Source of the DNA: an uncultured Alphaproteobacteria bacterium
GTDB taxonomy: Bacteria; Pseudomonadota; Alphaproteobacteria; Rs-D84
Length of the DNA: 64,000 nt
Assembly: GCA_934230415.1 (NCBI GenBank)
Contig: CAKQEW010000001.1
Coordinates: 12,258 to 76,257, forward strand
Reading direction: 5' to 3'
Shown: one piece after another, positions 1 to 64,000 of the stretch
How the letters are laid out: the number at the start of each line of letters is the position of its first letter
How positions within the stretch are numbered: position 1 is the stretch's first letter
The notes under the pieces: model-generated
What the model was told of the DNA's origin: nothing
Databases searched by the model: none
The model's input: the letters and a program-made list of their open reading frames with translations, nothing else
Translations under genes and position numbers: made by a program

Positions 1-1019
1 CACGTTTCTGTTTGGCCAAATCCTTCGCGTAATTTAATCCCTGTCTGTTCCAGGAATTTATAATACACCTCTGGATTCAGTGCTTCGCCTGCGATATCAA
101 CCTTGGTCAATGATGACAAGTCATACTTGCTTAAATCGCCATGGATTAACATTTTGTATGCCGTCGGTGGTGCACAGAACGACGTTACGTGATTTTCCGA
201 CATCGCCGTTAATAAATCGTGTGCGGTCGCAATACCGGAAAAGTCATACACAAACACCGTTGCGCCCGCCATCCACTGGCCATACATTTTACCCCACGAA
301 CATTTCGCCCAACCCGATTCAGACACCGTCAGATGGATATCACCATCGCGCAGACGTTGCCAAAACACGGCGGTATTAATATGCCCCAACGGATATGTGA
401 AATCGTGTGCAACCATTTTTGGTAAATCTGTGGTGCCACTGGTGAAATAAATCACCATTGTGTCCGTGTTTTCATTTGGGACACGCGCAAACGTTGTTGG
501 CTCCGTCTGGGTCGCATTTGCGATTTCATCACTGGAAATTAATTGAATCGCACTGTCGCCAATGGCGGTCTTGATTTCATTCATAACCGAACCATCATCA
601 AACGCAACAATCGCCACGACACCGGCCGTATCAATACGATATTTGATATCTTCGGCCTTTAATTGATTGGTTGATGGAATTGGAATCGCCCCCAATTTGT
701 GCATCGCCATCATCAAAATCCAATATTCCCAACGGCGACGCATAAACAGTAACGCAGTGTCACCCTTCTTTAACCCACGCGCGGCCAGAAAGTTCGCCAC
801 GGAATTTGACATCAATGATAAATCACGAAATGTAAAAGTCTTTTTTTCACCACTGTCATTTGTCCACAACAATGCAACATGATCAGGATCTTCGTTCGCC
901 AAAACATCAATAACGTCATAGGCGAAATTAAATTTGTCCGGGACGATTGGCACAGCGTTTTCCAGATAATCCTCATAGCTGTCAAATTTGTCCTTGGACA
1001 GGAATCTTAATGCAAACAT
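1..1019 (-). CDS. AMP-dependent acyl-CoA synthetase/ligase, 5' part only (continues beyond window start)
   Basis: Manual reverse-strand translation from ATG at 1017-1019 gives MFALRFLSKDKFDSYEDYLENAVPIVPDKFNFAYDVIDVLANEDPDHVALLW...VIYFTSGTTDLPKMV. This carries the AMP-binding signature (YFTSGTTGxPK-like). No stop before position 1. Confidence 0.7.
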   Translation of the reverse strand, partial: MFALRFLSKDKFDSYEDYLENAVPIVPDKFNFAYDVIDVLANEDPDHVALLWTNDSGEKKTFTFRDLSLMSNSVANFLAARGLKKGDTALLFMRRRWEYWILMMAMHKLGAIPIPSTNQLKAEDIKYRIDTAGVVAIVAFDDGSVMNEIKTAIGDSAIQLISSDEIANATQTEPTTFARVPNENTDTMVIYFTSGTTDLPKMVAHDFTYPLGHINTAVFWQRLRDGDIHLTVSESGWAKCSWGKMYGQWMAGATVFVYDFSGIATAHDLLTAMSENHVTSFCAPPTAYKMLIHGDLSKYDLSSLTKVDIAGEALNPEVYYKFLEQTGIKLREGFGQTET

Positions 1020-1156
1020 ATTTTTCCTTTCTTTTGTACCTGATAAAATATGACAAATTTTTTGATATTTACAAGTATAAAAGGCAAATAAAAGTTGTTG
1101 ATTTTTTGTTCCATGCGTTGCATAATCCCTGGCGCATATTTGATATACCCAGTTTT

Positions 1157-1216
<60 letters not shown>

Positions 1217-1233
<17 letters not shown>

Positions 1234-1485
1234 GAAAAATATACCATGCGATTTGCATGGTATTTTTTATAGGCGGAATTGTACGGTTCAATCACACATT
1301 ATGAAATAATGTCCTGGTTCGTAACGCAGCGCGTCAGCGCAGCCCAGTCACTCCGACCAGAAAAATATACCATGCGATTTGCATGGTATTTTTTGTGGGC
1401 GGAATTGTACGGTTCAATCACACATTATGAAATAATGTCTGGTTCGTAACGCAGCGCGCCAGCGCAACCCAGTCACCCCCGACCA
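1217..1485. repeat. Tandem direct repeat (~125-126 bp unit, 2 full + 1 partial copy) of the tRNA-Pro 3' end (cccagtcactccgacca) plus a downstream terminator hairpin
   Basis: cccagtcactccgacca occurs at 1217 and 1343, and as cccagtcacccccgacca at 1468. Each full copy carries ataccatgcgatttgcatggtat followed by a T-run. The intervening ~70 bp are nearly identical. Confidence 0.8.
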
Positions 1486-1658
1486 TGTGACCATAAAAAA
1501 CACGGAATTTTTTATTAGACAAAATACAGTAAAATCAATTAGACGAAAAATCAAGAAAACCGTTATTCGCCTGCTGTCCTGTTGGTGGCCAACCAGACGG
1601 TTACGTGCCACAATCAGAACCAAACTGGAACACGCATTGAATTATAAACAACTGCATT

Positions 1659-1687
1659 AAAAAACGCGCCATTGGCGCGTTTTTTAT
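1659..1687. terminator. Bidirectional rho-independent terminator (aaaaaacgcgccattggcgcgtttttt)
   Basis: Perfect GC-rich palindrome flanked by an A-run and a T-run. Lies downstream of the fabF operon on the minus strand. Confidence 0.6.
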
Positions 1688-1890
1688 TTCTGTTTCGTTT
1701 TGCTTTTTGGGCAACCTGCCTTCTTTCTGAACGCATGTTCCATGAAAATATACAGCAATGCCACATAAAATATCGCCAATGAATCCACACCAGATACGGA
1801 AAAATCACCCCAGACGCATTTTATCACACTGGCCGTCAGAAAAATTCCCATAGCGACAATTAAACAAATAATTTTTGTCTTTCTTGTCAT
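1684..1890 (-). CDS. small hypothetical membrane protein (2 predicted TM segments)
   Basis: ORF MTRKTKIICLIVAMGIFLTASVIKCVWGDFSVSGVDSLAIFYVALLYIF... immediately downstream of fabF. Weak RBS. Could be spurious. Confidence 0.2.
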   Translation of the reverse strand: MTRKTKIICLIVAMGIFLTASVIKCVWGDFSVSGVDSLAIFYVALLYIFMEHAFRKKAGCPKSKTKQK

Positions 1891-1900
1891 GTGTGATGCC

Positions 1901-3154
1901 TTACTGTTCAACACGTTTCAGAACCAAACTGGCGTTTGTTCCACCGAATCCGAAACTGTTGCTGATGGCGACATCAACCTTGCGCTTCTTGGCGACATTC
2001 GGCACCAGGTCAAAATCACCAACGGCATCTTCTGGGTTTTCAAGGTTGATTGTTGGTGGCACAATGCCATCGCGGATGGCCAATGTGCAGAATATCGCCT
2101 CTACGGCGCCGGCGGCCCCCAGCAAGTGTCCCGTCACAGATTTCGTTGACGACATTGAAACCGGTGCATCACCAAACAATGTTTTCACCGCCGCCAATTC
2201 ACCAATATCCCCCAGACCGGTTGATGTACCATGTGCATTGACGTAATCAACATCTGACGGCTGCAAACCGGCATCACGCAATGCCGCGCGCATCGCACGC
2301 AGGCCACCCTCGCCACCTTCGGCTGGGGCGGTGATATGATACGCATCACCCGACAGACCGTATCCGGCAACCTCGGCATAAATCTTGGCACCACGCGCAA
2401 CGGCGTGTTCGTATTCTTCCAGGATTAAAATTCCCGCACCCTCTGACATGACGAAACCATCACGATCCTTGTCCCACGGACGCGATGCCGCGGTTGGATT
2501 ATCATTGCGTGTGGACAATGCCTTCATTGCATTAAAACCGGCAATACCAATTACATCAATTGCGCCTTCGGTTCCACCGGCGACCATAATATCGGCATCC
2601 CCATGTTCAATCAGACGGGCCGCTTCGCCAATAGAATGCGCCCCGGTCGCACATGCGGTCACAACAGCCAAATTCGGTCCCTTTAATCCATACTTTATGG
2701 AAATGTGTCCCGCCGTCATGTTGATAATTGATTTCGGAATAAAGAACGGACTGATACGGCGTGGGCCACCAGTATACAGTTCAACACAATTTTCGTAAAT
2801 AGATGTCAAACCACCGATACCGGCACCAACAGATACGCCAAAGCGTTCTTTGTCGCCATCATAATCAATCAATCCAGCATCACGCAACGCCTCGTCTGCG
2901 GCGACAACACCATACGCGATTGATTTGTCCATTTTACGTAATTCTTTTGGATTCAACACAGATTCCGGATTATATTGGCCCGGTTCGGTCCCATGAATCG
3001 GCATACCGGCAATCTGGGTCGCCAGCGCAGACGCGTCAAACGTATCAATTTTACGAATCCCAGACTTACCCGCGACAACATTCTGCCACGCATATTCAAT
3101 CCCCGTACCAACCGGCGATACAATCCCCATACCTGTGATAACTACTCTTCTCAT
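1901..3154 (-). CDS. fabF: 3-oxoacyl-[acyl-carrier-protein] synthase II
   Basis: 417 aa. MRRVVITGMGIVSPVG N-terminus, active-site Cys context (TACATGAHSIG), His-His pair (YVNAHGTST...GHLLGAAG). Typical KAS II length. Confidence 0.9.
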   Translation of the reverse strand: MRRVVITGMGIVSPVGTGIEYAWQNVVAGKSGIRKIDTFDASALATQIAGMPIHGTEPGQYNPESVLNPKELRKMDKSIAYGVVAADEALRDAGLIDYDGDKERFGVSVGAGIGGLTSIYENCVELYTGGPRRISPFFIPKSIINMTAGHISIKYGLKGPNLAVVTACATGAHSIGEAARLIEHGDADIMVAGGTEGAIDVIGIAGFNAMKALSTRNDNPTAASRPWDKDRDGFVMSEGAGILILEEYEHAVARGAKIYAEVAGYGLSGDAYHITAPAEGGEGGLRAMRAALRDAGLQPSDVDYVNAHGTSTGLGDIGELAAVKTLFGDAPVSMSSTKSVTGHLLGAAGAVEAIFCTLAIRDGIVPPTINLENPEDAVGDFDLVPNVAKKRKVDVAISNSFGFGGTNASLVLKRVEQ

Positions 3155-3275
3155 ACCTTTTCCTTTGTCAGAGTTTAACCATATGCCAATATCATAGACC
3201 GTTTATGCAATAAAATACAGCAAAAAAAATCCGCCGACAAATTTGCCCGGCGGATATATTTACAGAAACACAGGA

Positions 3276-3509
3276 TTATTTCTGGTGCGCTTCAATATAT
3301 TTCACAGCATCACCAACTGTATTCAATTTCGCAGCTTCTTCATCTGGAATTGTGATATCAAATTCTTTTTCTACTTCCATAACGAATTCTACAACATCCA
3401 AAGAATCAGCACCCAAATCGTTAACGAATGTAGAAGTTTCTGTAATCGTATCTTCCTTTACATTCAATTTTTCAGCTACGATTTTTTTTACTTTTTCAAA
3501 AGTTGTCAT
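3276..3509 (-). CDS. acpP: acyl carrier protein
   Basis: 77 aa with the LGADSLD phosphopantetheine attachment motif. Directly upstream of fabF. Confidence 0.9.
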
Positions 3510-3596
3510 TTTTTATCCTTTGTTTCGGTTAAATTTGTGGCCCACCCAGGGGCGTCATTACTTAAAACTATCATTTTACAGGACGGGTGTCAAGAA

Positions 3597-3626
3597 ATTA
3601 TAACAAACGATAACAACACTTGACAA
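3597..3626 (-). promoter_or_regulatory. candidate sigma70 promoter for acpP-fabF (TTGTCA-18-TATAAT on minus strand)
   Basis: Minus strand reads ttgtcaagtgttgttatcgtttgttataat, about 90 bp upstream of the acpP start. Confidence 0.3.
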
Positions 3627-3642
3627 AAACACATTTCGGTGA

Positions 3643-4641
3643 TTACGCCATTACATCTGATAATAATGTGTTCATATTTGCACGCAAATCTTCGCGATCA
3701 GACGCCCAAACCAATTGTCGCATCAGGAATTTGTTTACATCATCCATTGTGACATTTGGTGCGCCCGCCGATGCGGCCACCGCGCGCCACGCATGACGCG
3801 GATCGGTCAAATGACCGCGCCCACGCCCCGGGAAAACCCAGCGACCATTTTGTGGCAAATCCTGCAATAACACCACCGCCGCATCTGATAACGGCCGATC
3901 ACACCACGTATCATGATTAAAATCCAAATCAGCCCAGCGCATTGCAAACACCTGGGATTTTGGTGCAAATCCATAAATCAGCATAAAAAACGCCGCACGC
4001 AGATTCTGGTTTTTCATATGTTTGATTTCACGAACCAGACGATAAAACACTGATTTATTCATCGGACGCACGCGGCGGTTCTGGGGAACCTCTGGCAAAT
4101 CGTCAATTGGCCCAGACGAAACATAGCCAACATCACGCGCGTATGAAAACATACTCTGTAATAATTCCTGCATACGACCACGAATTGCCGGCCCAGATAT
4201 TTTTTCAATCACGTGCACACAGTCATCACGCGTAATATCTGAAATATTTTTTGCGAACAATTCCGACAAATGCATATTAATCGCCCGCATCAATTTGTCA
4301 CGCGACGCTGGCGTGCGACGAACCCGCGCCGTCATATACATGTCTATGAATTTACGAAATGTAATTTTACGCCGGCGAACCGCAATCGGTGCATCGGCAC
4401 GCGCCAGCGCATCAGATACCGCGCTGCGCGCATCTTCTATGTCCATATCTGGATAATTACCGATGATAATGCGACGGTCACGCCCACGCACGCGATGGCG
4501 CACAAAAAATGTTTTGACCCCACGACTGGTTATATACATGCGCAGACGTGGTTCTGACAAGTCTTGGACAACATCAAAACCCGCACCAGGGGCCGGCAGA
4601 TTATCCAAAATAAACGGATTAAAAAAGAATTGATGTGCCAT
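3643..4641 (-). CDS. P4-type tyrosine integrase homolog, apparently C-terminally truncated or degenerate
   Basis: N-terminus matches the P4-integrase arm-binding domain (DUF4102-like): ...PRLRMYITSRGVKTFFVRHRVRGRDRRIIIGNYPDMDIEDARSAVSDALA. The central region resembles the core-binding/catalytic fold (LIYGF..MRWADLDF). The protein ends about 35 aa after the region aligning to the pre-HxxR segment, and no catalytic Tyr is evident. Confidence 0.6.
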   Translation of the reverse strand: MAHQFFFNPFILDNLPAPGAGFDVVQDLSEPRLRMYITSRGVKTFFVRHRVRGRDRRIIIGNYPDMDIEDARSAVSDALARADAPIAVRRRKITFRKFIDMYMTARVRRTPASRDKLMRAINMHLSELFAKNISDITRDDCVHVIEKISGPAIRGRMQELLQSMFSYARDVGYVSSGPIDDLPEVPQNRRVRPMNKSVFYRLVREIKHMKNQNLRAAFFMLIYGFAPKSQVFAMRWADLDFNHDTWCDRPLSDAAVVLLQDLPQNGRWVFPGRGRGHLTDPRHAWRAVAASAGAPNVTMDDVNKFLMRQLVWASDREDLRANMNTLLSDVMA

Positions 4642-4665
4642 GGCGGCCTCTTTCGTTTTTTATGT

Positions 4666-5082
4666 TTATTTCACATTTGCATATTTTCGCGACCAGAAAT
4701 ATTTTTTTGCATTTTCCAGTTCTTCGTACCGACGTTGTTTTACAAAATACATTCTGTTATTTGCATGGTTGGCACAGCGCATCTGGCAACACGTACGTTC
4801 CGGTTCAAAGAACCAGCACTGGTCACGCAACACGATTGGCGCCGGGCTGGAACCAAAAAACGGCGCATCAATCACAGAATCTATTTTCTGGTACTTTATG
4901 CACGCACAGACAGAATATGATTGTTCCAAACGTTCCAACCGGTGCGTTATCGCATCAAACGCCATATCCGCACCGACACGCGCACGTGCACACCGCGAAA
5001 CCAACGCATTGTATTCTGCACGATCGGCCGCGCGTTTATCGGCACTGGTTTTCAAATAATATCTGATTTTTTCAACAAGCAT
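4666..5082 (-). CDS. Cys-rich paralog family protein P1 (unknown function)
   Basis: 138 aa. N-terminus MLVEKIRYYLKTSADKRAADRAEYNALV and C-terminal ..ANH..YFWSRKY tail shared with 6 neighbouring paralogs. 8 Cys. Confidence 0.6.
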   Translation of the reverse strand: MLVEKIRYYLKTSADKRAADRAEYNALVSRCARARVGADMAFDAITHRLERLEQSYSVCACIKYQKIDSVIDAPFFGSSPAPIVLRDQCWFFEPERTCCQMRCANHANNRMYFVKQRRYEELENAKKYFWSRKYANVK

Positions 5083-5083
5083 A

Positions 5084-5476
5084 TCATCGTTCCTGTGAAT
5101 ATTTTGTGGGCCAAAATGCCTTTACCTGGCGACACATATCCTGGTATTCATGCAATTTTTCAATGTATGTGTGATTCGCCGCCGAAAAAGAACAGTTTTT
5201 CTCACGACATGGACTGTCCCATTTAAAGCAACTGCATTCTGACTGGGTCGTAAACGCATCGCAGCCGATGATATCCACCACCCGTTCCTTGACACAGGCA
5301 TGCGCAAAAAACATATCTTCATCCGGCAACAAATCCAAGCATATATCCTGGTATGCCAAATCCATTTCAGAATATGCACGATTACATTTACCAACCAGCG
5401 CAATATATTCCGCATGATCCGCCAGGCGTCGTGCCCGTGGTGTATTCAAACGATATTTGATTTTTTGTATTAACAT
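5084..5476 (-). CDS. Cys-rich paralog family protein P2 (start taken at MLIQKIKYRLNT)
   Basis: Family N-terminus after the internal Met. GGGGG RBS upstream of ATG at 5474-5476. The longer six-frame ORF extension is probably not used. Confidence 0.55.
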   Translation of the reverse strand: MLIQKIKYRLNTPRARRLADHAEYIALVGKCNRAYSEMDLAYQDICLDLLPDEDMFFAHACVKERVVDIIGCDAFTTQSECSCFKWDSPCREKNCSFSAANHTYIEKLHEYQDMCRQVKAFWPTKYSQER

Positions 5477-5487
5477 ATGTACCCCCG

Positions 5488-5901
5488 TTATCTGACACGC
5501 GAATATTTTTTCGCCCAAAAATTATCCACCGTACGCATCAGTTCACGCAAACGACCACGCGCCAAAAAGAATGCATGATTTTTTTCATGACACGCACAAC
5601 TGACCCGGCCACAGAAACCATTTGCCTTTTGCGGTGCAAAAAATGGGCAATAATCATTACGCACGATTATCGGCAAACATGCATTCAATGAATCCTGTAA
5701 ATATTCATCCATACGATACGGGATGCGCATAATACATGCCGGCGCCCCAGATTCAGAATTACCCTGCAATTCATCCTGGCGTTGTTTGCACAGTTTTTTC
5801 ATATTGGCCAATTTTCTGTTCAGCGCATTGAATTCTGCCAAATCTGCGTCGCGTTTTTTCTTGTCCGTTTTTATATAGTAAATTATTTTATCAATCAACA
5901 T
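5488..5901 (-). CDS. Cys-rich paralog family protein P3
   Basis: MLIDKIIYYIKTDKKKRDADLAEFNAL... AAGAGG RBS. C-terminal FWAKKYSRVR. Confidence 0.6.
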   Translation of the reverse strand: MLIDKIIYYIKTDKKKRDADLAEFNALNRKLANMKKLCKQRQDELQGNSESGAPACIMRIPYRMDEYLQDSLNACLPIIVRNDYCPFFAPQKANGFCGRVSCACHEKNHAFFLARGRLRELMRTVDNFWAKKYSRVR

Positions 5902-5924
5902 ATCTAGAACCTCTTTGTACTACT

Positions 5925-6344
5925 TTACTTGCCGTGGGTGCCACGCCATTTTTTCCCGGTAAAATTACGATACGCACGACATGCCGCATCATACTCCTGT
6001 TTTGCCTGAATCAGTTTTTGGTTTGCCGCATAGTGTTCGCAATCCACCTGGTCACACGCGTGTTTTTCTGAAAAATGCGAACAATGTTCTGGGACAAAAA
6101 TATCCAACGAATGATCCGCGTCTGGACAATATTCTGACGAGTCATAGCGAACACGTTTCACACAATTTTCACAATCAAATCGTGGTGTATCTGGCCCAAC
6201 AAACAACGTTGTTGTCACCGCATCACGTGCAAATGACAGATTAGTCGCCGCAATTTGGCACCCAATTGTCAGCATTTTTACCTGGTTATCATCCTGGCGA
6301 CGGCGCCGTGCCCCTATGAAGTATTTAATTTTTTCAAATAACAT
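5925..6344 (-). CDS. Cys-rich paralog family protein P4
   Basis: MLFEKIKYFIGARRRR... AAGGAG RBS. Cys-rich middle. Confidence 0.55.
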   Translation of the reverse strand: MLFEKIKYFIGARRRRQDDNQVKMLTIGCQIAATNLSFARDAVTTTLFVGPDTPRFDCENCVKRVRYDSSEYCPDADHSLDIFVPEHCSHFSEKHACDQVDCEHYAANQKLIQAKQEYDAACRAYRNFTGKKWRGTHGK

Positions 6345-6360
6345 TTATACACTCCTTTGC

Positions 6361-6711
6361 TTATTTTTCTTTTGCCATACATGACTGCATTTTATTTTTC
6401 CAAAACATTCCCATATGCCATTCGTACAGTGTGCGATATTTACGCGCACGAACAATATTACGTACATCTGGGAAAATCGGACATGTATGATTCTGGCAAC
6501 CTGCCCCGTTTGCATTCAGACAATAATCATCGTCCAAGAACATCATGCATGAATACACACATGTATTCTGGGCCGCAATATTTGCGAATGCATCACGTTC
6601 TGCACGCAATGTATCTGCATATTTTTGCCCCAGGTATTTAAAATCCGCCCGATGCATGGCACGTGTTTTATGGTCTGTATTTAATAAATATTTTACTCGT
6701 TCACAGAACAT
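6361..6711 (-). CDS. Cys-rich paralog family protein P5
   Basis: MFCERVKYLLNTDHKTRAMHRADFKYL... ...FWKNKMQ C-terminus. Confidence 0.55.
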   Translation of the reverse strand: MFCERVKYLLNTDHKTRAMHRADFKYLGQKYADTLRAERDAFANIAAQNTCVYSCMMFLDDDYCLNANGAGCQNHTCPIFPDVRNIVRARKYRTLYEWHMGMFWKNKMQSCMAKEK

Positions 6712-6719
6712 TGTTTTTC

Positions 6720-7115
6720 CTATTTTTCACGACGCGACTTTAATTTATTTGCATAAAAATTTGCCAGCATTTTATCGTACACTTCGCGTTGCTGGCGTGC
6801 CAGACACCACTGATTAATATACGACTGCATTGGACAACACGTATATGTTGCCCGACATCTATTCGCCTGAAAATTCTGGCAATCATGGCGTTCCTGAATC
6901 TGACCTGTCTTTGGATTTTCCACAAACACCTGGCATGCTGTTTCACGCCCAGTATATTCACCGCACGGGACATGCACGGTCATTTTTTCATATGCATCCA
7001 TTTCATCCCTGTACGTATCAAAATATCGCCGAAATAATTCACCGTATTCCGCCCGATCAGCCAAACGTGTTTTTTTATCAGTCTTTAATAAATACACAAT
7101 GTTATCCAGTATCAT
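6720..7115 (-). CDS. Cys-rich paralog family protein P6
   Basis: MILDNIVYLLKTDKKTRLADRAEYGELF... ...NFYANKLKSRREK. Confidence 0.6.
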   Translation of the reverse strand: MILDNIVYLLKTDKKTRLADRAEYGELFRRYFDTYRDEMDAYEKMTVHVPCGEYTGRETACQVFVENPKTGQIQERHDCQNFQANRCRATYTCCPMQSYINQWCLARQQREVYDKMLANFYANKLKSRREK

Positions 7116-7130
7116 TTTGCACCCCCGGCG

Positions 7131-7520
7131 TTATTTGCTGTTGTTTTTATGCGCGATACGGGCATCACGCCAGAAATGTTTTACCATATCATGCGCCACG
7201 CGCCATTTTTCATATGCGATGTCATATTTGTGCCGTGCAGGATACGATTTGCATCCGGTTACATTGCACATACAATCACCCCTGAAATGCGGGCAAATAT
7301 CTGTATTGTAATACGAGAAGCAAGGAAAATCATCCGCAGGATTTTCGCCTTCGTGAAACGTCACGCGAACACAGGCGCCTTCTCTCATTTCAGTGTATGC
7401 ATCAGACGCCACCCGCGCCAGTTGCTGTTCCTGCTGTTTCAGTTCTTGATAACGCAAACGATCGGCCACGCGCGTTTGTGCATCAGTTGCTATACGGTAC
7501 CGTATCATATCAATCAGCAT
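7131..7520 (-). CDS. Cys-rich paralog family protein P7
   Basis: MLIDMIRYRIATDAQTRVADRLRYQEL... AAGGAG RBS 7 nt upstream of ATG. ...HFWRDARIAHK. Confidence 0.6.
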   Translation of the reverse strand: MLIDMIRYRIATDAQTRVADRLRYQELKQQEQQLARVASDAYTEMREGACVRVTFHEGENPADDFPCFSYYNTDICPHFRGDCMCNVTGCKSYPARHKYDIAYEKWRVAHDMVKHFWRDARIAHKNNSK

Positions 7521-7538
7521 CGCAGACTCCTTTATCTA

Positions 7539-9335
7539 TTACGACACTTTCAGTGCATTGATAAACGCACTCTGTGGGATTTCAACATTCCCAAATGTGC
7601 GCATACGCTTTTTCCCCTCCTTCTGCTTCTCCAACAGTTTGCGCTTGCGGGTGATATCCCCACCATAACATTTCGCGGTTACATCCTTGCGATATGCCGC
7701 GATTGTTTCACGCGCAATAATTTTGCCACCGATTGCCGCCTGCAGTGGAATCTTGAACTGGTGACGTGGAATTAAATCTTTTAATTTTTCCACAATCTGA
7801 CGGCCACGCCGTTCGGCGAACATGCGATGACACATAAACGATAACGGTTCAACATTTTCATCATTGACCAGAATTGAAACCTTGACCAAATCAGACGGCT
7901 GGTACCCATTGACGACATAGTCAAACGATGCGTACCCCGATGATATAGATTTCACCCGATCATAGAAATCAAATACAATTTCCGCCAATGGCAACTGGTA
8001 CACCAATACGGCGCGATTACCAACATACGACACATTTTCCTGGACCCCACGGCGTTCCGAACACAGCGACATAATTCCGCCCATGTATTTATCAGGCATC
8101 ATAATCGTTGCGCGTACCCATGGTTCTTCAATAGATTGAATTTTCGTCACATCTGGCATATCCGCCGGATTTTCCAAATCAATGGTCGTGCCATCGCGCA
8201 TATGCACCTTGTACAACACACTGGGTACCGTATTTATCAGTGACAGATTGAATTCCCGCGCCAGGCGTTCACTGATAATTTCCATATGCAACAATCCCAA
8301 GAAACCGCAACGCAACCCAAACCCCAGCGCAGACGACTTTTCCGTTGTAAACATAAATGACGCGTCATTCAATGCCAGTTTTTCCGCACTGTCGCGCAGG
8401 TCTGGATAATCATCGGCGGATACCGGGAAAAACGACGAAAACACCACCGGCACCGATGGCTTGAATCCCGGCAATGGTTCAGACGCACCGGCCGATTTTG
8501 CATCGGCAATCGTGTCGCCAACCCGGCAATCATGAATTGTTTTCATCCCGGTAATAATAAATCCGATTTCACCCGTATCCAATGCGTCCGTATCAACCAT
8601 TTTGGGGGTAAAGTATCCGATTTTTTCAACCGTGTATTCGGCACCTGTTGCCAAGAATTTTATTTTCTGGCCACGCGACAGGCGCCCATCAACCACGCGC
8701 ACCAACACCACCACGCCCAGATATGAATCATACCACGAATCCACCAACAGTGCGCGCGTTGGCGCATTTTCATTTCCATGCGGGGACGGTAATTTTTTTA
8801 CAATTTCTTCCAGTAATTCTGGGACGCCGGCACCGGTCTTGCCCGAAACACACATGGCATTTTCCGCGTCCAGCCCGATAACATCGGCAATCTGTTCACG
8901 CGTTGCGGCAACATCACTGGATGGCAAATCAATCTTGTTCAGCACCGGCAGCATTTCCAAATCATTGTCCAACGCCAGATACGCGTTTGCCAGCGTCTGG
9001 GCCTGGACCCCCTGGGTCGCGTCAACCAGAATCAACGCGCCTTCGCACGCGGCCAGGCTGCGCGATACCTCGTACGAAAAATCCACATGTCCCGGCGTAT
9101 CCATCAAATTCAGCTGATACACCTGCCCATCACGCGCATGATAATTCAGACGCACCGTCTGGGCCTTTATCGTGATACCACGTTCACGTTCAATATCCAT
9201 AGAATCCAGAACCTGGGCCTTCATCTCGCGCGATTGCAGACCGCCCGTATACTCAATCAACCGGTCAGACAGTGTTGATTTACCATGATCAATATGCGCA
9301 ACAATGGCAAAGTTTCTGATATTTTTCTGATGCAT
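7539..9335 (-). CDS. lepA: translation elongation factor 4
   Basis: [18 protein letters not shown]1 motif, [13 protein letters not shown]. Full-length LepA-like C-terminus. Start chosen at MHQKNIRNF by analogy with E. coli LepA. The ORF extends to 9410. Confidence 0.9.
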
Positions 9336-9422
9336 GCGGCAATGATACACCAGTATATGATGATTTTCAACCGTATTTTTTGCAAAAAACCGGTGCACCA
9401 TTTGGCGCACCGTTCAATCTGA

Positions 9423-10013
9423 TTAAAACAGCAACACCATGCATATTCCCAGCCCAGCGGCAATAATCGCCCCCAGCGTCAGCGGCCAAAAATATTTTTT
9501 CACAATTACGTTTGCGCGATTCTGGAATCGCCACAGCAAATACCCAACAATTGCGAACCGTCCAGTGCGGAATATCGCCGACACGCCCAAGAACAGCAGT
9601 ATTGGATACCCAATGAACCCCAACCATATCGCCAACAATTTGTACGGTATCGGTGTCACCGCGGTCAGCACGATAATAAATATCCCGTATTTTGAAAACA
9701 TTGGTTTTATGGCGGTTTCTATTAATTCCGGGTTTGAAAATGTATTTATCAGCCACACCCCAACCGAATCATATAACCATGCGCCAATCATATACGCAAT
9801 TGCGCCACCAACAATGGAACCCAACGCCGCCGCCACTGTGATTGGCACGGCGCGATTTTTGTTTGCGATAATCGGCGGTGTCATAAAAACCTCTGGCGGG
9901 ACGAACAGGAACACCGATTCACAAATTGTCAGCAAAAACACAATCCAGGAATAAATGGGACTTTCGGATTTTTTCAGTATGTATTCAGCAAATTTCATGG
10001 ATTTTTTCCCCAC
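9423..10013 (-). CDS. YqaA/DedA (VTT-domain) family inner membrane protein
   Basis: 196 aa with 4-5 predicted TM segments. Sequence pattern typical of SNARE-associated/YqaA-like proteins. Confidence 0.55.
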   Translation of the reverse strand: MGKKSMKFAEYILKKSESPIYSWIVFLLTICESVFLFVPPEVFMTPPIIANKNRAVPITVAAALGSIVGGAIAYMIGAWLYDSVGVWLINTFSNPELIETAIKPMFSKYGIFIIVLTAVTPIPYKLLAIWLGFIGYPILLFLGVSAIFRTGRFAIVGYLLWRFQNRANVIVKKYFWPLTLGAIIAAGLGICMVLLF

Positions 10014-10089
10014 TGTTTAAAAATTTACTTGATTGTAATTGAATATTTACTAATTTACAATCAATATATGAATACAAAGGGTATAGTTA

Positions 10090-10443
10090 ATGCCAAACAG
10101 AAAAACAGGTAACAATTCTAACCGTGCCGGGCGCGTCGCGTCCAAGGTCCAAACACTGGTCGCAGAAATTCTGCGCGATGATTACAGTGATGATAAATTA
10201 CTGGGCGGTGTGTCATTGGTTGGGTCGGTTGCGCACGGCGGATTGCAATTTGTACGCCTGTTTTATTATTCACGCAGTGACGATATCCCCGCGGTCCAGA
10301 AACGCCTGGATGATGTTACACGCATGGTGCGTTTTGAATTGGCGTCGCGCATGAACCAGAAATATGTCCCTGATATTCGTTTTGAATACGATGACACATT
10401 GGACCGCGCCACACGTATTGATAAATTGCTGGAAAATTTGTAG
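10090..10443 (+). CDS. rbfA: ribosome-binding factor A
   Basis: 117 aa. RVASKVQTLVAEILRDD...VSLVGSV resembles RbfA. Confidence 0.8.
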   Translation: MPNRKTGNNSNRAGRVASKVQTLVAEILRDDYSDDKLLGGVSLVGSVAHGGLQFVRLFYYSRSDDIPAVQKRLDDVTRMVRFELASRMNQKYVPDIRFEYDDTLDRATRIDKLLENL

Positions 10444-10444
10444 T

Positions 10445-10640
10445 TCCCCCACAACACACCATGTCCCACCGTACCCCCGGTGTCAGGGGTCGGTCAAATA
10501 GCATAAAGAACGTAATAAGTTCCACCCGCAAAATCATGCGATTTTGCGGGTGGTGTCCCAGGGTTCCAGGTCATTAAAATCGTCCGCCAAAGGCGGACTC
10601 AAACATTGCTCTCTTTATTGCGGAGACGGGATGCCACCTC
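10445..10640. repeat. GC-rich intergenic repeat element, copy C (family with elements at 18538-18990 and 39400-39610)
   Basis: Ends in cattgctctct next to a gcgccaatggcgc terminator. Contains ccacccgcaaaat and gttcccc/cccc tracts shared with the other copies, and the perfect hairpin cacccgcaaaatcatgcgattttgcgggtg. Confidence 0.45.
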
Positions 10641-10644
10641 TAAT

Positions 10645-10674
10645 AAAAAAATGCGCCAATGGCGCATTTTTTTA
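10645..10674. terminator. Bidirectional terminator (aaaaaaatgcgccaatggcgcattttttt)
   Basis: Palindrome with A-run and T-run between convergent rbfA and the 237-aa surface protein gene. Confidence 0.65.
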
Positions 10675-11385
10675 TTCAATCCAAATACTGGCATATGTCG
10701 TTGCAGTGGCACTGCCCACAGGAACCTGGACGTTGGCCTTGGAAACCGTCACCGTGCCGGCATTGGCCGTCACACTGGTCACCATGTTACCAGAACCAGA
10801 AACCGTAACATTGCCACCCGTACCAGAATTTAATAAATTTTGTTTCTTGTCAATGTTGCCCTGTAATGTCGTATCAGCGGCCTTGTACGCAGTGTCCATA
10901 TCGTCTACTTTGCTTTCCAGGTCACTAATATCTGCCCCAACCAGGGATGCTGCCTGCTTGGCCATTTCATTCGCAACCGCCATTGATGGATACTTGTCCG
11001 TAGAATTTATATCTGCAGAAAAACCTGTCTTATCCGTTACCTTGTTCAGATTTGTTTCGGCAACCTTTTGCTGATACGTACCATCAGTATTCGTGCCAAC
11101 CGTATCATACAACATGGTCGTTCCAGAATACGTTGGCGTACCGGTTGTATACGTTGTATCCGTGGCAGAAATAACAACCTTACCCGCATTTGTACCGCTG
11201 GTCGGTGTGGTAACCGCAACGTTGGACCCCGCAACAATGTTCGTTTTGGACACGATATCCGCGAATGCGGGCGCCGCCACAAACAATGCAACAAACGAAC
11301 CGATAAAGATCTTCTTAATAAAATTCATATCTCTACATTCTGCTGTACACAATATTACCAGAAATTCCCCAAACGGGGCAAGCAC
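10672..11385 (-). CDS. secreted surface repeat protein, paralog 1 (237 aa)
   Basis: Signal peptide MNFIKKIFIGSFVALFVAAPAFA. Shares a ~70-aa identical block with the 521-aa paralog. C-terminus ...ATTYASIWIE. Confidence 0.6.
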   Translation of the reverse strand: MLAPFGEFLVILCTAECRDMNFIKKIFIGSFVALFVAAPAFADIVSKTNIVAGSNVAVTTPTSGTNAGKVVISATDTTYTTGTPTYSGTTMLYDTVGTNTDGTYQQKVAETNLNKVTDKTGFSADINSTDKYPSMAVANEMAKQAASLVGADISDLESKVDDMDTAYKAADTTLQGNIDKKQNLLNSGTGGNVTVSGSGNMVTSVTANAGTVTVSKANVQVPVGSATATTYASIWIE

Positions 11386-11435
11386 CTTTTACGGTATGGC
11401 GCAAATTTTTTACGCCATACCATATTCGTCATGCA

Positions 11436-13001
11436 TTAACGACCGATTTTTTCCCATGCGTATGTTTTTACGTTATCAACAACTTTCATCGTCAATGTAT
11501 ATGTACCGTCACTGGTGATATCGGCATTGGCTGTACCAGGGGCCGTAATTTTATCTGTAATATCGACTGCCTGCAATGCTGTATCTGCTTTGCCCAATGA
11601 TGTCTGAACATCAGGTGCCAACTTTGCCTTAGTAACATTCTTATCAGGAATCTTTACTGTTATCACTGCGTCATTTGCAATCATACCTGTCGCAATCTGA
11701 CCAGTGGTAACTCCGCCGCTAGCATTCGTGATAAGGGCTTTGTTCGCTGCGTCCGCACCCTGGGCCGTACTTACCTTGCCAGCGATACTAGTTTTATTGG
11801 TTGCAATATCGTTCTTGTTCGTTGTGATTTGCGTAACCAAGTCTTTCGTTACACCAGAGTTAACTGCAGCCATCTGGTTTGTGTCCAACGCCGCCTGCTT
11901 GTTATTCCATGTCGTCTTTTGTTCAGCTGTAACATGGATATCCCCATTTTTAATGTGGGTATCGTATGATGCTACCTTGGTACTGTTGATACCAGATTTG
12001 TATGCGTCACTGCCTTCAATAGTTGTGACACGATTTGTCAATGCGTTTACTGCATCTGATGTCGCAACAGTGGCTTCCTTGGTAATTGTGACATTGCCTT
12101 TGCCGTCAGCGGTAATCCCAGTAACAACATTACCAGTACCAGAAACCGTAACATTGCCACCCGTACCAGAATTTAATAAATTTTGTTTCTTGTCAATGTT
12201 GTCCTGTAATGTCGTATCAGCGGTTTGCAATGCTGTAATGGCACTTGCATTTGTTGATATCCCCGATTTATTGGTTGCAATATCGTTCTTGTTTGTTGTG
12301 ATTTGATCAACCAAGGCTTTCGTCGCACCAGAGTTAACTGCAGCCATCTGGTTTGTGTCCAACGCCGCCTGCTTGTTATTCCATGTCGTCTTTTGTTCAG
12401 CTGTAACATGGATATCCCCATTTTTAATGTGGGTATCGTATGATGCTACCTTGGTACTGTTGATACCAGATTTGTATGCGTCACTGCCTTCAATAGTTGT
12501 GACACGATTTGTCAATGCGTTTACTGCATCTGATGTCGCAACAGTGGCTTCCTTGGTAATTGTGACATTGCCTTTGCCGTCAGCGGTAATCCCAGTAACA
12601 ACATTACCAGTACCAGAAACCGTAACATTGCCACCCGTACCAGAATTTAATAAATTTTGTTTCTTGTCAATGTTGCCCTGTAATGTCGTATCAGCGGCCT
12701 TGTACGCAGTGTCCATATCGTCTACTTTGCTTTCCAGGTCACTAATATCTGCCCCAACCAGGGATGCTGCCTGCTTGGCCATTTCATTCGCAACCGCCAT
12801 TGACGGATATTTTTCTGTGGAAGTTGCATCTGCAGAAAAATTTGTCTTATCCGTTACCTTGTTCGCTTTCTGTTCGGCGGCGGCGGTAATCGCATCAGCT
12901 TTATCATTAACATATGATACAGATGCGATATCGGCGCGGGCGGCAGATGCCGTCATAACTGTGATTACAGAAATCGCCAGAATGCTTGTTAATCTTTTCA
13001 T
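11436..13001 (-). CDS. secreted surface repeat protein, paralog 2 (521 aa) with internal 158-aa tandem duplication
   Basis: Signal peptide MKRLTSILAISVITVMTASAARA. Ser/Thr/Asn/Gly-rich repeats (NSGTGGNVTVSGTGNVVTGITADGKGNVTITKEATVATSDAVNALTNRVTTIEG) present twice. C-terminus ...KTYAWEKIGR. Confidence 0.6.
   Translation of the reverse strand: MKRLTSILAISVITVMTASAARADIASVSYVNDKADAITAAAEQKANKVTDKTNFSADATSTEKYPSMAVANEMAKQAASLVGADISDLESKVDDMDTAYKAADTTLQGNIDKKQNLLNSGTGGNVTVSGTGNVVTGITADGKGNVTITKEATVATSDAVNALTNRVTTIEGSDAYKSGINSTKVASYDTHIKNGDIHVTAEQKTTWNNKQAALDTNQMAAVNSGATKALVDQITTNKNDIATNKSGISTNASAITALQTADTTLQDNIDKKQNLLNSGTGGNVTVSGTGNVVTGITADGKGNVTITKEATVATSDAVNALTNRVTTIEGSDAYKSGINSTKVASYDTHIKNGDIHVTAEQKTTWNNKQAALDTNQMAAVNSGVTKDLVTQITTNKNDIATNKTSIAGKVSTAQGADAANKALITNASGGVTTGQIATGMIANDAVITVKIPDKNVTKAKLAPDVQTSLGKADTALQAVDITDKITAPGTANADITSDGTYTLTMKVVDNVKTYAWEKIGR
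11790..12737. repeat. ~474-bp near-identical tandem duplication inside the 521-aa surface protein gene (copies ~11790-12263 and ~12264-12737)
   Basis: Antisense six-frame ORFs 11704-12306 and 12355-13026 share more than 110 identical residues at a 474-nt offset. Confidence 0.7.
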
Positions 13002-13089
13002 TTCCCAAAACCTTTCTATATTTTAACCCAGTATATAAAGCCTGACCTGTGGGGATGTGACGTGATGCGCCCCACCCCACAGTTTTTTA

Positions 13090-14160
13090 TTATTCTGCTG
13101 TACGTGAAATATCTTCCCACTGATAACCAATTGTTGAATCCCACGTCAGAACATATTTTGCATTAGAGCCAATTTTGTCAGCGGCCGGTGCTGGGATGGC
13201 TGCTTCGGCTGTTGTTTTGGCAACATTTGCTGTGCTCTGTGCAGCTGCGGCGGCCTCTGTATTGGCCTGGATTGTCGCAGCATAACCGTTATAGGTCGTT
13301 ACTTTGTCTGCTGTGATACCAGATTTCATAACCGCACTGTCATTGATTGTCGTGATGTCAGATGTGTTCTTTTCAACCGCTGTTTTCAAGGCTGTTTCAT
13401 CGTACTTGTCGGCCGCAATGGTGATTTTGCCATCTGCAATAGAAACCGTAACATTATCCCCACCAACCAAGTTTTCAGCTGTCAACTTGTTCTGTTTTTT
13501 ATCCAATTCAGTACCAACTTCTGTCTTGGTATATGCATCCGTGATGCCATAGCCCGCCAATGTTGTCGCCTTGTCAGCTTTCTTTCCAATTTCTGTTGTC
13601 AATTCTGTCTTTACAGCATCCGCAGCGCCCTTGGCTTCATATGTATTGCCCAAATTCAATTCGGTAATTGCATCAGCAATGGATTTCGCAACAGAACCGT
13701 CTTCTGTGGCAGTGCCGTTCAACTTTGTAATGGCGGCGGTGTTACTTCCAACTTTTGCTGTCAAATCAGTCAATCCTTCGGTCGTGGCGATACCCACTGT
13801 GCTGATTGTACCATCTTCTTTGATTTCAATGTTTGTACCAGCTGTCAGCTTGTTCTGTTTTTTACCCAATTCAGTATTCATGTCAGTGGTGGTTGTATAG
13901 TTTGCAAATTTACCATCAACCGTGCTGATTTTGCCTTCCAATTCTGTTTTGGTCGCAGATGCGGTCTCTTGTGTTTCAAACTTTGCATTGGCGGCTGCCT
14001 GTGTATAAACATCAGCGGTATTTGCCTTTAATGCAATCGCGTCTGCATTTGTCTTTGCCTTGGCATCAACATATGCGGTTGATGGGATGGCGGCGTTGGC
14101 AGAGTTTGCAGCAACAACACCCAGCATCACGGTTAAAATACCTGCGGTTAATTTTTTCAT
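13090..14160 (-). CDS. secreted surface repeat protein, paralog 3 (356 aa)
   Basis: Signal peptide MKKLTAGILTVMLGVVAANSANA. Repeats ...KKQNKLTAG...TDLTAKVGSNTAAITKL... C-terminus ...YQWEDISRTAE. Confidence 0.6.
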   Translation of the reverse strand: MKKLTAGILTVMLGVVAANSANAAIPSTAYVDAKAKTNADAIALKANTADVYTQAAANAKFETQETASATKTELEGKISTVDGKFANYTTTTDMNTELGKKQNKLTAGTNIEIKEDGTISTVGIATTEGLTDLTAKVGSNTAAITKLNGTATEDGSVAKSIADAITELNLGNTYEAKGAADAVKTELTTEIGKKADKATTLAGYGITDAYTKTEVGTELDKKQNKLTAENLVGGDNVTVSIADGKITIAADKYDETALKTAVEKNTSDITTINDSAVMKSGITADKVTTYNGYAATIQANTEAAAAAQSTANVAKTTAEAAIPAPAADKIGSNAKYVLTWDSTIGYQWEDISRTAE

Positions 14161-14208
14161 TTTTCTTTCCTTTCTTTCGTTTTTTTAATTGTTATTTTAT
14201 TTCTTGAA

Positions 14209-15216
14209 TTATTCACCCGTTGTGGTGCCATCGCTCTGGGTTACATCCAACCAAACCATTGCATCGCCCTGAACAGCCAATACACACTGCTTTACGCCGG
14301 TCTGGCAATCAACGCTTGGATATGGGATAACCTTGCTGAAACGCTGGTTCAATACATCTGAACCACCCTCTTCGGTCAATGCCTTGGTAATCGCGTCCGT
14401 AACATCTGTGGATGTCTGGGCACCGTTCACCTTGTTTGCCAATGCAGAATCCAGTTTGGCTTCGGTTACCGCACCATCTTGAATCTTGACCGATGTGATT
14501 GCGCCATCTTTGATTTTATCTGTGTTAATTTCAATACCTTCGGTAATCGCCTTGTTCAATTCTGTGTCAACGTATGACATTACCGCACCGGCGGTCGGGT
14601 ATGTACGCGCTTTGTCTGCTTCACTGGCGGTTGCGTTCAATTCCGCAATCTTGTTCGCAGCGTCTTCAGCGGTATATTCCAGTTTATCCTGTTTGCCACC
14701 AACCGCTGTTTTCAATGCAGTGATTTCACCCGCGTTTGTTGATGCGGCTGTTTTTGCTTCGTTTGCGGTCGTTTGCGCATTGCCGGCCTTGGTATCCGCA
14801 GCAGCAGCAGCAGCAGCAGCCTTATCTGCGATTGTCTTGGTCGCGGCCAAACCGGTCTGGGCGTCATTAACCGTTGTTGTCAGTGATGTTAAATCCGCCG
14901 CATTGGCCTTGGATTCTAATTCTGTTTTGGTTGCCAGGTTGTCCAATTCCGTCTTGTTCGCCTTCTTGTCCAATGCGGTTTTAATCACACCATCATCAGA
15001 TGTAATTGCGTTGGTAATCTGGTTGGTTACTTCGGTTTTGCTGGCATAATCAGCGTCGGTAATTTCTGTTTTCAACGCAGTCACCGTTTCCGCAACAGCA
15101 TTTGCTTTGTTATCAACGTACCCCTTGCTGGCAATCTGGGGTGCCGCCATCGCCGAACCAGTGGACAGCATAATCGCCGCCATAAATCCAGAGAATGCAA
15201 TGTTCTTTACTTTCAT
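14209..15216 (-). CDS. secreted surface repeat protein, paralog 4 (335 aa)
   Basis: Signal peptide MKVKNIAFSGFMAAIMLSTGSAMA. Ala/Thr-rich coiled-coil-like repeats, an AAAAAAAA tract. C-terminus ...MVWLDVTQSDGTTTGE. Confidence 0.6.
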   Translation of the reverse strand: MKVKNIAFSGFMAAIMLSTGSAMAAPQIASKGYVDNKANAVAETVTALKTEITDADYASKTEVTNQITNAITSDDGVIKTALDKKANKTELDNLATKTELESKANAADLTSLTTTVNDAQTGLAATKTIADKAAAAAAAADTKAGNAQTTANEAKTAASTNAGEITALKTAVGGKQDKLEYTAEDAANKIAELNATASEADKARTYPTAGAVMSYVDTELNKAITEGIEINTDKIKDGAITSVKIQDGAVTEAKLDSALANKVNGAQTSTDVTDAITKALTEEGGSDVLNQRFSKVIPYPSVDCQTGVKQCVLAVQGDAMVWLDVTQSDGTTTGE

Positions 15217-15281
15217 TTTCGTTCCTTTCTTTATTTTTGTCCTAATCTCCGTTATGGCGGGAATTTAGACACAAAACTGTT

Positions 15282-17153
15282 TTATTCACCTACTATCTCT
15301 ATCTGGGTCCACGCTTTGCTGGTGCCATCATATACGTACAGACCACCAGATGTTGGCGCCGCAACGCCCTGGTTTTCCAAGGCACGGTTCGCGGTTTCCT
15401 GGGCCGCGGCCGCCGCATCTGCCGCATCTGCCGCCGTCTGGGCCGCCGTATCTGCCGCCGTTTTGGCCGATTCCGCCAGTGTATGGTTTGTCGTTATATC
15501 CGTGGACAGCGCAACCAATTTGCCATCAATCACCGTTTGTGAATATGTTTCAGATTTCTGGTAATAGTTACCCAATGCACTGGCGTCAGCCTTGGTCGCC
15601 AGGGCATCCGTTGTCGCATAATCCGCCAGCGACGATTTTAATGCGTAATCATTTAATTCAGACTTGTCCGCCTTGGTCGTCAGGGCATCCGTTGTTGCAT
15701 AATCCGCCAGCGACGACTTTAATGCGTAATCATTTAATTCAGACTTGTCCGCCTTGGTCGTCAATGCATTCGCCAGGGCATCCGTTGTCGTCGTATCAGC
15801 CTTGGCATCCAATGCAGTCTTTAACGCATAATCGTCCAGCGATGTTTTATCAGCCTTGGTGTCCAATTGTGCATTAACGTATTCGGTCTTGGCATAGTTG
15901 GTCAATGCAGATTCCATATCACCCGCAACAACATTGGCGATTTTATCATCAACCTCTGTCTGGGAATATGTCTGTTCCTTGGTATAATAATCGCCCAGTG
16001 CACTGGCGTCAGCCTTGGCCGCCAATTTTGTATCAACGTCTGTAGTTGTGGCATAATTATTCAGTTCGGATTTATCCGCCTTGGTCGCCAGGGCGCCCGC
16101 CAACGCATCCGTTGTCGTTGTATCCGCCTTGGCCGCCAATTTCGTATCAACGTCCGCGGTCGTGGCATAATCCGCCAATTCAGACTTGTCCGCCTTGGTC
16201 GCCAATTTTGCATCAACGTCCACGGTTTTTTCATATTCACCCAGCGCCAAACTAATTGCGTTGTTAATCGCGTTGTTCATTGCGGTGATATCCGCCTTTA
16301 ACGCCAATCCACTTTCCACATCGGCGGTTTTTGCATATGGTGTCAGGTCAACATCCGCACCATCACCCTTGGGCCCTTGGGGACCAACCGGCCCCTGTTC
16401 ACCCTGGGGTCCCTCTGGCCCGACCGGTCCTTCGGGTCCGACCGGACCAATCGCACCAGTAATCGCAGATTTCGCAATCAATGGTGTCCAACCAGATTCA
16501 CCACGATAGCGCCAATTGATATATTCGTCGTCGGCATCAATTTCAATTTCACGCCCATCACGACCCGCAATCGTACCAATTGCATCCTTTAAATTTTCCA
16601 AATCAACAGAAATTTCGTTTGTTACATCATCAATCAGAACGAAACCGTCACTCTTGGGTGACAATGCATCTTGTTTATTCTGCAACTGGCCCGCCAAATC
16701 ATCACCACGATCGTTCAAGCCATCAACATCACGACGCAGCTGATCAACGTCCGCCTGGAGCGCCGCCGCCACCGATGGAACCAATGTTGAATTTCCACCA
16801 CCAGACGTGCCAGGATTTTGTGGCTTTATTGCTGTTGTACCACCCGTTGTGCCACCACCCAAATACTTACCAATTGATAAACGTGGCGTTGTGCCCGCAC
16901 GCACCGTTCCCGACGCGGTCGTGGTTGTTGCGCCCGTCGTCGTGCCGGTTGTTCGCGTTGCCGTCGGTGTCACACGTACAGAACCACCACGAACGGCCGT
17001 TGTCGTACCATTTCCACCCGTTGCAGATGCCGCAGATGAATACGTTCCGGCACCACCCAACGTACGCACAGTGGACGCGCCATATGCCCCAGAAACCGCG
17101 GCACACAGCACACACACAATCGCAACCGTTGAAATTTTAAGGTCTTTTTTCAT
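15282..17153 (-). CDS. secreted collagen-like repeat surface protein, paralog 5 (623 aa)
   Basis: Signal peptide. Gly-X-Y collagen-like tract GPVGPEGPVGPEGPQGEQGPVGPQGPKG. 27-aa tandem repeats (TKADKSELNDYALKSSLADYATTDAL). C-terminus ...KAWTQIEIVGE. Confidence 0.6.
   Translation of the reverse strand: MKKDLKISTVAIVCVLCAAVSGAYGASTVRTLGGAGTYSSAASATGGNGTTTAVRGGSVRVTPTATRTTGTTTGATTTTASGTVRAGTTPRLSIGKYLGGGTTGGTTAIKPQNPGTSGGGNSTLVPSVAAALQADVDQLRRDVDGLNDRGDDLAGQLQNKQDALSPKSDGFVLIDDVTNEISVDLENLKDAIGTIAGRDGREIEIDADDEYINWRYRGESGWTPLIAKSAITGAIGPVGPEGPVGPEGPQGEQGPVGPQGPKGDGADVDLTPYAKTADVESGLALKADITAMNNAINNAISLALGEYEKTVDVDAKLATKADKSELADYATTADVDTKLAAKADTTTTDALAGALATKADKSELNNYATTTDVDTKLAAKADASALGDYYTKEQTYSQTEVDDKIANVVAGDMESALTNYAKTEYVNAQLDTKADKTSLDDYALKTALDAKADTTTTDALANALTTKADKSELNDYALKSSLADYATTDALTTKADKSELNDYALKSSLADYATTDALATKADASALGNYYQKSETYSQTVIDGKLVALSTDITTNHTLAESAKTAADTAAQTAADAADAAAAAQETANRALENQGVAAPTSGGLYVYDGTSKAWTQIEIVGE
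15600..15762. repeat. 81-bp tandem repeat (2 identical copies) encoding the 27-aa TKADKSELNDYALKSSLADYATTDAL unit
   Basis: Identical DNA blocks visible at 15601-15681 and 15682-15762. Further degenerate copies lie upstream. Confidence 0.6.
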
Positions 17154-17216
17154 AACTCTCTCTGAACGATTTTTATTTTATCATATTTTGCGAATCGGCG
17201 TCAATACCTTTCTGTG

Positions 17217-17951
17217 TTAAAATTCATATCTGATACCAACGGATATAGAATTATCCAGAATCAGGCCGATTTTATTTTCAAACGATGCCGTGAATGTACC
17301 CGCGTGCCCCGGTTCTGTGGAAACATATTCAAACCGACGCGTGTGCGTTGTGCCATTCAAACCCGCCAAACGATAGCGAACATCCAACACCAAATTGTCG
17401 TCCAATTCCTGGGTAAATCCAACCATCAGACCCGCCATCGGCGATACAGATGTCTTGGTTCCATCACCAGATACAAAATTTTCCCAATCCAGTTTTGTCG
17501 TCGGCGCCGCCAAGCCCAGGCCACCACCAACATACAGACCATTGGTGAAATCATAATACGCATTCGCCATCAAATACGGCACAGACAACTTAAAATCAAA
17601 TCCATTATCGCTGTCTGAAAATTGCGTGATATAGCCGGCTTCAACCTCGCCCCGCCAGAAGTAACCAAAGTGGCGACCGGCAGACAAACTGGCCCCGAAT
17701 ACCGGTTCAAATGAATAACTGTCCGAACTGAAATCCGCATCTGTCCCAGGATAATCCGACGAATACTTGTTTTTCCAATTCAGGAAATTCATTTCGGCAC
17801 GACCGGCGATGTACCAGCCTGTTTTTTCTTTGTCTGTGTAATTATATGTGACGTTATATCCACCGTTTTTGTCCGGCTGAACATAGCTGGGTGCCGCAGA
17901 TGCCGCGGATGTCAGCCCCACCAGAACAAATAATGACACTAATTTTTTCAT
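17217..17951 (-). CDS. outer-membrane beta-barrel protein (OmpA-like/OmpW/Opa-like porin family)
   Basis: Signal peptide MKKLVSLFVLVGLTSAASA. Alternating amphipathic beta-strand pattern, aromatic girdle residues. C-terminal ...GIRYEF ending in Phe. Confidence 0.65.
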   Translation of the reverse strand: MKKLVSLFVLVGLTSAASAAPSYVQPDKNGGYNVTYNYTDKEKTGWYIAGRAEMNFLNWKNKYSSDYPGTDADFSSDSYSFEPVFGASLSAGRHFGYFWRGEVEAGYITQFSDSDNGFDFKLSVPYLMANAYYDFTNGLYVGGGLGLAAPTTKLDWENFVSGDGTKTSVSPMAGLMVGFTQELDDNLVLDVRYRLAGLNGTTHTRRFEYVSTEPGHAGTFTASFENKIGLILDNSISVGIRYEF

Positions 17952-18096
17952 GGTATTTTACCCTCCCCCGAATTTTTTTAGCAGTATATCATATTTTGAC
18001 GCGGTTTCCAAAGGCTAAAAAACAAAATATTGACATCTTTTTATAAAATTTGCTAAATTTGTTGCGTACATTAAATGTGTAAAGAGGAAAAAGGTT

Positions 18097-18501
18097 ATGA
18101 AAAAGATTCTGATTGCATTCACTGTTCTGGGACTGGCCGCGTGTGGTGGCACACCGCGCGATATCAATGATGACCAGGTTTATTACGCATTTGATTCTGC
18201 GGATGTATCGGACGCGGCACGTCGTGAATTGCGCGCACAATCCCGCTATATGAAAAAAAATCCAACCAAAAATGTTGTTATGGAAGGACACTGTGACGAA
18301 CGCGGGTCAACCGAATACAATCTGGCATTGGGCGCGTTGCGCGCGGGTAATGCGGCACACGTTCTGATGAAAAACGGAATTGAATCCGAACGTATAAAGA
18401 CAATTTCATACGGCAAAGAAAATCCGCAATACCCCGGCAGTGGCGAAGAAGTATGGGCAAAAAACAGAAACGCCACAACCAAGGTTGTTGAAAAGAAATA
18501 A
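18097..18501 (+). CDS. pal: peptidoglycan-associated lipoprotein
   Basis: Lipobox LAAC. OmpA C-terminal-like domain (NVVMEGHCDERGSTEYNLALGALRA...SYGKENP). Confidence 0.85.
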   Translation: MKKILIAFTVLGLAACGGTPRDINDDQVYYAFDSADVSDAARRELRAQSRYMKKNPTKNVVMEGHCDERGSTEYNLALGALRAGNAAHVLMKNGIESERIKTISYGKENPQYPGSGEEVWAKNRNATTKVVEKK

Positions 18502-18527
18502 AAAATGCGCCAGTGGCGCATTTTTTA
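18500..18527. terminator. Terminator downstream of pal (aaaaatgcgccagtggcgcatttttt)
   Basis: Same palindrome family as at 1659, 10645 and 22427. Confidence 0.6.
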
Positions 18528-18537
18528 TTAGAGAACA

Positions 18538-18990
18538 ATGAGCAGAGAGCAATGCCGACACCCCGCCCTGCGTCGGGGTGACGAATGTTGTGTAATTGAA
18601 CGCCATTTTTGCTGAATATTGTACAACAGCGAATGGGAGTATTTTTAGAAACCCTATTCCTGCCTGCGCAGGAATGAATCCAAGCGAAGCGCAGGATGCG
18701 GCAAGGACGCAGTCCGCAGGCGACACGTTTGAAAACAGACTACAAAAAAACTCGTCACCCCGACACCCGGGTCCCGAGGACACCACCCACGGAATCCAGG
18801 TAATATAAATGTTGCGAGCGAATACGAGTGCAAATACAAAACGTTGCGGGCTCTCAAGACCACCCCGGCACTCCGTGCCACCCCTCCACCGGAGGGGAAC
18901 TTGGTCCACGACAGTAAGAAACAAGTGCGCCGAATGGCGCACTTCATTGCTCTCTGCACTCTGCTCTTTGCTCTCTTTCTTGTTGTGGCA
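18538..18990. repeat. GC-rich intergenic repeat element, copy A, with terminal inverted repeats gagcagagagcaatg ... cattgctctctgc(ac)tctgctc
   Basis: Unusually long (550 bp) and GC-rich pal-ftsE intergenic region. Internal palindromes (cctgcgcagg, gtcggggtgac/gtcaccccgac). Shares ggaggggaacttggtcc (inverted) and aactcgtcacccc with the element at 39400-39610. Overlapping six-frame ORFs are judged spurious. Confidence 0.5.
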
Positions 18991-19049
18991 CACAATAAGA
19001 AAAAACTTTTCTTTTGACCGGGATTTCTTTTTTTACTAATATCCAAATC

Positions 19050-19841
19050 ATGACAGACAAGACCGCAATATCTTTCGCAAATGTTGGCGCCGCATATGAC
19101 GGCGGACGCGAGGTTTTAACCGATGTATCTTTTAACATCAGTGCGGGCGCATTCTATTTCCTGTCGGGGGCATCGGGCGCGGGTAAAACAACATTGCTGC
19201 GACTGATTTACCAATTACATAAACCATCGCGTGGCCAGATTAAGTTATTTGGTGCCACAACAAACGATATGTCGCGCGATGATATTGCACGTTTGCGCCA
19301 TAAAATGGCAATTGTGTTTCAGGAATATTCACTGCTGTCGCACCTGACTGTGTTTGATAATATCGCATTGCCACTGCGCGTGCGTGGTGTTGCCGAAGAT
19401 AAAATAAAAAAACTGGTGGACAAGGTTCTGGAATGGGTCGGATTGGCAAAATACGCCGACGCAAATCCGTTGGCGCTGTCCGGGGGCCAGCAACAGCGCG
19501 TGTCTGTGGCGCGTGCAATTATTGTTCAGCCGGCGATATTATTGGCGGACGAACCGACTGGAAACCTGGACGATGAAAATGCATCGCGACTGATGGAACT
19601 GTTTATCCAGATGAACAAGATGTTTGGCACAACAATTATTCTGGCCACACACAGTCAGAAATTAATGGACACGTATAAATTCCCGGTTATTCGCGTTGAA
19701 AACCACCGTGTGGGTTTCGTTGGCGGCGATAAAAAATCCACCACGACCGAATCGGAACCGCGCAAGGTGTGGAAGGGTCCAAAACCACAAAACTATTTTA
19801 CAGAATTATCAAAACAATTTGACGATATCGGAAACGCATGA
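19050..19841 (+). CDS. ftsE: cell-division ABC transporter ATP-binding protein
   Basis: Walker A GASGAGKTTLL, ABC signature LSGGQQQRV, Walker B ILLADEPTGNLD. Start taken at MTDKTAISF. The ORF opens at 19014. Confidence 0.85.
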   Translation: MTDKTAISFANVGAAYDGGREVLTDVSFNISAGAFYFLSGASGAGKTTLLRLIYQLHKPSRGQIKLFGATTNDMSRDDIARLRHKMAIVFQEYSLLSHLTVFDNIALPLRVRGVAEDKIKKLVDKVLEWVGLAKYADANPLALSGGQQQRVSVARAIIVQPAILLADEPTGNLDDENASRLMELFIQMNKMFGTTIILATHSQKLMDTYKFPVIRVENHRVGFVGGDKKSTTTESEPRKVWKGPKPQNYFTELSKQFDDIGNA

Positions 19842-20680
19842 AAAAGAAACCTGTTGTATTTTCATTGGTTCACAGCCAGTCGGCATTTATGACCGCGATT
19901 ATGTCATTGCTGACGTTCTTGGCCGTGTTGGCGTTTGGAATCAGCCTGGCGATTGGAACCGGCGTGGCACGCTGGAACGCACAATGGGAACTGTTCGCAA
20001 CGGTTCAGGTTATGAATTCTGACAATGGCGCGGCGGTCAAAAAAATCATAAATGAAAACCGCGATAAGATGACATCTGTGAACGAAATTTCCGAATCGGA
20101 AATGACCGAATTAATGCGACCATGGATGGCAGGAAATGCGGGGGCACTGAAAAACTATCTGCCCCAGATGTATGAAATAAAATTTAAATCGCGCGATGAT
20201 TTGAAAACCGTGGGCGATTTGATTTCACCACGTGCGCGTTTTTTAACACACAGCACCGCCCTGCGCACCAGTACGACCGCCGGATGGTACATGATAATGA
20301 TTTCAACATTGGTGTTGATTATGGTACTGGGGACAATTACATTGTGCGTGTCATATATTGCACGCAACACGGCAATGCTACACCGGCGTGAATTGGAAAT
20401 ACTGAATCAAATTGGTGCATCCGATTCGTTCGTTGCACGTCAAATGCAAATCATTGTCGCGCGTATATCGGCCGTGGCGGCACTGACCGGTTTTGCGGCG
20501 GCGTCATTTGTACTGATGATGATTATTGGCACCGCGCACAGTGCACGTGTCGGCCTGATGGCGATGATTGGATTATCTGGTGCGGGCTGGTTTGCGATGA
20601 TCGGCCTGGCGGTTGCGATTGTTATTTTGGCAATACGCGTAACACGCCGCACAACGTTAAAGATTCTTGAAAACGACTGA
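19838..20680 (+). CDS. ftsX: cell-division ABC transporter permease
   Basis: Overlaps the ftsE stop. 4 TM segments with a large periplasmic loop, typical of FtsX. Confidence 0.8.
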   Translation: MKKKPVVFSLVHSQSAFMTAIMSLLTFLAVLAFGISLAIGTGVARWNAQWELFATVQVMNSDNGAAVKKIINENRDKMTSVNEISESEMTELMRPWMAGNAGALKNYLPQMYEIKFKSRDDLKTVGDLISPRARFLTHSTALRTSTTAGWYMIMISTLVLIMVLGTITLCVSYIARNTAMLHRRELEILNQIGASDSFVARQMQIIVARISAVAALTGFAAASFVLMMIIGTAHSARVGLMAMIGLSGAGWFAMIGLAVAIVILAIRVTRRTTLKILEND

Positions 20681-21189
20681 TGAAATTATTACCCCCCTCT
20701 TTGCTGTTTCTGGCACTGTTTTTAATTGGTGGCATGATATTTAAGTCAATGGCACCGACCCAGTGCGGTGAAATATTACCGGATGACAGTATATTTGTTC
20801 TGACTGGTGATATGCGACGGATTCCATTTGCCATGCGGATGATGCACGCGTACCCCGATGCCGACCTGTATATCATTGGTGCGGGCGCGGTTGGCACATA
20901 TGAAATGACCGGACGCGTGACGATTGAATCTGAATCAAAATCAACATATCAAAATGCGCGCGCAATTCGCGATATTGTGACCCAACGCGGACTGGATCGA
21001 ATCGTTATTGTCACAACCGAAGATCATATGAATCGCGCACAATACCTGGTGCGTGGGGAATTACCCAGTACCCAGATTGTTGCATGTCCAACACGTCTGT
21101 CGGGCATGCCGGCACCACGCCGCCTGGAACGATGGGCGACCGAATACATTAAATACATCGTGACACTGATTGGGATAAAGGAAGGATAA
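20680..21189 (+). CDS. DUF218 (YdcF/ElyC/SanA-like) domain protein
   Basis: N-terminal TM, then ...YIIGAGAVG...DRIVIVTTEDHMNRAQ. This resembles DUF218 proteins. Confidence 0.45.
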   Translation: MKLLPPSLLFLALFLIGGMIFKSMAPTQCGEILPDDSIFVLTGDMRRIPFAMRMMHAYPDADLYIIGAGAVGTYEMTGRVTIESESKSTYQNARAIRDIVTQRGLDRIVIVTTEDHMNRAQYLVRGELPSTQIVACPTRLSGMPAPRRLERWATEYIKYIVTLIGIKEG

Positions 21190-21193
21190 CGCT

Positions 21194-21901
21194 ATGTTGC
21201 GAACACTGTTATTTAAATTGATTTTGGCATTGTATTACATCGTGTGGTCACCAATTATTTTAATTGGCCTGGTGTATAAGCCATTAAATAATTTTCTGGT
21301 GCTGTCGTGCGCCGGTGGCGTGTTGGTCCTGGCGCGGTTGATTGCCGGTATCAAATACAAAATTCATTTTCCCCCAACCGAAGAAAACGGTATCCCATTT
21401 GCCCCAGATGAAAACGCCCGCACCGATGGCAAGGCAATCATCGCAGCAAAACATATGTCCATATTGGAAATTGCGATTTTATCCACGCATATTCCGAATT
21501 CATTTTTTATTGTAAAGCGTGAAATTATGTGGTTACCGATTTACGGTTGGGCGTTTTGGCGCATGGGGCTGCAGCCTGTTAACCGTGCACGTGGCGCAAC
21601 TAATATGAAAAAATTATCGCACGCGGTTGCAAAAAAAATTATGGACGGACAAACACTGATTATTTTTCCAGAAGGCACCCGTGTTAAACCCGGTGCCCGT
21701 CCGGCGCTGCGACGTGGGCTGCTGTTTTTGGCACACGAATTAAAATTACCAATTATCCCGGTTGGTACCGATGCCGGTCTGTATTGGCCAAAGCGCGGTC
21801 GCATGCACAGTGGCACCGCAAACGTCTGGATTGAACCAATGTTGCCGTGCAACGCAACACTGGATGAAATCAGTGCGGCAATAAATCGCCACAGTGCATA
21901 A
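21194..21901 (+). CDS. plsC: 1-acyl-sn-glycerol-3-phosphate acyltransferase
   Basis: N-terminal TM. HxxxxD/E-like motif (AAKHMSILE). FPEGTR motif. Confidence 0.75.
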   Translation: MLRTLLFKLILALYYIVWSPIILIGLVYKPLNNFLVLSCAGGVLVLARLIAGIKYKIHFPPTEENGIPFAPDENARTDGKAIIAAKHMSILEIAILSTHIPNSFFIVKREIMWLPIYGWAFWRMGLQPVNRARGATNMKKLSHAVAKKIMDGQTLIIFPEGTRVKPGARPALRRGLLFLAHELKLPIIPVGTDAGLYWPKRGRMHSGTANVWIEPMLPCNATLDEISAAINRHSA

Positions 21902-21905
21902 ATCA

Positions 21906-21932
21906 AACCCGCGCCCGCAAAACGCGGGCTTT
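21906..21932. terminator. Terminator after plsC (cccgcgcccgcaaaacgcgggcttttt)
   Basis: GC hairpin plus T-run. Confidence 0.55.
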
Positions 21933-21999
21933 TTTACTTCTGGGTATCTGGGGGTGTTTTCCTGGGCGCGTATTGATATGGTTTGAATAAATTTGCACA

Positions 22000-22410
22000 T
22001 TATTTGCACCAACCGGCACGGCGACCACCGCTGTATGGCCGCCCCAGTTTTTCAGAAATCAAAATCCCGCCAATGTCGCGACCTGTTGTATCAAATACGC
22101 GCGCATCAATTCGCCCCAGGTATTTATCATCCTTGATTTCACGCAAATCAACAATTGTGCCAACCGGCGCCAGTTCCCCCAGCCGATTTCGCGCGGCATT
22201 TGCCGCGGCAATTTCATCTGCACATTGACCATGTATTTCCGGCGTATCCACATTTATCAATCGCACCCGCACAGAAATCTGGGTTTCATCCGCCAACATA
22301 ACGCGCCCCGCGAACGTATCACCATCAATAATATAATCCACCACCGCCGGCGTGGCGTGCGCCGCCCCGGTCACAAAACAAAATAATAAAAATGAAAATA
22401 TTTTCCGCAT
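22000..22410 (-). CDS. secreted thermonuclease (staphylococcal nuclease-like) protein
   Basis: Signal peptide. DGDTF...VRLINVDTPE resembles the SNase catalytic core. Confidence 0.65.
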   Translation of the reverse strand: MRKIFSFLLFCFVTGAAHATPAVVDYIIDGDTFAGRVMLADETQISVRVRLINVDTPEIHGQCADEIAAANAARNRLGELAPVGTIVDLREIKDDKYLGRIDARVFDTTGRDIGGILISEKLGRPYSGGRRAGWCK

Positions 22411-22426
22411 CTGTTATCTATTCTCT

Positions 22427-22455
22427 AAAAAATGCGCCATTTGGCGCATTTTTTA
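22427..22455. terminator. Terminator after tolB (aaaaaatgcgccatttggcgcatttttt)
   Basis: Palindrome family member. Confidence 0.55.
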
Positions 22456-23790
22456 TGGCAAACGTGGCGACCACGTCGGTTCAACACCGTTGACATTTTC
22501 AGGCAATTCAATGTCATACACATTTTGACCGGTGATATCCACACTGCGGATATGACTGATACGTTCTATGTCATCAAACGCCTTTTCTGTTTCATAATAT
22601 ACCAGGCGGCGCGACCCCGGGGCCCAGGATGGGGCCTCCATATACCAGCCACCGGCCAAGATTTTTTCATTACGGCCACGCGGGTCCATAATGCCGATAT
22701 AGAACGTATCGTCTGCAATTTTCGTAAATGCAATAAATTGCCCATCTGGCGACCACGCCGGTGTGGCATAGCGCCCCGCCCCGTACGTCAGGCGCGATGG
22801 TTCCAATTTATCCAAATCCATAATCCAGATTTGCTGATTACCACTGCGGTCTGAATTGAACACCATTTTCTTGCCGTCTGGGGAATATGACGGACTGGTA
22901 TTCAGTGAATGTCCAAATGTTAATTGGCGCAACTGTTTGGATTCAATATCATATTCATATATATGCGTAATGCCATTTTTTACTAGTGACAATGCGACCC
23001 GCGAACCATCTGGCGAAAAACGCGGTGAAAAATTCATCCCACCAAATTGTCCCAGACGACGCTGTTCACCCGTATCCAAATCCAACGTCCACACCATCGG
23101 GTCATCGTTGCGATACGACAGGAACACAACCGTCTGCATATTTGGCGAAAAATGTGGCGACATCACAAACGTTTTATCATCTGACAGGTACCGCAACCCG
23201 AAACCATCCTGATCCATAATGGCCAAACGTTTTACACGATTGTTCACCGGCCCGGTTTCGGCAATAAACACAATTTGTGTATCAAAATATCCTACTTCAC
23301 CCGTCAGGCGTTCGTAAATTCCATCCGCCATAATATGTGCCAAACGGCGCACTGATTTTTTGGACGATACCAACGATTGCGCCTCTATCTGTTCTTTGCC
23401 GGCAACATCCCATACGTAAAATTCCAATTTATATTTGTTTCCCGGTTCGGCATATAATTTCGCCTGAACCAGAACCTGGGCCTTTATCGCCGACCACAGG
23501 TTAAATTTCGGCATATCACCCATCTTGACATATTCTGGGAATGCATCATGATTTGCAATACGGAACAGTCCCGTGGATTTTAAATCTTTTTCAACAACTT
23601 CTCGTATCATTGCGGCATCTTTGGGCGATGCGGTACCGGCAACCTCAAACTTTTCAACTGCAACAGAAATTGGCTCGGTCGCGCCGGCGATAATATCAAC
23701 CTTTAATTCCGCATGCGCCGGAATTACCAGCCACGCGCACAATATAAATAATGACAAAATTTTCTTTAACATCCGTTCGTTCCTTTCCAT
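22453..23790 (-). CDS. tolB: Tol-Pal system beta-propeller protein TolB
   Basis: Signal peptide. N-terminal TolB domain and repeated PxWSPDG / FSPDG beta-propeller blades. Confidence 0.85.
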   Translation of the reverse strand: MERNERMLKKILSLFILCAWLVIPAHAELKVDIIAGATEPISVAVEKFEVAGTASPKDAAMIREVVEKDLKSTGLFRIANHDAFPEYVKMGDMPKFNLWSAIKAQVLVQAKLYAEPGNKYKLEFYVWDVAGKEQIEAQSLVSSKKSVRRLAHIMADGIYERLTGEVGYFDTQIVFIAETGPVNNRVKRLAIMDQDGFGLRYLSDDKTFVMSPHFSPNMQTVVFLSYRNDDPMVWTLDLDTGEQRRLGQFGGMNFSPRFSPDGSRVALSLVKNGITHIYEYDIESKQLRQLTFGHSLNTSPSYSPDGKKMVFNSDRSGNQQIWIMDLDKLEPSRLTYGAGRYATPAWSPDGQFIAFTKIADDTFYIGIMDPRGRNEKILAGGWYMEAPSWAPGSRRLVYYETEKAFDDIERISHIRSVDITGQNVYDIELPENVNGVEPTWSPRLP

Positions 23791-23870
23791 GAATATTACG
23801 CCAGTTATTCTATATTCATCAATTCAAAAAATCAAATATCTATTATCTGCACAAACGCACACACAACCGC

Positions 23871-23966
23871 CATTACACACGTGATTACACCCGTAATTAC
23901 AGCCGCCATCACATTTGTATTGACAAACGTCAACACAATGTTATAGTCACTTGTAAAGACACAGGT
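23871..23966. repeat. Eight tandem degenerate 12-bp repeats (consensus ~NATTACACNNGT) overlapping a TTGACA-16-TATAGT promoter
   Basis: Unit-by-unit read: cattacacacgt / gattacacccgt / aattacagccgc / catcacatttgt / attgacaaacgt / caacacaatgtt / atagtcacttgt / aaagacacaggt. Confidence 0.6.
23920..23947 (+). promoter_or_regulatory. candidate sigma70 promoter (TTGACA-16 bp-TATAGT) for the RHH gene, embedded in the 12-bp repeat array
   Basis: Consensus -35 at 23920-23925 and -10 at 23942-23947. ATG at 23993 with AGGAG RBS. Confidence 0.4.
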
Positions 23967-23992
23967 ATTGCAGTTAGTATAGGAGTCTGTCT

Positions 23993-24217
23993 ATGCCAAA
24001 CGTTATGCAACAGTTGTTCATTATGAACATTGAATCATTGCTGCGTGAATATGCGGCGTACCGCACGTTTAATAAATCTGATTGTGTTATAAATATGCGA
24101 ATTCCGCGCCCTATTCTGGACCGGATTAAACAACTGGCTGAACAGCAACACGTCCCGTACCAATCCCTGATATCGTCTGTATTATTTTCCCTGGCGAATA
24201 TAGAAGAACCAAAATAA
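23993..24217 (+). CDS. small ribbon-helix-helix (CopG/BrnA antitoxin-like) DNA-binding protein
   Basis: 74 aa. ...RIPRPILDRIKQLAEQQHVPYQSLISSVLFSLAN resembles BrnA/CopG-type RHH proteins. No cognate toxin gene adjacent. Confidence 0.4.
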   Translation: MPNVMQQLFIMNIESLLREYAAYRTFNKSDCVINMRIPRPILDRIKQLAEQQHVPYQSLISSVLFSLANIEEPK

Positions 24218-24305
24218 CACCGTCCGCATTCCACCTGGACGCGCAAAGACATAAAAAAAAACGGATGACATACATCATCCGTTTTTTTATTTATATATGT
24301 GGATT

Positions 24306-24671
24306 TTACCAGCTCTTTAATGCATCAACGGCGCATCCACCAATTGTGCCATTCATAAACAATGTCAGCACGGTACCGATACTGAACAGTAAAACAAAGC
24401 CAACCAGCATACCAATACCCTTGCCCTGAACATCTTTCAATTCAACTTTACCAGACGAGATATAACCCCACGCCCATCCGGCGATAATAAATGCCGCACC
24501 AACAAATGCCAATGTACGCAATGTGCTGAATAAACCACCCAGTTCATCCAACAGTTTGCACAGCCCTTCCTCGTTAATGCCGGTCATTTGTCCCGACGGT
24601 GCCGCAAATGCCGGCACAGACGCCATCAGACCAATCAGTGCAAAGTTAAATTTTTTTATCAGTTTTTTCAT
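24306..24671 (-). CDS. VirB2/TrbC-family T4SS pilin-like protein
   Basis: 121 aa. Long signal peptide (MKKLIKKFNFALIGLMASVPAFA) followed by two hydrophobic helices separated by a short loop, the VirB2 topology. Resembles the scattered RvhB2-like paralogs of Rickettsiales. Confidence 0.4.
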   Translation of the reverse strand: MKKLIKKFNFALIGLMASVPAFAAPSGQMTGINEEGLCKLLDELGGLFSTLRTLAFVGAAFIIAGWAWGYISSGKVELKDVQGKGIGMLVGFVLLFSIGTVLTLFMNGTIGGCAVDALKSW

Positions 24672-24805
24672 ACAAAACCCCTTTCCTTTTCCGTAATTTT
24701 ATCATAAATTTCGCCCCCATTCAAATACATTTTATAAACAATTACGCGCACCAAACAGTGCGCGTAATATCTATCATTTGTGAAACGCACCGATGGCGCA
24801 TTTTT

Positions 24806-25171
24806 TTACTGTGCAACAATCACATAACGGCGTTTCAAAACCGGTTCGCCACATTTTGGCGCATGTGCCTGGCACGCATTACATGGTGCCGGCTTGGCCG
24901 CTGGGACAATTGCCTGGCGATCATGACGTGGGGCCTGGCCCAGGTTGTCGCGTGCATACAAATCCGCGCAGCGTGTGTTGCGATAAACAATCTTTTTACC
25001 ATTGTTCATATCGTAAATATCGTTGTTAAAGTGACGGCCACGTTCACCCATTGTGTAAACGCAATCTTCGCCATCCTGGGTGTACTGAATACCCCCCTGG
25101 TAATAATCATAGCTGCCACCGCATGCCGCCAGGGCCGCCAGCGCAAAAACAGAAACCAAAACCTTTTTCAT
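24806..25171 (-). CDS. hypothetical lipoprotein
   Basis: Lipobox ...LAALAACGGS. 121 aa. Antisense to the spurious N-terminal extension of the fba ORF. Confidence 0.4.
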   Translation of the reverse strand: MKKVLVSVFALAALAACGGSYDYYQGGIQYTQDGEDCVYTMGERGRHFNNDIYDMNNGKKIVYRNTRCADLYARDNLGQAPRHDRQAIVPAAKPAPCNACQAHAPKCGEPVLKRRYVIVAQ

Positions 25172-25324
25172 GTTATCCCCCGTTCAGAGTTTCAATATTC
25201 CCAATCCGGCCCCCGATTCGGATATTATTGTTGCACAAAAACGCCTGTTGTCAAGGCACACAAAAAACATCAATCGCACATGCACCATAAATATGATATA
25301 ATTGCCGCAAAAGGATGGAACGAT

Positions 25325-26269
25325 ATGAAGTATTCTGATTTTGGTCTGACAAATACCCGCGACATGTTCGCAGATGCAATTCATCGCCACTATGCCGTGC
25401 CGGCATTTAACTTTTACAATATGGAAACCATGCAGGCAATTTTGTCTGCCGCACGCGACATGCACAGCCCGGTAATCCTGGCCGTGTCTGAATCCGCCCT
25501 GAAATACATGGGTGGCGACATGCTGATGGGGATGATACGTGGCGCAAAAATCACGCCAGAACAACGTGTGGCATTGCACCTGGACCATGGTGCCAGTTTC
25601 CAGGCATGCCAAACCGCACTGGAATTAGGTTTTTCATCCGTCATGATTGACGCCAGCAAATTGCCATTTGACGAAAACGTGGACCTGTCGCGCCGGGTTG
25701 CCGAATTGGCACACAAATACGATGCCACGACCGAGGCTGAACTGGGCACCATATCAGGCATAGAAGACGAAAATACCTTTTCAGACCATTCCAGCTATAC
25801 CAACCCCGATGACGTAATAAAATTTGTAAACGCAACCGGGATTGATTCACTGGCCATCGCCATCGGCACCAGCCACGGCGCATACAAACGCAAAAACGCA
25901 AATGAAAAATTGCGCCTGGATATATTGGAAAAAATTGCCCAACAATTGCCTGAATTTCCATTGGTATTGCATGGCGCATCCAGCATTCCGCAACACTTTG
26001 TCAAAACCATAAATGAATTTGGTGGCGCATTACCCGGCGCATTGGGAATTGACCCACACCAGTTGCGCGCAGCAACCGAAATGAACATTTGCAAAATAAA
26101 TGTGGACAGTGATTCCCGCCTGGCGTTCACCGCGGGCGTCCGTGAAACGTTGGCACACCACCCAGAAATGTTTAACCCTCGTGATTTTCTGAAACCCGGG
26201 CGTCAGAATATCTATGATAACTGCATAGATGAAATCAAAAACATCATGGGTTCAGATAATAAGTTATAA
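25325..26269 (+). CDS. fba: fructose-bisphosphate aldolase, class II
   Basis: MKYSDFGLTNTRDMFADAIHRHYAVPAFNFYNMETMQAIL..., HLDHG zinc-binding motif. The N-terminal 190 codons of ORF 24758-26269 are not part of the gene. Confidence 0.85.
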   Translation: MKYSDFGLTNTRDMFADAIHRHYAVPAFNFYNMETMQAILSAARDMHSPVILAVSESALKYMGGDMLMGMIRGAKITPEQRVALHLDHGASFQACQTALELGFSSVMIDASKLPFDENVDLSRRVAELAHKYDATTEAELGTISGIEDENTFSDHSSYTNPDDVIKFVNATGIDSLAIAIGTSHGAYKRKNANEKLRLDILEKIAQQLPEFPLVLHGASSIPQHFVKTINEFGGALPGALGIDPHQLRAATEMNICKINVDSDSRLAFTAGVRETLAHHPEMFNPRDFLKPGRQNIYDNCIDEIKNIMGSDNKL

Positions 26270-26306
26270 AAACAAACCACGCGCCGAAAGGCGCGTGGTT
26301 TCTTAT
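26270..26306. terminator. Terminator between fba and efp (aaccacgcgccgaaaggcgcgtggtt)
   Basis: 11-bp perfect stem with GAAA loop. Confidence 0.6.
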
Positions 26307-26408
26307 TTCAAAATGAATTAGAACGGCGCAGATTGTGGGTGTGACGAAGGCGAAGTGTATTGAACATACACGAGCCGCCGCCACGCCCGCCAGATGTGCC
26401 GTTATAAT

Positions 26409-26978
26409 TTATTTGGCGCGTTCAACGTATTCCAGGGTTTCGGTATTGACCACGATTTTTTCACCGGATTCAACGAACAAAGGAACCTGGACGCGAATAC
26501 CGTTGTCCAAAACGGCCGGTTTGCCACCACTGCTGGATGCGGTCTGACCCTTTAATGCTGGTTCGGTTTCTTCAACCGTGGCGATAACTGTTTTTGGCAA
26601 TGAAATGGATACTGGTTTGCCTTCTACAAAGTTCGCCTTTACATTCATTTCTGGGGCCAAGAATTTCATCTGTTCGCCCAGTGAATCAACCGGCATCGTA
26701 AACTGCTCATAGTCAGACAGGTTCATAAAGAACGCGTCAGTGCCATCAGAATACAAATACTGGCATTCAAAATCTTCAACCATCAGTTTTTCAACCTTGT
26801 CTTCGGCGCGCCAGCGATCGCCACCCTTGTTGCCAGAATCAATATCACGCAGGTCCGCCTGGACGAACGCGCCGCCCTTGCCCGGTTTAACCTTTGTAAT
26901 AGATGTAACAGAATAACGGCGGCCATTGTGCGAAATCACCCAACCCACGCGCATATCATTTGCAATATATGATGCCAT
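26409..26978 (-). CDS. efp: elongation factor P
   Basis: 189 aa. KPGKGGAFV loop with the conserved modified-Lys context. Three OB-like domains. Confidence 0.9.
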   Translation of the reverse strand: MASYIANDMRVGWVISHNGRRYSVTSITKVKPGKGGAFVQADLRDIDSGNKGGDRWRAEDKVEKLMVEDFECQYLYSDGTDAFFMNLSDYEQFTMPVDSLGEQMKFLAPEMNVKANFVEGKPVSISLPKTVIATVEETEPALKGQTASSSGGKPAVLDNGIRVQVPLFVESGEKIVVNTETLEYVERAK

Positions 26979-27041
26979 TGTTTTACCTCTTTGATTTTTG
27001 TGTTTGAATTATAAAAACGCAACCGCCACTATGCAAGGTTT

Positions 27042-27584
27042 TTATTGCGCTGTGCGCTTGTGTTCCCAGTACCGATCAATGCTGTCCATAATCAGTTTGT
27101 CGGCCGTATCACGATCCGCCCAACCGGACACCTTGGACCATGAATTCGGTTGCAAATCCTTGTAGTGCTGGAAAAAGTATTCAATTTTTGAACGCAGAAT
27201 TTCCGGCAACTGTTCAATGTATTCTGTATTGGTGTAAAATGGGTCAATCCGATCCAATGGCACACAGATGATTTTTTCGTCACCGCCCGCCTGATCTTCC
27301 ATAACCAGGGCGCCGATTGGGCGAACCTCTATCAACACACCGGGACGTAATGGCGCATTACACACAACCACACAATCCAACGGGTCGCCATCGTCCCCCA
27401 ATGTTCCCGGGAAATATCCATAGTTTGCCGGATACGCCATTGGCGCATGCAAAATTCTGTCCACACGTGGCAGTCCGGTTTCTTTATCAATTTCGTATTT
27501 TACAAATCCATTTTCTGGAACCTCTATAATTGCGTTCATCTTTTTCGGGGGCATTTTCCCCGGCGCAATTTCTGCTATTGTCAT
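27042..27584 (-). CDS. ppa: inorganic pyrophosphatase
   Basis: DRILHAPMAYPANYGYFPGTLGDDGDPLDCVV family signature. Start at MTIAEI with AAGGA RBS. The ORF extends to 27686. Confidence 0.9.
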   Translation of the reverse strand: MTIAEIAPGKMPPKKMNAIIEVPENGFVKYEIDKETGLPRVDRILHAPMAYPANYGYFPGTLGDDGDPLDCVVVCNAPLRPGVLIEVRPIGALVMEDQAGGDEKIICVPLDRIDPFYTNTEYIEQLPEILRSKIEYFFQHYKDLQPNSWSKVSGWADRDTADKLIMDSIDRYWEHKRTAQ

Positions 27585-27649
27585 ACTGCTATCCTTTGTT
27601 TGGGCTGGCAATGGTACCAGAAAAAATCTGCAATGCAAACGAATCGGCC

Positions 27650-27672
27650 AACAAAAAAAGCGCCCGCAACGG
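27650..27672. terminator. Terminator downstream of dnaN (gcgcccgcaacggggcgc + T-run on minus strand)
   Basis: GC hairpin in the ppa-dnaN gap. Confidence 0.4.
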
Positions 27673-27692
27673 GGCGCATTTTTCATACAGAA

Positions 27693-28811
27693 CTACATCC
27701 GCATTGGCATCAGAATGAACAACGCATCTGTATCCTTGTCTGTGGATTTGATGATTGTCGGCGATAACGGATCCTGCATTTCCATCTGGAATTTTTCACC
27801 TTCTACCTGGCCGGCAACATCCATCAGGAACTTTACATTAAATGTAACCGTGAACGATGCATCGCCATTGTATTCAATATCCAATTCCTGGGTCGCCGTA
27901 CCGGCATCCGGACTGGATGCATTAACAACCAATTTGTTCATGGAATACGTCAACTGAACCGATTTGGTTTTATCAACACTGGCAACAGACACCAGGTCAA
28001 CCGCATTCAAGAATTGCTTTCTGTCCAGAACGGCAATCTTGTCATTACCCTTTGGAATAACAACACGATAGTTTGGATACTGGGCATCAACCAATTTGCT
28101 GGTCAAAATTGCGGCACCAACGGTAAAGCGCGCCTTGGTATCAGACAATTCAACCATCACATCATCAACAGTCGCGTCTTCCAATAACTTGGACAATTCG
28201 CCAATCACACGGCGTGGCAAAATCACCGCCGGCATTTCTGCACTGCCCGCGGGGGCCGGCATCGCACACAGCGCCATACGCTGGGCATCGGTTGCAACCG
28301 CGGTCAACATTTTTTCTTTGCCCTCGTCTGCGATATGGAAATAGATACCGCCCAGGTGGTAACGAACATCATCGGTCGGAATTGCAAACTTGGTCTGGTT
28401 AATCAGATGCGCCAGGTCACCTGTGGTCATCTGGAATTTTGTGGTCAGATTGCTGCCCGCCATGGCTGGGAAATTTTCCGCCGGCAACGTTGGCAAACGG
28501 AACACCGCACGACCACTGGATACGACCAGTTGATCGCCCGCCTGTTTAAATGTGATTTCGGCATCATCCGGCAATTTACGAACAATATCGTACAACATCT
28601 GGACCGGGACTGTTGTTTTCCCACCCAATGTGATATCGGCCGCCACATGTTCAACCAATTCCAAATCAACATTTGTCGCCGACAGAATCAAATCATCAGC
28701 AACCTCTAATTTAACATTCATCAATATCGGCAATGTCGCACGCTTTTCCACAATGGACTGCATATGTCCCAGCGCACGGATTAAAACCTGACGAAATACC
28801 GAAAATTCCAT
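27693..28811 (-). CDS. dnaN: DNA polymerase III beta sliding clamp
   Basis: MEFSVFRQVLIRALGHMQSIVEKRATLPILMNVKLE... Three-domain clamp length. AGGAG RBS before the chosen start. Confidence 0.85.
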   Translation of the reverse strand: MEFSVFRQVLIRALGHMQSIVEKRATLPILMNVKLEVADDLILSATNVDLELVEHVAADITLGGKTTVPVQMLYDIVRKLPDDAEITFKQAGDQLVVSSGRAVFRLPTLPAENFPAMAGSNLTTKFQMTTGDLAHLINQTKFAIPTDDVRYHLGGIYFHIADEGKEKMLTAVATDAQRMALCAMPAPAGSAEMPAVILPRRVIGELSKLLEDATVDDVMVELSDTKARFTVGAAILTSKLVDAQYPNYRVVIPKGNDKIAVLDRKQFLNAVDLVSVASVDKTKSVQLTYSMNKLVVNASSPDAGTATQELDIEYNGDASFTVTFNVKFLMDVAGQVEGEKFQMEMQDPLSPTIIKSTDKDTDALFILMPMRM

Positions 28812-28948
28812 TATTTTGCTCCTAGGTATCTTATGGTTTCCCACATTCTTTTATCTGATTTTACCAAAAAATGCCGATTCGGTGCAAGGGTAAATACAGT
28901 TGAATTTTGTTGACAAAAAACCGCCCATTTGGGCGGCGATTATTTTGG

Positions 28949-29707
28949 TTATTTTGCCAAAACCTTGTCCAATTTTGCACGCAATTTTTTCATATCATCG
29001 TATTTTGTGAACTTGCCCTTTTCGGCAATTGATATGTCGCCGCTTTCTTCGGATACGACCAGCACGGTTGCCTGGGAAACCTCTGACAAACCCAATGCCG
29101 CGCGATGACGCGTACCGTATTTCCAATTCAAATTATTTTGCGACAGTGGCAATATCGCCCCGGCATACGCAATGCGCCCATGTTCAATTATCACCGCCCC
29201 ATCATGCAACGGTGTTTTATTAAAGAATATGGTCAGCAATAATTCACTGGTAATAACCGCATCAATGCGAACGCCTTTTTTCTCTATCACACTTTCGTCC
29301 AGTGTTGTTGGAAACACAATCAATGCCCCCGTATGTTTTTCAGACATATATTCAACCGCACTGCATATCGCGTCCAGATTACGTGTATCACGCGTGGCAA
29401 CCGCCCCCGTATGAAACATTCGGGTCCAGCCTTCTATATTTCCCATCAATGCCATAAATTTGCGCAATTCCGGCTGAAATATAACAATCAACCCCAGTGA
29501 CAGGAACAACGCCGCCCAATGCAAAAACGCCCCCAACAAATCCAGATGCATCCATGTTAATGCAAAACTGACCACCCACAACGCCGCCAGTCCAAACAAG
29601 CCACGCACTAATTTTTCTGATGATGTATTTCTGATAAAGCTGCGATAAAACAGCCACACAACAACTGCAATTATTACAATCTGAATCAACCCCAACCAAT
29701 TAAGCAT
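28949..29707 (-). CDS. cdaA: diadenylate cyclase (c-di-AMP synthase), CdaA/DacA type
   Basis: Three N-terminal TM helices, then a DAC domain with ...LHDGAVII... and GTRHRAALGLSE motifs. Confidence 0.75.
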   Translation of the reverse strand: MLNWLGLIQIVIIAVVVWLFYRSFIRNTSSEKLVRGLFGLAALWVVSFALTWMHLDLLGAFLHWAALFLSLGLIVIFQPELRKFMALMGNIEGWTRMFHTGAVATRDTRNLDAICSAVEYMSEKHTGALIVFPTTLDESVIEKKGVRIDAVITSELLLTIFFNKTPLHDGAVIIEHGRIAYAGAILPLSQNNLNWKYGTRHRAALGLSEVSQATVLVVSEESGDISIAEKGKFTKYDDMKKLRAKLDKVLAK

Positions 29708-29710
29708 TTT

Positions 29711-31825
29711 TTATTGTTCCTTTTCTGTTTCGTTTGTATTTTGTGTTTCAATTTTCATCACGGTTGCCTGTAATTCATCAATTGGTCGTGACATCCATTC
29801 TGGGTCATCACGCAAATCCGGCGCACCGCGTTGCATCGCGGTTTCACACGGATGATCATCCGCCAACCAATTTTCCAGCAAGTCCCCCGCCAGCAGGCCA
29901 ACACCCGCCCCCGCGACCAGACCAATTCCACCCGTAAATGGCGCCAACAATAACCCCAATCCTGTTGCAGATGCAACGCGACCCGCCACCGCGGCGCCGC
30001 TGATTTGTACATCAGGTTCTGCCAAATTTCCAGTGATTTCTATGGAATTTACAACATTTCCCGTCAGGGATAATTTCAGTCCACGTACCGGCACCGTGGT
30101 TAATGCCATTTTCATGGTTTCACCACCTAAATTCAAGCTGCCCGCCAGACGCAGATTTATCGCATTTGTCTCCACCGCCACGCCCTGTTGCGTTTCGGCA
30201 ACACCATTGCGTAATTTCGTATTTAACGCGATGCACTTTAATGAAATATTGTTGTACTTCTTTTCAGAACGCAACGAATCCTGAATTGCATGCCGCAATG
30301 ATGTCAGGAAATCGGTTCCATACATATATGACACCAGCGCAGAATGCGCAACACCACCACCGGCCGATTTTATCTGGACCGGGCCTGTCACTGTTGACAT
30401 TAATTCAGACAGGTTTGTGCCGTTACCTTCCACGTACAAATCAAAATTTGTTGGCAATCCAGAAATCAGGTCTGTTTCACGAACCTCACTCAAAATCTGT
30501 CCAATGGCAATATCGCGCCCGGTCGCACCGGCACGTGCGAATATGCGTCCTTCGCCATCAATCTGGCCATCGGCACCAATTACAATCTGGCCCCCCGCCA
30601 TGGACAACGACAAATCAACGCGTGCGACATTATCATTTAATTTCGCATTCAGATTTATGTCGCGCAATGCCAAATCACGGTACACAACCAGATTACCAAC
30701 CTGGGCCGTCAGATTAATATTAAATGCAGATAATTCACGCCCATACAGTGGCGTATCACGAAAAACATTTAATTCACGATCTGGGCGCACCCACCCGCCA
30801 GAATACCATTCTGGGAAAACCTGAACCAGATTTACGCCATTGGATGACAATTTCAGGTTTATCGTCGGACGCGCACGCCCCCAATCAAATGAACCCGACA
30901 CATCCAGTGAATTGCCCCGCACCGCAATGGACGATTTGCGCAATGTTAATTTATTTCTGTCAATGCCACCGGCAATATTTACCTGAACCGTTGGCATCTG
31001 GGACAAATCCATATTAATCAATCGTCCCACCGCCGCGATATCAGGGATGTCACCCTTTACAATAAAATCAATCGGGGCGCGACTGGTTCCTTCCAGTGCG
31101 ATATTCGCAATCAGTGCATTCCCGCCGGTGGAAAATGCCACACGCACAGGATATATTTTGCGTTCTGAATTATACGGCGAATACGTCAATATAAATGGGA
31201 AAATATCATCACCATTTTTTATCCACCCAGAATATTCACGCGCATCATTATTTGGCATATACCGCAATGAAAATCCCGACAACAGGTAGGTATCGTCTAA
31301 AATGTGCGCTGTCAGATTTCGCACCTCTATGCCGCCCAGGCCCGGATCATCAAACGGATACTTTTTGGGTGCGGGGGTGCTGGTTGCACCATCTGGGGTT
31401 GTTTTCTTGGACAACTTTGACGACAGAACAGAATAAACGCCATCTGAATTTTGTTCAAAACAAACCGTTGCATCATAAATTTTTACATTTTGAATTGTTG
31501 GGCGCGCCTGGAACAACGACAGTAAGTTTAATGTAACATCAATTTTATCTGCACTGAATGCATATTTATGTTTCGCCCAATCTGCATTCGGAACACGAAC
31601 CTGGTTTAGTTCAATACGTGGGCGCAGCGATAATTTCCACGATACCGCACCATCAATTTCAACCGGCATCCCGGTTGCATTTTGCAATACAGACAAAATA
31701 TTTCCACGCAATGATTCCAAGTCAACCTGGCTGATGGCAATTACAAATGCAATAACCAGCCCCATGCAAAACAGCATGACGATACGCGCGATTGCCAAAA
31801 AAGAACCTTTCTTACGTTTTGCCAA
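29711..31825 (-). CDS. AsmA-family (outer-membrane assembly) protein
   Basis: 704 aa. N-terminal membrane anchor, then a long beta-rich periplasmic region. Architecture consistent with AsmA/YhdP-like proteins. The assignment is tentative. Confidence 0.45.
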   Translation of the reverse strand: MAKRKKGSFLAIARIVMLFCMGLVIAFVIAISQVDLESLRGNILSVLQNATGMPVEIDGAVSWKLSLRPRIELNQVRVPNADWAKHKYAFSADKIDVTLNLLSLFQARPTIQNVKIYDATVCFEQNSDGVYSVLSSKLSKKTTPDGATSTPAPKKYPFDDPGLGGIEVRNLTAHILDDTYLLSGFSLRYMPNNDAREYSGWIKNGDDIFPFILTYSPYNSERKIYPVRVAFSTGGNALIANIALEGTSRAPIDFIVKGDIPDIAAVGRLINMDLSQMPTVQVNIAGGIDRNKLTLRKSSIAVRGNSLDVSGSFDWGRARPTINLKLSSNGVNLVQVFPEWYSGGWVRPDRELNVFRDTPLYGRELSAFNINLTAQVGNLVVYRDLALRDINLNAKLNDNVARVDLSLSMAGGQIVIGADGQIDGEGRIFARAGATGRDIAIGQILSEVRETDLISGLPTNFDLYVEGNGTNLSELMSTVTGPVQIKSAGGGVAHSALVSYMYGTDFLTSLRHAIQDSLRSEKKYNNISLKCIALNTKLRNGVAETQQGVAVETNAINLRLAGSLNLGGETMKMALTTVPVRGLKLSLTGNVVNSIEITGNLAEPDVQISGAAVAGRVASATGLGLLLAPFTGGIGLVAGAGVGLLAGDLLENWLADDHPCETAMQRGAPDLRDDPEWMSRPIDELQATVMKIETQNTNETEKEQ

Positions 31826-31839
31826 AATACATCCCTTGC

Positions 31840-32808
31840 CTATGGTAATTGAAATTCAAACAATTCCATAACCGATGTCATAAATGCCGGCGGCGTTGCA
31901 CGCAACGTCATTATACGGCCAGTTGTCGGATGCTGGAACGTTAACCGATATGCGAACAGGAACAAATTGTTCGTCGCAACGACCGGCACCAATGCATCCG
32001 GCGTCGCATATGCCCCACCATACAGCCCATCACCAACAATTGGCGCATTCAGTACATACGCACTGTGCACGCGCAACTGGTGCGTGCGGCCCGTTTTTGG
32101 TGAAAACATAACCCACGATAAATGTTCACCCGCATGCGATAATACGCGATATTCTGTGATGGCACGTTGTGGACGCTGGCCGGTACCATTGTTTGTGCGC
32201 GCCGGGGTGTCAAACACCTGGCCCTTTATCATATAATCATCAATCAATCCATGATCAGGACGCACATCGCCATTCAACAACGCCAGGTATTCCTTGTGCG
32301 CGGTCTTGGCCTGGAACGCCGTGGCCAGGTTCTGTGCCGCCCGCAGATTTTTCGCCACCACCAACAATCCAGATGTTTCACGATCCAAACGATGAACCAG
32401 CGATATTTTATCATACGGGAATAACGCCGCCGCCATCTTGTCCACAGATTTACGAATACCACTGCCCCCCTGGACCGCCAGACCGGCCGGTTTATTAAAC
32501 ACAACAATATCATCGTCATTGTGAATTATACACCGACGTAAATCCTCTAAATCTGCCAGGGAAAAATTATCGCCACTTTCGGTTTTCTTGGCACGCACGG
32601 CATAGCCTGCAACCGTTGGGGGCACGCGAACCGCATCACCAGCACGCAGGATTTCCTGGCCATGAACACGGCGGGAATTTACACGAATTTGCCCACCACG
32701 GCACAACCGATAAAATTCACGTTGTGGCATAGATGGAAAATTACGCAGAAACCAGCGCAACAAACGTACGCCATCTTCTGTTTCTGGAATTGTCATTATT
32801 TCTGCCAT
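31840..32808 (-). CDS. 23S rRNA pseudouridine synthase, RluA family (RluC/RluD-like)
   Basis: S4-like N-terminus. Catalytic motif HRLDRETSGLLVVAKN. Confidence 0.8.
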   Translation of the reverse strand: MAEIMTIPETEDGVRLLRWFLRNFPSMPQREFYRLCRGGQIRVNSRRVHGQEILRAGDAVRVPPTVAGYAVRAKKTESGDNFSLADLEDLRRCIIHNDDDIVVFNKPAGLAVQGGSGIRKSVDKMAAALFPYDKISLVHRLDRETSGLLVVAKNLRAAQNLATAFQAKTAHKEYLALLNGDVRPDHGLIDDYMIKGQVFDTPARTNNGTGQRPQRAITEYRVLSHAGEHLSWVMFSPKTGRTHQLRVHSAYVLNAPIVGDGLYGGAYATPDALVPVVATNNLFLFAYRLTFQHPTTGRIMTLRATPPAFMTSVMELFEFQLP

Positions 32809-32836
32809 CGCACTGTGCCTGAAAATTTTATGGGGA

Positions 32837-33316
32837 TTAATCGCCGTATGTTATTTCAACCGTGTTATTTGCCCCGGTGTTATTACAGTTACCCGATGCA
32901 CCACCATCACGACCATCCGAATTAATGTACCCAACCGAATCAGACCACGCCTTGGTTGTGAAATATTCACAGTCTGATTGGGACAATCCGGAAATAGACA
33001 CAACGAATTGGTGCGAATTTGACGGATCAACCGACAGCGCATAGGTTCCACCATATGGATTCTTGTTTGTCATGCCAATCGCACCAAAAATTGTCGCGTT
33101 GTTAATATGGGAATAATCGTCATATTCGCCCAACAACGTACGAACCTGGGTCACCATCTGCAATACTTCGTCATTGATTGCATTACGTTTCTGGGTTCGC
33201 ATTGCGGTTGAAATCATACCAATCGCGCCAACGGTTATAACACCCATAATGGCCAGAACACCCAACATTTCAATCATGGAACGTCCAGATTCTTGTTTCA
33301 TATTTATATCCCCCAT
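32837..33316 (-). CDS. type IV pilin / pseudopilin-like protein
   Basis: N-terminal prepilin motif G-RSMIE-MLGVLAIMGVIT (Gly, Glu+5, hydrophobic helix). Confidence 0.5.
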   Translation of the reverse strand: MGDINMKQESGRSMIEMLGVLAIMGVITVGAIGMISTAMRTQKRNAINDEVLQMVTQVRTLLGEYDDYSHINNATIFGAIGMTNKNPYGGTYALSVDPSNSHQFVVSISGLSQSDCEYFTTKAWSDSVGYINSDGRDGGASGNCNNTGANNTVEITYGD

Positions 33317-33351
33317 TTGCTATTTGTTTTTTTTATTCTATCATATTTAGT

Positions 33352-34776
33352 ATGAATATTCAATTTTCAGATTTAATCGCCAGCAGTCCAAATGCCCCCG
33401 GCGTCTATAAAATGTATGATGCCGATGGCAATCTGTTGTACGTGGGCAAGGCCAAGAATCTGGCCAACCGCCTGCGCCAATACGTGGATGTGTCAAAACT
33501 GGAATTGCACAAACAGGTCATGCGCAGTCTGGTTGCACGTGTTGATTGGGAAATCGTTCCGACCGAATCGGACGCCCTGATACGTGAACAGGAACTGATT
33601 AAAACACTGCGCCCGAAATATAACATTATGCTGACCGATGGGAAAATGTACCCCATGTTGGCACTGACGAATTCTGAATATCCACGTCTGTTAAAATTCC
33701 GCGGTAAAATTTCCCAACGACGCGATGTGTATGGTCCATATCCGTCGGTTGGCGCACTGAACGAAACAATCAAAACAATTCAAAAGGTATGCCAGATTCG
33801 CACATGCACCGATACATTTATGCACAACCGCGTGCGACCATGCCTGTTACACCAAATTGGACGTTGCAGCGCACCATGCGTATTACCACAATCTGATTAT
33901 GGCACGCGTGTTGGTCTGGCACGAAAAATTCTGACCGGGGACAGTGAACCAATCATCGCAGATTTAACACAACAAATGCAAAAATATTCGGCGGAAATGG
34001 ATTTTGAATCTGCCGCCGCCGTGCGTGATAAAATTGCCGAATTAACACATACATCAAATCGCGGTATACAGCGGAAACGTGCACATAGCGCAGATTTTGA
34101 TTGGACCGGTGCAACCGATGATTTGGAAAAATTTACCAACACAAAAATCACAATGGCGGGGGTATTTGATAACTCTCATTTATTCGGGCGAAATCCTGTT
34201 GGCGCAATGATAACATTCGGGCATGATGGATTTATAAAAACAGGCTATCGTCATTTCAAATTACGTAACGCGGCGGCCGCTGGAAACGATATCGCGATGA
34301 TGGCCGAATTTGTTGACCGTGCAAATAAACAAAACCTGAAACTGGATTTAATCATTGTTGATGGTGGCATGGCCCAATGGCGCATTGCGCATAAAACCGT
34401 ACCGAACATTCCTGTGCTGGGCGTAACAAAGGGCGAGGTACGAAACGGCGACGAACACTTTATTATGCCAGACGGTACAATCAATCGTGATGTACCAAAA
34501 GATTCACGTCTGTTTTTGCTGTTGCGTGCCGTCCGTGACGAAGCGCACCGTTTCGTTATCACATATCACCGCACCGTCCGGGCCAAGGCGATGACATCAT
34601 CTGTATTGGATGATATTGATGGCATCGGCCCAAAACGTAAACATGCATTACTGACCCATTTTGGTTCTGTGCATGCAATCGCCGATGCCGATATGACCGC
34701 CCTGTTGCGCGTGCCTGACCTGGGACGTGGGGCCGCTGAAAAAATTTATGCATATTTCCATTCTGGGGTGGTATAA
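33352..34776 (+). CDS. uvrC: excinuclease ABC subunit C (compact form)
   Basis: GIY-YIG (GVYKMYDADGNLLYVGKAKNL...R), UVR domain, RNase-H-like endonuclease region (IIVDGG) and C-terminal HhH. The uvrC-pgsA synteny is as in alphaproteobacteria. Confidence 0.85.
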   Translation: MNIQFSDLIASSPNAPGVYKMYDADGNLLYVGKAKNLANRLRQYVDVSKLELHKQVMRSLVARVDWEIVPTESDALIREQELIKTLRPKYNIMLTDGKMYPMLALTNSEYPRLLKFRGKISQRRDVYGPYPSVGALNETIKTIQKVCQIRTCTDTFMHNRVRPCLLHQIGRCSAPCVLPQSDYGTRVGLARKILTGDSEPIIADLTQQMQKYSAEMDFESAAAVRDKIAELTHTSNRGIQRKRAHSADFDWTGATDDLEKFTNTKITMAGVFDNSHLFGRNPVGAMITFGHDGFIKTGYRHFKLRNAAAAGNDIAMMAEFVDRANKQNLKLDLIIVDGGMAQWRIAHKTVPNIPVLGVTKGEVRNGDEHFIMPDGTINRDVPKDSRLFLLLRAVRDEAHRFVITYHRTVRAKAMTSSVLDDIDGIGPKRKHALLTHFGSVHAIADADMTALLRVPDLGRGAAEKIYAYFHSGVV

Positions 34777-34813
34777 TATGGGTATTCATGATTTATAAAT
34801 AAAGGAGAAAACC

Positions 34814-35413
34814 ATGAAATTTTTTGTAAACTTTTTATCAGCGTTCCGCATTGCGGCGGCATTTGCGATAATTCCAACCATCATGTTCGGCATGTACAAA
34901 ACGACATTCGTGCTGTACGTACTGGCGGCGGCATCTGATTGGTTTGATGGATACCTGGCACGCAAATATGATGTATGCAGCAAACTGGGCGGCGTATTAG
35001 ACCATATCGGCGACAAATTGTTAGTATGCAATACGCTGATTATGCTGGCGGTTATGATGCCGGTGTGGTTTGTTGTTGTGCCGGTAATATTGATGATTGC
35101 CCGCGAATTATACATCAGTGGTCTGCGTGAATTCTTGGGCACCCAGAAAATTGAAATGCCGGTTCCAAAGTATCGCTTTTCAATGGGCAAAATTAAAACA
35201 ACATTCCAGATGATTACCATCGCGGCATTCTTGGGAATCTTTGCAATTGGCACAATGGTTACACCACAAACAACCAGTCGCGCAATCATGTTCTTGATTT
35301 ACACGTTGCCACAAATTGGTCTGTGGGGCCTGTGGATTTCGTTGGGCGCATCATTAATCAGTGCCACACAATACACCCGCACATTCGCAGAAAAATTAAA
35401 GAAAATTAAATAA
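34814..35413 (+). CDS. pgsA: CDP-diacylglycerol--glycerol-3-phosphate 3-phosphatidyltransferase
   Basis: CDP-alcohol phosphatidyltransferase motif DWFDGYLAR...G...DHIGDKLL. Multi-TM. Confidence 0.8.
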   Translation: MKFFVNFLSAFRIAAAFAIIPTIMFGMYKTTFVLYVLAAASDWFDGYLARKYDVCSKLGGVLDHIGDKLLVCNTLIMLAVMMPVWFVVVPVILMIARELYISGLREFLGTQKIEMPVPKYRFSMGKIKTTFQMITIAAFLGIFAIGTMVTPQTTSRAIMFLIYTLPQIGLWGLWISLGASLISATQYTRTFAEKLKKIK

Positions 35414-35418
35414 CAAAA

Positions 35419-35447
35419 ATACCGGCAAAATACGCCGGTATTTTTTT
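35419..35447. terminator. Terminator after pgsA (taccggcaaaatacgccggta + T-run)
   Basis: Hairpin plus TTTTTTT. Confidence 0.55.
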
Positions 35448-35458
35448 GCATAAAAAAT

Positions 35459-35494
35459 GCGCTATGTGCACGATTTTATGCACATAGCGCGATT
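35459..35494. terminator. Terminator after dnaJ (gcgctatgtgcacgattttatgcacatagcgc)
   Basis: 12-bp perfect stem. The 13-mer gcgctatgtgcac recurs at 63311. Confidence 0.5.
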
Positions 35495-35495
35495 T

Positions 35496-36629
35496 TTAGA
35501 ACCATCCTTTTTTACCAGATTTTGTTTCTGCAAACTCTGTCAAAATCTTCTTTTGTTTTTCGGTTAACTTGGTCGGAATCGCAACGGCAACATCAATGTA
35601 TAAATCACCAAAGCTGCCGGCGCGACGTCCCGGCATTCCATGACCGCGTACGCGTAATTTTTCACCAACCTGGGTACCAGACGGAACCTTGACCGATAAT
35701 TTTTTATCGTCAATGGTTTCAATTTCTATCTCGCCCCCCAGTGCCAATGTTGTGAACGGGATTTCCGTGTGTGCAATCAAATCCGCACCAACACGCTGGA
35801 AACGCGCATCGGGCGCAACATGGATATCCAAATAGAAATCACCCGGTGTACCACCGTTCGGGGCGGCTTCGCCCTGGCCTGCCAGACGCAGACGCGCGCC
35901 ATCATCAATCCCCGCCGGGATTTTTACATCCAGTGTTCTGGATTTACGTACCGTACCGGTGCCGTCACATGCACTGCATTTTTTATCAATTTTGCGCCCC
36001 AGGCCGCCACAATCTGGGCACGGTGTTTCCATTGCGAAAAATCCCTGGCGCGTGTGAACATATCCCGAACCACCACACGTTGGACATACCGGTGCCGGTT
36101 TACCATCATCGGTGCCATTACCGTGGCATTTTTCACATGTCACATTACTGGAAAATTTAACCGTGTGTGTTGTGCCGAAATATGCATCACGCAGGGAAAT
36201 CGTAACCTCGTCCAATAAATCACGCCCGCGATTTGTTTGCGCACCGCGCGCCGCCGATGCACCAAAATCGCCAAATCCGAAACCACGCATTGCCTCGCGC
36301 AAAATATCATCCATACCGGCACCACCACCCATATCAAAATGGAATGCGCCATTACCGAATGGATTTGCACCCCCGAATCCCGCACCCGCCGACGCACCAT
36401 TACCACCGGCAAACGCCGCATCACCGAATCGGTCATACGCCGCACGTTTTTGCGGGTCTTTCAAGATATCAAATGCGTTATTTACCTCTTTAAATTTCTC
36501 TTCGGCTGACTTGTCCCCCGGATTTTTATCCGGGTGATATTGCATCACCAGTTTATGGTACGCCTTTTTAATATCAGCATCCGTCGCATCGCGTGCGACC
36601 CCTAAAACTTCATAAGGATTTTTATTCAT
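35496..36629 (-). CDS. dnaJ: molecular chaperone DnaJ
   Basis: J-domain with HPD (YHPDKN), Gly/Phe-rich linker, four CxxCxGxG zinc-finger repeats. No dnaK adjacent. Confidence 0.9.
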   Translation of the reverse strand: MNKNPYEVLGVARDATDADIKKAYHKLVMQYHPDKNPGDKSAEEKFKEVNNAFDILKDPQKRAAYDRFGDAAFAGGNGASAGAGFGGANPFGNGAFHFDMGGGAGMDDILREAMRGFGFGDFGASAARGAQTNRGRDLLDEVTISLRDAYFGTTHTVKFSSNVTCEKCHGNGTDDGKPAPVCPTCGGSGYVHTRQGFFAMETPCPDCGGLGRKIDKKCSACDGTGTVRKSRTLDVKIPAGIDDGARLRLAGQGEAAPNGGTPGDFYLDIHVAPDARFQRVGADLIAHTEIPFTTLALGGEIEIETIDDKKLSVKVPSGTQVGEKLRVRGHGMPGRRAGSFGDLYIDVAVAIPTKLTEKQKKILTEFAETKSGKKGWF

Positions 36630-36744
36630 ATCTCAGGCCTGTATTTTCTTGTTGCTGAATATATAGGCACAATACAGAAAAAATCAAGCCCTGAAAACTG
36701 TTTCGCTTGCGAAAAATGAAATTTTGCGCTAATAATATGGTGCT

Positions 36745-38724
36745 ATGACAGAAAATAATACACACACATATGACGCATCAGATATTCAGGTATTGGAAGG
36801 ATTGGAACCCGTCCGTCTGCGCCCCGGCATGTACATTGGCGGCACAGATGAAAAGGCGTGGCACCACCTGCCAATTGAAATCATGGATAACTCTATTGAC
36901 GAGGCTGTGGCCGGCTTTGCCAAGAAAATTACCGTTAACCTGATTGACGCCACGACAATTGAAATTACCGATGATGGACGCGGAATTCCGGTGGATGAAC
37001 ATCCGAAATACCCAGGCAAGTCCGCACTGGAGGTTATTTTGACCACCCTGCATTCGGGGGGCAAGTTTAATAATAATGTTTACAAAACCAGTGGCGGTCT
37101 GCATGGCGTGGGCAGTGCGGTTGTTAACGCCCTGTCGCGGGAAATGATTGTAACGATTTCGCGCGATGGATACGAATGGCACCAGTCTTTTTCGCGTGGC
37201 AAACCAACAACACCAATGACCCGTGGCGATGCGACAAAAAATCACGGCACCAAGATTCGCTTTACCATTGATGACCAGATATTCGGTGCAAACGCCGTGT
37301 TTAAACCGGTCAAGATTTATCGCATGGCGCGCGCAAAATCGTTCCTGTCGCGCGGTGTTCGTGTTGAATGGCATTGCAATCCAGAATTACTGACCGACGA
37401 TATGAATATCCCGGCAGATACGACGTTTTATTACCCGGGTGGCGTGGCAGATTTCTTGGATGAAAAAACCCGTGACAAGCCGCGCATTTTGCCAAAAATT
37501 TTCAGTGGCAGTGTTGATTTCCCAGACGATACCGGCCGCGTAGAATGGGCGCTGACTGTGCTGACCGACGAAAATGGTGCGGCGTCTGACGATGGATTTT
37601 TTGCATCATATTGCAACACGATTGCAACGATTGATGGTGGCACCCACGAAACCGGGTTCAAGGCCGCAATTACCAAGGGAATAAAGGCATACGGGGAAAA
37701 AATAAACAACAAATCCGCGGCGTCTATTATTGGCGATGACGTATTTGATTCTGTGGCGGCGATTGTTTCTGTATTTTACAAGACCCCACAATTTTTGGGC
37801 CAGACCAAGGAGAAATTATCCAACCCTGAAATTGCACGTTACACCGAAAATGCGCTGCGCGACCCGTGGGAAATTTTCCTGGCATCTGATCCGAAAACTG
37901 CAAATGCATTGTTGGATTTTGTGGTAAACCTGGCAAACGCCCGTATCAAGACCAAACAGGTCAAAGATATCGCGCGCAAAACCCCAACCAAGCGCGCACG
38001 CATGCCGGCGAAATTGGCGGACTGTTCCAAACACGGGATTGACGGTACAGAATTATTTATCGTTGAGGGGGAATCGGCGGGTGGTACCGCAAAACAGGCA
38101 CGCGACCGTGCAACCCAGGCGATTATGCCCCTGCGTGGCAAGGTTTTAAATGTTATATCTAATTCCGACGAACGATTCGGCGCGAACAAGGAATTAAACG
38201 AACTGATTGACATTATCGGCGCCGGCACGGCCAAGGATTGGGATGATTCCAAATTGCGTTATGAGAAAATCATCGTCATGACCGATGCCGACGTTGACGG
38301 CAGCCATATTGCATCACTGCTGATGGCATTTTTCTATCAGCATATGCCACAATTGATTTACGGTGGACATTTGTACCTGTCATGCCCACCACTGTATAAA
38401 TTCACATGCGGCACAGAATCATTTTATGTGGACAGTGATGAAGAACTGGACGCCCTGCAAAACGGCAAATACAAGAATAAAAAGGTGGAAATTTCCCGAT
38501 TCAAGGGTCTGGGCGAAATGATGCCGAACCAATTAAAGGAAACAACCATGTCACCCAAGACGCGGCGTCTGATTCGTGTTGAATTGCCACCGCGCACGGA
38601 CGATGGCGCCGAAGACACGGAAAAAACACGCACAATCGTGTCTGAATTAATGGGTAAAAAGCCAGAATTTCGTTTCCGCTTTATCACCGAACATGCCCAG
38701 TTTGTCAAAGATTTGTTTGTCTGA
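36745..38724 (+). CDS. parE: DNA topoisomerase IV subunit B
   Basis: GHKL ATPase and TOPRIM domains (EGDSAGG-like LFIVEGESAGG). 659 aa, lacking the GyrB-specific insertion. Confidence 0.8.
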   Translation: MTENNTHTYDASDIQVLEGLEPVRLRPGMYIGGTDEKAWHHLPIEIMDNSIDEAVAGFAKKITVNLIDATTIEITDDGRGIPVDEHPKYPGKSALEVILTTLHSGGKFNNNVYKTSGGLHGVGSAVVNALSREMIVTISRDGYEWHQSFSRGKPTTPMTRGDATKNHGTKIRFTIDDQIFGANAVFKPVKIYRMARAKSFLSRGVRVEWHCNPELLTDDMNIPADTTFYYPGGVADFLDEKTRDKPRILPKIFSGSVDFPDDTGRVEWALTVLTDENGAASDDGFFASYCNTIATIDGGTHETGFKAAITKGIKAYGEKINNKSAASIIGDDVFDSVAAIVSVFYKTPQFLGQTKEKLSNPEIARYTENALRDPWEIFLASDPKTANALLDFVVNLANARIKTKQVKDIARKTPTKRARMPAKLADCSKHGIDGTELFIVEGESAGGTAKQARDRATQAIMPLRGKVLNVISNSDERFGANKELNELIDIIGAGTAKDWDDSKLRYEKIIVMTDADVDGSHIASLLMAFFYQHMPQLIYGGHLYLSCPPLYKFTCGTESFYVDSDEELDALQNGKYKNKKVEISRFKGLGEMMPNQLKETTMSPKTRRLIRVELPPRTDDGAEDTEKTRTIVSELMGKKPEFRFRFITEHAQFVKDLFV

Positions 38725-38912
38725 TGCGCAACTGCACCCACTGTGGGTGCGGCGCGCATTCGGCACGCAACCATTACCCGATGCGGAAAAAATTACTATG
38801 CACAAACCGCAGATTTTGTGATTACAATAAACGCACATTCACACACAATCATACTTGACAATTTTATTTTTTGTACTATGTTATAAACAACAAAAACCAA
38901 AGAGGATACAAA

Positions 38913-39356
38913 ATGGCATTCGGTCCAACACACAAAAAGAAAAACACATATATCGTCAAGGTCAACAACCTGATGGCGGACACATCGGTATTTGAGTTGT
39001 GCAAATATACGCCACTGCCGGTGACCGTGCTGAATGGCAAAGATGTTCAGAAACCACATAATATATGGATGGGCGCCACAAAATTCCCTAACCCTGGGGC
39101 GGTCTGCATGCAATCCGAATTTAAAACAATCGCGCCGGTTATGGGCCAAAAAATTGCGTCCACAGTTATTGAATACCTGGACAAGGCCAACAACCGCCCT
39201 GTTCTGACATTGTTTCCGACATCGGCATATGTTCACGACGGTTATGAAAACGATTATATGTCACACCTGAATCACGCGTCACGTCGCGATTTAGCGCACC
39301 AGATAAAGATTCGTGAACAGATGATGAATCAAATTTTATGCGACCGCCAGAAATAA
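38913..39356 (+). CDS. hypothetical protein
   Basis: ORF with AGAGGA RBS (start at MAFGPT). No recognisable motif. Confidence 0.4.
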   Translation: MAFGPTHKKKNTYIVKVNNLMADTSVFELCKYTPLPVTVLNGKDVQKPHNIWMGATKFPNPGAVCMQSEFKTIAPVMGQKIASTVIEYLDKANNRPVLTLFPTSAYVHDGYENDYMSHLNHASRRDLAHQIKIREQMMNQILCDRQK

Positions 39357-39399
39357 CCTGCACAACGAATAAAGCAAGAAACGTGTCTGCACCCGCAGA

Positions 39400-39610
39400 C
39401 ACGTTTTTTTTACCGTTGCGGACCAAGTTCCCCTCCATGGAACCACCCACAAAATTTGTCCCTGCGGGGGCAATGGCCCCCGGCCTGCGCCGGGGTGACG
39501 AGTTTTTTGTAGATGGTTCCTGATTACAATATTATTTTGTAGACCTGGGCGCCGGTATGACGGAATAAAAATCATTGCTCTCTACTCTTTGCTCTCTACT
39601 CTTTGCTCTC
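39400..39610. repeat. GC-rich intergenic repeat element, copy B, ending in a (actctttgctctct)x3 tandem and cattgctctct
   Basis: Contains ggaccaagttcccctcc (inverted match to 18898-18914), ccacccacaaaat, and ggggtgacgagtt. Confidence 0.5.
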
Positions 39611-39616
39611 TAAAAA

Positions 39617-39641
39617 AAGCACCGGCGAATGCCGGTGCTTT
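39617..39641. terminator. Bidirectional terminator (gcaccggcgaatgccggtgc + T-run)
   Basis: Perfect hairpin directly after the stop of the 39658-41055 gene. Confidence 0.6.
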
Positions 39642-39657
39642 TTTATTTATTGCACTT

Positions 39658-41055
39658 TTACTGGATTCCAACACTGAACTCGTCACCCCAACCGGCAACG
39701 GTCTGGCCACCAACCGTGCATTGGATATCCTCAAATCCTTTCTTTATCTGGTTCTTTTTTACAACGTGACTGGTTACCAGACCACCTGTTGTCCCCAATA
39801 CAACCGCCGCAATGGAATCTGATGCCAGACGTGCGGTATTAAATTTACCTTCCTCGTCACGCCATACCGTTACTTTTAACTGGTCTTGCATCCCGCGCAG
39901 TTCACTGACCAATTGCGATACGCGACCGGACGTTGTTGTCTGATTTTCACGCAGGATGGTCGCGGCCTTTTTGACGCATTTGCCACCGTCAAATTCATAG
40001 TCCCGGTCGTTGCATATGCATTCGCCACTTATCCATCGTGCATCAGATGCGGCCTCGCACGGGGCTTTGTTTGCCTTTATGACACATCTGTCATGCGTCC
40101 ATTCCATGTCCACGTCCCGACAACGGCACTGATTATCAACCCAGTATGCGACATCGCCGCCAACCGCCACACAGCGTTCATACGCCAGCGTGGTTTCGGT
40201 CTTGACACAATTGCCGGTGGCGTCGCGTTCACTGCCGTTGGTGCAATCGCATGTACCATCGGTCCCCAATGTCAGGTTTTTATTTGCATCGCATACGCAT
40301 GCATTGTTTTTCCATTCGCCACCCGATTGTGTACATATTTTGCTTTTTTCTTGTTCAGTGGCGGCTCTCTCCTGTTCTGCCTGAATAGTGGCAGCCGTTT
40401 TTTTGCATTGTTTTATGCTGGGATCCCATTCATAGTCAGCGCTGATGCATTCACATGTCTTTCCGTCACCGGATGTCCGCATAAAGGCGCCATTACATTC
40501 GCACGCACCATTGCCCCAGGTGCCACCCGTGTTGGAACATGCGCGACGGGCCGCAGATTCAGTTTCAGAAACACATTTCCCACCAATATTTTGGTAACCA
40601 GATTTGCATGCATACCCCAAACAAACCGTTCGGCCTGGAACCATCGTGTATGACGAACCATTTGTCCTAACATAGTCTACAAAATCTGGATTGTATACTG
40701 CTTGCAGTGCATTTGGGTCATTCGCCAGCTCCATTTGTCCACCATCTGTACATTGTTTGATTCTGGATGGTTTCCACTCGTTGTCATACATAAATTTTCC
40801 GCGATGACATTCATATAGATAGTTGGAATAATATCCTCCACCGTTGCGAATTTGTGCGGGACCAATAACCGCAACAGTGTCAAGATTATGACAATATTCC
40901 CCCGCACACAGGTAACAGCCAACATCTGGCACGGCCAATACCTTGTCATTACTTTGATTACACTGACTATCGTTTACTGCTATGCATCCGAATTTGTTTG
41001 CATTGGCATTGCCAACAGATAAAAACACCATCAGTATAAATAATAATTTTTTCAT
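39658..41055 (-). CDS. secreted cysteine-rich modular protein with conserved ~95-aa C-terminal module (paralog A)
   Basis: Signal peptide MKKLLFILMVFLSVGNANA. Repeated Cys modules (GGxWxNxACxCxxN...). C-terminal 95 aa nearly identical to the gene at 41235-42407. Confidence 0.6.
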   Translation of the reverse strand: MKKLLFILMVFLSVGNANANKFGCIAVNDSQCNQSNDKVLAVPDVGCYLCAGEYCHNLDTVAVIGPAQIRNGGGYYSNYLYECHRGKFMYDNEWKPSRIKQCTDGGQMELANDPNALQAVYNPDFVDYVRTNGSSYTMVPGRTVCLGYACKSGYQNIGGKCVSETESAARRACSNTGGTWGNGACECNGAFMRTSGDGKTCECISADYEWDPSIKQCKKTAATIQAEQERAATEQEKSKICTQSGGEWKNNACVCDANKNLTLGTDGTCDCTNGSERDATGNCVKTETTLAYERCVAVGGDVAYWVDNQCRCRDVDMEWTHDRCVIKANKAPCEAASDARWISGECICNDRDYEFDGGKCVKKAATILRENQTTTSGRVSQLVSELRGMQDQLKVTVWRDEEGKFNTARLASDSIAAVVLGTTGGLVTSHVVKKNQIKKGFEDIQCTVGGQTVAGWGDEFSVGIQ

Positions 41056-41234
41056 AATGTCTCTCTCGTTCTTTGGTACAAGGGCCCATTTATATTATCG
41101 TAATTCTATCATAATTTTGTCGTTCATACAACGCCGAAATAATGTTATTTATTTTTGTGTAATTGCTTTTTGCATTTGGTTGGCGCGCTAATTTATGATA
41201 AAATCACATATAATAATGCAGGGGAAAATACATC

Positions 41235-42407
41235 ATGAATAAATTATGGCTGTTTTTGTTTATCGCACTGATGCCGGTGGCGGGATTTTGTGTGGACAGC
41301 GATGTTACACGTGCTAGCATGCAAAGAATTAGCAAGCACGAACATATGCCATACAGTAAATTTCATGTGCTGTTCCCAGACCAGATACAATATCAAGCTT
41401 TCATGGATGACTCGCCCGAATTTTATTCTGCATATGAATGTGGCTGGGGCGACATAAAGGTGGGCAACACAGTCAAATTAGGTGCAGGCCATGTATTCGA
41501 TGGGCGAGTAATTGATCACGATGTTCGCTATCTGTGTACCAGTAGCGGTTGGGTTTCGGATAACAGTAAAACGACTAAAAACAAAACAGAAGCGAATGGC
41601 GGTGCGGCCGCGTGCAGTCTGCAGATACGTAGTTTTACCGACACATCTGACTATGACATGGATGAATATTTATACCAGGATTCTGGTACGTGGGAATTCT
41701 ATGCATCGTCACGTGTGCGGCCGGTTGGTTCTGCGGTCCAGGTATATGAATGCAATGGGCGCAGCAATGCCCCCAGTGCGGCATGTGGTGTTGGCGCAAA
41801 AATTATACTGAATTCGGGTGCTGGGATTGGAAATCAGACGGTCGCCGAAAAGGGTGAATTTGTATTTGAATGCACAAACAACAGTAAGATAAAGAGTGAC
41901 AGCTATAAATGGCAATATACCAAGATTGTGCCCCGGTGTCCGTATGTTTCTGGAAATACCCCCACGTCAGAGGCAATCAATGGGCGCACACTGTATTTTA
42001 TGTCTGATTACAATGTGTATTGTGGGGATGTGTACCAGGTCGCCACCCAGGCCGAGGCCGATAACCAAATGGAATATGTTAAAACGGCAACGGCGACGAT
42101 AAACACCAGTGTCAGCACTGGTCCCAATACGGCGTCTGGTCGCGTAACACAATTGGTCAGTGAACTGCGTGGGATGCAGGACCAGTTAAAAGTGACGGTA
42201 TGGCGTGACGAGGAAGGTAAATTTAATACCGCACGTCTGGCATCAGATTCCATTGCGGCGGTTGTATTGGGGACAACAGGTGGTCTGGTAACCAGTCACG
42301 TTGTAAAAAAGAACCAGATAAAGAAAGGTTTTGAAGATATCCAATGCACGGTTGGTGGTCAAACAGTTGCCGGTTGGGGTGACGAGTTCCGTGTTGGAAT
42401 CCAGTAA
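41235..42407 (+). CDS. secreted cysteine-rich protein with conserved ~95-aa C-terminal module (paralog B)
   Basis: Signal peptide MNKLWLFLFIALMPVAGFC. Unrelated Cys-rich N-terminal region. C-terminus SGRVTQLVSELRGMQDQLKVTVWRDEEGKFNTARLASDSIAAVVLGTTGGLVTSHVVKKNQIKKGFEDIQCTVGGQTVAGWGDEFRVGIQ. Confidence 0.6.
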   Translation: MNKLWLFLFIALMPVAGFCVDSDVTRASMQRISKHEHMPYSKFHVLFPDQIQYQAFMDDSPEFYSAYECGWGDIKVGNTVKLGAGHVFDGRVIDHDVRYLCTSSGWVSDNSKTTKNKTEANGGAAACSLQIRSFTDTSDYDMDEYLYQDSGTWEFYASSRVRPVGSAVQVYECNGRSNAPSAACGVGAKIILNSGAGIGNQTVAEKGEFVFECTNNSKIKSDSYKWQYTKIVPRCPYVSGNTPTSEAINGRTLYFMSDYNVYCGDVYQVATQAEADNQMEYVKTATATINTSVSTGPNTASGRVTQLVSELRGMQDQLKVTVWRDEEGKFNTARLASDSIAAVVLGTTGGLVTSHVVKKNQIKKGFEDIQCTVGGQTVAGWGDEFRVGIQ

Positions 42408-42425
42408 ATGTGCAATAAATAAAAA

Positions 42426-42452
42426 AACACCGGCATCCGCCGGTGATTTTTT
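42426..42452. terminator. Terminator (caccggcatccgccggtg + T-run)
   Basis: Hairpin with TTTTTTTT after the stop at 42407. Confidence 0.6.
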
Positions 42453-42493
42453 TTAAGAGCGTGCGGCCGTCTCCGCTGGCGCACTATCTATCT

Positions 42494-43318
42494 TTATCGG
42501 CGTTCCAACGCGGCCATATGTTGCAGTATTGCCTGGTATTCTGCCTGGGCCTGGTCATATACATCTGAATCAATATAATCACGGCTGTCCAACGTAATCT
42601 GCAATCTGTCCAGCGCATCTTCCATGCGTTCACGTTCGGCGGCAATTGACCGCGATTCCGCCACAACATAACTTGGCACAATCGGTGTTGCGGCGCCCCG
42701 CCCTGTTATCGGCAAATATGGACGCACACCGTCCGGATGACGTTTTGCAACCGCATCTGCAATAGATGCACGCAGCCCACCACGTTTGCGTTCAAAATCC
42801 TTGACATTTTGGCGCGCAACCGCCGCGATTCCATCGCGCAGGCATGCCAATTTTTTATACGTTTTGTTTGAATGCCCATTTTCCTGTTCAATGCGGACGT
42901 ATCCATTTGCAGATACCGGCAATTCATCGCGCCATGCATTGTTTATCGGGTTCGCATTCAGCGACATATAGTCAACCAGCGTGCCGTGAACACTGGCCAA
43001 TACTTCATCCTGGAAATTCGCCACATCTGTGCGGCAGAAATGGTAAATGTCATTCTTGCCATTGTGCACGAATGGCGACACGGTTCCAAAGCGCCCCGGA
43101 TTATACGACATTTCGCGCCACAGTGCCCCACAAATCACGTCGCCATCAATCCGTCCCACCAATAACGGAACAGATGTAATCGGCCGGTCATGGTTGCGAC
43201 TGACCATTATCTGGCCGTATGCCTGGCCCAACTTGCGCGAGGTCAACATACCAAAGTACGGACGATCCACATCGTACTGCAATATAATTTTTATCTGATT
43301 ATCTGTTAATCCTGACAT
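42494..43318 (-). CDS. hypothetical protein
   Basis: 274-aa ORF with coding-like composition. No recognisable motif. Confidence 0.45.
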   Translation of the reverse strand: MSGLTDNQIKIILQYDVDRPYFGMLTSRKLGQAYGQIMVSRNHDRPITSVPLLVGRIDGDVICGALWREMSYNPGRFGTVSPFVHNGKNDIYHFCRTDVANFQDEVLASVHGTLVDYMSLNANPINNAWRDELPVSANGYVRIEQENGHSNKTYKKLACLRDGIAAVARQNVKDFERKRGGLRASIADAVAKRHPDGVRPYLPITGRGAATPIVPSYVVAESRSIAAERERMEDALDRLQITLDSRDYIDSDVYDQAQAEYQAILQHMAALERR

Positions 43319-43429
43319 ATGGGCAACTCCATCTTCACACTATAAATATAATACATATTTATATTTTGTCAATATAAGGATAACAAAAGACACTGTCCGC
43401 ACGTAAATGCGGACAGCGCCGTGTGTGAC

Positions 43430-45016
43430 CTACTGTTCTGCGCGGGTGAATGCCCCGTGGTCCAGCATATCGCGCACCGCGAAATGCTTTATCTTGCGCG
43501 CCGATGTTTGCGGTAATTCTTCCTCTGTAATCGCAAAGTGTTTTACCCACTTGTACGGTGCAATTTTCAGATTAGACGCCTTTAACAGCAACGCCACACG
43601 CGCAACTGTGGTACCTGGTTTAACCTGGAATACGGCAAATGGCACAATCTTGCCTGCGATGACATATTCAAACACCGCCGCCGCCAAGATTTCTTCATTT
43701 TGCAGATACAGGTCTTCCAGTTCATCAGGGTACACGTTTTTACCACTGTCCAGGACAATCACCTGTTTCTGGCGACCCTTGACAATCAGGCGACCATATT
43801 TATCCAATTTGCCCAAATCGCCCGTTTTAAACCATCCGTTTTCAAACGCAGCCGCATTGGCATCATCGTTATCCAGGTAACCCGGCATAACCATGTTGCC
43901 ACGCATCCAGATTTCGCCCACACCATCACGGTCTGGGTTGTGAATCTGGATTTCATTGCCCGGCAATGGCCCCGCATAATACATGGAACCATCCGCACGA
44001 CGAAATGCAAAGTTAAAGTTCGCCGGCCCTGTTGTTTCGGTCAGACCATAGCAATCACCAACCACAAAATCCAAACTCTCAAAGAATTTACGTATTGTTG
44101 GCTTCAGGGTTGCACCCGCCGATACCAGAACCTTGGTATTGCCGCCGAATATTTCATGGACTGGTTTGGTAACCTTGTCCACGATGCACCCCAAACCAAT
44201 TGCGCGCAACACGCGACGCGATGACATTACCATGCGCATAATCGTGTACATATGCTTTTCCCGCGCAGTGTCCACAATCTTTTTATAAAAACCTTCCCAA
44301 ATACGGGGAACGGCGGGGATAACCTCTGGTCGGTACTGCTTAAAATCTTTCAGGAATTCACGCGGATTCAAAATCGGCTGCAACAGCAACTGGCCCCGCA
44401 AAATAATCGGTGCGATGATATTAATGACCACACCATATATGTGATACAGCGGCAAGAATCCATAGAACGTATATCCCGGATGAATCACCGGTGTATAGAA
44501 CAATGCCCCATCTGCCAACGACAGCAGATTATTGTGCGTCAGACCCACAACCTTGGGATTGCCGGTTGAACCCGACGTGAACGACAGCATCGCGATATCT
44601 TCGCGGGAAACATCAGCGGCGACAAAATCTTTTTCGTCTGTATCGTCCACTGATTCAATGTCGTACATTTGCGGTCCACCATCAATAAAATGTGACGTTT
44701 GCGCCATTGCCAATTTGCAATTTGTACGCGCCATCATATTCAGGTGTTCAGATTGGGACAATCCGGTATCCAGCATCAGCGCACGCGCCCCCTGGGACAA
44801 AATAGCAAAATACGTTTTGATAAATTCTGGGGTGTTACCCGACAGAATCGCGACCGTATCGCCCTTTTTAATACCAAATTTTTTCGCCAATAAAACAGCA
44901 CGCTGTTTTACCTTTTTTAACAAATCTGCATATGTTTCGTTCTGTCTGACAAAGAAAATACGGTCTTTATTCTGGGAACACACATCACGCAGCATTTCAT
45001 ATACATTTTTCATCAT
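43430..45016 (-). CDS. long-chain-fatty-acid--CoA ligase (AMP-binding enzyme)
   Basis: AMP-binding motif SFTSGSTGNPKVV. ~530 aa FadD-like. Confidence 0.8.
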   Translation of the reverse strand: MMKNVYEMLRDVCSQNKDRIFFVRQNETYADLLKKVKQRAVLLAKKFGIKKGDTVAILSGNTPEFIKTYFAILSQGARALMLDTGLSQSEHLNMMARTNCKLAMAQTSHFIDGGPQMYDIESVDDTDEKDFVAADVSREDIAMLSFTSGSTGNPKVVGLTHNNLLSLADGALFYTPVIHPGYTFYGFLPLYHIYGVVINIIAPIILRGQLLLQPILNPREFLKDFKQYRPEVIPAVPRIWEGFYKKIVDTAREKHMYTIMRMVMSSRRVLRAIGLGCIVDKVTKPVHEIFGGNTKVLVSAGATLKPTIRKFFESLDFVVGDCYGLTETTGPANFNFAFRRADGSMYYAGPLPGNEIQIHNPDRDGVGEIWMRGNMVMPGYLDNDDANAAAFENGWFKTGDLGKLDKYGRLIVKGRQKQVIVLDSGKNVYPDELEDLYLQNEEILAAAVFEYVIAGKIVPFAVFQVKPGTTVARVALLLKASNLKIAPYKWVKHFAITEEELPQTSARKIKHFAVRDMLDHGAFTRAEQ

Positions 45017-45129
45017 AATGATTATGCTCTCTTTGTTAATTAACCCGGGTAACCATTACCCAGACCTATAACCACTATAATCATTTTTTCCCAGGAAACA
45101 CAACCTATTTTATGCATGGGGACACTCGG

Positions 45130-45930
45130 TCAATATGTGCACATGCTGGTTTCTATCTGGAATGTACCCTGCGCATCGTAATACGTTCCCGCCGGCAGAT
45201 AGCAGCTGCTCTGGGCGGTGGCGCCGGCACTGGATGTTCCGGTTGCCAATGTTGTCTTGGCCACATCGGTATAAACGCCCGTGGCACTGGGGCATTTTGT
45301 ACACGATGACGCCCCGGTTGTCGCGGAATATGTCCCCGCACTGCACGTCGTGCATGATATGGCAACGCCCGCCGACGCCGTTCCCGCACGACACTTTGTG
45401 CACCCCAGCCCAGATGCACTGTCACTGTTGATGGCCTGGACATTGCGCGATGCTGGATAATATCCAGCGGCGCACGCATATATATCCTGGTATTCATCAG
45501 ACGTGCTGTATCCACCAACCCCCGCCCTGGCGCAACTGAAAAAATATCCACGTGGCGGATTTACCGCCCCGCTTGAACTGGATGATGACCAGGACAATAA
45601 CTGTGACCGGACAGAATTACAATCCGATTGTGTGCTAAAACATATAATCCAACGACTGCTGGGGATGTTTTCTGAATCCTGATTTGTGGCCAGGTACAAT
45701 CCACCATCTGGGATACAATATACATATGAGCCTGTACCAATTTCTGTTGATTTAACACACCACCGTGCCACAGTGTCACAAAAGCTGCTGCTACTGGAAC
45801 TCTCGTACGTGCCACACGTCTGGCTGCAATACACACGGCTGGCCGCAGACGCCGCACCAAACATCATCACCCCCGTCACGATTATTGCAAAGAAAACCTT
45901 TCTCATTATGACGCCCCCACATTTATTCAT
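45130..45930 (-). CDS. secreted Cys/Ser/Thr-rich protein with furin-like CxxC...G.Y repeats
   Basis: Signal peptide. Repeated C-x2-C-x-x-GT(Y/A)S modules (CTKCRAGTAS, CTTCSAGTYS, CTKCPSATGVY). Confidence 0.5.
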   Translation of the reverse strand: MNKCGGVIMRKVFFAIIVTGVMMFGAASAASRVYCSQTCGTYESSSSSSFCDTVARWCVKSTEIGTGSYVYCIPDGGLYLATNQDSENIPSSRWIICFSTQSDCNSVRSQLLSWSSSSSSGAVNPPRGYFFSCARAGVGGYSTSDEYQDIYACAAGYYPASRNVQAINSDSASGLGCTKCRAGTASAGVAISCTTCSAGTYSATTGASSCTKCPSATGVYTDVAKTTLATGTSSAGATAQSSCYLPAGTYYDAQGTFQIETSMCTY

Positions 45931-45954
45931 AATAAATAACCGCCATATGGAAAC

Positions 45955-46200
45955 AGGCGGTCGGGTGAGTTCGAAAATCAGTTAGTGATGATTCTGTTGG
46001 TCTTTCGGTTACCCGTGTTTTATATACCAACAGCCCCCCGACCGTTCGTCAGGGACGACCATCCCAGTGCAGAAGCACTGAAACGTCGGATTACAGTGCT
46101 TTCGCACCACACTAACAAGGCTTTCGACAGCCCGAAGCCACATCCCTATGGTTTCACAAGAAATAATACCCTAAAAAACACTTTAACGCAAGCCATCTGA
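45955..46200 (-). ncRNA. candidate structured RNA / 5' leader (GC-rich, nested helices, GAAA and UUCU loops on minus strand)
   Basis: Long-range pairing ggtcggg...cccgacc enclosing ctgttgg...ccaacag. Hairpins gtgc-gaaa-gcac and cagtgc-uucu-gcacug when read on the minus strand. Not matched to a known family by eye. Confidence 0.2.
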
Positions 46201-46284
46201 AAAAATCTGGGGTTGATATAGGAATTTTTTTTGATACAGTTTGCCAAAAATTCACGAAACAACACGCATAACAGGAATAAACTC

Positions 46285-46899
46285 ATGAACTTTGCAAACG
46301 ATAATATGGTGATGCCTGAATCAGAATTGAACGCAATGCAAGCGCGCATTGAAGGCCACATGACCCAGATACTGAATGACCTGGGGATTGACACCGCGCA
46401 CGATCACAATACACGTGAAACCGCACACCGTATCGCAAAAATGTGGGTACGCGAAAAATTTAATGGCCGCTATGTCCCCGCGCCAAAGATAACAATTTTT
46501 CCAAATGTTCAAAACATTGATCAATTGATGACGGTCGGCCCCATAAACGTGAAATCTGTTTGTTCACATCACTTTGTTGATTTCACAGGCCGCTGTTGGA
46601 TTGGTATTTTGCCCGGGAATAAATTAATGGGACTGTCCAAATATGCACGCATTGTTGATTGGTTCGCGCGCCGCCCACAAATCCAAGAAGAATTAACCGC
46701 CCAAATTACAAACTGGATTTCCCAGAATTTGGAACCACGCGGGGTGGCGGTCGTTATTCGCGCAAAGCATGAATGTTGTTCATCGCGCGGAATCCAAGAT
46801 ACAAATATGGAATTTTTGACCACAGAAATTCGCGGATGTTTTCGTAACAACCCCAGTATCAAGGATGAATTTTATAAACAAATTCAATTAACGTTATAA
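46285..46899 (+). CDS. folE: GTP cyclohydrolase I
   Basis: SVCSHHFV zinc-binding signature. Start at MNFANDNMV with AGGA RBS. The ORF opens at 46231. Confidence 0.9.
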   Translation: MNFANDNMVMPESELNAMQARIEGHMTQILNDLGIDTAHDHNTRETAHRIAKMWVREKFNGRYVPAPKITIFPNVQNIDQLMTVGPINVKSVCSHHFVDFTGRCWIGILPGNKLMGLSKYARIVDWFARRPQIQEELTAQITNWISQNLEPRGVAVVIRAKHECCSSRGIQDTNMEFLTTEIRGCFRNNPSIKDEFYKQIQLTL

Positions 46900-47086
46900 A
46901 AGTGTTTTTTAAAACATCATACAACACGTCTGGGCCAGGATATAACACATAACAATACCGGCATCACGTCTTATACGACATTGTTCAGATACAATATGTG
47001 ACAACTCTTGCATAATTTTCCCCCATTGTTTGCGGTTTGTGGGCCGCGACCGACCTGCCCCAATTATCCGCCATGGGGACAGATGG

Positions 47087-47335
47087 TCAGTTGCCTTGTG
47101 CCCCCGAAAAGAATTTTGTCAGACCAGTGATATTTTCGTTCATCGCCGATAATATTTTGGCAATGCTGCCTGTGGACGGCCAACGTGGCTGGCCATATTT
47201 TGACCAACGCTTGCTCTTGTTAAAAATGGTCGGGTCCAGACCACTGCGACGCGCCAATCCAGAACAAGACAAATGATGTTCACTGGCAAAGCAATCAATT
47301 GCATACCAAATATCATTATGTGTCATTTTTATCAC
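47087..47335 (-). CDS. small HTH (Cro/C1-type) transcriptional regulator-like protein
   Basis: 82 aa. ...HLSCSGLARRSGLDPTIFNKSKR resembles a phage-repressor-type HTH. Confidence 0.35.
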   Translation of the reverse strand: MIKMTHNDIWYAIDCFASEHHLSCSGLARRSGLDPTIFNKSKRWSKYGQPRWPSTGSIAKILSAMNENITGLTKFFSGAQGN

Positions 47336-47624
47336 CTTTTGTTTTCTTGGTTTGTATTCACACTATAAACCAATGATGGAAAAATTCGGCTATACTGAAT
47401 TTATATCTGGCCGGTTATAAATCGGGGCCGGCGGGCAAAAATCCCAGGAATCCGGGCGTTTTATGGGTATTTTTGCAAAAAAGCAGAGATTTATTTCTTA
47501 CGCTTTTTAAAAAAAATCTCTCTTTTTAACTGTTTTTTGAGATTAGATTCAAGTATAATTAGAACATAGACACATTGTCGCTTGTTTTATTTTTTTCTAT
47601 ATCTGTTCCTAAAGGAGTTGCATT

Positions 47625-48527
47625 TTGTCCACAATAAAAACTAAATTAACATTGTTAAAAGAATTACTGGCACTGAAAGAAGTTATTGATGCAGGACAGA
47701 TTCAAATTGCGGCAAATAATAACGGAATAAAGCATTCTAATTTATCAAAAATGATTTCTGATTTGGAATCACGTATGAACGCAACATTGTTACAACGCAC
47801 CCCCACCGGGTGTTTGGCGACAAATGCAACACCAGAAATATATTCACACATTGAAACAATATCCAAGGCATTGGATGCGATACTGGACGTTACCAGTCCA
47901 CACGAAGAATTGACCGGATACATATCTATTATGGTTGCCGAAGGATTGGTTGGCAGTTACCTGTTACGCGACCTGTCAAAATTCTATGCCATCCACCCGA
48001 AAATCCGCCTGGATTTATTAACGAATCGTCAACAGAATTTATCCAACGTTGAACTGGCAATCGTGGATGCGCGTTCTAATAATACAATTCTGGGTAAAAT
48101 ATTGTACAGAATGCTTGTCAAGGCGCACTTCTTTGCGTCCCAACAATACCTGGATGCGCATGGCATGCCTCGCGATTTGGATGATATGCTGGAAAATTTT
48201 GACATATGCATGTACCAGCCATATCTAAATACACCAGAATTTGCATTCCTGGCAAAACGGGCACGCAAACTGAACACCACCACCGATTCGGTTGGTATGA
48301 TATTCCGCCTGATACATGATGGCGATGGGTTGGGCCTGTTGCCCGGATGGTCTGTGCCACGTGAACCATTGTTGGTGCGCGTACCAAACATAGACGTGGA
48401 ATACGAACATGTTATTGTGGTCGTATGTAATCCAAAGCTGGCCGATACACCAAAAATTGTGGCGTTTAAAAAATTCTTTGAACATTTCTGTACCCAGCAT
48501 AATATAAACATAGAACGATTGGATTAG
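47625..48527 (+). CDS. LysR-family transcriptional regulator
   Basis: N-terminal wHTH (LKEVIDAGQIQIAANNNGIKHSNLSKMISDLES) plus C-terminal substrate-binding-like domain. Confidence 0.8.
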   Translation: MSTIKTKLTLLKELLALKEVIDAGQIQIAANNNGIKHSNLSKMISDLESRMNATLLQRTPTGCLATNATPEIYSHIETISKALDAILDVTSPHEELTGYISIMVAEGLVGSYLLRDLSKFYAIHPKIRLDLLTNRQQNLSNVELAIVDARSNNTILGKILYRMLVKAHFFASQQYLDAHGMPRDLDDMLENFDICMYQPYLNTPEFAFLAKRARKLNTTTDSVGMIFRLIHDGDGLGLLPGWSVPREPLLVRVPNIDVEYEHVIVVVCNPKLADTPKIVAFKKFFEHFCTQHNINIERLD

Positions 48528-48538
48528 CGCAGGTTCAC

Positions 48539-49021
48539 ATGTATACAGCACAATATAATTCACCGATTGGCGTATTAACATTGGCGGCAACGCGTGATGC
48601 ATTATGCGGCCTGTGGATTTGTGGCCAGAAATATCATGGCACAACCGATGGTGCGGCGCGTGATACGGACAACATCGCATTGCGTCGTGCCATGCATTGG
48701 CTGGATGAATACTTTGCGGGCCGCGCCCCAGAAATCAATTTTAATATTAATCCCACAGGGACCGTATTTCAGCGGCGTGTATGGCATGAATTAAGCCTGA
48801 TTCCACACGGGCAAACCGTAACATATGGCGATATCGCACACCGCATCGGTTGCAAATCCGCGCGCGCGGTTGGTATGGCAATTGGCCACAACCCGATTTC
48901 AATTATAATCCCATGCCATCGCGTAATTGGCGCAAACGGCAAACTGACCGGATATGCCGGCGGAATAAAAACAAAAGAAAAATTATTAAAACTGGAACGC
49001 GGTGCTATGCGCGCCAAATAA
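48539..49021 (+). CDS. ogt: methylated-DNA--protein-cysteine methyltransferase
   Basis: Active-site IPCHRVIG motif. Confidence 0.85.
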   Translation: MYTAQYNSPIGVLTLAATRDALCGLWICGQKYHGTTDGAARDTDNIALRRAMHWLDEYFAGRAPEINFNINPTGTVFQRRVWHELSLIPHGQTVTYGDIAHRIGCKSARAVGMAIGHNPISIIIPCHRVIGANGKLTGYAGGIKTKEKLLKLERGAMRAK

Positions 49022-49706
49022 CCGACGCAAACATTGCATTTATGGCATTGCGCAGATTGTCATCATTAAAAAACTGGTCACGCTGGGCGGGCGTTGTACC
49101 ATGTTCATTATCCTCAAAATGTGGAATGTATTTCTGGATGGCAATTTTTGCCACACCACGGGCATTTAAATCGCGCGTTATTTCCATTAAATCCAGTTTT
49201 GTTACAAATCGCGGGTCGCATGTAATACGAACCTCATAATCCTTGCCGGTGGCCTGCCATATATCCAGACTGTGTATCATGCGGTCATGTGCGATATTTT
49301 GCCCCGCCAGCGCACCATATTTATCACGCGTTGTTTTATAATCCAATCCAATCCAATCAACCGTATCCGCCGCACGCTGTAAATTTTCGGGATAAAATCC
49401 GTTTGTATGCAGTCCGATTTTGAACCCCAGTTCACGTACGCGCCGCATATAATCAATTGCGGCATCACCCTGCATTAACGCCTCGCCCCCGGAAAAGACG
49501 ACCGCCTCTAACTTTCCAACGCGGTCGCGCAACCAATCCAGAACTTTGCCCGGGTCATATTCACCATCGCCAACATTCAACAAATGGGGATTGGAACAAT
49601 ACACGCACCGCAACGGACACCCGCGCAGGAACAGCACCGCCGCCAATTTCCCTGGATAATCAATTGTTGTGAACGGGACCAATCCCCCAATTTGAACGTC
49701 TGGCAT
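49005..49706 (-). CDS. nrdG: anaerobic ribonucleoside-triphosphate reductase activating protein (radical SAM)
   Basis: CxxxCxxC (CPLRCVYCSNP) radical-SAM cluster motif. Adjacent to nrdD. Confidence 0.85.
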   Translation of the reverse strand: MPDVQIGGLVPFTTIDYPGKLAAVLFLRGCPLRCVYCSNPHLLNVGDGEYDPGKVLDWLRDRVGKLEAVVFSGGEALMQGDAAIDYMRRVRELGFKIGLHTNGFYPENLQRAADTVDWIGLDYKTTRDKYGALAGQNIAHDRMIHSLDIWQATGKDYEVRITCDPRFVTKLDLMEITRDLNARGVAKIAIQKYIPHFEDNEHGTTPAQRDQFFNDDNLRNAINAMFASVIWRA

Positions 49707-49710
49707 TTTA

Positions 49711-49890
49711 TTATGCAGCCTTTTTCAACAATTCGCTGTGACGCAACCCAGTGGTCAGGCTGTTCGCCTCTGTGAATGTTTTTCTTTCACAGAATTCAGA
49801 ATACTTGCCAATGTTAAAACCAGACACTGGTCTGATAAATCCCATAGAACGCGAGAATACTTCACATGGTGTTCTTGTTGCTGCCTGCAT
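49711..49890 (-). CDS. small ORF (59 aa) resembling the detached glycyl-radical C-terminal segment of NrdD
   Basis: Manually translated as MQAATRTPCEVFSRSMGFIRPVSGFNIGKYSEFCERKTFTEANSLTTGLRHSELLKKAA. Strong GGGAGGA RBS. RSMGF...NIGK resembles the NrdD C-terminal RVCGY...NRGK glycine-radical region. Below the 60-aa ORF-track cutoff. Confidence 0.45.
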   Translation of the reverse strand: MQAATRTPCEVFSRSMGFIRPVSGFNIGKYSEFCERKTFTEANSLTTGLRHSELLKKAA

Positions 49891-49935
49891 AATTATTTCC
49901 TCCCTTTCGTTTATTTTTTGTAATGCATGGTTATT

Positions 49936-51975
49936 TTATTGTTCGTCTGTGCCATTTTGATTTGCGGCAATTTCCGCATCACATTTCGGACAGAATTCGT
50001 GACGTCCCGGCAAATATCCGTGTTTCGGACATATTGAAAACGTCGGGGTCAGCGTCATATACGGAATCTTGTAGTTTTCAAAGATTGTACGTACAATTTT
50101 CTGGGCGGCCTCGCCACTGGACACAGGTTCCCCCATGTACAGGTGCAACATTGTGCCACCGGTATATTTACGCTGCAGTTCTTCTTGGTGTTCCAGGGCG
50201 ACAAACGGATCGTCCGTGAAATTCACCGGCAATTGGGTTGAATTTGTATAATATGGCGCATCGTGCGTTCCTGCCGTGATGATGTCTGGGAAATTCTTGA
50301 CATCGGTCTTGGCAAAACGGTACGAGCAACCCTCGGCTGGTGTCGCCTCCAGATTATACAGGTTGCCGGTCTGTTCCTGGAAATTAGCCAGATTTTCACG
50401 AATAAAGTCCATCACATCCAGAACCAACTTCTTGCCCATTGGGGTCGCGATATTTTCACGGTCCCCTGTAAAATTACGTACCATTTCATTTGCGCCATTC
50501 ACACCAATGGTTGAAAAATGGTGGTTCCAATTCCCCAGGTAACGACGCGTAAATGGGTACAGGCCACGTTCCATGTTCTTGGAAATAATCTTACGCTTAA
50601 TTTCCAGCGAATCGCGTCCCAAATCCAGCAACCGTTTCAGTTCACGGAACAAACCATCGCGGTCACCCTTGTGCATATACCCCAAACGCGCCAGGTTAAT
50701 CGTAACCACGCCGATTGACCCTGTTTTTTCCGCGCTGCCGAACAGACCACCACCACGCTTTAACAATTCACGTACATCCAGACGCAGACGGCAACACATA
50801 GAACGCACATCCGTCGGATTCAGGTCAGAGTTTAAGAAATTCTGGAAATTCGGAATACCATACTTTGCCGCCAAATCAAACAATGGCTTTACATTCGGGT
50901 GTTCCCATGGGAAATCATCCGTGATGTTGTATGTCGGGATTGGGAATGTAAATGGACGTCCCTGGGCATCGCCTTCGGTCATAACCTCCAAAAACGCCTT
51001 GTTAATTGTGTCCATTTCTGCCTGCAGGTCACCATACGTAAAATCAACCTGCTTTTTACCAATAAATGGATGCTGGTCACGCAAATCCTTTGGACATGTC
51101 CAGTCAAATGTAAAATTGATAAACGGCGTCTGGGTTCCCCAACGGCATGGCACCGCACAGTTAAATATCAATGTCTGCATTGCGTTTTTAACATCCGCAT
51201 ACGACAGGTTATCAATTCTGACATATGGTGCCAAATACGTATCCACAGACGAGAACGCCTGGGCCCCCGCAAATTCATTCTGTAACGTACCCAAGAAATT
51301 CACCATGTGCGAAATCGCGGTCGCCATATGTTTGGCCGGTTCGCACTGCAGATATCCTGGGACACCATTGAATCCTTCGTACAGCAATTCGCGCAATGAC
51401 CATCCGGCACAATAGCCCGTCAGCCACCCCAGATCATGAATATGAATTGCGGCGTTCTTGTGTGCCTCTGCGATTTCACGCGGATACAGATTCAACCAAT
51501 ATTCCGCGGTCACACGTTCACTGGTGCGCAAAATCAGGCCACCAATTGAATATCCGATGTTTGCATTTTCCTTGATACGCCAATTTGACCCACCGACATA
51601 GCCTTCTATGACCTCTACTGCATCAACGTACGAATCGCGAATTTCACTGCGTTTCTGGCGATAAATAATATATGATTCGGCGGTCTTGTATGCATGGGCA
51701 TCCATCAGCATTTGAATAACAACATCTTGGATTTGTTCAACCGATGGAACCTTGTCCGCATATTCCGCATCCAGTTTATTCAGCACATTTTGTGTAACAA
51801 CTGCAATCTGGGAATCCTGGATTTCATGTGTAACTGCAACCGCCTTGGCAATCGCATCATAAATCTTTTTCGCATCAAACGGAACTGTTTCACCGCCGCG
51901 TTTTTGAACCGCCACCAGTTTTGTGGTCAGTGTTGGGATAACCTGTATTTTCGTTTCGTTCAATGTTTCAGACAT
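49936..51975 (-). CDS. nrdD: anaerobic ribonucleoside-triphosphate reductase (class III) large protein, ending after the zinc-ribbon
   Basis: ATP-cone N-terminus. Class III core with SMCCRL. Ends ...CPKHGYLPGRHEFCPKCDAEIAANQNGTDEQ with no RxxGY glycine-radical motif. Confidence 0.85.
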   Translation of the reverse strand: MSETLNETKIQVIPTLTTKLVAVQKRGGETVPFDAKKIYDAIAKAVAVTHEIQDSQIAVVTQNVLNKLDAEYADKVPSVEQIQDVVIQMLMDAHAYKTAESYIIYRQKRSEIRDSYVDAVEVIEGYVGGSNWRIKENANIGYSIGGLILRTSERVTAEYWLNLYPREIAEAHKNAAIHIHDLGWLTGYCAGWSLRELLYEGFNGVPGYLQCEPAKHMATAISHMVNFLGTLQNEFAGAQAFSSVDTYLAPYVRIDNLSYADVKNAMQTLIFNCAVPCRWGTQTPFINFTFDWTCPKDLRDQHPFIGKKQVDFTYGDLQAEMDTINKAFLEVMTEGDAQGRPFTFPIPTYNITDDFPWEHPNVKPLFDLAAKYGIPNFQNFLNSDLNPTDVRSMCCRLRLDVRELLKRGGGLFGSAEKTGSIGVVTINLARLGYMHKGDRDGLFRELKRLLDLGRDSLEIKRKIISKNMERGLYPFTRRYLGNWNHHFSTIGVNGANEMVRNFTGDRENIATPMGKKLVLDVMDFIRENLANFQEQTGNLYNLEATPAEGCSYRFAKTDVKNFPDIITAGTHDAPYYTNSTQLPVNFTDDPFVALEHQEELQRKYTGGTMLHLYMGEPVSSGEAAQKIVRTIFENYKIPYMTLTPTFSICPKHGYLPGRHEFCPKCDAEIAANQNGTDEQ

Positions 51976-52280
51976 TCATGACCCCTATTCTTTATAAAAT
52001 ACAACATATAGTGGTTATTTTTCTTGTTTAGTACCAATATATAGTTTTATAGGTTTTCCATCAACATTGAAAAGCATATTTTTTTTTATTTTTTACTTTA
52101 CTTTTTTTTATGGCGGTTTTCTGGGGGATTGCGGGCGATATGAATCGGTCTATCCGCATACTAAATATTTTTTTGTGCAAAGATTTTTTTCATATTTGTA
52201 TAAAAACGATTCGTTTTTAGGCAAAAAAACACAAAATATTGACACGAATCACGACAAAACATCTATATGTTGACAAAAAA

Positions 52281-52300
52281 ACACCCCGTACAGGGTGTTT
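52281..52300. terminator. Terminator after dnaA (acaccccgtacagggtgt flanked by A/T runs)
   Basis: Hairpin 20 bp after the dnaA stop. Confidence 0.5.
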
Positions 52301-52320
52301 TTATCTGTTCAGAATATTTA

Positions 52321-53595
52321 TTATTTGCATTCTGCAATCAATTGATTGATTTGCGCCGCCAGAACCAAATCAGACTGTTTCAATTTTTCAATTTGGGCAA
52401 TCGCATACACAACCGTGGCATGATCACGATCACCAACATATTTACCAATTTCTGCCAATGACAAATTCGTTGCAGATTTCAAAACCGCCATCATTGTCTG
52501 GCGCGCCATAACCAGGCTGCGCGCACGACCACGACCACAAATTGCATCGTACGACACACACAATTTTTCACACATATTGCGAACCATGGCCAGTGGTGTC
52601 TTGGCACGCTGCAGTGTGTCCGCCAACAGACGTGATGCAACATCCATATCAACCGCCGTACCCATCAATTCTGAATATGTTTTGATTTTTGTTGCAATGC
52701 CCGCAACCAAATGTCCATCAGATGCTGTACGTGCCGCCAATTCACCCGCGACATCTGATGCGACGCCCGCACGCATCAACATAACACGACGCACATTTGC
52801 ATTTGGTGCCGCAACATCTGCAACCAGACCAGACGCCAACAACGACTGGGCACGACGATCAAATCCGGTCAGGTTATTTGGTGCCGCATTCGCCGTCAGC
52901 ACAATGTTTTTGCCCGCCGCACGCAAATCAACAATCAGTTGCATAAATTCTTCGCATGTTGCGCGTTTGCCGGCCAACATCTGGACATCATCCATAATAA
53001 ATGTATCACAGTTGCGGCAATAATCTTTGAATGCAAATACCGTGCGGTCATGCAATGCGCGTGTGAATTCGGAAACAAATGTTCCGCCCGTCATGACGAT
53101 TGTGCGACCAGATGCGGCACCATCAATACAATGCACCAACAATGATTTACCACAACCCGCCGGTCCATAAATAAATAACGGCGAGAAAGATGCCCCACCC
53201 GCCGCCAGTTTCTTGCATGCAGACAATACGAATGCGTTTTCATCTGATGCAACAAATTCGTTAAAGTTTGCAACAGTGTTTTCTGTGGCCACCGGTGCAA
53301 AGGATTGCACCGCATTGTCATTCGCCACAGGTGCCGCAACCGTTGTCGCGCCACGCACCGCGATACGCACCACCAAACCAAATGTCGCCGCCACAGATGA
53401 CAAAACCGCACCGTGCACACCAGAAATAAAATCAGCAGAAAACTGATTCTGGGCGGTCAGTACCAATGTGTCATTTTCAATTTCAAACTGTAATGGGGAA
53501 ATCCAGGACACGAACGCAGCAGAATCCATTTTTGCGGCAATGGCCCCCTTGATTGTTTCCAAGTCAGTCATTTTTTTTGTCGCCGCTGCCTGCAT
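52321..53595 (-). CDS. dnaA: chromosomal replication initiator DnaA (divergent)
   Basis: AAA+ core (SPLFIYGPAGCGKSLL Walker A, DDVQ Walker B). C-terminal DNA-binding signature LSLAEIGKYVGDRDHATVVYAIAQIE (DnaA domain IV). Confidence 0.75.
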   Translation of the reverse strand: MQAAATKKMTDLETIKGAIAAKMDSAAFVSWISPLQFEIENDTLVLTAQNQFSADFISGVHGAVLSSVAATFGLVVRIAVRGATTVAAPVANDNAVQSFAPVATENTVANFNEFVASDENAFVLSACKKLAAGGASFSPLFIYGPAGCGKSLLVHCIDGAASGRTIVMTGGTFVSEFTRALHDRTVFAFKDYCRNCDTFIMDDVQMLAGKRATCEEFMQLIVDLRAAGKNIVLTANAAPNNLTGFDRRAQSLLASGLVADVAAPNANVRRVMLMRAGVASDVAGELAARTASDGHLVAGIATKIKTYSELMGTAVDMDVASRLLADTLQRAKTPLAMVRNMCEKLCVSYDAICGRGRARSLVMARQTMMAVLKSATNLSLAEIGKYVGDRDHATVVYAIAQIEKLKQSDLVLAAQINQLIAECK

Positions 53596-53900
53596 GCCGT
53601 TTCTCCTTTCCTTTCAGAGTTTCCTGCCAGCGCAAGAGTATAAAAATCACCTGCACATAAACGCTAAATTTTACTGCCTTATAAAATTTAGTGTTTATGT
53701 TAGCCCTACTTTAAACTCTCTCGCTTTTGTGACTGAGATTTTTGTTCTCAATCGTTTTGGATACGTCAGTTAAGTTATAAGATAAAATTTGATTTTCAAC
53801 AAAATGTTAAACAATTTTTGAACATTTATTTTTTGACAACGATTCGTTTTTTTGCCAGTTTTCCGCCCGTTGTATATACATTGTATAGACAAGAAAATAT

Positions 53901-54926
53901 TCACATACGAATATATCCACCGTCTACTTTTTGCACCAAACCCTGTAATTCCAGCACTACCAAATCTCGCTTTATTTCCGAAATACTTTTTTGGACAATT
54001 TCTGCCAATACAGATTCGGACACTGGAATCGCCCCCAATTTATCCAACAAGGAATTTTCACCCGTTTCTTTTTTTGATTTTTTTTGCAACGATTGGGAAT
54101 TATTTTCCAGTTCTGGGAAATCATTCACCCCGGTGCACAATTCTGCGATGCCTGATTTTATTAATGAATTTGGACCTGCCCCCCGGGAATCTGCGGGATG
54201 CGATGGGATTGCATATATTTTACGACCAATTTCATTTGCGAATCGGGCGGTGCGCATACTGCCAGAATTCATATCCGCTTCGCCCAGAATTAATTTCTCG
54301 CTGATTCCTGCAACCCAGCGATTACGCTGCACAAAATTTGTTGCAACCGGCACAAAACCGACCGGCATTTCACTGATAATCACGCCACGCGCAACAATTT
54401 CCCAATACAACGATTCGTTTTCCAGTGGCCATATATAATCCACCCCACCCGCCAGAACCGCAATTGTCTGGGTATTGCCATCGGCGCGCAGTGCCCCGCG
54501 ATGCGCCGCCGTATCCGTGCCAATCGCCATTCCTGACACGACCGCGCGCCCCGCCATTGCAAACTTTGTCGCCAAATCTGCGATAAAATTCATACCTGTG
54601 GCGGTTGCGTGGCGCGTTCCCACCATTCCGATTGCCGGGCGACGTAATGTTTCCAGATTTCCACGTGCCGTAATGACGGGTGGCCGATTACGCACATCGC
54701 GCAACATCGCCGGATACAATTCATCGTCATCACATATATAATGTATATTTAATTCATCCGCACGCGCCATTTCACGCCGAACACTATCAACATGTGATTG
54801 TGACGCATTCAACATTGCGGCGGCCGCCGCAACATCACCATCGGTGCGTCGTAACAATTCACGATACCGTACGGGACCGATGCCCGGGTTGCGCAATATT
54901 AATAACTTATTAAATAATTCGTTCAT
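53901..54926 (-). CDS. dprA: DNA processing protein DprA/Smf
   Basis: Rossmann-like DprA core (GMAIGTDTAAHRGAL, VVSGMA...). C-terminal wH-like region. Confidence 0.8.
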   Translation of the reverse strand: MNELFNKLLILRNPGIGPVRYRELLRRTDGDVAAAAAMLNASQSHVDSVRREMARADELNIHYICDDDELYPAMLRDVRNRPPVITARGNLETLRRPAIGMVGTRHATATGMNFIADLATKFAMAGRAVVSGMAIGTDTAAHRGALRADGNTQTIAVLAGGVDYIWPLENESLYWEIVARGVIISEMPVGFVPVATNFVQRNRWVAGISEKLILGEADMNSGSMRTARFANEIGRKIYAIPSHPADSRGAGPNSLIKSGIAELCTGVNDFPELENNSQSLQKKSKKETGENSLLDKLGAIPVSESVLAEIVQKSISEIKRDLVVLELQGLVQKVDGGYIRM

Positions 54927-54967
54927 ATCTGCACTATAAGAAATATATCACATATATTAAAAGTAAA

Positions 54968-54990
54968 AAATGCCCCGCGCAGGGGGCATT
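54968..54990. terminator. Terminator (tgccccgcgcagggggca)
   Basis: Hairpin after the stop of the 55016-55885 gene (minus strand). Confidence 0.45.
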
Positions 54991-55015
54991 TAATTATACT
55001 TTATGCCGGAACATG

Positions 55016-55885
55016 TTATTTCATCACTTCCAACAGGCTGGCATAATCATACTCTGTGCATGCCGACGGCTTTTCCGTACCGGCCGGCCACAGACTCTCA
55101 TCATTACACAACTTTTTTATTTCTTTTAACTTGTCCTGGAATTCCGCATATGTTTTCGGATTTTGTTCTTGCAATACGGCCAGCTGACTCTTTAATAATT
55201 TTGTTTTATCATTTGCAAAGGTCTTTTGTCCCTGGACATCGCCACCAATCAGTTTATTACCAAACAATTCCATTATACCGACGCCAACGCCCGCGCCACC
55301 AACAGAACCGCCAACCGTTGCCCATGTGCGCGCGGTCTTCTTGGCATCCAGAATACGCTGTTCCAGTTTATCCGCATCGGCCCATTCACCACAGGTTATT
55401 GTCTGGCCCCATTCAAAATATTTTGTTGGGACATCCGAAACATTTATACGTGAATCATTGGATTTAACACCAACCAAAACAAAACACGTGTTGTTTTCCG
55501 GATTTTCAACATCTTCAACCATGGCGGCATAATTGTTCAGGTTGCTGTACCGTGATGCCCAAACAAACGTGTTACCAATACCAACATTATTATTTATGCA
55601 CGCGTTCTTTTCCTTTTCACGATCATCAACCGATGGTTTGTTGTTATCCGTATCATTGCCGGCATTATTACCATTATCATTTGAATTATCCGATTGCCCC
55701 AGGTCAACACGTGCGGTCGCCATTGATGATACCGCCGAAATCTGGCCGGTGGATAACGTTGCACGACGTGGCGCACTGGTCACCATCTGGGTCTGCATAG
55801 AACGACGCGCCTGGGTTGCCGGTGTGGCGGCAATCGCCGGTAACGCAATCAAACCGCACAAAAATACGGATAAAAATTTATTCAT
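55016..55885 (-). CDS. hypothetical secreted protein
   Basis: Signal peptide MNKFLSVFLCGLIALPAIA. Asn/Asp-rich low-complexity N-terminal region. Confidence 0.5.
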   Translation of the reverse strand: MNKFLSVFLCGLIALPAIAATPATQARRSMQTQMVTSAPRRATLSTGQISAVSSMATARVDLGQSDNSNDNGNNAGNDTDNNKPSVDDREKEKNACINNNVGIGNTFVWASRYSNLNNYAAMVEDVENPENNTCFVLVGVKSNDSRINVSDVPTKYFEWGQTITCGEWADADKLEQRILDAKKTARTWATVGGSVGGAGVGVGIMELFGNKLIGGDVQGQKTFANDKTKLLKSQLAVLQEQNPKTYAEFQDKLKEIKKLCNDESLWPAGTEKPSACTEYDYASLLEVMK

Positions 55886-55995
55886 TTCTGAATTCCTCTC
55901 TCTATGAACTATCGCGCATATTATACCACAAAACGGACCAAAAATAAAGGATAAATAAAAAATCAGGCCGCTGATAAATGTGCGGCCCGGTTAAT

Positions 55996-56583
55996 TTATT
56001 TTTTCCATTTCCACGTTATCTTTGATTCGGTTCCATGAATCAGACGACTAATGTTTTCACGATGCCGCCACATACACAAAATTCCCATCGCCAGAAATGC
56101 AAAACCAATCCATGTTCCCATACAAAATCCCAACACAGGCATCAGGCTGAATACGACAACCGCCCCCAGCGATGAATACCCGAACGATAATGCGACAATC
56201 AACCATTCAATGCCGCATATAACAAACGCCAACGGACTGACCGCCAGGATGACCCCAAACAACGATGAAATCCCCTTGCCCCCATGAAAGCGCAACCATA
56301 CGGGATAGCAGTGACCCACAATCGCCACAAACCCGCACCATGCACCAAACGCATCACCTGCGACCGCGCGTCCAATTAAAACCGCGGCAATCGCCTTGGC
56401 CATATCCAGCAACCATACCGCACCCGCCATACGCAGACCGCCAACGCGCATCACATTGGTTGCGCCGATGTTACCACTGCCAACCTGGCGCAGGTCACCC
56501 CGCCCCATCATACGTGTAAAGATTAAACCCATTGGGATTGAACCCAATAAATACGAAATAATAATTGTGAATACATATACCAT
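55996..56583 (-). CDS. plsY: glycerol-3-phosphate acyltransferase PlsY
   Basis: ...LLGSIPMGLIFT...GSGNIGATNVMR family motifs. 5 TM. Confidence 0.85.
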   Translation of the reverse strand: MVYVFTIIISYLLGSIPMGLIFTRMMGRGDLRQVGSGNIGATNVMRVGGLRMAGAVWLLDMAKAIAAVLIGRAVAGDAFGAWCGFVAIVGHCYPVWLRFHGGKGISSLFGVILAVSPLAFVICGIEWLIVALSFGYSSLGAVVVFSLMPVLGFCMGTWIGFAFLAMGILCMWRHRENISRLIHGTESKITWKWKK

Positions 56584-56655
56584 TTATTTTTCCTTGATTT
56601 TATGTTTGTTTTTTATAGAATATCAGGAAACTTGACTAAATAAAAGGAAAATAAA

Positions 56656-56916
56656 GTGGCAAATCATAAGTCATCTGAAAAAAGAATTTTGGTCACGGCA
56701 AAGAAAAACACCGTGAACACCGCACGCCGCAGTGCTGTTAAGACAGCGACAAAGAAGGCGTTGGTTGCAATTGAATCTGGGGACAAGGTTGCGGCGACCG
56801 CTGCTGCCCGTGCCGCAGAAAGCAAGATTATGAAATCCGCCGGCAAGGTTATGCCAAAACAGCGTGCCGCCCGCAAGATTTCACGTCTGGCGAAAAAAGT
56901 TTCCAAAATGGCATAA
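56656..56916 (+). CDS. rpsT: 30S ribosomal protein S20
   Basis: MANHKSSEKRILVTAKKNTVNTARRS... Basic 86-aa protein. Confidence 0.9.
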   Translation: MANHKSSEKRILVTAKKNTVNTARRSAVKTATKKALVAIESGDKVAATAAARAAESKIMKSAGKVMPKQRAARKISRLAKKVSKMA

Positions 56917-57042
56917 TCCCGTTTGGTGATATCTATTGGCGCACATTTTTGTGCGCCTTTTGCTGTATAAAAAACACCCAATGGGCGTTTTTTTTTAATG
57001 GGTATTAGCGGGAACAGATTACCCAATTTATAGCCTAAAAAT

Positions 57043-57064
57043 AAAACCGGCAAATGCCGGTTTT
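57043..57064. terminator. Terminator (aaccggcaaatgccggtt)
   Basis: Hairpin between rpsT and the secretin gene. Confidence 0.5.
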
Positions 57065-57069
57065 GTTTT

Positions 57070-58695
57070 TTAATTCAGTGGTGCGCCCCAATGCTGTTGG
57101 ATACTGCGTTCTGCATCCATTGGGCTGACCAATACCTGGGGCGTCAGGATAACAACCAATGTATCACGCGTTGCCGATGTTTCACGCGATCCCGACAGCG
57201 CCATAAAGTCTGGATCACCCAAGCCATAGCGCGTATCATTATTGGTCTGTTTTTCAAACCCAGATACAACCAACATCTGGCCAGATTCCATAATAACTTC
57301 CTGCATGAAACTGCGTTCTTCAACCTCTGGCAACTGTAATGTAACCTCGCCAATTGTCTGGGTTGACATTTTCAGCAATTCACGCACAGACATACGGAAC
57401 AGCAACAAAATCTTGCCATTTTCCAAAACATTCGGCAACAGCTGCATAGAGAAACCTGTTTCCAAATCGTCCTGGTCAACCGTGCTGGATTCAACCGTTG
57501 TGAAATTACGTGATTCAAAACGTTTGATATATCCAGTGGTCTTGGTGTTATTAACAGGTGCAACACGGTTGCTGCGTGTGGTCACCCCAACGTTTGTAAC
57601 CAATGATACCTTGCCCTGCTTTGCCAACGCCTCTATCAATGCGGCACTGCCTGCGGCGCGGGCCAACGAACCATTCTTTATCTGGTCTGGGGTATATGCA
57701 CCGGCAACCGTTGACGAACCTTCTGTATGTGTGGCACCGGTCAATGCCGACACAGAATTTGACAGAACTGCGATGTTCATAGAACTGGCCTCGGTCGTGG
57801 CCAAATTATTCTTTGGATTCGCAACAATGTTCAAACCCGACGCACTGTTAATCGCCGCTGCCAGATTCAATCCAAACGCCGAATCATTTGATATAGATAC
57901 CTGCAAAACCTTGACATCAATTGTCACCAACTGGGACAGACGTTTGTTCTGGCGCGTAATATAATCACCAACACGTGCCAAAACCGATGGTGGCGCCGTC
58001 ACAGTAATTGTGCCCAAGCTGCGTGATACAGTGAAATCAGAATTATCTGATTTGCCGATAATCCCTGAAATCGCCTTTTCAATTTCATCCCATTCTTTTA
58101 ATGTGGATTCCAATGCGACCTGGTTTCCATCATCTGTCTGAACCGCGGTCTGGTATGAAACATCGGTTCCCAACGCATATAATGTAAATGTACGTGTTTC
58201 TGTTTCGTAAAACACAATGGATGTTTTGTCATAGTACCACAACAAATCCAAATCCGTTGCGACCTGGGACAACAGGCCAGACAATTTACCAGTATACGCG
58301 ACATTAATCGTCTTTTTCAATTTCTCAGAATTAACCTGGCTGTCAATCTTGACCGGGATGCCGGTAATAGAATGAATATCGTTTGCCAATACCTGTAACG
58401 TAACCGGTTCATTTAATAAAATTGTAACCCCAGTATCCGTTTCAAATTCAGATGGCAAGTTATTACGATGTTCCAACACGGTTGACTTGTTCCCCAACCA
58501 AACCCCTTCTGACATAGAAACGGTATCGCCACTGGCAACCTTGGCGCGTGGATTTTTCGCCATTTCAAACGCATCATATGCATTAATAAAATCCTGGTCC
58601 ACCGACGCGGCCACCTTGGCAGATTCGCGCACCGTACATCCCGCCAGTGCAACCGTCGCCGCGGCCAACATTAACATTCTTATTGTCTTTGTCAT
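57070..58695 (-). CDS. lipoprotein secretin of type IVb-pilus type (PilN/TcpC/BfpB-like)
   Basis: Lipobox LAGC. C-terminal secretin domain (VTIDVKVLQVS..., ...GQMLVVSGFEKQT...RDTLVVILTPQVL). Confidence 0.7.
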   Translation of the reverse strand: MTKTIRMLMLAAATVALAGCTVRESAKVAASVDQDFINAYDAFEMAKNPRAKVASGDTVSMSEGVWLGNKSTVLEHRNNLPSEFETDTGVTILLNEPVTLQVLANDIHSITGIPVKIDSQVNSEKLKKTINVAYTGKLSGLLSQVATDLDLLWYYDKTSIVFYETETRTFTLYALGTDVSYQTAVQTDDGNQVALESTLKEWDEIEKAISGIIGKSDNSDFTVSRSLGTITVTAPPSVLARVGDYITRQNKRLSQLVTIDVKVLQVSISNDSAFGLNLAAAINSASGLNIVANPKNNLATTEASSMNIAVLSNSVSALTGATHTEGSSTVAGAYTPDQIKNGSLARAAGSAALIEALAKQGKVSLVTNVGVTTRSNRVAPVNNTKTTGYIKRFESRNFTTVESSTVDQDDLETGFSMQLLPNVLENGKILLLFRMSVRELLKMSTQTIGEVTLQLPEVEERSFMQEVIMESGQMLVVSGFEKQTNNDTRYGLGDPDFMALSGSRETSATRDTLVVILTPQVLVSPMDAERSIQQHWGAPLN

Positions 58696-58742
58696 ATTGT
58701 TCTTCTCCCGATGTTCCCAGGTTTATTCTGCCCCGTGCTATA

Positions 58743-59642
58743 TTATTCTTCTGATGTTGTAATCACCAATACGCGGTTACCCTTGTAAAACTTTGCATAT
58801 GGAACGGGGGTTGCGCGTCCGAAATTACGCACCAACGCAGACGAAACGTCAACAAAGCGTCCCTTGAATACCGCGCTGGCCTCTATTGGATATTCACGTG
58901 ATGTTCCCCATACCAGGTCCCAACCTTCCTTGTCGCACCAATTCTGTAAAACCTCGCGCAATGTTTGACCACTGGCAACAACCCACGAACGGACCTGGTC
59001 CGTTAATTTTTGTGCAGGTTCTGCGTCCGCCGATGCATTAACAGACATTTCCGTGTCATCTGTGGCCGCGGTATCTGTTGCGATTGTGTTCATACCGGTC
59101 TTGGCTGCGAATGCCGCATACGCATCAGAATATTTATTGCAATTCTTGCGCCCACTGCGCGACACTGCCAGAACAGAACCACCATCATCTTCTAGCATTT
59201 CACGGTGTAACAATGGCATTTCAGAACCATTGGCGCATTCATCATCAAAGCCGACCGGAATCTGGGTCCCGTGCAACATGTTTGCACCACCAGACCAATC
59301 ACCATAACCGCCATTTGCACCCAAATTAAAATTATTTTCAACAACCAAATCTGTTCCGATTTTGGACACGATGCGAATACTGTCCGTGTCCGCCGTTTTG
59401 GCACATGCACCATCTTCGCATGCAATCTCTACATCCGCATCAGAACCTGCAATCGGCCACACCGGAACCACCGTTTGCGTTGTATCCAACACATCCGTTG
59501 TCTGGACATCCTGGTCATCATAAACCGTTGCATCCTGGGTATAGAAAACCTCACTCGTTACCACCTGGGGCAACGATTCCGCGGCAAAGCAATAGCCCGC
59601 CGCCGTTGCAAACATTGCGACAATGAATATCTTGCGGAACAT
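58743..59642 (-). CDS. secretin-associated periplasmic protein, TcpQ/PilL-like (tentative)
   Basis: Signal peptide. C-terminal region ...SWVVASGQTLREVLQNWCDKEGWDLVW...REYPIEASAVFKG.FVDVSSALV resembles TcpQ-type domains. Directly upstream of the secretin gene. Confidence 0.4.
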   Translation of the reverse strand: MFRKIFIVAMFATAAGYCFAAESLPQVVTSEVFYTQDATVYDDQDVQTTDVLDTTQTVVPVWPIAGSDADVEIACEDGACAKTADTDSIRIVSKIGTDLVVENNFNLGANGGYGDWSGGANMLHGTQIPVGFDDECANGSEMPLLHREMLEDDGGSVLAVSRSGRKNCNKYSDAYAAFAAKTGMNTIATDTAATDDTEMSVNASADAEPAQKLTDQVRSWVVASGQTLREVLQNWCDKEGWDLVWGTSREYPIEASAVFKGRFVDVSSALVRNFGRATPVPYAKFYKGNRVLVITTSEE

Positions 59643-59809
59643 AAAAACTTCCTTTCCTTGTTATTTATTGTCTTATTATAACAATTTGACCGAATCTGTG
59701 CAAGACCAAATCGCACACATGTAATTTAACTTTTGCCAAAGATAAAATCGCACGAATCGGTAAAAGATGTTATACTGGATGCAACACAAAAACAATTCAG
59801 GGGTAAAAT

Positions 59810-60355
59810 ATGTACAGCACATTGATTTTAATCGGTATTTCCATCGTAATGGTTGCCACACTGGGGATGGCGGGCGCAATGTTTTTTATTAATCGCCGCA
59901 TGCGCGATATGGCAAAAACATTGACATACCAATACAACCTGATTGTAAAAATCCAGTCCGTACTGAAAAACAAATCTGCAACAAACGCCGTCGTTGAAAA
60001 TGCAGAGGTTGTATACCAAGACCTGTTGCAAAATCTGATTCCAATTATGGCGGCAATTGATGTTATGCCCCGCCAGACGTCAGAGCACCCGTTGTGGCGC
60101 GCCCTGGGCGGGATTATGGATGAATATGCCAAGAACCCATTTGTGTTGGAAAAATTACGTCGCTGTATCAAATTAAATCCGGATGTTTCACGCAATACGG
60201 ATAATTACATGAACCGCGCCGACGCATTGTTACAGCACCTGACGGCGACCGATCCTGATGGAATTTTAACTGCAACATTTACCGACGGTTTGCTGGGACA
60301 ATCACTGACATTCTTTGCCCAGGCGCGTGCCCTGGCGGCCCAGAGTAATGATTAA
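59810..60355 (+). CDS. hypothetical membrane-anchored protein
   Basis: N-terminal TM, 181 aa. Immediately precedes sufB. Confidence 0.4.
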   Translation: MYSTLILIGISIVMVATLGMAGAMFFINRRMRDMAKTLTYQYNLIVKIQSVLKNKSATNAVVENAEVVYQDLLQNLIPIMAAIDVMPRQTSEHPLWRALGGIMDEYAKNPFVLEKLRRCIKLNPDVSRNTDNYMNRADALLQHLTATDPDGILTATFTDGLLGQSLTFFAQARALAAQSND

Positions 60356-61690
60356 ATGCCAAAACTGACAGAAAATCTTGTACGCGATATATCCGCACGC
60401 CGTGGCGAGCCAGCGTGGCTGACCGATTGGCGCGTGGCGGCGTTTCATGCATGGACAAAAATGCAAGAACCACATTGGTCCGAATTTGAATACGCACCAA
60501 TTGATTATGACGCACTGAATTATTACAACGTTGCGCGCCCGATTGATAATTCTGATTTAAAGGCAACATATGATAAAATGGGACTGCCGGAATCAGAACA
60601 ACGCGCATTACTGGGAATGGCAACCGATACCGTCATTGACAGTCGTTCTGTGCATACGTCATATTCTGATGAATTGCGCAAACGTGGGATAATATTTTTG
60701 CCATTTTCAGACGCGGTTGTTCAATACCCAGAATTGGTAAAAAAATACCTGGGATCTGTGGTGCCGGCAACCGATAATTTCTTTGCCGCATTGAATGCCG
60801 CAGTATTTTCAGATGGTACATTCGTTTATATCCCGCCACATGTTAAATGCCCAATTGACCTGGCCAGTTATTTCAGAATAGAAACGGCGAAAATCGGTCA
60901 ATTTGAACGCACACTGATTATCGCGGACCATGGCGCAGAATTATCGTATATGGAAGGATGCAGTGCCCCCCGTCGCCCCAATCACCAATTGCACAGTGGC
61001 GTTGTTGAAATTGTTGCACTGGACGGCGCACATGTAAAATATGCCACGGTTCAGAATTGGTACGCAGGCGACATACGTGATGGCAAAAACGTTGGCGGGA
61101 TTTTAAATTTTGTTACCAAACGTGGTCGCGCCGAAACAAACGCAACCATTGACTGGACCCAGGTGGAAATCGGTTCTGCGATGACATGGAAATACCCGTC
61201 AACCATACTGGCGGGCGATGGCGCACACAGTGATTTTTATTCGCTGACCATCACGCGTGGGGCGCAAATGGCCGACACCGGAACAAAAATGATTCATATT
61301 GGAAATAACACTGTTTCCAACATTGTTTCATACGGGGTCGCAACCGAACAATCCAACCAAACATTTCGCAGCCTGGTATCGTTTTCTGGTCACGGCGGAA
61401 AAAATGCGTCAAAGTGCGACACACGCATAATTGGCGATCACGCCATTGCAAACACATTACCAACAATCATTCACACAAACGCCGATAATATCCAGAGTCA
61501 CGAGGCCACGACCGGTGCCATTGACGCAAACCAATTATTGTTCTTGACCCAATCGGGAATCGCCGAAGACCAGGCAACCGCACTGATTATTGGCGCATCG
61601 GCCACACCAATATTATCACGTCTGCCGATGGAATTCTTGGTTGAATCAAAACAGCTGATTCAAATGGCATTGGCAAAATCACAGGAATAA
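60356..61690 (+). CDS. sufB: Fe-S cluster assembly protein SufB
   Basis: SufB/SufD beta-helix domain with SufB-typical GGILNFVTKRG and C-terminal region. Confidence 0.8.
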   Translation: MPKLTENLVRDISARRGEPAWLTDWRVAAFHAWTKMQEPHWSEFEYAPIDYDALNYYNVARPIDNSDLKATYDKMGLPESEQRALLGMATDTVIDSRSVHTSYSDELRKRGIIFLPFSDAVVQYPELVKKYLGSVVPATDNFFAALNAAVFSDGTFVYIPPHVKCPIDLASYFRIETAKIGQFERTLIIADHGAELSYMEGCSAPRRPNHQLHSGVVEIVALDGAHVKYATVQNWYAGDIRDGKNVGGILNFVTKRGRAETNATIDWTQVEIGSAMTWKYPSTILAGDGAHSDFYSLTITRGAQMADTGTKMIHIGNNTVSNIVSYGVATEQSNQTFRSLVSFSGHGGKNASKCDTRIIGDHAIANTLPTIIHTNADNIQSHEATTGAIDANQLLFLTQSGIAEDQATALIIGASATPILSRLPMEFLVESKQLIQMALAKSQE

Positions 61691-61693
61691 AAC

Positions 61694-62371
61694 ATGCTGG
61701 AAATAAAAAAATTATCTGTATCACTGGACGGCAAAGAATTATTGCACAACATTAATATGACGGTTGCGCGCGGGGCACGTCAATTGCTGGCGGGTCATAA
61801 TGGTTCTGGGAAATCAACCCTGGCCCAGGTTATTGCCGGCAACCCGATGTACCATGTGGATGCGGGCGAAATTATTTTTGATGGGCGCGATATAACAAAC
61901 GAAAACCCAACCACACGCGCATTGTTGGGCATATTCCTGGGGGCACAAAATGTCCCAGAAATTCCCGGTCTGACCGTGTTGTCATTTCTGAAACATTCCG
62001 CCGCCGCACACACGCATTTCAAAACGGGTCGCGATTTATCAATGGGTGAATTTTTGCAGAAATTGGAACACGTGCGCACAGAATTGAACATACCAAAAGA
62101 ATGGCTGAACCGCAGTGTGAACGTCGGTTTTTCTGGCGGTGAACGTAAACGATTGATGCTGTTGCGATTACTGATGACTGAACCCGCATTTGCAATATTG
62201 GACGAACCTGATTCCGGGGCCGACGCCGATACACAACGGCAGATTTCTGATACAATTCACAATATGCCAAACACAACATTCTTGTTTATCAGCCACCAAA
62301 CGAATTTTACAGATATGGTTGGCCCAAGCGCGATAACAACTTTGTCAAACGGTGAAATTGTGGTAAAATAG
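61694..62371 (+). CDS. sufC: Fe-S cluster assembly ATPase SufC
   Basis: Walker A GHNGSGKSTL, ABC signature SGGERKR, Walker B ILDEPDSG. SufC size. Confidence 0.85.
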   Translation: MLEIKKLSVSLDGKELLHNINMTVARGARQLLAGHNGSGKSTLAQVIAGNPMYHVDAGEIIFDGRDITNENPTTRALLGIFLGAQNVPEIPGLTVLSFLKHSAAAHTHFKTGRDLSMGEFLQKLEHVRTELNIPKEWLNRSVNVGFSGGERKRLMLLRLLMTEPAFAILDEPDSGADADTQRQISDTIHNMPNTTFLFISHQTNFTDMVGPSAITTLSNGEIVVK

Positions 62372-62396
62372 AAATCAAATAACGAAAGGATTACAT

Positions 62397-63311
62397 ATGT
62401 CAGAAAACAAATCACAATGTCTGTTGTCTTGGATTTTATGGCAACCATTAAAATTTGCGTTGATACTGCTGTGCCTGGGATTCGCGGTTATGATACCATA
62501 TGAAATTTGTATTCTGACATTGGGGCCTGTGGCGGCACAGTGGACATTGGGTGTGTTGTCTGTGGCGGCAATTGCGTATTCGTTGTATTTTCTGTTTCGC
62601 CGTCTGCCATGTGCAAATTTGGACCAACACAGTTTTATCGCCCTGGAAAATGCCCAGGCTTTTGTCCTGGCCATGGCGGTATTTGTGGCGGCATTTGCCG
62701 GGATGCAGGCCCAACGTTTTCTGTTTACATTGGCCATGATGGGAACCGCGGGTAACGTAATATTTGTCGCACTGGCGGCGGTACTGTTTGTATTTTATAT
62801 GTATTTAATTGGATTAAGTTTGGCAAATGTGTATGCAAAATTCCGGCGTGCACGCGCAATGAATATCCCAACATGGAAAATTATTTGCAGTATTCCGTTC
62901 GGTTTTAACCTGGTATGGATTCCTGGATATATAATGCCAGACGCCAAACGTACAACACCGGTAATTCCAATACATGCCGAATGGTACGAAAACCTGACAC
63001 GTTGGATTGCATCACGTGTGTCATACACCGTATTGGCATTTGTTATAATAACATTGTTTTCTGGATTTATGTTCGGCACCCAGACGATGCTGATGTCTGG
63101 AATTGCGCTGTTGGTGTTTATCATGTGGGCATACCTGGCCGGGATGACCAAATTCCGCAACAACATTGGTGGTCTGTATTCAACATTTGCGGTGTTGATT
63201 AATATCGTACTTATTGTGACACTGGGGTGGATGATTGCACGCGCACCAATTTCTGTCCCAGAAAATATGCAGATAAACATATCAGATACCATGATAACCC
63301 AGAACAACTAA
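62397..63311 (+). CDS. hypothetical polytopic membrane protein (about 8 TM)
   Basis: 304 aa, very hydrophobic. Occupies the position where sufD is normally found. Confidence 0.5.
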   Translation: MSENKSQCLLSWILWQPLKFALILLCLGFAVMIPYEICILTLGPVAAQWTLGVLSVAAIAYSLYFLFRRLPCANLDQHSFIALENAQAFVLAMAVFVAAFAGMQAQRFLFTLAMMGTAGNVIFVALAAVLFVFYMYLIGLSLANVYAKFRRARAMNIPTWKIICSIPFGFNLVWIPGYIMPDAKRTTPVIPIHAEWYENLTRWIASRVSYTVLAFVIITLFSGFMFGTQTMLMSGIALLVFIMWAYLAGMTKFRNNIGGLYSTFAVLINIVLIVTLGWMIARAPISVPENMQINISDTMITQNN

Positions 63312-63363
63312 AAAAACGCGCTATGTGCACTATTTACTGGCATACAGAACATAGAAGGACAAT

Positions 63364-64000
63364 ATGAACGGATTAGTTTTATTTATTGGCGGAATGTTTT
63401 TACTGTGGCTGGGACGGTCAATTCTAATCCCGCTGTTGGTGGCAACATTCTTGTGGTACCTGATAAATGCAATTGCAACATATTGCCGTATGATTTTGCC
63501 ATTGCATTCCAGTATTCAACGCGTTGGCAATCATTTTATTGCACGTGTATTTGATTGGGTTGCAAATATAATATCTGTGGCGGCATTGGCGGGATTATTG
63601 TATCTGTTCGCAACCCAGGTACGACCGATGTTTTCGGAATTACTGGTTGCCCTGCCCGCGATTCAACATAAACTGGTTGATTTTGGTATCGTGCTGTCCG
63701 ATGCAATCGGGGTACGTTTTGACGCATCACTGTTACCGAATGTAACAAGAATTGCCAGCAGTGTCGGTGCATCCCTGGCGGGGATTGCAACATCTGTTGG
63801 TATGATATTTATTTACCTGCTGTTTATGTTCATTGAACAAACAACATTTGATAAAAAGTTTTCTGCCCTGTTTCCAAACAAGGCGCAGTTTAAAAAGATG
63901 CGTTATATAATCGGCAGCATTGATACAAACATGAAAAAATATTTATTCATGAAGACATTAATATCTGCCGTGACCGGATTGTTATCCTATGTATGGTTAC
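63364..64000 (+). CDS. AI-2E family (PerM/YdiK-like, UPF0118) transporter, 5' part (continues beyond window end)
   Basis: Manual translation MNGLVLFIGGMFLLWLGRSILIPLLVATFLWYLINAI... Multi-TM. No stop before 64000. Confidence 0.55.
   Translation, partial: MNGLVLFIGGMFLLWLGRSILIPLLVATFLWYLINAIATYCRMILPLHSSIQRVGNHFIARVFDWVANIISVAALAGLLYLFATQVRPMFSELLVALPAIQHKLVDFGIVLSDAIGVRFDASLLPNVTRIASSVGASLAGIATSVGMIFIYLLFMFIEQTTFDKKFSALFPNKAQFKKMRYIIGSIDTNMKKYLFMKTLISAVTGLLSYVWL

Follow-up and report, generated by a model that had tools for sequence, protein, structure and literature searches.

Seven intact, co-directional ORFs on the minus strand, encoding proteins of 116-139 aa, are flanked by lepA and the gene for a 332-aa homologue of P4-type integrases in the window, i.e., the 64,000 nucleotides of DNA from an uncultured gut alphaproteobacterium that were analyzed here. 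The ORFs constitute a previously undescribed protein family, which appears to be confined to gut Alphaproteobacteria of the order Rs-D84 ("Candidatus Enterousia" and relatives). The host belongs to this order, whose genomes are <1 Mb, strongly reduced, and streamlined without a build-up of pseudogenes, and for which a partner-dependent lifestyle has been proposed (PMC12306168). The locus is organized as follows:

7539..9410, minus strand: lepA (EF4), an ORF call; it heads the probable operon and precedes the array in 80 loci
7131..7520, minus strand: c1, 129-aa member of the Cys4 family (predicted helical hairpin), conserved cysteines C50, C76, C85, and C90
6720..7115, minus strand: c2, 131-aa family member, third cysteine shifted (C61, C79, C87, C93/94)
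6361..6711, minus strand: c3, 116-aa family member with the shortest predicted cap
5925..6344, minus strand: c4, 139-aa family member
5488..5901, minus strand: c5, 137-aa family member
5084..5476, minus strand: c6, 130-aa family member, read from ATG
4666..5082, minus strand: c7, 138-aa family member adjoining the integrase-like gene, with the invariant Y8, C61, C89, C98, and C103
3643..4641, minus strand: integrase-like gene ("pseudo-integrase"), a catalytically dead P4-type homologue of 332 aa, pI 10.2
3510..3642, minus strand: ultra-conserved intergenic stretch that separates the integrase-like gene from acpP, with a promoter-like site, a direct repeat, and a leader hairpin
3276..3509, minus strand: acpP, acyl carrier protein (pI 4.4), directly downstream
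1901..3154, minus strand: fabF, beta-ketoacyl-ACP synthase II, with which the conserved syntenic block ends

The tight packing described in an earlier note was confirmed. Gaps within the array are 1-24 nt, 18 nt separate the end of lepA from the first array gene, and the integrase-like ORF starts 24 nt after the last one on the same strand. A good ribosome-binding site had been claimed for each gene, and a Shine-Dalgarno-like motif is indeed present 5-10 nt ahead of all seven ATGs. Of the size range given earlier, 116-144 aa, the minimum stands; the 144 aa correspond to c6 read from an alternative TTG at 5518, which overlaps the upstream c5, and the maximum is 139 aa. For lepA, either the GTG at 9410 or the ATG at 9335 may be the start codon. 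The window lepA is 96% identical to that of genome L001, and the orthologue in L094 matches the LepA Pfam domains.

The only strong promoter-like site of the operon region, TTGTCA-17-TATAAT at 3626-3597, is situated downstream of the integrase-like gene, before acpP. Given this position, the short gaps, and the ribosome-binding site on every gene, lepA, the array, and the integrase-like gene are probably co-transcribed. The same intergenic region carries a direct repeat (TTGTTAT-CGT-TTGTTAT, 3616-3600) and a leader hairpin (3556-3539) preserved through compensatory changes. Possibly, the pseudo-integrase uses this region as its operator.

The array proteins lack transmembrane segments and signal-peptide-like hydrophobic stretches (maximal Kyte-Doolittle 19-residue score ≤1.09), have 8-11 charged residues among the first 25, and carry six to nine cysteines each, in keeping with the earlier description of cytoplasmic, cysteine-rich products. 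The paralogues are 21-27% identical, with the N- and C-terminal helices and the cysteines conserved. Profile E-values of 1e-28 to 1e-47 place the paralogy far above chance. The view of an old, diversified family is supported; repeats at the DNA level between array genes are only short (37 nt, 73-76%) and located at the 5′ ends. Orthologue identity is 53% N-terminally and 42% C-terminally, with 39% in between. Hence, the proposed contrast between conserved ends and a hypervariable middle holds insofar as variability peaks in the middle, where the indels are found, yet the whole protein evolves fast. The most conserved copy is c1 (68-71% identity with orthologues), the nearest species lacks a clear orthologue of c3, the c4 orthologue in L001, L004, and L005 is the latter of two domains fused into one protein, and an identical c7 protein is found on 16 contigs. 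The earlier note did not recognize the family, and we found no match to it in Pfam, NCBIfam, PHROGs, or PADLOC, and none to its fold in PDB or BFVD. Among 1.84 billion representatives, the family matches form 249 clusters at 50% identity, all of 56-276 aa; no relatives were found on viral contigs.

Across 122 diverse members, Y8, C61, C89, C98, and C103 (c7 numbering) are invariant, a few aromatic residues accompanying the four cysteines, which have the typical spacing C-x(20-35)-C-x8-C-x4-C. The AlphaFold2 model of c7 (pLDDT 95.6) has helices at residues 2-11, 14-44, and 106-135 and strands at 46-49, 62-67, and 83-88. In the predicted family fold, two long antiparallel helices make up a stalk, joined by a short helix at the N-terminus; a three-stranded sheet forms the cap, and the four invariant cysteines are predicted to sit around this sheet. 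The proteins, of ~130 aa, have a median pI of 9.1; their mean charge is +3.4 for the N-terminal, +4.7 for the C-terminal, and -1.5 for the middle part. The model is compatible with the suggestion of a zinc-binding adaptor family, and the basic helical stalk would fit nucleic-acid binding and docking to an acyl carrier protein (ACP) equally well.

The reported linkage to a degenerate P4-type integrase is supported. The protein matches Arm-DNA-bind_3 (PF13356) at an E-value of 1.2e-7, above the Pfam cut-off, and the PHROG 1 integrase at 1e-25 (aligned residues 33-298); matches to core-binding domains are weak. The arm-type domain is shared with the P4-type (Arm-DNA-bind_3/DUF4102) tyrosine integrases of phages and genomic islands, but in the window protein the catalytic positions are lost, and neither a tRNA nor an att site is present at the locus. 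With lambda Int, the protein aligns over residues 53-239. The Arg-I position is occupied by Pro227, the Lys hairpin and the His/Trp-Tyr segment are deleted, the HxxR box is lost, and none of the catalytic residues that could be aligned is kept. The catalytic Pfam domain, PF00589, was detected neither in the window protein nor among the 120 homologues listed. The gene is nevertheless a single-site core gene of the order Rs-D84, 61-80% conserved at the protein level in 171 matching stretches of a one-genome-per-species collection, with a dN/dS of 0.10. Its N-terminus is extended by an invariant sequence, MAHQFFFNPFILDNLP, which is missing from real integrases. The loss of catalytic residues together with the order-wide conservation suggests that the protein has been domesticated and presumably binds DNA; it is not an active recombinase. 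A precedent is TnsF, a catalytically inactive tyrosine-recombinase derivative that selects the DNA target of Tn6022-like Tn7 transposons (PMC10293859), i.e., a tyrosine-recombinase fold retained as a sequence-specific DNA-binding/bending protein. The two are likened by description only: TnsF belongs to a mobile transposon and carries zinc fingers at its N-terminus, while the window protein is chromosomal, immobile, P4-type, and without transposition genes.

In this context, the nucleic-acid reading of the array proteins is possible, if rather doubtful. They would be small metal-dependent nucleic-acid-binding proteins or transcription factors, lineage-specific counterparts of small WhiB-like or DksA/TraR-type Cys4 regulators, with different targets for the paralogues, and would possibly act with the DNA-binding pseudo-integrase of the same operon. 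The high pI with the charge located on two long helices, the invariance of the four cysteines, the cytoplasmic products, the tight packing with the pI-10.2 pseudo-integrase, the arm-type and core-type DNA-binding domains that the latter keeps, and the extremely conserved repeat-bearing promoter region after the operon are all consistent with it. So is the strong reduction of the genomes (PMC12306168), in which we assume classical regulators to be few.

With the WhiB-like (Wbl) proteins of Actinobacteria, the window family has in common its small size, cytoplasmic nature, restriction to a lineage, set of four invariant cysteines, basic C-terminal part, and presence as multiple paralogues in a genome. 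However, there is no sequence match, the cysteine spacing differs, the fold is predicted to be a long hairpin of helices capped by beta strands, and the genes form a tandem array where WhiB-like genes are dispersed. The zinc-finger late-gene activators P2 Ogr and P4 Delta are small Cys4 proteins with a C-x4-C knuckle in common with the family, and P4 Delta is a covalent double domain, like several array members. However, the first cysteine pair of Ogr is C-x2-C instead of 20-35 residues apart, and Ogr lacks the helical stalk. Relatedness is not supported: hhalign aligned only 10 columns (probability 1.2%), and Pfam Ogr_Delta gave no match.

The locus was compared across 80 species-level related genomes. 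In 80 of 80 loci, lepA is followed by 0-8 members of the family, the integrase-like gene, acpP, and fabF, in this order, with family copies in 76 and none in four. Species differ in copy number (0 to at least 8), and tandem fusions as well as truncations occur, so that the copy-number variation asked about in the earlier note exists. Linkage of homologues to the integrase holds at this locus throughout; it does not in the more distant genome L092, where an array adjoins neither lepA nor an integrase-like homologue, the latter being missing, and acpP is absent from the contig (6.8 kb). Against the earlier idea of a recombinase-associated array, one could ask whether the array is a universal core feature unlinked to any recombinase: within the clade, it is near-universal and fixed (76/80), but linked to a core recombinase homologue.

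Integron cassette arrays and the clusters for recombinase-associated acquired interbacterial defense (rAID) of Bacteroidales need an active recombinase, repeated sites between cassettes, and unrelated cassette families. The locus resembles them in that a tyrosine-recombinase homologue directly adjoins a variable-length array of small genes, and int of phage P2 likewise has a gene for a small Cys4 regulator, ogr, as its neighbor. That the locus is a cassette array driven by an active recombinase, be it of the integron, rAID, or shufflon type, or a recently integrated P4-like island with cargo is, however, highly improbable and is contradicted by the dead integrase, the missing sites, and the fixed synteny. 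The gaps lack repeats and are too short for attC-like sites, all "cassettes" belong to one family, the GC content (0.39-0.47) is within the range of neighboring stretches, and kinship to Ogr is unsupported. Since no adjacent tRNA, flanking att-like repeats, or cassette recombination sites are present, the array is not a mobile island. Moreover, no toxin, secretion, or defense gene lies within the block in any of the 80 loci. The recombinase-driven or mobile-element reading of the earlier note is not supported. An origin from an anciently fixed integrated element is possible.

The array follows the birth-and-death pattern of a tandem family, and its copy number would change through ordinary unequal homologous recombination, not site-specific recombination. 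Its proteins diverge approximately four times faster than the integrase-like one. Relative to the nearest species, dN is 0.24-0.64 for the array, 0.15 for the integrase-like gene, and 0.03 for lepA. Over all genome pairs, family orthologues are ~60% identical where the integrase-like proteins are ~90% identical, and ~34% at ~80%. This very fast divergence, the loss of the array in some species, and the truncation of some members could indicate decaying remnants of old cargo without present function, which has next to no likelihood and is contradicted by the selection data. The seven genes are intact in three other conspecific strains, with ribosome-binding sites in all four. The pooled pN/pS is ~0.24 for the array versus 0.05 for lepA in L084, the strain with the longest flanks, and c7 in one strain has 14 synonymous and no non-synonymous changes. 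The array genes are under purifying selection within the species. In addition, neither the four cysteines nor the aromatic core vary among the 122 diverse sequences, the model has very high confidence, and the streamlined genomes do not accumulate pseudogenes (PMC12306168).

Fast evolution and copy-number turnover are also typical of arms-race proteins. As it is missing from four genomes, the family is dispensable, and an accessory or conflict role therefore fits better than a core lipid role. The proteins could act in conflicts of an obligate symbiont or parasite, as immunity/antitoxin-like, anti-phage, or anti-defense proteins, or as effectors that reach a partner or host cell by non-classical delivery; diversification and copy-number turnover would then mirror an arms race. 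The birth-and-death-like evolution, lineage restriction, positively charged C-terminal tails, and proposed partner dependence of the hosts (PMC12306168) agree with such a role. Nonetheless, it is unlikely considering that PADLOC and PHROG gave no match, relatives are absent from viral contigs and BFVD, signal peptides and neighboring toxin, secretion, or defense genes are lacking, overall dN/dS is <1 within and between species, and a fixed core-chromosome site in a housekeeping operon is atypical for defense islands.

ACP is favored as partner because acpP directly adjoins the array locus and because a fast-evolving extra ACP precedes or is fused with the integrase-proximal member in one subclade (five of the 80 genomes). 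In L022, L023, and L034, full family domains are fused to PP-binding domains that score above the Pfam cut-off. In L031 and L028, the last family member is directly preceded by separate ACP or ACP-ACP genes. The DSL(D/S) serine motif is retained in all six extra ACP domains, whose evolution is as rapid as that of the family. The canonical AcpP is strongly acidic (pI 4.4) where the family is basic, which favors the pairing; the extra ACPs, in contrast, are much less acidic (pI 5.0-6.8). The pairing could also be a by-product of local duplication, in which c7-int-acpP was copied and the int copy lost. LYR-motif (LYRM) proteins are small, basic, helical proteins without a cysteine cluster that dock on acyl-ACP in mitochondria. 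The window family is likewise small, basic, and helical, and its ACP association is suggested by gene fusion, pairing, and neighborhood, but it has no Complex1_LYR match and the putative link is seen in only those five genomes.

The best overall explanation, which is tentative, is a new family of metal-stabilized Cys4 adaptors or regulators that dock on an acidic partner, with ACP favored, beside a domesticated integrase. Based on the invariant cysteines and the model, the four cysteines would bind a metal (Zn2+ or an Fe-S cluster) and steady the cap, a step of low confidence. With as little confidence, the conserved basic stalk would dock on a common acidic partner, for which ACP would be the best candidate and nucleic acid the alternative. 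The fast-evolving surfaces might then diversify specificity, and the members of the family would function as adaptors or regulators.

Seven small paralogous genes (c1–c7, numbered from the lepA side) occupy the space between lepA and the gene for a P4-type integrase homolog (int-like), all on the same strand:

7539-9410, minus strand, lepA
7131-7520, minus strand, c1, 129 aa
6720-7115, minus strand, c2, 131 aa
6361-6711, minus strand, c3, 116 aa
5925-6344, minus strand, c4, 139 aa
5488-5901, minus strand, c5, 137 aa
5084-5476, minus strand, c6, 130 aa
4666-5082, minus strand, c7, 138 aa
3643-4641, minus strand, int-like open reading frame, 332 aa
3276-3509, minus strand, acpP
1901-3154, minus strand, fabF

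The intergenic gaps in the block are 1–24 nt long, and a Shine-Dalgarno-like motif precedes the ATG of each of c1–c7. The encoded proteins carry 6–9 cysteines and 8–11 charged residues among their first 25 positions, and a hydrophobic segment is absent from all of them (maximal 19-residue hydropathy, 1.09). Open reading frames, gaps, motifs, and alignment hence confirm what the earlier note had read from the sequence alone, that is, seven intact co-directional genes, each with a ribosome-binding site and each encoding a Cys-rich protein with no signal peptide. The size range of 116–144 aa given there has to be adjusted at its upper end; 144 aa corresponds to a TTG reading of c6 that overlaps c5, and the ATG gives 130 aa. 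The conserved termini also stand, but the variability is not confined to the middle of the proteins, as orthologs share 53% identity N-terminally, 39% in the middle, and 42% C-terminally. Among themselves, the seven proteins are 21–27% identical, with the N- and C-terminal parts and the cysteines conserved in the protein alignment. At the DNA level, the similarity that is left, described earlier as moderate, consists of short 73–76% matches at the gene starts only.

The P4-type ancestry proposed for the integrase homolog is borne out by matches of its arm-type domain to PF13356 (Arm-DNA-bind_3; E 1.2e-7, 32.1 bits with a cut-off of 27 bits) and of the protein to the PHROG 1 integrase (E 1e-25). 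Its profile matches PDB entry 3jtz, a CP4-like integrase N-domain (E 0.002), and aligns with lambda Int residues 38–224. The match to the core-binding (SAM-like/Phage_int_M) domain is weak (16–18 bits, below cut-off), and PF22022 is recorded in most homologs. PF00589 (Phage_integrase) was not detected in the protein at E up to 1, nor is it present in the best 120 of its 1071 homologs. The catalytic residues R-K-H-R-H/W-Y were checked by alignment with lambda Int and three annotated phage integrases: Pro227 takes the Arg-I position, the HxxR box is lost, and two stretches are deleted, namely, the β-hairpin with the catalytic Lys and a segment of ~22 residues that would contain the second His/Trp and the Tyr nucleophile. 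Over 41 species, the alignment columns of the protein average 76% identity, and dN/dS relative to the nearest species (L001) is 0.10.

The sole tRNA gene in the window lies at 1157-1233, beyond fabF, and none adjoins the int-like gene; an Rfam search over the region returned tRNA-Pro only. Flanking direct repeats or att-like repeats were not found around 3600–7540, nor was a composition shift at the locus, and no relatives were found on viral contigs. Because the catalytic residues are lost yet the protein is conserved, without a tRNA, att-like repeats, or viral relatives, the int-like protein is a domesticated, catalytically dead integrase (pseudo-integrase), as the earlier description "degenerate" implied. 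It has presumably been retained as a DNA-binding protein. A precedent for exaptation of a dead integrase is TnsF of Tn6022-like transposons (PMC10293859). Residues 1–18 form a nearly invariant N-terminal extension, MAHQFFFNPFILDNLPAP, which is absent from the aligned phage integrases and may be a protein-docking peptide. The structural model of the pseudo-integrase is of moderate confidence only (pLDDT 71.5, with 40–79 in the C-terminal domain) and was left out of the fold comparison.

The 332-aa protein was also used as the query against a collection with a single genome for each species, which gave 171 matching stretches; the 80 that were fetched, from gut MAGs labeled "Candidatus Enterousia", uncultured Alphaproteobacteria, or Rickettsiales, have full-length identities of 61–80%. 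Enterousia has been placed in the order Rs-D84, the members of which have genomes of <1 Mb from which most biosynthetic pathways are missing; an obligately symbiotic or parasitic lifestyle has been proposed for them (PMC12306168). A family HMM was built and iterated over all open reading frames of the loci, and the matches were mapped. The order lepA, 0–8 family genes, int-like gene, acpP, and fabF, on one strand, was found in 80/80 loci containing both flanks, and the seven copies of the window are at the high end of the range.

Number of family genes between lepA and the int-like gene
0 copies: 4/80 genomes
1 copy: 21/80 genomes
2 copies: 21/80 genomes
3 copies: 21/80 genomes
4 copies: 6/80 genomes
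5 copies: 1/80 genomes
6 copies: 2/80 genomes
7 copies: 2/80 genomes
8 copies: 2/80 genomes

The int-like gene directly adjoins lepA in three genomes. Twelve open reading frames have two domain matches, and ten of these are tandem fusions, two of them with a partial first copy; the other two are short forms of 99–103 aa in which just both terminal helices are kept. In L094, a more distant genome, lepA is followed by at least eight copies. In the distant L092 (GCA_965320445.1), an array of at least four members is flanked by skp, ompA, and dnaX, and neither lepA nor the int-like gene is on its 6.8-kb contig. Linkage of the homologs to an integrase, which the earlier note had raised, therefore holds for the 80 loci and does not hold on the L092 contig; arraying is thus a property of the family and not of its integrase-like neighbor. 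The L092 array is preceded by two small open reading frames (20-925; 156 and 139 aa), the second of which is cysteine-rich.

These data bear on the nature of the array. Patchy presence or a shifted location was not seen among the 80 species-level genomes, and with this fixed position and no tRNA or att site, an integrated mobile element (prophage, satellite, or P4-like island) can be rejected. No repeat family was found in the 1–24 nt gaps, and the array genes in the 80 loci all match one HMM, save acyl carrier protein (ACP) paralogs in five loci. An integron-, rAID-, or shufflon-type cassette array is accordingly rejected as well, and with it the idea of a recombinase-driven gene array: the recombinase is dead, there are no repeated recombination sites, and the cassettes all belong to a single family. 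As to the parallel to immunity or anti-defense arrays, neither the seven proteins nor the int-like protein had a PADLOC match (E up to 1), and a toxin gene or fragment is absent from the 80 loci, where only family members and ACP paralogs lie between lepA and the int-like gene. That the family consists of conflict proteins acting in immunity, in anti-defense, or as effectors is unlikely.

The genes themselves are under selection. In three conspecific strains from other metagenomes (L084–L086), all seven are intact, and in L084, which has the longest flanks, the pooled pN/pS of the array (per-gene counts pooled) is ~0.24 vs 0.05 for lepA. Comparison of c7 in L085 (3069-3485) with that in the window (4666-5082) gives 14 synonymous and 0 nonsynonymous substitutions, whereas the neighboring genes have 0–6 synonymous substitutions, which suggests that in L085 the gene lies in a tract brought in by recombination and is under strong purifying selection. 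Moreover, the identical c7 protein occurs on 16 contigs. Given the intact genes, the low pN/pS, the synonymous-only changes in c7, and its recurrence, the array genes are functional, and the possibility that they are functionless remnants is ruled out. Relative to L001, at a dS of ~1, dN is 0.03 for lepA, 0.05 for fabF, 0.15 for the int-like gene, 0.24 for c1, and 0.53–0.64 for c2, c6, and c7. In a comparison of all genome pairs, reciprocal-best members of the family are ~60% identical where the int-like proteins are ~90% identical and ~34% identical where these are ~80% identical, with a floor of ~26% where int-like identity is <75%. Within-species and pairwise dN/dS values are below 1 for the array genes; synonymous sites are saturated between species. 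Collectively, the array is a fast birth-and-death family in which purifying selection preserves the scaffold.

A second tandem paralog family is present in the window at 10672-17951 (minus strand; six genes encoding 237, 521, 356, 335, 623, and 244 aa). Of its proteins, those of 237 and 521 aa were read; both start with a signal-peptide-like N-terminus and they have repeat segments in common, and the 521-aa protein has a long internal duplication; five of the six lack a Pfam match and the 623-aa protein has a below-cut-off match to collagen repeats. These are probably variable surface proteins. Further on, the plus-strand gene at 24758-26269 encodes 503 aa, with a class-II fructose-bisphosphate aldolase domain at residues 199–502 (E 8e-91) preceded by a 198-aa N-terminal extension; Rs-D84 genomes have been stated to be without this aldolase (PMC12306168).

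That the array family was not recognized at first sight agrees with the profile-library, structure, and PDB searches. No meaningful match to the seven proteins was obtained in Pfam, NCBIfam, PHROGs, or PADLOC (E up to 1). Full HMMER searching against 1.84 billion cluster representatives gave 249 clusters with E ≤ 0.001, and the 150 clusters listed are 56–276 aa long with one or two copies of the same domain; a 122-sequence profile in a word-indexed homolog search returned four proteins and added nothing. Among 122 diverse members, Y8, C61, C89, C98, and C103 (c7 numbering) are invariant and D20, F129, and W130 nearly so, with the family consensus xxYxxxT..D..EY..L...C...CxxF.....C....CP....N..Y..A...Y.........FW..K. 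An AlphaFold2 model of c7 based on the 122-member alignment (pLDDT 95.6, pTM 0.83) has a short helix (2–11), a long helix (14–44), strands at 46–49, 62–67, and 83–88, and a long C-terminal helix (106–135). The predicted fold is an antiparallel helical stalk with a small-sheet cap, and in the model the four invariant cysteines are positioned at strand ends and in the loop preceding the last helix. Foldseek against PDB and BFVD gave nothing below E 0.5, and a PDB sequence-profile search with the family gave nothing below E 1.6. Since neither the family nor its predicted fold has detectable relatives, it is new at the protein-family level.

The C-x4-C knuckle, the Delta-like double domains, and the fact that ogr adjoins int in P2 prompted a comparison with Ogr/Delta. 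This identity is rejected: the hhalign probability of the family profile vs P2 Ogr is 1.2% over 10 columns, and there is no Pfam match. Profiles of DksA/TraR, WhiB-like, and LYRM (Complex1_LYR) proteins likewise gave no match to the family. WhiB-like proteins resemble it in being a lineage-specific, multi-paralog Cys4 family, and similarly to LYRM proteins the family might work with ACP; both likenesses are analogies only. The median pI of the family is 9.1, with positive charge on both terminal helical parts and a slightly acidic middle. The members could also be small metal-dependent nucleic-acid or transcription factors that act with the pseudo-integrase, a reading that we regard as rather doubtful.

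The sole functional clue is a split or fused ACP gene pair together with the constant acpP neighborhood. In five of the 80 genomes, all from one subclade, an extra ACP is linked to the slot adjoining the int-like gene:

L022, 4268-4915, N-terminal PP-binding domain fused to a complete family domain
L023, 4326-4943, N-terminal PP-binding domain fused to a complete family domain
L034, 9313-9975, N-terminal PP-binding domain fused to a complete family domain
L031, 9207-9578, separate ACP gene directly upstream of the last family gene
L028, 3840-4487, ACP-ACP gene directly upstream of the last family gene

The three fused PP-binding domains score above the Pfam cut-off, and all six extra ACP domains, the fused ones included, retain the DSL(D/S) serine motif. 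The extra ACPs are 35–48% identical between species whose canonical AcpP proteins are 75–95% identical, and this low identity indicates that they diverge as rapidly as the array genes do. The charges of the candidate partners are complementary, with a strongly acidic canonical AcpP (pI 4.4) and basic family members. Three points weaken the case for an ACP partner: the pairing is confined to 5/80 genomes, the extra ACPs have a less acidic pI of 5.0–6.8, and exactly the same arrangement would arise if c7-int-acpP were duplicated locally and the int copy then lost, with the extra ACPs as a by-product.

We tentatively favor, mechanism included, a role for the family as metal-stabilized adaptors. 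A metal held by the four cysteines would stabilize the protein, the basic stalk would dock on an acidic partner, with ACP as the foremost candidate, and specificity would be tuned by the fast-evolving surfaces.

The tight spacing and the lack of convincing internal promoter or terminator signals suggest that lepA, the array, and the int-like gene are transcribed as a unit. Promoter-like sites in the block are no more common than in shuffled sequence, the scan being weak evidence. The best such site (TTGTCA-17-TATAAT, 11/12 matches) is located directly past the int-like stop codon, before acpP. The spacer between the two genes (3510-3642, minus strand, 133 nt) is >90% conserved at most columns over 79 genomes, although synonymous sites are saturated among these genomes. 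It matches no Rfam family. A TTGTTAT-CGT-TTGTTAT direct repeat (3616-3600) overlaps the −10 box of the promoter-like site; this repeat occurs once in the window, yet is no rarer than chance at the search stringency. The spacer also has a second TTGACA box and a leader hairpin (3556-3539) in which pairing is kept in other genomes by compensatory changes (GCTC/GAGC, GTTC/GAAC, and GCCT/AGGC). The spacer may be the operator of the pseudo-integrase. An extended model, in which diversified metal-stabilized ACP-docking proteins (an alphaproteobacterial analog of the mitochondrial LYRM-ACP pair) and the order-wide dead integrase, as a DNA-binding regulator of the ultra-conserved acpP promoter, form a new regulatory module, appears very unlikely. 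If true, it would couple the status of scavenged lipids to other processes in obligately partner-dependent gut bacteria.

Irrespective of its function, the family merits a domain-of-unknown-function entry and is a well-delimited target, with a high-confidence model, invariant residues, natural fusions, and many orthologs. In addition, the pseudo-integrase clearly exemplifies how an integrase can lose catalysis and turn into a core gene conserved throughout an order. Rs-D84/Enterousia bacteria, widespread in the guts of humans and livestock, have genomes of <1 Mb and presumably rely on other cells. That ~3 kb of such a genome is given to seven fast-diverging paralogs, which are under selection despite this unusually fast divergence, marks the family as important to the biology of the lineage. 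If the ACP link is true, the family would represent a new class of ACP partners; if its members are regulators or conflict proteins, it would offer a way to approach how an uncultured group of symbionts lives.

What the first reader, a model, noticed from the sequence alone, without database searches (positions are those of the whole stretch)
10672..17153. Cluster of five paralogous signal-peptide repeat proteins sharing a C-terminal Trp motif, one with a collagen-like tract
Five consecutive minus-strand genes encode secreted Thr/Ala/Asn/Gly-rich repeat proteins of 237-623 aa. All end in a short motif with an aromatic residue, Trp, two residues, Ile/Val and an acidic residue (ASIWIE, YAWEKIGR, YQWEDISRTAE, VWLDVTQSDG.., AWTQIEIVGE). 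This could be a C-terminal sorting or anchoring tag or a shared trimerisation/tip domain. The largest carries a bona fide collagen Gly-X-Y run (GPVGPEGPVGPEGPQGEQGPVGPQGPKG) and 27-aa tandem repeats. The architecture resembles adhesins or phage-fibre-like surface filaments. I cannot assign it to trimeric autotransporters, since no C-terminal beta-barrel anchor is present.
Basis: partly seen in the sequence, partly recalled or inferred. Interest (0 to 1): 0.6.

Follow-up and report, generated by a model that had tools for sequence, protein, structure and literature searches.

The report
Hypervariable surface-fibre gene island, gut Alphaproteobacteria
Five neighbouring genes of an uncultured, tiny-genome gut bacterium (Candidatus Enterousia) encode exported, phage-fibre-like rod proteins that share a small tryptophan hairpin at their tail end; they probably form the cell's surface fibres, and no family or function has been described for them.

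Summary
The five minus-strand genes are real (P1 10672-11328, P2 11436-13001, P3 13090-14160, P4 14209-15216, P5 15282-17153). All have Sec signal peptides. The collagen run, the 27-aa repeats and the C-terminal Trp motif are confirmed. Two corrections apply. Only four of the five carry W-x-x-[IV]; P1 ends in a different conserved motif, ..IW[IV]E. The proteins are mosaics of shared modules rather than simple paralogues.

The window comes from Ca. Enterousia (order Rs-D84). The island sits at a fixed site, ftsX-ftsE-pal-OMP-[fibres]-dedA-rbfA-lepA, in about 60 genomes. It holds 2-9 genes in a conserved class order. Stalks are swapped as cassettes even between strains whose flanks are 99% identical.

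The Trp motif is the second strand of a predicted beta-hairpin that follows the last helix. In most P3- and P4-class relatives it holds the protein's only two cysteines.

Best reading: exported homotrimeric coiled-coil or collagen fibres, built from phage-fibre modules and closed by a foldon-like C-terminal clamp, used for attachment or as a variable coat. Homology to the T4 foldon, trimeric autotransporters and Bdellovibrio MAT fibres was tested and not found. No Pfam, NCBIfam or PDB family fits. This is a new family of a known kind.

The parts
15282..17153 (-). P5 (623 aa), the first-position class: signal peptide, conserved N-terminal region, collagen tract, repeat stalk, C-terminal Trp hairpin
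   Evidence: ORF. The family has 1173 unnamed hits. The N-terminal ~230 aa are conserved (A4). The exhaustive search found 861 representative proteins (50%-identity clusters) with E<=0.001. The AF2 monomer model is.
16458..17078 (-). P5 conserved N-terminal region (aa 26-232). It comprises Arg/Gly/Thr-rich islands (SVR.LGG.GTY, VRGGSVRV, PRLSIGKYLGGG), a helix at 126-164, and a small beta module at 172-232. It is a candidate cell-proximal anchor.
   Evidence: Invariant columns in A4. AF2 gives aa 24-125 low confidence and aa 172-232 pLDDT of about 53-74, roughly 70 for 200-232. The anchor role is an inference.
16359..16457 (-). Collagen-like tract of 11 Gly-X-Y triplets (P5 aa 233-265)
   Evidence: Orthologues have about 4 to more than 60 triplets, and many carry PF01391.
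15585..15763 (-). 81-nt (27-aa) tandem repeat in the P5 stalk, 2.2 copies at 95% identity, with degenerate copies up to about 16270
   Evidence: P5 is 623 aa here and 587 aa in the conspecific strain, and the alignment breaks within this repeat region.
15285..15374 (-). P5 C-terminal module NQGVAAPTSGGLYVYDGTSKAWTQIEIVGE (predicted beta-hairpin)
14209..15216 (-). P4 (335 aa), second-position class (MKVKNIAFSGF...): IASKGYVD N-motif, helical stalk, Cys-pair Trp hairpin
14212..14319 (-). P4 C-terminal module PSVDCQTGVKQCVLAVQGDAMVWLDVTQSDGTTTGE. It holds the only two Cys (304, 311) and the only Trp (322) of the protein.
13090..14160 (-). P3 (356 aa), the MKKLTAGI class: N-motif AIPSTAYVD, helical stalk with short hairpin inserts, the phage motif TLAGYGITDAYTK at nt 13516-13563, and a Trp hairpin
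   Evidence: The stalk cassette at 13681-13972 is replaced in the conspecific strain L077.
13093..13200 (-). P3 C-terminal module AIPAPAADKIGSNAKYVLTWDSTIGYQWEDISRTAE. The usual Cys pair is replaced here by Lys and Tyr.
   Evidence: AF2 strands 336-341 and 345-350. Family consensus IP.P..C......KC.L......Y.WE.[IV]ER.
11436..13001 (-). P2 (521 aa), fourth-position class: N-motif DIASVSYV, a 474-nt tandem duplication at 11793-12697 (98%), two copies of the phage PSA gp15-like motif (nt 12369-12440 and 11895-11966), and a Trp hairpin ending ..YAWEKIGR
   Evidence: The body at 11553-12856 has no counterpart in the conspecific strain.
11439..11546 (-). P2 C-terminal module TAPGTANADITSDGTYTLTMKVVDNVKTYAWEKIGR
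10672..11328 (-). P1 (218 aa), last-position class. It shares a 284-nt block (10778-11061, 93%) with P2 (12595-12878) and ends ..VQVPVGSATATTYASIWIE, with no W-x-x-[IV] hairpin.
   Evidence: Only 125 relatives were found, all unnamed.
17217..17951 (-). Outer-membrane beta-barrel-type protein (244 aa, ends ..GIRYEF). It lies immediately upstream and is co-oriented in 62 related loci. It may be a functional partner or only a syntenic neighbour.
   Evidence: There is a weak NCBIfam hit to Rickettsia Adr (E=0.006). A functional link was not tested.
17175..17204 (-). Promoter-like site (TTGACG-18-TAAAAT, TG-extended) upstream of P5
   Evidence: This is a consensus match only; the number of sites found equals the number in shuffled sequence.
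10582..10598 (-). Terminator-like hairpin downstream of P1
   Evidence: consensus match only

Best explanation
The island encodes a set of Sec-exported, homotrimeric fibre proteins of a diderm, genome-reduced gut alphaproteobacterium (Ca. Enterousia, order Rs-D84).

**Architecture.** Each chain has four parts:
- a cleavable signal peptide;
- a short class-specific N-terminal end. In P2-P4 the motif [IL][AT]S..YVD starts the first helix directly after the cleavage site. P5 instead has a conserved region of about 200 aa;
- a long, variable stalk of amphipathic helices (coiled coil or alanine zipper, with short beta-hairpin inserts) built from modules also found in phage tail fibres. P5 adds a collagen triple-helix segment;
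- a C-terminal module of about 30 aa: a Pro-rich linker and a beta-hairpin with an invariant Trp on the second strand, usually stapled by a disulfide.

**Proposed mechanism.** After export the chains are unfolded. The C-terminal hairpins associate three-fold and set the register, and the stalk zips up from that end. This is what the foldon does for T4 fibritin. The fibres are then displayed on the cell. They serve either to attach to a partner cell or host surface, or as an antigenically variable coat. Their stalks are exchanged as cassettes by recombination between the conserved gene ends.

**Shown:** the genes, signal peptides, motifs, synteny, cassette replacement, Cys and Trp placement, and predicted secondary structure.

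**Inferred:** trimerisation, the clamp role of the hairpin, passage across the outer membrane, surface display, and function.
For: **Export**
- All five proteins have signal peptides with A-x-A-type cleavage sites.
- Every Cys of the mature P3-class (92 of 92) and P4-class (70 of 70) proteins lies in the last 45 residues. They occur as a pair in 46 of 63 and 35 of 40 proteins. This fits a disulfide formed outside the cytoplasm.

**Trimeric fibre**
- The collagen tract can only fold as a triple helix.
- AF2 monomer models are almost entirely long helices.
- Hydrophobic periodicity of 3.5-3.75 residues gives z=2-4.
- There are weak Alanine_zipper hits.

**C-terminal clamp**
- The hairpin is predicted in both P3 and P5 right after the last helix.
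- Trp is invariant in 210 distinct tails.
- Pattern and order resemble the foldon. Some members align to it better than any of 2100 shuffled tails (score 45 against a maximum of 38), and 15% of tails exceed the 95th percentile of shuffles.

**Phage-fibre modules**
- Listeria phage PSA gp15 motif in P2.
- PHROG tail-fibre hits.
- Hits carrying Mtd_N or tail-collar domains.
- Weak BFVD matches.

**Cellular rather than phage**
- The locus ftsX-ftsE-pal-OMP-[fibres]-dedA-rbfA-lepA is fixed in about 60 genomes.
- The family is absent from IMG/VR.

**Exposed and fast-evolving**
- Flanking proteins are 76-90% identical where P3 is 40% identical.
- In a strain with 98.7-99.2% identical flanks, the stalks of P3, P2 and P1 have no alignable counterpart.

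**Lifestyle**
- Rs-D84 genomes of 0.75-1.0 Mb are predicted to depend on other cells (PMC12306168).
Against: - No multimer model or experiment shows trimerisation.
- The profile of the tails does not retrieve any foldon-tagged PDB chain at E<=10.
- hhalign against the fibritin C-terminus is null.
- Foldseek found nothing for either model.
- No route across the outer membrane has been identified. P2-P4 have no recognisable anchor domain at either end.
- Both ends are conserved while the middle varies. This is the reverse of what a tip-mediated adhesin would show.
- The AF2 models have low overall confidence: mean pLDDT 61 and 43, pTM 0.24.
Confidence: 0.55

Rival explanations
1. The C-terminal Trp module is a sorting or secretion tag. 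A dedicated outer-membrane translocation or attachment machine recognises it, by analogy with the T9SS C-terminal domain or sortase-type signals. It is not a folding clamp.
For: - The module sits at the extreme C-terminus of four different protein classes whose other sequence diverges freely.
- It is followed by a short, variable tail that is about 26% Asp/Glu and 7% Lys/Arg.
- A secretin with a TcpQ-like partner is encoded about 40 kb away.
Against: - There is no hydrophobic segment or basic tail, and no LPXTG, PEP-CTERM, GlyGly-CTERM or T9SS-CTD family hit.
- No sortase, exosortase or transporter gene is conserved within +/-10 kb in 74 loci. The flanks are ftsEX, pal, tolB, dedA, rbfA and lepA.
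- The module is a disulfide-stapled hairpin, which looks structural.
- The last-position class lacks it yet has the same kind of signal peptide.
Confidence: 0.12
2. The fibre structure is as in the best explanation, but the role is a protective, antigenically variable coat (an S-layer-like brush that hides the outer membrane from phages, bacteriocins or IgA) rather than adhesion.
For: - The variable part is the stalk. The tips are tiny and conserved, with no lectin-like or other binding domain at either end.
- Stalk cassettes are replaced and repeat numbers change between near-identical strains.
- Collagen length ranges from about 4 to more than 60 triplets.
Against: - Five classes kept in a fixed order across an order-level clade suggest distinct roles rather than bulk coat.
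- The organism is predicted to need physical contact with partner cells (PMC12306168).
- Binding sites could lie in the hairpin inserts of the stalk.
Confidence: 0.2
3. The genes are remnants of a prophage or tailocin tail-fibre module and have no cellular function.
For: Sequence modules are shared with phage tail fibres and receptor-binding proteins.
Against: - Every protein has a Sec signal peptide, which virion fibres lack.
- There are no other phage genes in the island or its flanks.
- The chromosomal site and gene order are the same across about 60 genomes of an order.
- No relative is found in 2.9 million viral contigs or in isolated phage genomes.
Confidence: 0.03
4. The proteins are periplasmic Lpp-like tethers or rulers between the outer membrane and peptidoglycan, as suggested by the tolB-pal-OMP neighbourhood.
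For: - The island is adjacent to pal, tolB and an OMP gene.
- There are weak Alanine_zipper (OprI/Lpp-type) hits.
Against: - There is no lipobox.
- Lengths of 218 to more than 1400 aa of mostly helical rod far exceed the width of a periplasm. The periplasm width is from established knowledge and was not measured here.
- Collagen tracts, phage receptor-binding modules and strain-level cassette replacement are not expected of periplasmic structural proteins.
Confidence: 0.05

Closest known systems
Bdellovibrio bacteriovorus MAT (mosaic adhesive trimer) fibres (PMC10769870)
   Same: - They are chromosomally encoded proteins with Sec signal peptides.
- They are phage-tail-fibre-like trimeric rods.
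- They are multi-gene and mosaic.
- They belong to a bacterium that lives at the expense of other cells.
- How they cross and stay on the outer membrane is also unknown.
   Different: [quoted passage not shown] They end in large, diverse tip domains (S74 protease/chaperone, TNF-like, C-type lectin, beta-sandwich).
- Here P2-P4 start their helix within about 4 residues of the cleavage site.
- The P5 N-region is low-complexity and predicted disordered.
- The C-terminus here is a conserved hairpin of about 30 aa, and the stalk is what varies.
- The genes here form one ordered island, whereas the 21 MAT genes are reported as a genome-wide family.
- The MAT proteins were not compared directly by sequence.
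Bacteriophage T4 fibritin (gpwac): coiled coil plus C-terminal foldon
   Same: - The order of elements matches: segmented helical coiled coil with loop inserts, a Pro-containing linker, then a C-terminal beta-hairpin of about 27-30 aa with Trp on its second strand.
- The hairpin's proposed job is to register the trimer.
- The local pattern is similar. The foldon reads [21 protein letters not shown]. The island has AAPTSGGLYVYDGTSKAWTQIEI (P5) and AIPAPAADKIGSNAKYVLTWDSTIGYQWEDI (P3).
   Different: - There is no statistically supported sequence relationship; the enrichment over shuffles is only slight.
- The module here usually has a disulfide and a longer loop.
- The proteins are exported cellular proteins, not virion parts.
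Bacterial collagen-like surface proteins (Bacillus BclA, Streptococcus Scl1/2, Legionella Lcl)
   Same: P5 has a Gly-X-Y tract of strain-variable length, flanked by non-collagenous domains that would nucleate the trimer. The weak PDB hits for P5 are collagen peptides and BclA.
   Different: - There is no C1q/TNF-like C-terminal domain, no LPXTG and no exosporium-targeting motif.
- The collagen tract is a minor segment of one protein in five.
- The statements about BclA, Scl and Lcl domain make-up rest on general knowledge.
Trimeric autotransporter adhesins (YadA family)
   Same: They are Sec-dependent, trimeric coiled-coil stalks with repetitive, recombining passenger domains on diderm surfaces.
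   Different: The defining C-terminal beta-barrel translocator is absent, and no YadA head, neck or stalk Pfam families match.
Phage tail fibres and receptor-binding proteins (e.g. Listeria phage PSA gp15, PDB 6r5w; T4 long tail fibre gp34-37)
   Same: - Short modules are shared: DIHVTAEQKTTWNNK, TLAGYGITDAYTK and I..DAVIT.KI.D.NVT.AKLA.
- The gene cluster consists of several consecutive fibre genes.
   Different: - These proteins have signal peptides.
- Their context is housekeeping chromosome.
- There is no chaperone or tail gene nearby.
- The family is not found in viral collections.

Membership tests
Trimeric autotransporter adhesins (type Vc) | C-terminal YadA-like membrane anchor (four beta-strands per chain forming a 12-stranded barrel) | tested here: not met
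   There is no YadA_anchor or any TAA family at E<=1 in Pfam or NCBIfam for any of the five proteins. The C-termini are hairpin modules of 22-36 aa.
Bdellovibrio MAT fibres | Conserved beta-rich domain of about 130 aa immediately after the signal peptide (PMC10769870) | tested here: not met
   The P3 model starts a long helix at residue 28, about 4 residues after the cleavage site. P5 residues 24-125 are low-complexity with pLDDT<50. No direct sequence comparison with a MAT protein was possible.
Bdellovibrio MAT fibres | Signal peptide plus phage-fibre-like trimeric rod, multi-gene mosaic family | tested here: inconclusive
   Signal peptides and phage modules are present. The trimeric state is inferred only.
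T4 fibritin foldon | Sequence or profile similarity to the 27-aa foldon | tested here: not met
   The tail profile against all PDB chains retrieved no foldon-containing chain at E<=10. hhalign gave probability 0.25%. Smith-Waterman scores were only slightly above shuffles.
T4 fibritin foldon | C-terminal beta-hairpin after a coiled coil that forms a three-fold beta-propeller-like trimer | not testable with these tools
   A hairpin after the last helix is predicted in the monomer models.
Collagen-like proteins (Pfam PF01391) | Uninterrupted Gly-X-Y repeats scoring above the Pfam gathering threshold | tested here: inconclusive
   The window's P5 has 11 triplets scoring 21.2 bits, below the 27.2 cut-off. 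Many orthologues carry PF01391, with up to more than 60 triplets.
Phage tail fibre (virion component) | Encoded within a phage or prophage next to tail or baseplate and chaperone genes; no signal peptide | tested here: not met
   The flanks are housekeeping genes in about 60 loci. All five proteins have signal peptides. No relative is found in IMG/VR.
Braun lipoprotein / OprI alanine-zipper lipoproteins | Lipobox with Cys at +1 and a short (about 60-80 aa) trimeric helix | tested here: not met
   No lipobox is present. The Cys residues of P5 at positions 14 and 17 lie inside the h-region, and the cleavage sites are A-x-A type. Lengths are 218-623 aa. The Alanine_zipper hits fall below the cut-off.
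C-terminal sorting signals (LPXTG, PEP-CTERM, GlyGly-CTERM, T9SS CTD) | Signature motif plus a hydrophobic helix and basic tail, or an ~80-aa beta-sandwich CTD, together with the cognate sorting enzyme | tested here: not met
   No family hits were found. The tails are hydrophilic and acidic. No sortase-like gene is conserved in the flanks.

The most novel reading that the evidence does not exclude
The five classes may not be independent fibres. They could be segments of one composite filament, joined head to tail.

In 38 complete islands the pattern is:
- The first gene lacks the N-terminal [IL][AT]S..YV motif but has the C-terminal Trp hairpin (34 of 38).
- Middle genes have both (82 of 104).
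- The last gene lacks the hairpin (31 of 38), usually keeps the N-motif (19 of 38 by the regular expression, more if a degenerate variant counts), and ends ..IW[IV]E in 20 of 38.

So k genes carry k-1 hairpins and k-1 N-motifs, in gene order.

This fits an initiator (P5, anchored by its own N-domain next to the OMP gene), extenders (P4, P3, P2) and a terminator or tip (P1). The trimeric hairpin cup of one segment would dock the N-terminal helix bundle of the next. The T4 long tail fibre (gp34-37) is built this way, but here the process would be cellular and Sec-dependent.

**Caveats:** the loci share ancestry, so the statistical weight is about that of one arrangement (roughly 1 in 20). The N-motif is nearly the same in all classes, so it provides no obvious pairing code.
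Probability: 0.15. Interest if true: 0.8.

Novelty: new variant of a known kind. Interest (0 to 1): 0.55.

Why it matters
Ca. Enterousia and the order Rs-D84 are uncultured alphaproteobacteria of human and animal guts. Their genomes of about 0.9 Mb lack respiration and most transporters, and they are thought to live off other cells (PMC12306168). How they make contact with those cells is unknown.

This island takes 2.4-15 kb of such a genome and sits at a fixed site. It is among the fastest-changing loci seen here, and it encodes the only obvious long exported filaments in the window. That makes it the prime candidate for the attachment or surface apparatus of the lineage. It could also serve as a strain-typing marker.

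The family has no Pfam, NCBIfam or PDB counterpart. Its roughly 30-aa disulfide-stapled Trp hairpin could be a second, independent solution to the fibre-registration problem that the T4 foldon solves. The foldon is widely used as a trimerisation tag in engineered proteins (general knowledge). With the Bdellovibrio MAT fibres, this family would show that partner-dependent bacteria repeatedly recruit phage-fibre modules for cell-cell recognition.

Tried and rejected
- **Curated families.** Pfam, NCBIfam and PHROGs scans of all five proteins found no family above cut-off. The PHROG hits are driven by collagen or repeats.
- **PDB sequence searches.** P5, P2 and P3 matched only collagen peptides, BclA and a motif-level match to PSA gp15.
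- **Foldon homology.** The profile of 62 tails against PDB hit only the B-lectin hairpin (E=0.03) and no foldon. hhalign against the fibritin C-terminus was null. Homology is rejected; only the functional analogy is kept.
- **Structure.** The AF2 monomer models of P3 and P5 have low global confidence. Foldseek against PDB and BFVD gave no match at E<=0.001.
- **Phage origin.** tblastn of P2, P3 and two tail peptides against 50,697 phage genomes found nothing significant. The IMG/VR scan found none. Rejected.
- **Names.** Cluster look-up returned none.
- **Global alignment.** Aligning the five proteins together is uninformative because they are mosaics. It was replaced by tail-only alignments.
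- **Exhaustive search.** The P5 N-region search recovered the same clade, plus unrelated giant proteins that reuse one 40-aa module. It gave no functional lead.
- **N-terminal peptidoglycan linkage.** An alanyl-aspartyl N-terminus, as in Brucella OMPs (recalled from memory), was considered. The predicted mature N-termini are not consistently Ala-Asp, so the idea was dropped.
- **Type IV pilin-like signal.** Considered for MKKLTAG|I... There is no Glu at +5 and the other classes lack the Gly, so it was dropped.
- **Literature.** Searches for Enterousia, Rs-D84 and foldon-like or fibre-like adhesins found no description of these proteins.

Full report
**1. What is in the sequence**

Five consecutive minus-strand ORFs occupy 10672-17153.
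- P5: 15282-17153, 623 aa
- P4: 14209-15216, 335 aa
- P3: 13090-14160, 356 aa
- P2: 11436-13001, 521 aa
- P1: 218 aa

The mechanical ORF for P1 runs to GTG 11385. The ATG at 11328 gives a canonical signal peptide, and it is the start called in a conspecific contig. P1 is therefore 10672-11328.

All five begin with a basic n-region, a hydrophobic core and an A-x-A-type cleavage site. They are Thr/Ala-rich and nearly free of Cys, Trp, His and Arg.

Other features confirmed:
- The collagen run is 11 uninterrupted Gly-X-Y triplets at P5 aa 233-265, nt 16359-16457. Pfam Collagen scores E=2.5e-4, below threshold.
- The 27-aa repeat is an 81-nt unit, 2.2 copies at 95% identity, at 15585-15763, with degenerate copies upstream.
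- P2 contains a 474-nt tandem duplication at 11793-12697, 98% identical.
- P1 and P2 share a 284-nt block at 93% identity.

**2. The C-terminal motif is real, but it is not one motif**

W-x-x-[IV] occurs in the last 20 residues of P2, P3, P4 and P5. Among 55 other long ORFs in the window it occurs once, in an antisense ORF. Trp is otherwise scarce: P4 and P1 have a single Trp each, and both Trp of P3 are in the tail.

I extracted 218 fibre-like ORFs from 74 related loci. Their 210 distinct tails align to this consensus: [IV]P.P..(C)....G.(C/Y)VL[TS]...(D/N)G...(Y).W..[VI], followed by a short, mostly acidic tail. The Trp is the only invariant column.

P1 is different. It belongs to a class of 42 ORFs in the related loci and the window that end ..[IV]P.GS..AT.YA.IW[IV]E-COOH.

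The five proteins are not simple paralogues. Only P1 and P2 are clearly related (84% over 109 aa, E=2e-57). The other pairs score 15-35 bits, against a maximum of 26.9 bits for shuffled controls. They are mosaics that reuse short modules.

**3. Where it comes from, and its context**
- P3 has 1181 relatives, P5 has 1173 and P1 has 125. All are unnamed.
- A scan of one genome per species returned 74 loci. Nearly all are titled Candidatus Enterousia, 'uncultured Rickettsiales' or Alphaproteobacteria MAGs from human and animal guts.
- The 74 loci include a 958,618-bp record titled as a chromosome of a circular MAG assembly.
- The literature describes Enterousia and the order Rs-D84 as rod-shaped and non-flagellated, with genomes of 0.75-1.0 Mb. 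They ferment, lack standard transporters, and are predicted to be obligate symbionts or parasites that obtain metabolites from other cells (PMC12306168).
- The window also encodes TolB, Pal, an AsmA-family protein and an OMP. The envelope is therefore diderm.
- tblastn with the window's flanking genes shows the same arrangement in about 60 loci: ftsX-ftsE-pal-OMP-[fibre genes]-dedA-rbfA-lepA.
- The space between the OMP gene and dedA ranges from 2.4 to 15.1 kb and holds 2-9 fibre genes, most often 4.
- No phage, sortase or transporter gene is conserved nearby.

**4. Five classes, a fixed order and a polarity rule**

Each window protein represents a class that can be recognised by its signal peptide and its ends. 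The order OMP-P5-P4-P3-P2-P1-dedA recurs.

The mature N-terminus of the P2, P3 and P4 classes is [IL][AT]S..YV(D), present in 28 of 29, 62 of 63 and 39 of 40 proteins. It is absent from the P5 class (0 of 22).

P5-class proteins instead share a conserved N-terminal region of about 200 aa:
- motif islands SVR.LGG.GTY, VRGGSVRV and PRLSIGKYLGGG;
- a helix;
- a small beta module, DGFV.IDD.TNEI...DGREVEIG....L.WRY.G..W..LI.

After this region come a collagen tract of very variable length and a variable stalk.

In 38 complete islands:
- the first gene has no N-motif but has the Trp hairpin (34 of 38);
- middle genes have both (82 of 104);
- the last gene lacks the hairpin (31 of 38) and ends IW[IV]E in 20.

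The loci share ancestry, so this regularity counts as roughly one observation.

**5. Hypervariability**

In locus L001 the flanking proteins are 76-90% identical to the window's. Its P3 orthologue, P0026, is 40% identical.

Contig L077 comes from the same species: its flanks are 98.7-99.2% identical at the DNA level. Within the island:
- the gene ends align at 87-98%;
- the P3 stalk (13681-13972), the P2 body (11553-12856) and the P1 middle (10793-11037) have no alignable counterpart;
- P5 differs in length (587 aa against 623 aa), and the alignment breaks in its repeat region.

In the P3 family, invariant columns cluster in the first 31 and last 30 residues. The conserved ends therefore bracket exchangeable cassettes. 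One locus (L035) carries a P2-N/P1-C fusion, consistent with recombination through the block the two genes share.

**6. Structure and relationships**

*Structure predictions*
- The AF2 monomer model of P3 (22-sequence alignment) has mean pLDDT 61. It is almost all long helices with two short hairpin inserts. It ends helix 293-321, linker IPAPAADKIGSNA, strands 336-341 and 345-350, with the last 70 residues at pLDDT about 66-84.
- P5 (mean pLDDT 43) shows a low-confidence N-region, helix 126-164, a beta module at 172-232 (pLDDT about 53-74), helices, a long helix 539-594, and a hairpin at 605-609 and 614-618.
- Hydrophobic periodicity of 3.5-3.75 residues is enriched (z=2-4), with no beta periodicity.
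- All mature-chain Cys of the P3 and P4 classes lie in the tail, mostly as a pair flanking the loop before strand 1.

*Modules shared with phages*
- P2 has YDTHIKNGDIHVTAEQKTTWNNK, matching LDEHVNDADIHVTATDKTNWNAK of Listeria phage PSA gp15 (6r5w).
- P3 has TLAGYGITDAYTK, matched at 57-77% identity by proteins that carry Mtd_N or tail-collar domains.
- P5 hits tail-fibre PHROGs and, weakly, BFVD phage collagen proteins.

*The family itself is not viral*
- It is absent from IMG/VR.
- It has no significant match in isolated phage genomes.

**7. How it most likely works**

The element order is helix, then a Pro-rich linker, then a beta-hairpin with Trp on strand 2. This is the order seen at the C-terminus of T4 fibritin, where the foldon registers the trimer.

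A collagen segment can fold only as a triple helix and needs a nucleating domain. A Sec substrate reaches the periplasm unfolded. A small disulfide-stabilised C-terminal clamp would be a natural way to start trimerisation.

I therefore read the Trp module as a foldon-like registration clamp and the proteins as exported homotrimeric fibres. Length, collagen, phage receptor-binding modules and strain-level cassette turnover argue for exposure on the cell surface rather than a periplasmic role.

This is inference, and the limits are these:
- Homology to the foldon was tested and not found, with only a slight excess over shuffled tails.
- No multimer prediction was possible.
- The outer-membrane route is unknown.
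- A PilN-family secretin-like gene and a TcpQ-like gene lie at 57070-59642. A link to the fibres is untested.

The function is open between attachment to a partner and a variable protective coat. The conserved, tiny ends and variable stalks fit the coat reading slightly better. The lifestyle and the five conserved classes fit attachment or an organised apparatus.

**8. Comparison with known systems**

The closest functional analogue is the Bdellovibrio MAT family (PMC10769870). Membership fails on its defining N-terminal domain of about 130 aa. Trimeric autotransporters, Lpp-type lipoproteins, C-terminal sorting signals and virion tail fibres each fail a defining feature (see the membership table). 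The collagen-like label applies to one segment of P5 only.

Verdict: a new, uncharacterised family of a known kind, namely phage-fibre-like exported trimeric fibres of a partner-dependent bacterium. It has an unusual, order-wide ordered island and a candidate new trimerisation module.

Noticed in passing
window 39658-41055 (-) and 41235-42407 (+): A divergent pair of signal-peptide, Cys-rich proteins (465 and 390 aa) with no family hit. They share a near-identical C-terminus of about 95 aa (..QLVSELRGMQDQLKVTVWRDEEGKFNTARLASDSIAAVVLGTTGGLVTSHVVKKNQIKKGFEDIQCTVGGQTVAGWGDEF.VGIQ) that contains a hydrophobic stretch. This may be a second family of envelope or surface proteins with a shared C-terminal module.
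   Followed up: partly
window 57070-58695 (-) and 58743-59642 (-); dprA at 53901-54926 (-): A secretin resembling PilN-family type IVb pilus secretins (TIGR02520 E=8e-71, below cut-off; Pfam Secretin 1e-13) lies next to a TcpQ-domain protein. DprA is nearby. The published survey of these reduced-genome gut lineages attributes type IV pili only to UBA9783, not to Rs-D84. The secretin could serve DNA uptake, which might feed the island's recombination, or export of folded proteins.
   Followed up: partly
window 16452-16583 (P5 aa ~190-234): The ~40-aa module DGREIEI....INWRYRGESGWTPLI....ITG that precedes the collagen tract recurs 5-15 times as a tandem repeat in giant proteins (700-2700 aa) of other organisms. 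Those proteins carry Flg_new/RCC1 or collagen domains. It has no Pfam model.
   Followed up: partly
L035 11290-11904: The last fibre gene of this locus has a P2-type signal peptide and N-terminus (MKRLTSILAISVIAVMSAGAARADIASTTYV) fused to a P1-type C-terminus (..IPVGSATAPTSVASIWVE). This is an apparent P2/P1 recombinant.
   Followed up: no
L005 and L036: These contigs were deposited in bins named Bacteroides fragilis and Clostridia bacterium. L005 carries the fibre genes plus the Enterousia synteny, with ftsX, ftsE, pal and OMP 75-91% identical to the window. L036 is a 1.5-kb contig holding only a P3-class gene. Both are probably mis-binned.
   Followed up: partly
window 45130-45930 (-): A secreted Cys/Ser-rich 266-aa protein with a weak Ephrin_rec_like match (E=3e-4) and no other family.
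   Followed up: no
window 3643-4641 (-) and 1157-1233 (+): An integrase-like ORF (Arm-DNA-bind_3 domain, E=1e-7) lies about 2.4 kb from the only tRNA gene in the window, tRNA-Pro. It may be the edge of an integrated element.
   Followed up: no
window 11385-11435 (intergenic, P2 to P1): A perfect 9-bp inverted repeat (GGTATGGCG...CGCCATACC) lies just after the P2 stop codon, without a clear T-run. It could be an attenuator or RNA-stability element inside the putative operon.
   Followed up: no

Follow-up and report, generated by a model that had tools for sequence, protein, structure and literature searches.

A divergent gene pair in Candidatus Enterousia encodes putatively exported, cysteine-rich proteins with exchangeable heads and a shared C-terminal module

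The variant-specific surface proteins (VSPs) of Giardia carry CXXC motifs, end in a CRGKA tail of 5 aa, and are drawn from a repertoire of ~200 genes with exclusive expression. Type Vc adhesins of the YadA family combine a Sec signal, a variable head and a coiled-coil stalk with a C-terminal module of ~70 aa. In pneumococcal PspA/PspC, Neisseria Opa or PorA and Anaplasma Msp2, hypervariable domains lying between conserved ends are replaced by recombination, and alleles are common across strain or species boundaries. At the DNA level, Salmonella tufA/tufB and the rRNA operons are inverted duplicates that are homogenised by gene conversion, with occasional inversion of the segment. Here we describe a pair of bacterial genes that can be compared with each of these systems. 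Like a Giardia VSP, each protein has a predicted signal peptide, after which comes a long, variable, Cys-rich ectodomain assembled from short Cys motifs; the membrane-proximal part towards the C-terminus is strongly conserved and contains a hydrophobic helix, and the protein closes with a short tail that is invariant. The source is in both cases an anaerobic gut organism. However, the organism is a diderm bacterium rather than a eukaryote, and the proteins have no sequence or family relationship to VSPs: their motifs are of the form C..W..CxC..C, their tail is 33 aa long, and only 1–3 genes per genome are seen.

Candidatus Enterousia (Rs-D84) are widespread, uncultured bacteria of the gut. Their genomes are under 1 Mb, and a partner-dependent lifestyle has been proposed for them (PMC12306168). 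The DNA analyzed here is a 64,000-nt stretch from a member of this group (order Rs-D84), referred to below as the window. As a sequence-only reading had described, it contains two divergently oriented ORFs encoding Cys-rich proteins with signal-peptide-like N-termini. Gene A (39658..41055, minus strand) encodes a protein of 465 aa with a predicted signal peptide, a Cys-rich head, a predicted coiled coil and the C-terminal module, and gene B (41235..42407, plus strand) a protein of 390 aa with a predicted signal peptide, a head of a rarer type and the same module. The 179-bp AT-rich gap that separates them (41056..41234) presumably carries the promoter and the ribosome-binding site of each gene; scans of this region gave promoter matches at consensus level only. 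The exact protein encoded by gene A was found on 6 contigs, and because the A-B pair occurs in independent assemblies it is no assembly artefact. Homologs of gene B are few in a large protein database; B-type orthologs are present at loci L003, L082, L083 and L085. No description of these proteins was found in the literature.

Many further genes end in the same module. An exhaustive profile search of a protein database, with clusters defined at 50 % identity, returned 950 cluster representatives at E ≤ 1e-3, 929 of them at E ≤ 1e-10. The module was C-terminal in all 150 of the matches listed, and each of 87 ORFs from 80 loci had both a signal-peptide-like N-terminus and a C-terminal end of the form ..WGDEFxVGIQ. 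All genome matches were to gut Alphaproteobacteria or Ca. Enterousia metagenome-assembled genomes, and the family is so far known only from the gut Alphaproteobacteria of Ca. Enterousia (Rs-D84). The module was absent from phage and plasmid collections. Module genes usually lie between parE and dnaA, a position conserved in most species. At the loci fetched there were 1–3 copies per genome, which argues against a large antigenic-variation repertoire.

The 3′ ends of A and B form the inverted repeat that had been noticed in the sequence. An inverted-repeat search placed its arms at 39605..39932 and 42133..42460, each 328 nt long and 95 % complementary to the other, with a spacer of 2200 nt. An arm comprises the last 92 codons of its gene, the stop codon and a terminator; ~53 nt of 3′ flank is included on both sides, with a hairpin-plus-T-run structure that resembles a bidirectional intrinsic terminator (39613..39644 3′ of A and 42428..42445 3′ of B). 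The 18 mismatches between the arms leave the central 134 nt without any, and the encoded copies differ by 2–3 aa over the last 92 codons. According to tblastn, these are the only 2 copies of the module in the window. Comparison with locus L003, where the heads are orthologous to those of the window (45 % and 67 % aa identity), revealed that module copies are more alike within a genome (95 % nt identity in the window and 88 % in L003) than between orthologs (74–76 %). In other divergent pairs the module copies are 98–100 % identical, and in strain L084 a derived block is common to both paralogs and found in that strain only. Intragenomic gene conversion keeps the two module copies alike.

Recombination between the module copies also inverts the two-gene segment. 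The gene order is ParE-D-A(-)-B(+) in the window, L083 and L084, and ParE-D-B(-)-A(+) in L003, L006, L082 and L085. Both isomers, whose existence had been proposed from the repeat, are found within one species: L083 and L085 are conspecific, with flanks of 98.5–98.9 % nt identity, and carry a 3.3-kb segment in opposite orientations. The inversion is coding-neutral, because each head re-joins an equivalent module and terminator and the promoters move with the heads. Thus, although both isomers occur even in a single species, as would be expected of a programmed inversion switch of the shufflon or invertible-element type that alters which protein is made, the anatomy of the locus is such that neither the coding sequences nor the promoter-gene linkage are altered. 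Moreover, each arm is a 328-nt stretch of coding sequence rather than a short recombinase site, and no recombinase adjoins the pair at any locus examined, the sole integrase-like ORF in the window being 35 kb off. We therefore regard such a switch as very improbable. The homogenised inverted copies and their inversion by the same homologous recombination are instead much like tufA/tufB and the rRNA operons, with the differences that only the 3′ 328 nt are homogenised in the A/B pair while the rest of the genes diverges fast, and that the inverted segment, at just 2.2–3.3 kb, comprises nothing but the two heads.

Among strains of the same species, head domains are replaced. Between the window and the conspecific L084 (ParE 99.9 % nt identical), codons 1–180 of A are only 45–60 % identical at the nucleotide level, whereas codons 90–180 of A are 88–96 % nt identical between the window and another species whose ParE gene is 86 % identical. 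The strain-variable part is an N-terminal cassette at 40528..41012 (minus strand, codons ~15–176) that has no nucleotide homology to its counterparts in the conspecific L084 and L081, against flanks that are 94–98 % identical; a breakpoint at 41013 is common to both comparisons. Conserved ends, recombinational replacement of the hypervariable part and alleles common across strain or species boundaries are all shared with PspA/PspC, Opa/PorA and Msp2, which belong to another protein family and use another anchor. None of the 80 loci showed silent donor cassettes close to the genes. Variable regions that are exchanged and joined to a constant region had led the sequence-only reading to consider a polymorphic-toxin-style arrangement, and the swapping of heads between conspecific strains upholds that part of it. 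The remainder does not hold: the polarity is reversed, since it is the N-terminal part, following a Sec signal, that varies; Pfam, NCBIfam and PADLOC-independent scans of the heads found no toxin domain; neither immunity genes nor orphan cassettes were seen nearby, the neighbours being housekeeping genes; and phage and plasmid collections lack the module. A system of polymorphic toxins or effector cassettes is therefore already largely refuted, and we find it scarcely credible.

The heads of A and B had been called unrelated. They indeed share no significant similarity, with no BLAST match at E ≤ 1e-5 and about 21 % identity when a global alignment is forced; however, both are composed of domains that belong to a single superfamily of mosaic heads, so that the term is too strong. 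The head of A, in which repeats had been recognized from the sequence, contains four of them (39976..40539, minus strand, C173–C360), each a C..W..CxC..C unit, with helical linkers between them. The Cys and Trp columns of these repeats are nearly invariant in the family alignment, and the AF2 model of the A head shows beta-hairpin repeats with pLDDT > 90 over roughly residues 90–370. The head of B has 9 Cys and is followed by only the last ~17 residues of the helix that precedes the C-terminal module. Across the family, the number of Cys was even (from 2 to 38) in 178 of 196 mature heads. We take the heads to be modular, fast-evolving and fully disulfide-paired. A pN/pS of 0.16 for gene B between strains argues against blanket positive selection. 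In their tandem arrangement of small disulfide-stabilised beta-hairpin modules the A-type repeats resemble EGF-/TNFR-like ectodomains such as that of Plasmodium Pfs25, and the best Foldseek matches of the A head are to EGF-like or TNFR-like ectodomains. These matches are weak, with none reaching E ≤ 0.001, so of the eukaryotic likeness suggested earlier only a hint survives. The EGF and TNFR models of Pfam did not match the two proteins or the further family members scanned, and the conserved Trp and CxC spacing set the A-type repeats apart from EGF/TNFR modules. Scans of both proteins and ten further family members against Pfam, NCBIfam and PHROGs produced noise only, and a phmmer search of the PDB with the B head returned nothing meaningful.

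The boundaries of the module were taken from a conservation profile built from 213 unique sequences. Its core is 68 aa in both proteins, running from W398 to Q465 in A (39661..39864, minus strand), where it includes invariant columns, and from W323 to Q390 in B (42201..42404, plus strand). In A the order of elements is WRDEEGKFNTARLASDS, a hydrophobic helix, KKNQ and a 33-aa beta tail. The hydrophobic stretch that had been pointed out as a possible anchor, a role that remains plausible, is a 19-residue small-xxx-small segment (39760..39816, minus strand; S414–V432, SIAAVVLGTTGGLVTSHVV) preceded by D413 and followed by K433-K434. In the family alignment it is preceded by a conserved ..ARLASDS and followed by KK. 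The core is preceded in A by a helix (aa 364–393; 39877..39966, minus strand) that is predicted to form a coiled coil: it is helical in the AF2 model and has heptad hydrophobic spacing, with hydrophobic positions at -18, -15, -11, -8 and -4 relative to the invariant Trp throughout the family and a periodicity peak at 100–110 degrees. Each module has exactly one Cys, which is unpaired and sits in the beta tail. A generic, previously described domain was not found: the module and the full-length alignment were each used as profile queries against the PDB, with 0 matches, and 33 module sequences searched against Pfam and NCBIfam at E ≤ 10 returned noise only. The AF2 monomer of the module alone has a pLDDT of 56 and is therefore unusable for a fold search; within the full-length model the module scores 32–50. 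The module is a sharply bounded domain that had not been annotated before. Two candidate assignments were discarded. A match to the NCBIfam model 'invert_tail', a putative C-terminal anchoring domain, sat on the lipoprotein signal at the N-terminus of P0042 and was irrelevant, and the Gly-zipper outer-membrane lipoproteins (SlyB/Pcp, Rick_17kDa_Anti) were set aside given a strict lipobox in 0 of 211 members and no match to a Gly-zipper model.

How the module might relate to a membrane is less straightforward. Summed on the Hessa scale, the 19-mer scores about +4.2 kcal/mol (about +4.5 kcal/mol for the segment of A), compared with -1.8 to +1.6 kcal/mol for transmembrane helices encoded in the same window, and it is predicted to be a poor stop-transfer sequence. 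By the positive-inside count, the charge is +1.0 in its N-terminal flank and -0.1 in its C-terminal flank. For a type-I inner-membrane reading, the D and the KK on either side of the 19-mer would be suitable and a cytoplasmic tail would agree with its unpaired Cys, but the Hessa score is unfavourable. This polarity, too great for a usual inner-membrane anchor, is one of several features that would suit a miniature type-V-like (YadA-type) outer-membrane anchor, in which four short strands oligomerise into a barrel and the head is displayed on the surface. As in type Vc adhesins, a predicted Sec signal, a variable head and a coiled-coil stalk are directly followed by a C-terminal module, here of about 68 aa, and the proteins of both groups are assumed to be oligomeric adhesins. 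The distance to the C-terminus is nearly fixed (median tail after the helix 33 aa, range 25–75), the tail shows beta periodicity and includes a motif, GxxFxV, resembling the beta-signal of outer membrane proteins (OMPs), and the organism is diderm, as indicated by TolB, an AsmA-like protein and a secretin encoded in the region. Against this, none of the 33 module sequences matched YadA_anchor or another OMP model even at E ≤ 10, and the hydrophobicity of the 19-mer has a period of 4 residues, which is helical and not beta. The C-termini, which follow the pattern [VI]G[IVLM][QRHK], end in Q, R, H or K rather than in an aromatic residue, unlike the ..IRYEF terminus of a likely OMP encoded elsewhere in the window. 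Finally, a disulfide-rich passenger with up to 38 paired Cys is hard to square with export through a narrow barrel. Membership in the YadA-type group was rejected on profile, periodicity and C-terminal residue, and we consider an anchor of this kind unlikely.

The ..ARLASDS motif, the hydrophobic helix and the KK that follows it, in proteins with an N-terminal Sec signal, also recall a cleavable C-terminal sorting signal (LPXTG, PEP-CTERM or GlyGly-CTERM-like). The helix would then hold the precursor in the inner membrane only transiently until a dedicated enzyme cuts it, and the head would be moved to the surface, for example via the nearby secretin pathway. A tag strongly conserved across diverse cargo would be in keeping with this, as would the secretin and TcpQ-like gene in the same region. 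However, known C-terminal sorting signals end directly after the basic cluster, whereas here a conserved 33-aa beta tail follows the KK, and the conserved 68 aa together with the coiled coil are far larger than a sorting tag. No CTERM or sortase-type model of NCBIfam matched, and the surrounding 6–10 kb at the 80 loci showed no linked partner gene and none for a sortase, exosortase or rhombosortase. Cleavage of this sort thus seems improbable.

Module genes have a conserved neighbour of 147 aa, here called D147 (38913..39356 in the window, plus strand), which adjoins them at at least 40 loci. At most of these it is convergent and lies 55–110 nt past the stop codon of the module gene; at about ten loci it lies 2–6 kb away and/or in another orientation. 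The window shows the convergent arrangement, with D147 300 nt from the stop codon of A. Searches of Pfam, NCBIfam, PHROGs and the PDB gave no match to D147, and a phmmer search of the PDB with a 274-aa ORF likewise gave nothing meaningful. The frequent association of D147 with the module gene raises the question of whether it could be an antidote. On that account the proteins would be secreted, the module would be a glycine-zipper membrane-inserting or pore-forming element directed against partner or competitor cells, and the heads would bind receptors; a marginally hydrophobic small-xxx-small helix, like that of membrane-inserting peptides, and variable heads on a constant C-terminus would be compatible with such a role. 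But D147 has no transmembrane segment or known immunity fold and is present in one copy only per gene pair, a pore domain of only 68 aa would be very small, the conserved position between parE and dnaA is core-gene-like, and the module is not carried on plasmids or phages. Taken together, we judge a pore-forming function quite improbable.

The model that we favour, to which we give as a whole slightly better than an even chance, combines exported variable heads, an oligomerising envelope anchor and recombining tails. A and B would be two ancient paralogs, each exported via a cleavable Sec signal peptide. The module, comprising a juxtamembrane motif, a glycine-zipper-type 19-residue helix with Asp and Lys-Lys flanks and the beta tail, would act as an oligomerising membrane anchor tethering the variable head to the cell envelope. 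The membrane holding the helix could be the inner or the outer one with about equal probability. We know of no route by which a non-lipoprotein helix is put into the outer membrane, and this counts against the anchor model, as do the unfavourable Hessa score, the low AF2 confidence in the module and the lack of a linked partner or sorting gene at the loci examined. The heads may function as variable adhesins or antigens of a bacterium that is thought to be partner- or host-dependent. The genetic part of the model is seen directly in the sequences: conserved ends, on the side of the signal peptide and promoter and on the side of the module, flank head cassettes that are swapped between strains and species, and homologous recombination at the inverted copies flips the head-to-head segment with both coding sequences intact. 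A bolder extension, which we put forward as a doubtful speculation, is that the module and coiled coil constitute an unrecognised diderm anchor, and perhaps exporter, of folded, disulfide-rich, eukaryote-like ectodomains. Bacteria would then have an equivalent of the variant surface proteins of protozoa, with heads that attach to a host or partner cell and are kept polymorphic, via cassette exchange, by balancing selection that is immune or partner-driven.

In any case, a family of disulfide-rich proteins that had not been annotated is kept near dnaA in genomes of less than 1 Mb, and recombination keeps it polymorphic. The sources of this polymorphism are head alleles shared across species, inversion within species and gene conversion of the putative anchor. 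The locus is also a clean natural case in which concerted evolution affects part of a gene and is coupled to inversion. The module is a new, sharply delimited domain, and its membrane topology could reveal a new anchoring principle. Given their conserved place and visible recombination, these proteins are the most obvious candidates for a surface interface of Ca. Enterousia with a host, partner cell, phage or immune system.

Genes A (39658–41055, minus strand; 465 aa) and B (41235–42407, plus strand; 390 aa) are arranged head-to-head and encode proteins in which a variable, Cys-rich head is followed by a near-identical C-terminal module. A repeat search of the window returned a single long inverted repeat. 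Its arms, at 39605–39932 and 42133–42460 (328 nt each, 95% complementary), are separated by 2200 nt. This bears out the claim of the sequence-only reading that the two divergent genes end in inverted copies of one module. Each arm runs through the last 92 codons of its gene, where the two proteins differ at 2–3 residues, and the stop codon into ∼53 nt of 3′ flank with a hairpin-plus-T-run terminator. The arms differ at 18 positions, with no mismatch in the central 134 nt, and no third copy of the module was found in the 64-kb window. Because independent assemblies carry the same A–B pair, the arrangement is real and not an assembly artefact. A short tandem repeat (TGCTCTCTACTCTT, ∼2.3 times, window ∼39557–39604) lies just outside the left arm, between a 147-aa gene (D147) and the A terminator.

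The module defines a sharply bounded, new protein family. When 1.84 billion cluster representatives were searched exhaustively with an HMM, 950 matched at E ≤ 1e-3, and since 929 of these reached ≤ 1e-10 and 726 reached ≤ 1e-30, the family boundary is sharp; in all matches listed, the module was at the C-terminus. A match to a known generic domain, which would have spoken against the sequence-only reading, did not turn up in Pfam, NCBIfam, PHROGs and PDB profile searches. Neither the A nor the B protein matched Pfam or NCBIfam, 33 module sequences compared with the same collections at E ≤ 10 returned only noise, and ten further diverse family members matched no curated model. PHROGs and PDB sequence-profile searches (module and full-length alignment) were likewise negative, and the module was absent from phage and plasmid collections. 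Every protein retrieved with a module-only query was metagenomic, and the few that carry a name come from “Alphaproteobacteria bacterium” MAGs. Scanning one genome per GTDB species yielded 317 confirmed module-coding stretches, and all 78 loci shown were from gut MAGs assigned to Candidatus Enterousia, uncultured Rickettsiales or Alphaproteobacteria. Members of Enterousia (order Rs-D84) have genomes under 1 Mb and are missing most biosynthesis and respiration, and dependence on a partner has been proposed (PMC12306168). We found no literature on these proteins, and the Enterousia paper does not mention them. With genes for TolB, an AsmA-like protein, a secretin and a TcpQ-like protein, the window organism is a diderm.

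All 87 complete carrier ORFs from 80 loci (278–782 aa) start with an MKK-plus-hydrophobic Sec signal peptide and finish with ..WGDEFxVGIQ, and Cys makes up 5–8% of most of their heads. A lipobox was found in none of the 211 full-length members. The only lipobox-bearing member seen was P0042, a minimal protein (137 aa, on an 877-bp contig) in which a short linker joins a canonical lipoprotein signal (LVSC) to the coiled coil and module. The heads are mosaics built from a few recurring Cys-containing modules, and single-linkage clustering placed 75 of the 87, A included, in one superfamily. The B head is of a rarer type with few relatives, yet it has one domain in common with other members. The A head contains four C..W..CxC..C repeats joined by helical linkers, modelled by AlphaFold2 as beta-hairpin repeats (pLDDT above 90 over about residues 90–370) and followed by a long helix at residues 364–393. 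Foldseek found no significant match to this model in the PDB; the weak best matches were all EGF-like or TNFR-like ectodomains, with Pfs25 at the top (E = 0.017). Once the predicted signal peptide is taken off, the cysteine count (2–38) is even in 178 of 196 heads, which supports the view that the heads are fully disulfide-paired and exported. As every module has exactly one Cys, the invariant tail Cys would then be free or engaged in an intermolecular bond. Five members (P0062, P0086, P0117, P0125 and P0128) have an extra Gly/Ala-rich hydrophobic region within the head (e.g. ..KTTWKDVAIGAGGGATAAAGTAAVVNAIPVFGQIAYG..), often preceded by a low-complexity Pro/Thr-rich stretch; this region had no Pfam match.

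Module anatomy was drawn from 213 unique sequences. Upstream of an invariant Trp, hydrophobic residues recur at −18, −15, −11, −8 and −4, and this heptad pattern, together with a periodicity peak at 100–110 degrees in the pre-module helix, indicates a putative coiled coil, and hence that the protein would be an oligomer. The juxtamembrane motif WKxxEGxFNTARLASDS follows directly, and then, between an invariant Asp and Lys-Lys, a 19-residue segment, SIAGVVLGTAGGLITSxVV. After Lys-Lys comes a tail of 33 aa, near-constant in length (median 33, range 25–75), with beta alternation (I.C.I, F.V.I) and a terminal [VI]G[IVLM][QRHK]. A YadA-type beta anchor was rejected, as three of its defining features fail (profile matches, periodicity and C-terminal residue). 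Hydrophobicity in the 19-mer repeats every 4 residues (small-xxx-small), with little beta signal; this helical periodicity, the Asp–19mer–Lys-Lys layout and the unpaired tail Cys favor an inner-membrane type-I anchor. On the Hessa biological hydrophobicity scale, the segment scores ∼+4.2 kcal/mol (+4.5 for the window's copies) and genuine transmembrane helices encoded in the window score −1.8 to +1.6, so it would be an unusually weak stop-transfer anchor. This weakness, and the need for surface exposure, count against the inner membrane, whereas a location in the outer membrane is without a known insertion route. In AlphaFold2 monomer models the module is of low confidence (pLDDT 32–56), as would be the case for a fold that forms only upon oligomerisation or membrane insertion.

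Most of the loci are positional orthologs, with UvrC, DnaJ, ParE, D147, the module gene(s), DnaA, DprA and PlsY following one another in that order. In at least 40 loci, D147 (38913–39356, plus strand; 147 aa) adjoins a module gene and is mostly convergent with it, starting 55–110 nt past its stop codon; in about ten loci it lies 2–6 kb away or in another orientation, and some loci have it in duplicate. The D147 protein lacks a signal peptide and matched no known family or PDB entry. In these neighborhoods, the family is not linked to any recombinase, sortase-like enzyme or Omp85 gene. In the window's species, a ∼10-kb block (∼42494–52300) encoding a 274-aa ORF, acyl-CoA ligase, GTP cyclohydrolase I, a LysR regulator, MGMT and NrdD/NrdG separates the pair from DnaA (52321–53595); related species lack it, and dnaA directly follows the pair. 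The 274-aa ORF (42494–43318, minus strand) was found only in the window's species (the window, L081 and L084), and searches of Pfam, NCBIfam, PHROGs and the PDB left it unmatched.

Gene conversion between the module copies is ongoing and patchy. Heads of the window and of L003, a locus from another genome, are orthologous (45% aa identity for the A type, 67% for the B type), and the module copies are 95% and 88% identical in nucleotides within the window and L003, respectively, versus 74–76% between orthologs. In other species, the copies are 98–100% identical in divergent pairs and only 78–83% in tandem pairs. In L084, from a strain conspecific with the window (ParE 99.9%, DnaJ 99.8% nt identity), both paralogs carry a derived block, QVEKG for QIKKG, that is absent from the two window copies, and a Ser/Arg difference near the C-terminus stays gene-specific. 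Such conversion accounts for the perfect identity at the center of the arms. The inversion isomers for which the sequence-only reading proposed a check were seen on comparing assemblies: after ParE–D147, the order is A(−) then B(+) in the window, L083 and L084, and B(−) then A(+) in L003, L006, L082 and L085. L083 and L085 are conspecific (flanks 98.9% and 98.5% identical), and between them a 3.3-kb two-gene segment is in opposite orientation, with repeat arms that align both ways. The segment is therefore flipped by recombination between the inverted copies of the module, and a single species can contain both orientations. By anatomy the inversion is coding-neutral, each head and promoter being re-joined to an equivalent module and terminator, which argues against a programmed switch.

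The A head has also been replaced. Nucleotide homology to L084 is lost across 40528–41012 (A codons ∼15–176), whereas codons 240–465 are 91–100% identical. Another close strain, L081, has the L084 allele of the N-domain and the same left breakpoint, at 41013, inside signal-peptide codons. The window's allele shares 88–96% nt identity with the one in another species (L085, L083), whose ParE and DnaJ reach just 86% and 81% identity to the window's; this indicates either lateral cassette exchange or trans-species polymorphism. A-head identities form an allelic series of 100, 72, 68, 67 and 62%, then about 43%. Between the window and L084, synonymous divergence is 0.004–0.008 in ParE and DnaJ and 0.03–0.17 across D147, A, B, the 274-aa ORF and acyl-CoA ligase; pN/pS of B is 0.16. 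In this comparison of 36745–45016, the jump reaches beyond the two genes and points to a region that was either imported by recombination or maintained as a long-lived polymorphism.

Other genes of the window also encode secreted proteins. A 266-aa protein (45130–45930, minus strand) with a signal peptide is likewise Cys-rich (18 Cys); it has CxxC repeats, e.g. CTKCRAGT..CTTCSAGT..CTKCP, and a weak Pfam Ephrin_rec_like match (E 3.4e-4), but not the C-terminal module. Five consecutive secreted Cys-poor proteins (10672–17153, minus strand; 237, 521, 356, 335 and 623 aa), with only weak Alanine_zipper and Collagen matches, could represent a second family of fibrous proteins at the cell surface; in three, an “A..YV(D/N).KA” motif follows the signal peptide, and a “..W..I..” ending is common to the five. 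A 244-aa protein (17217–17951, minus strand) with a signal peptide and no Pfam match at E ≤ 1e-3 ends in ..SVGIRYEF, the canonical OMP beta-signal, and is probably a small beta-barrel outer-membrane protein. A 332-aa ORF (3643–4641, minus strand), ∼35 kb from the A–B pair, has an Arm-type DNA-binding domain suggestive of a phage-type integrase, and no other recombinase-like gene was seen in the window.

The module would act as an oligomerising membrane anchor, its conserved coiled coil, helix and tail resembling a stalk plus anchor. The heads may be variable adhesins or antigens, because they diverge (A heads at 42–45% aa identity where ParE is 96–97% identical) alongside a strongly constrained module, the polymorphism pattern is typical of exposed proteins, and the family is kept in such small genomes. 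As general phenomena, variable surface proteins that share a conserved anchor, concerted evolution of part of a gene and inversions between inverted paralogs are all known. The protein family, its C-terminal module and the disulfide-rich head modules are undescribed, and they belong to an uncultured lineage.
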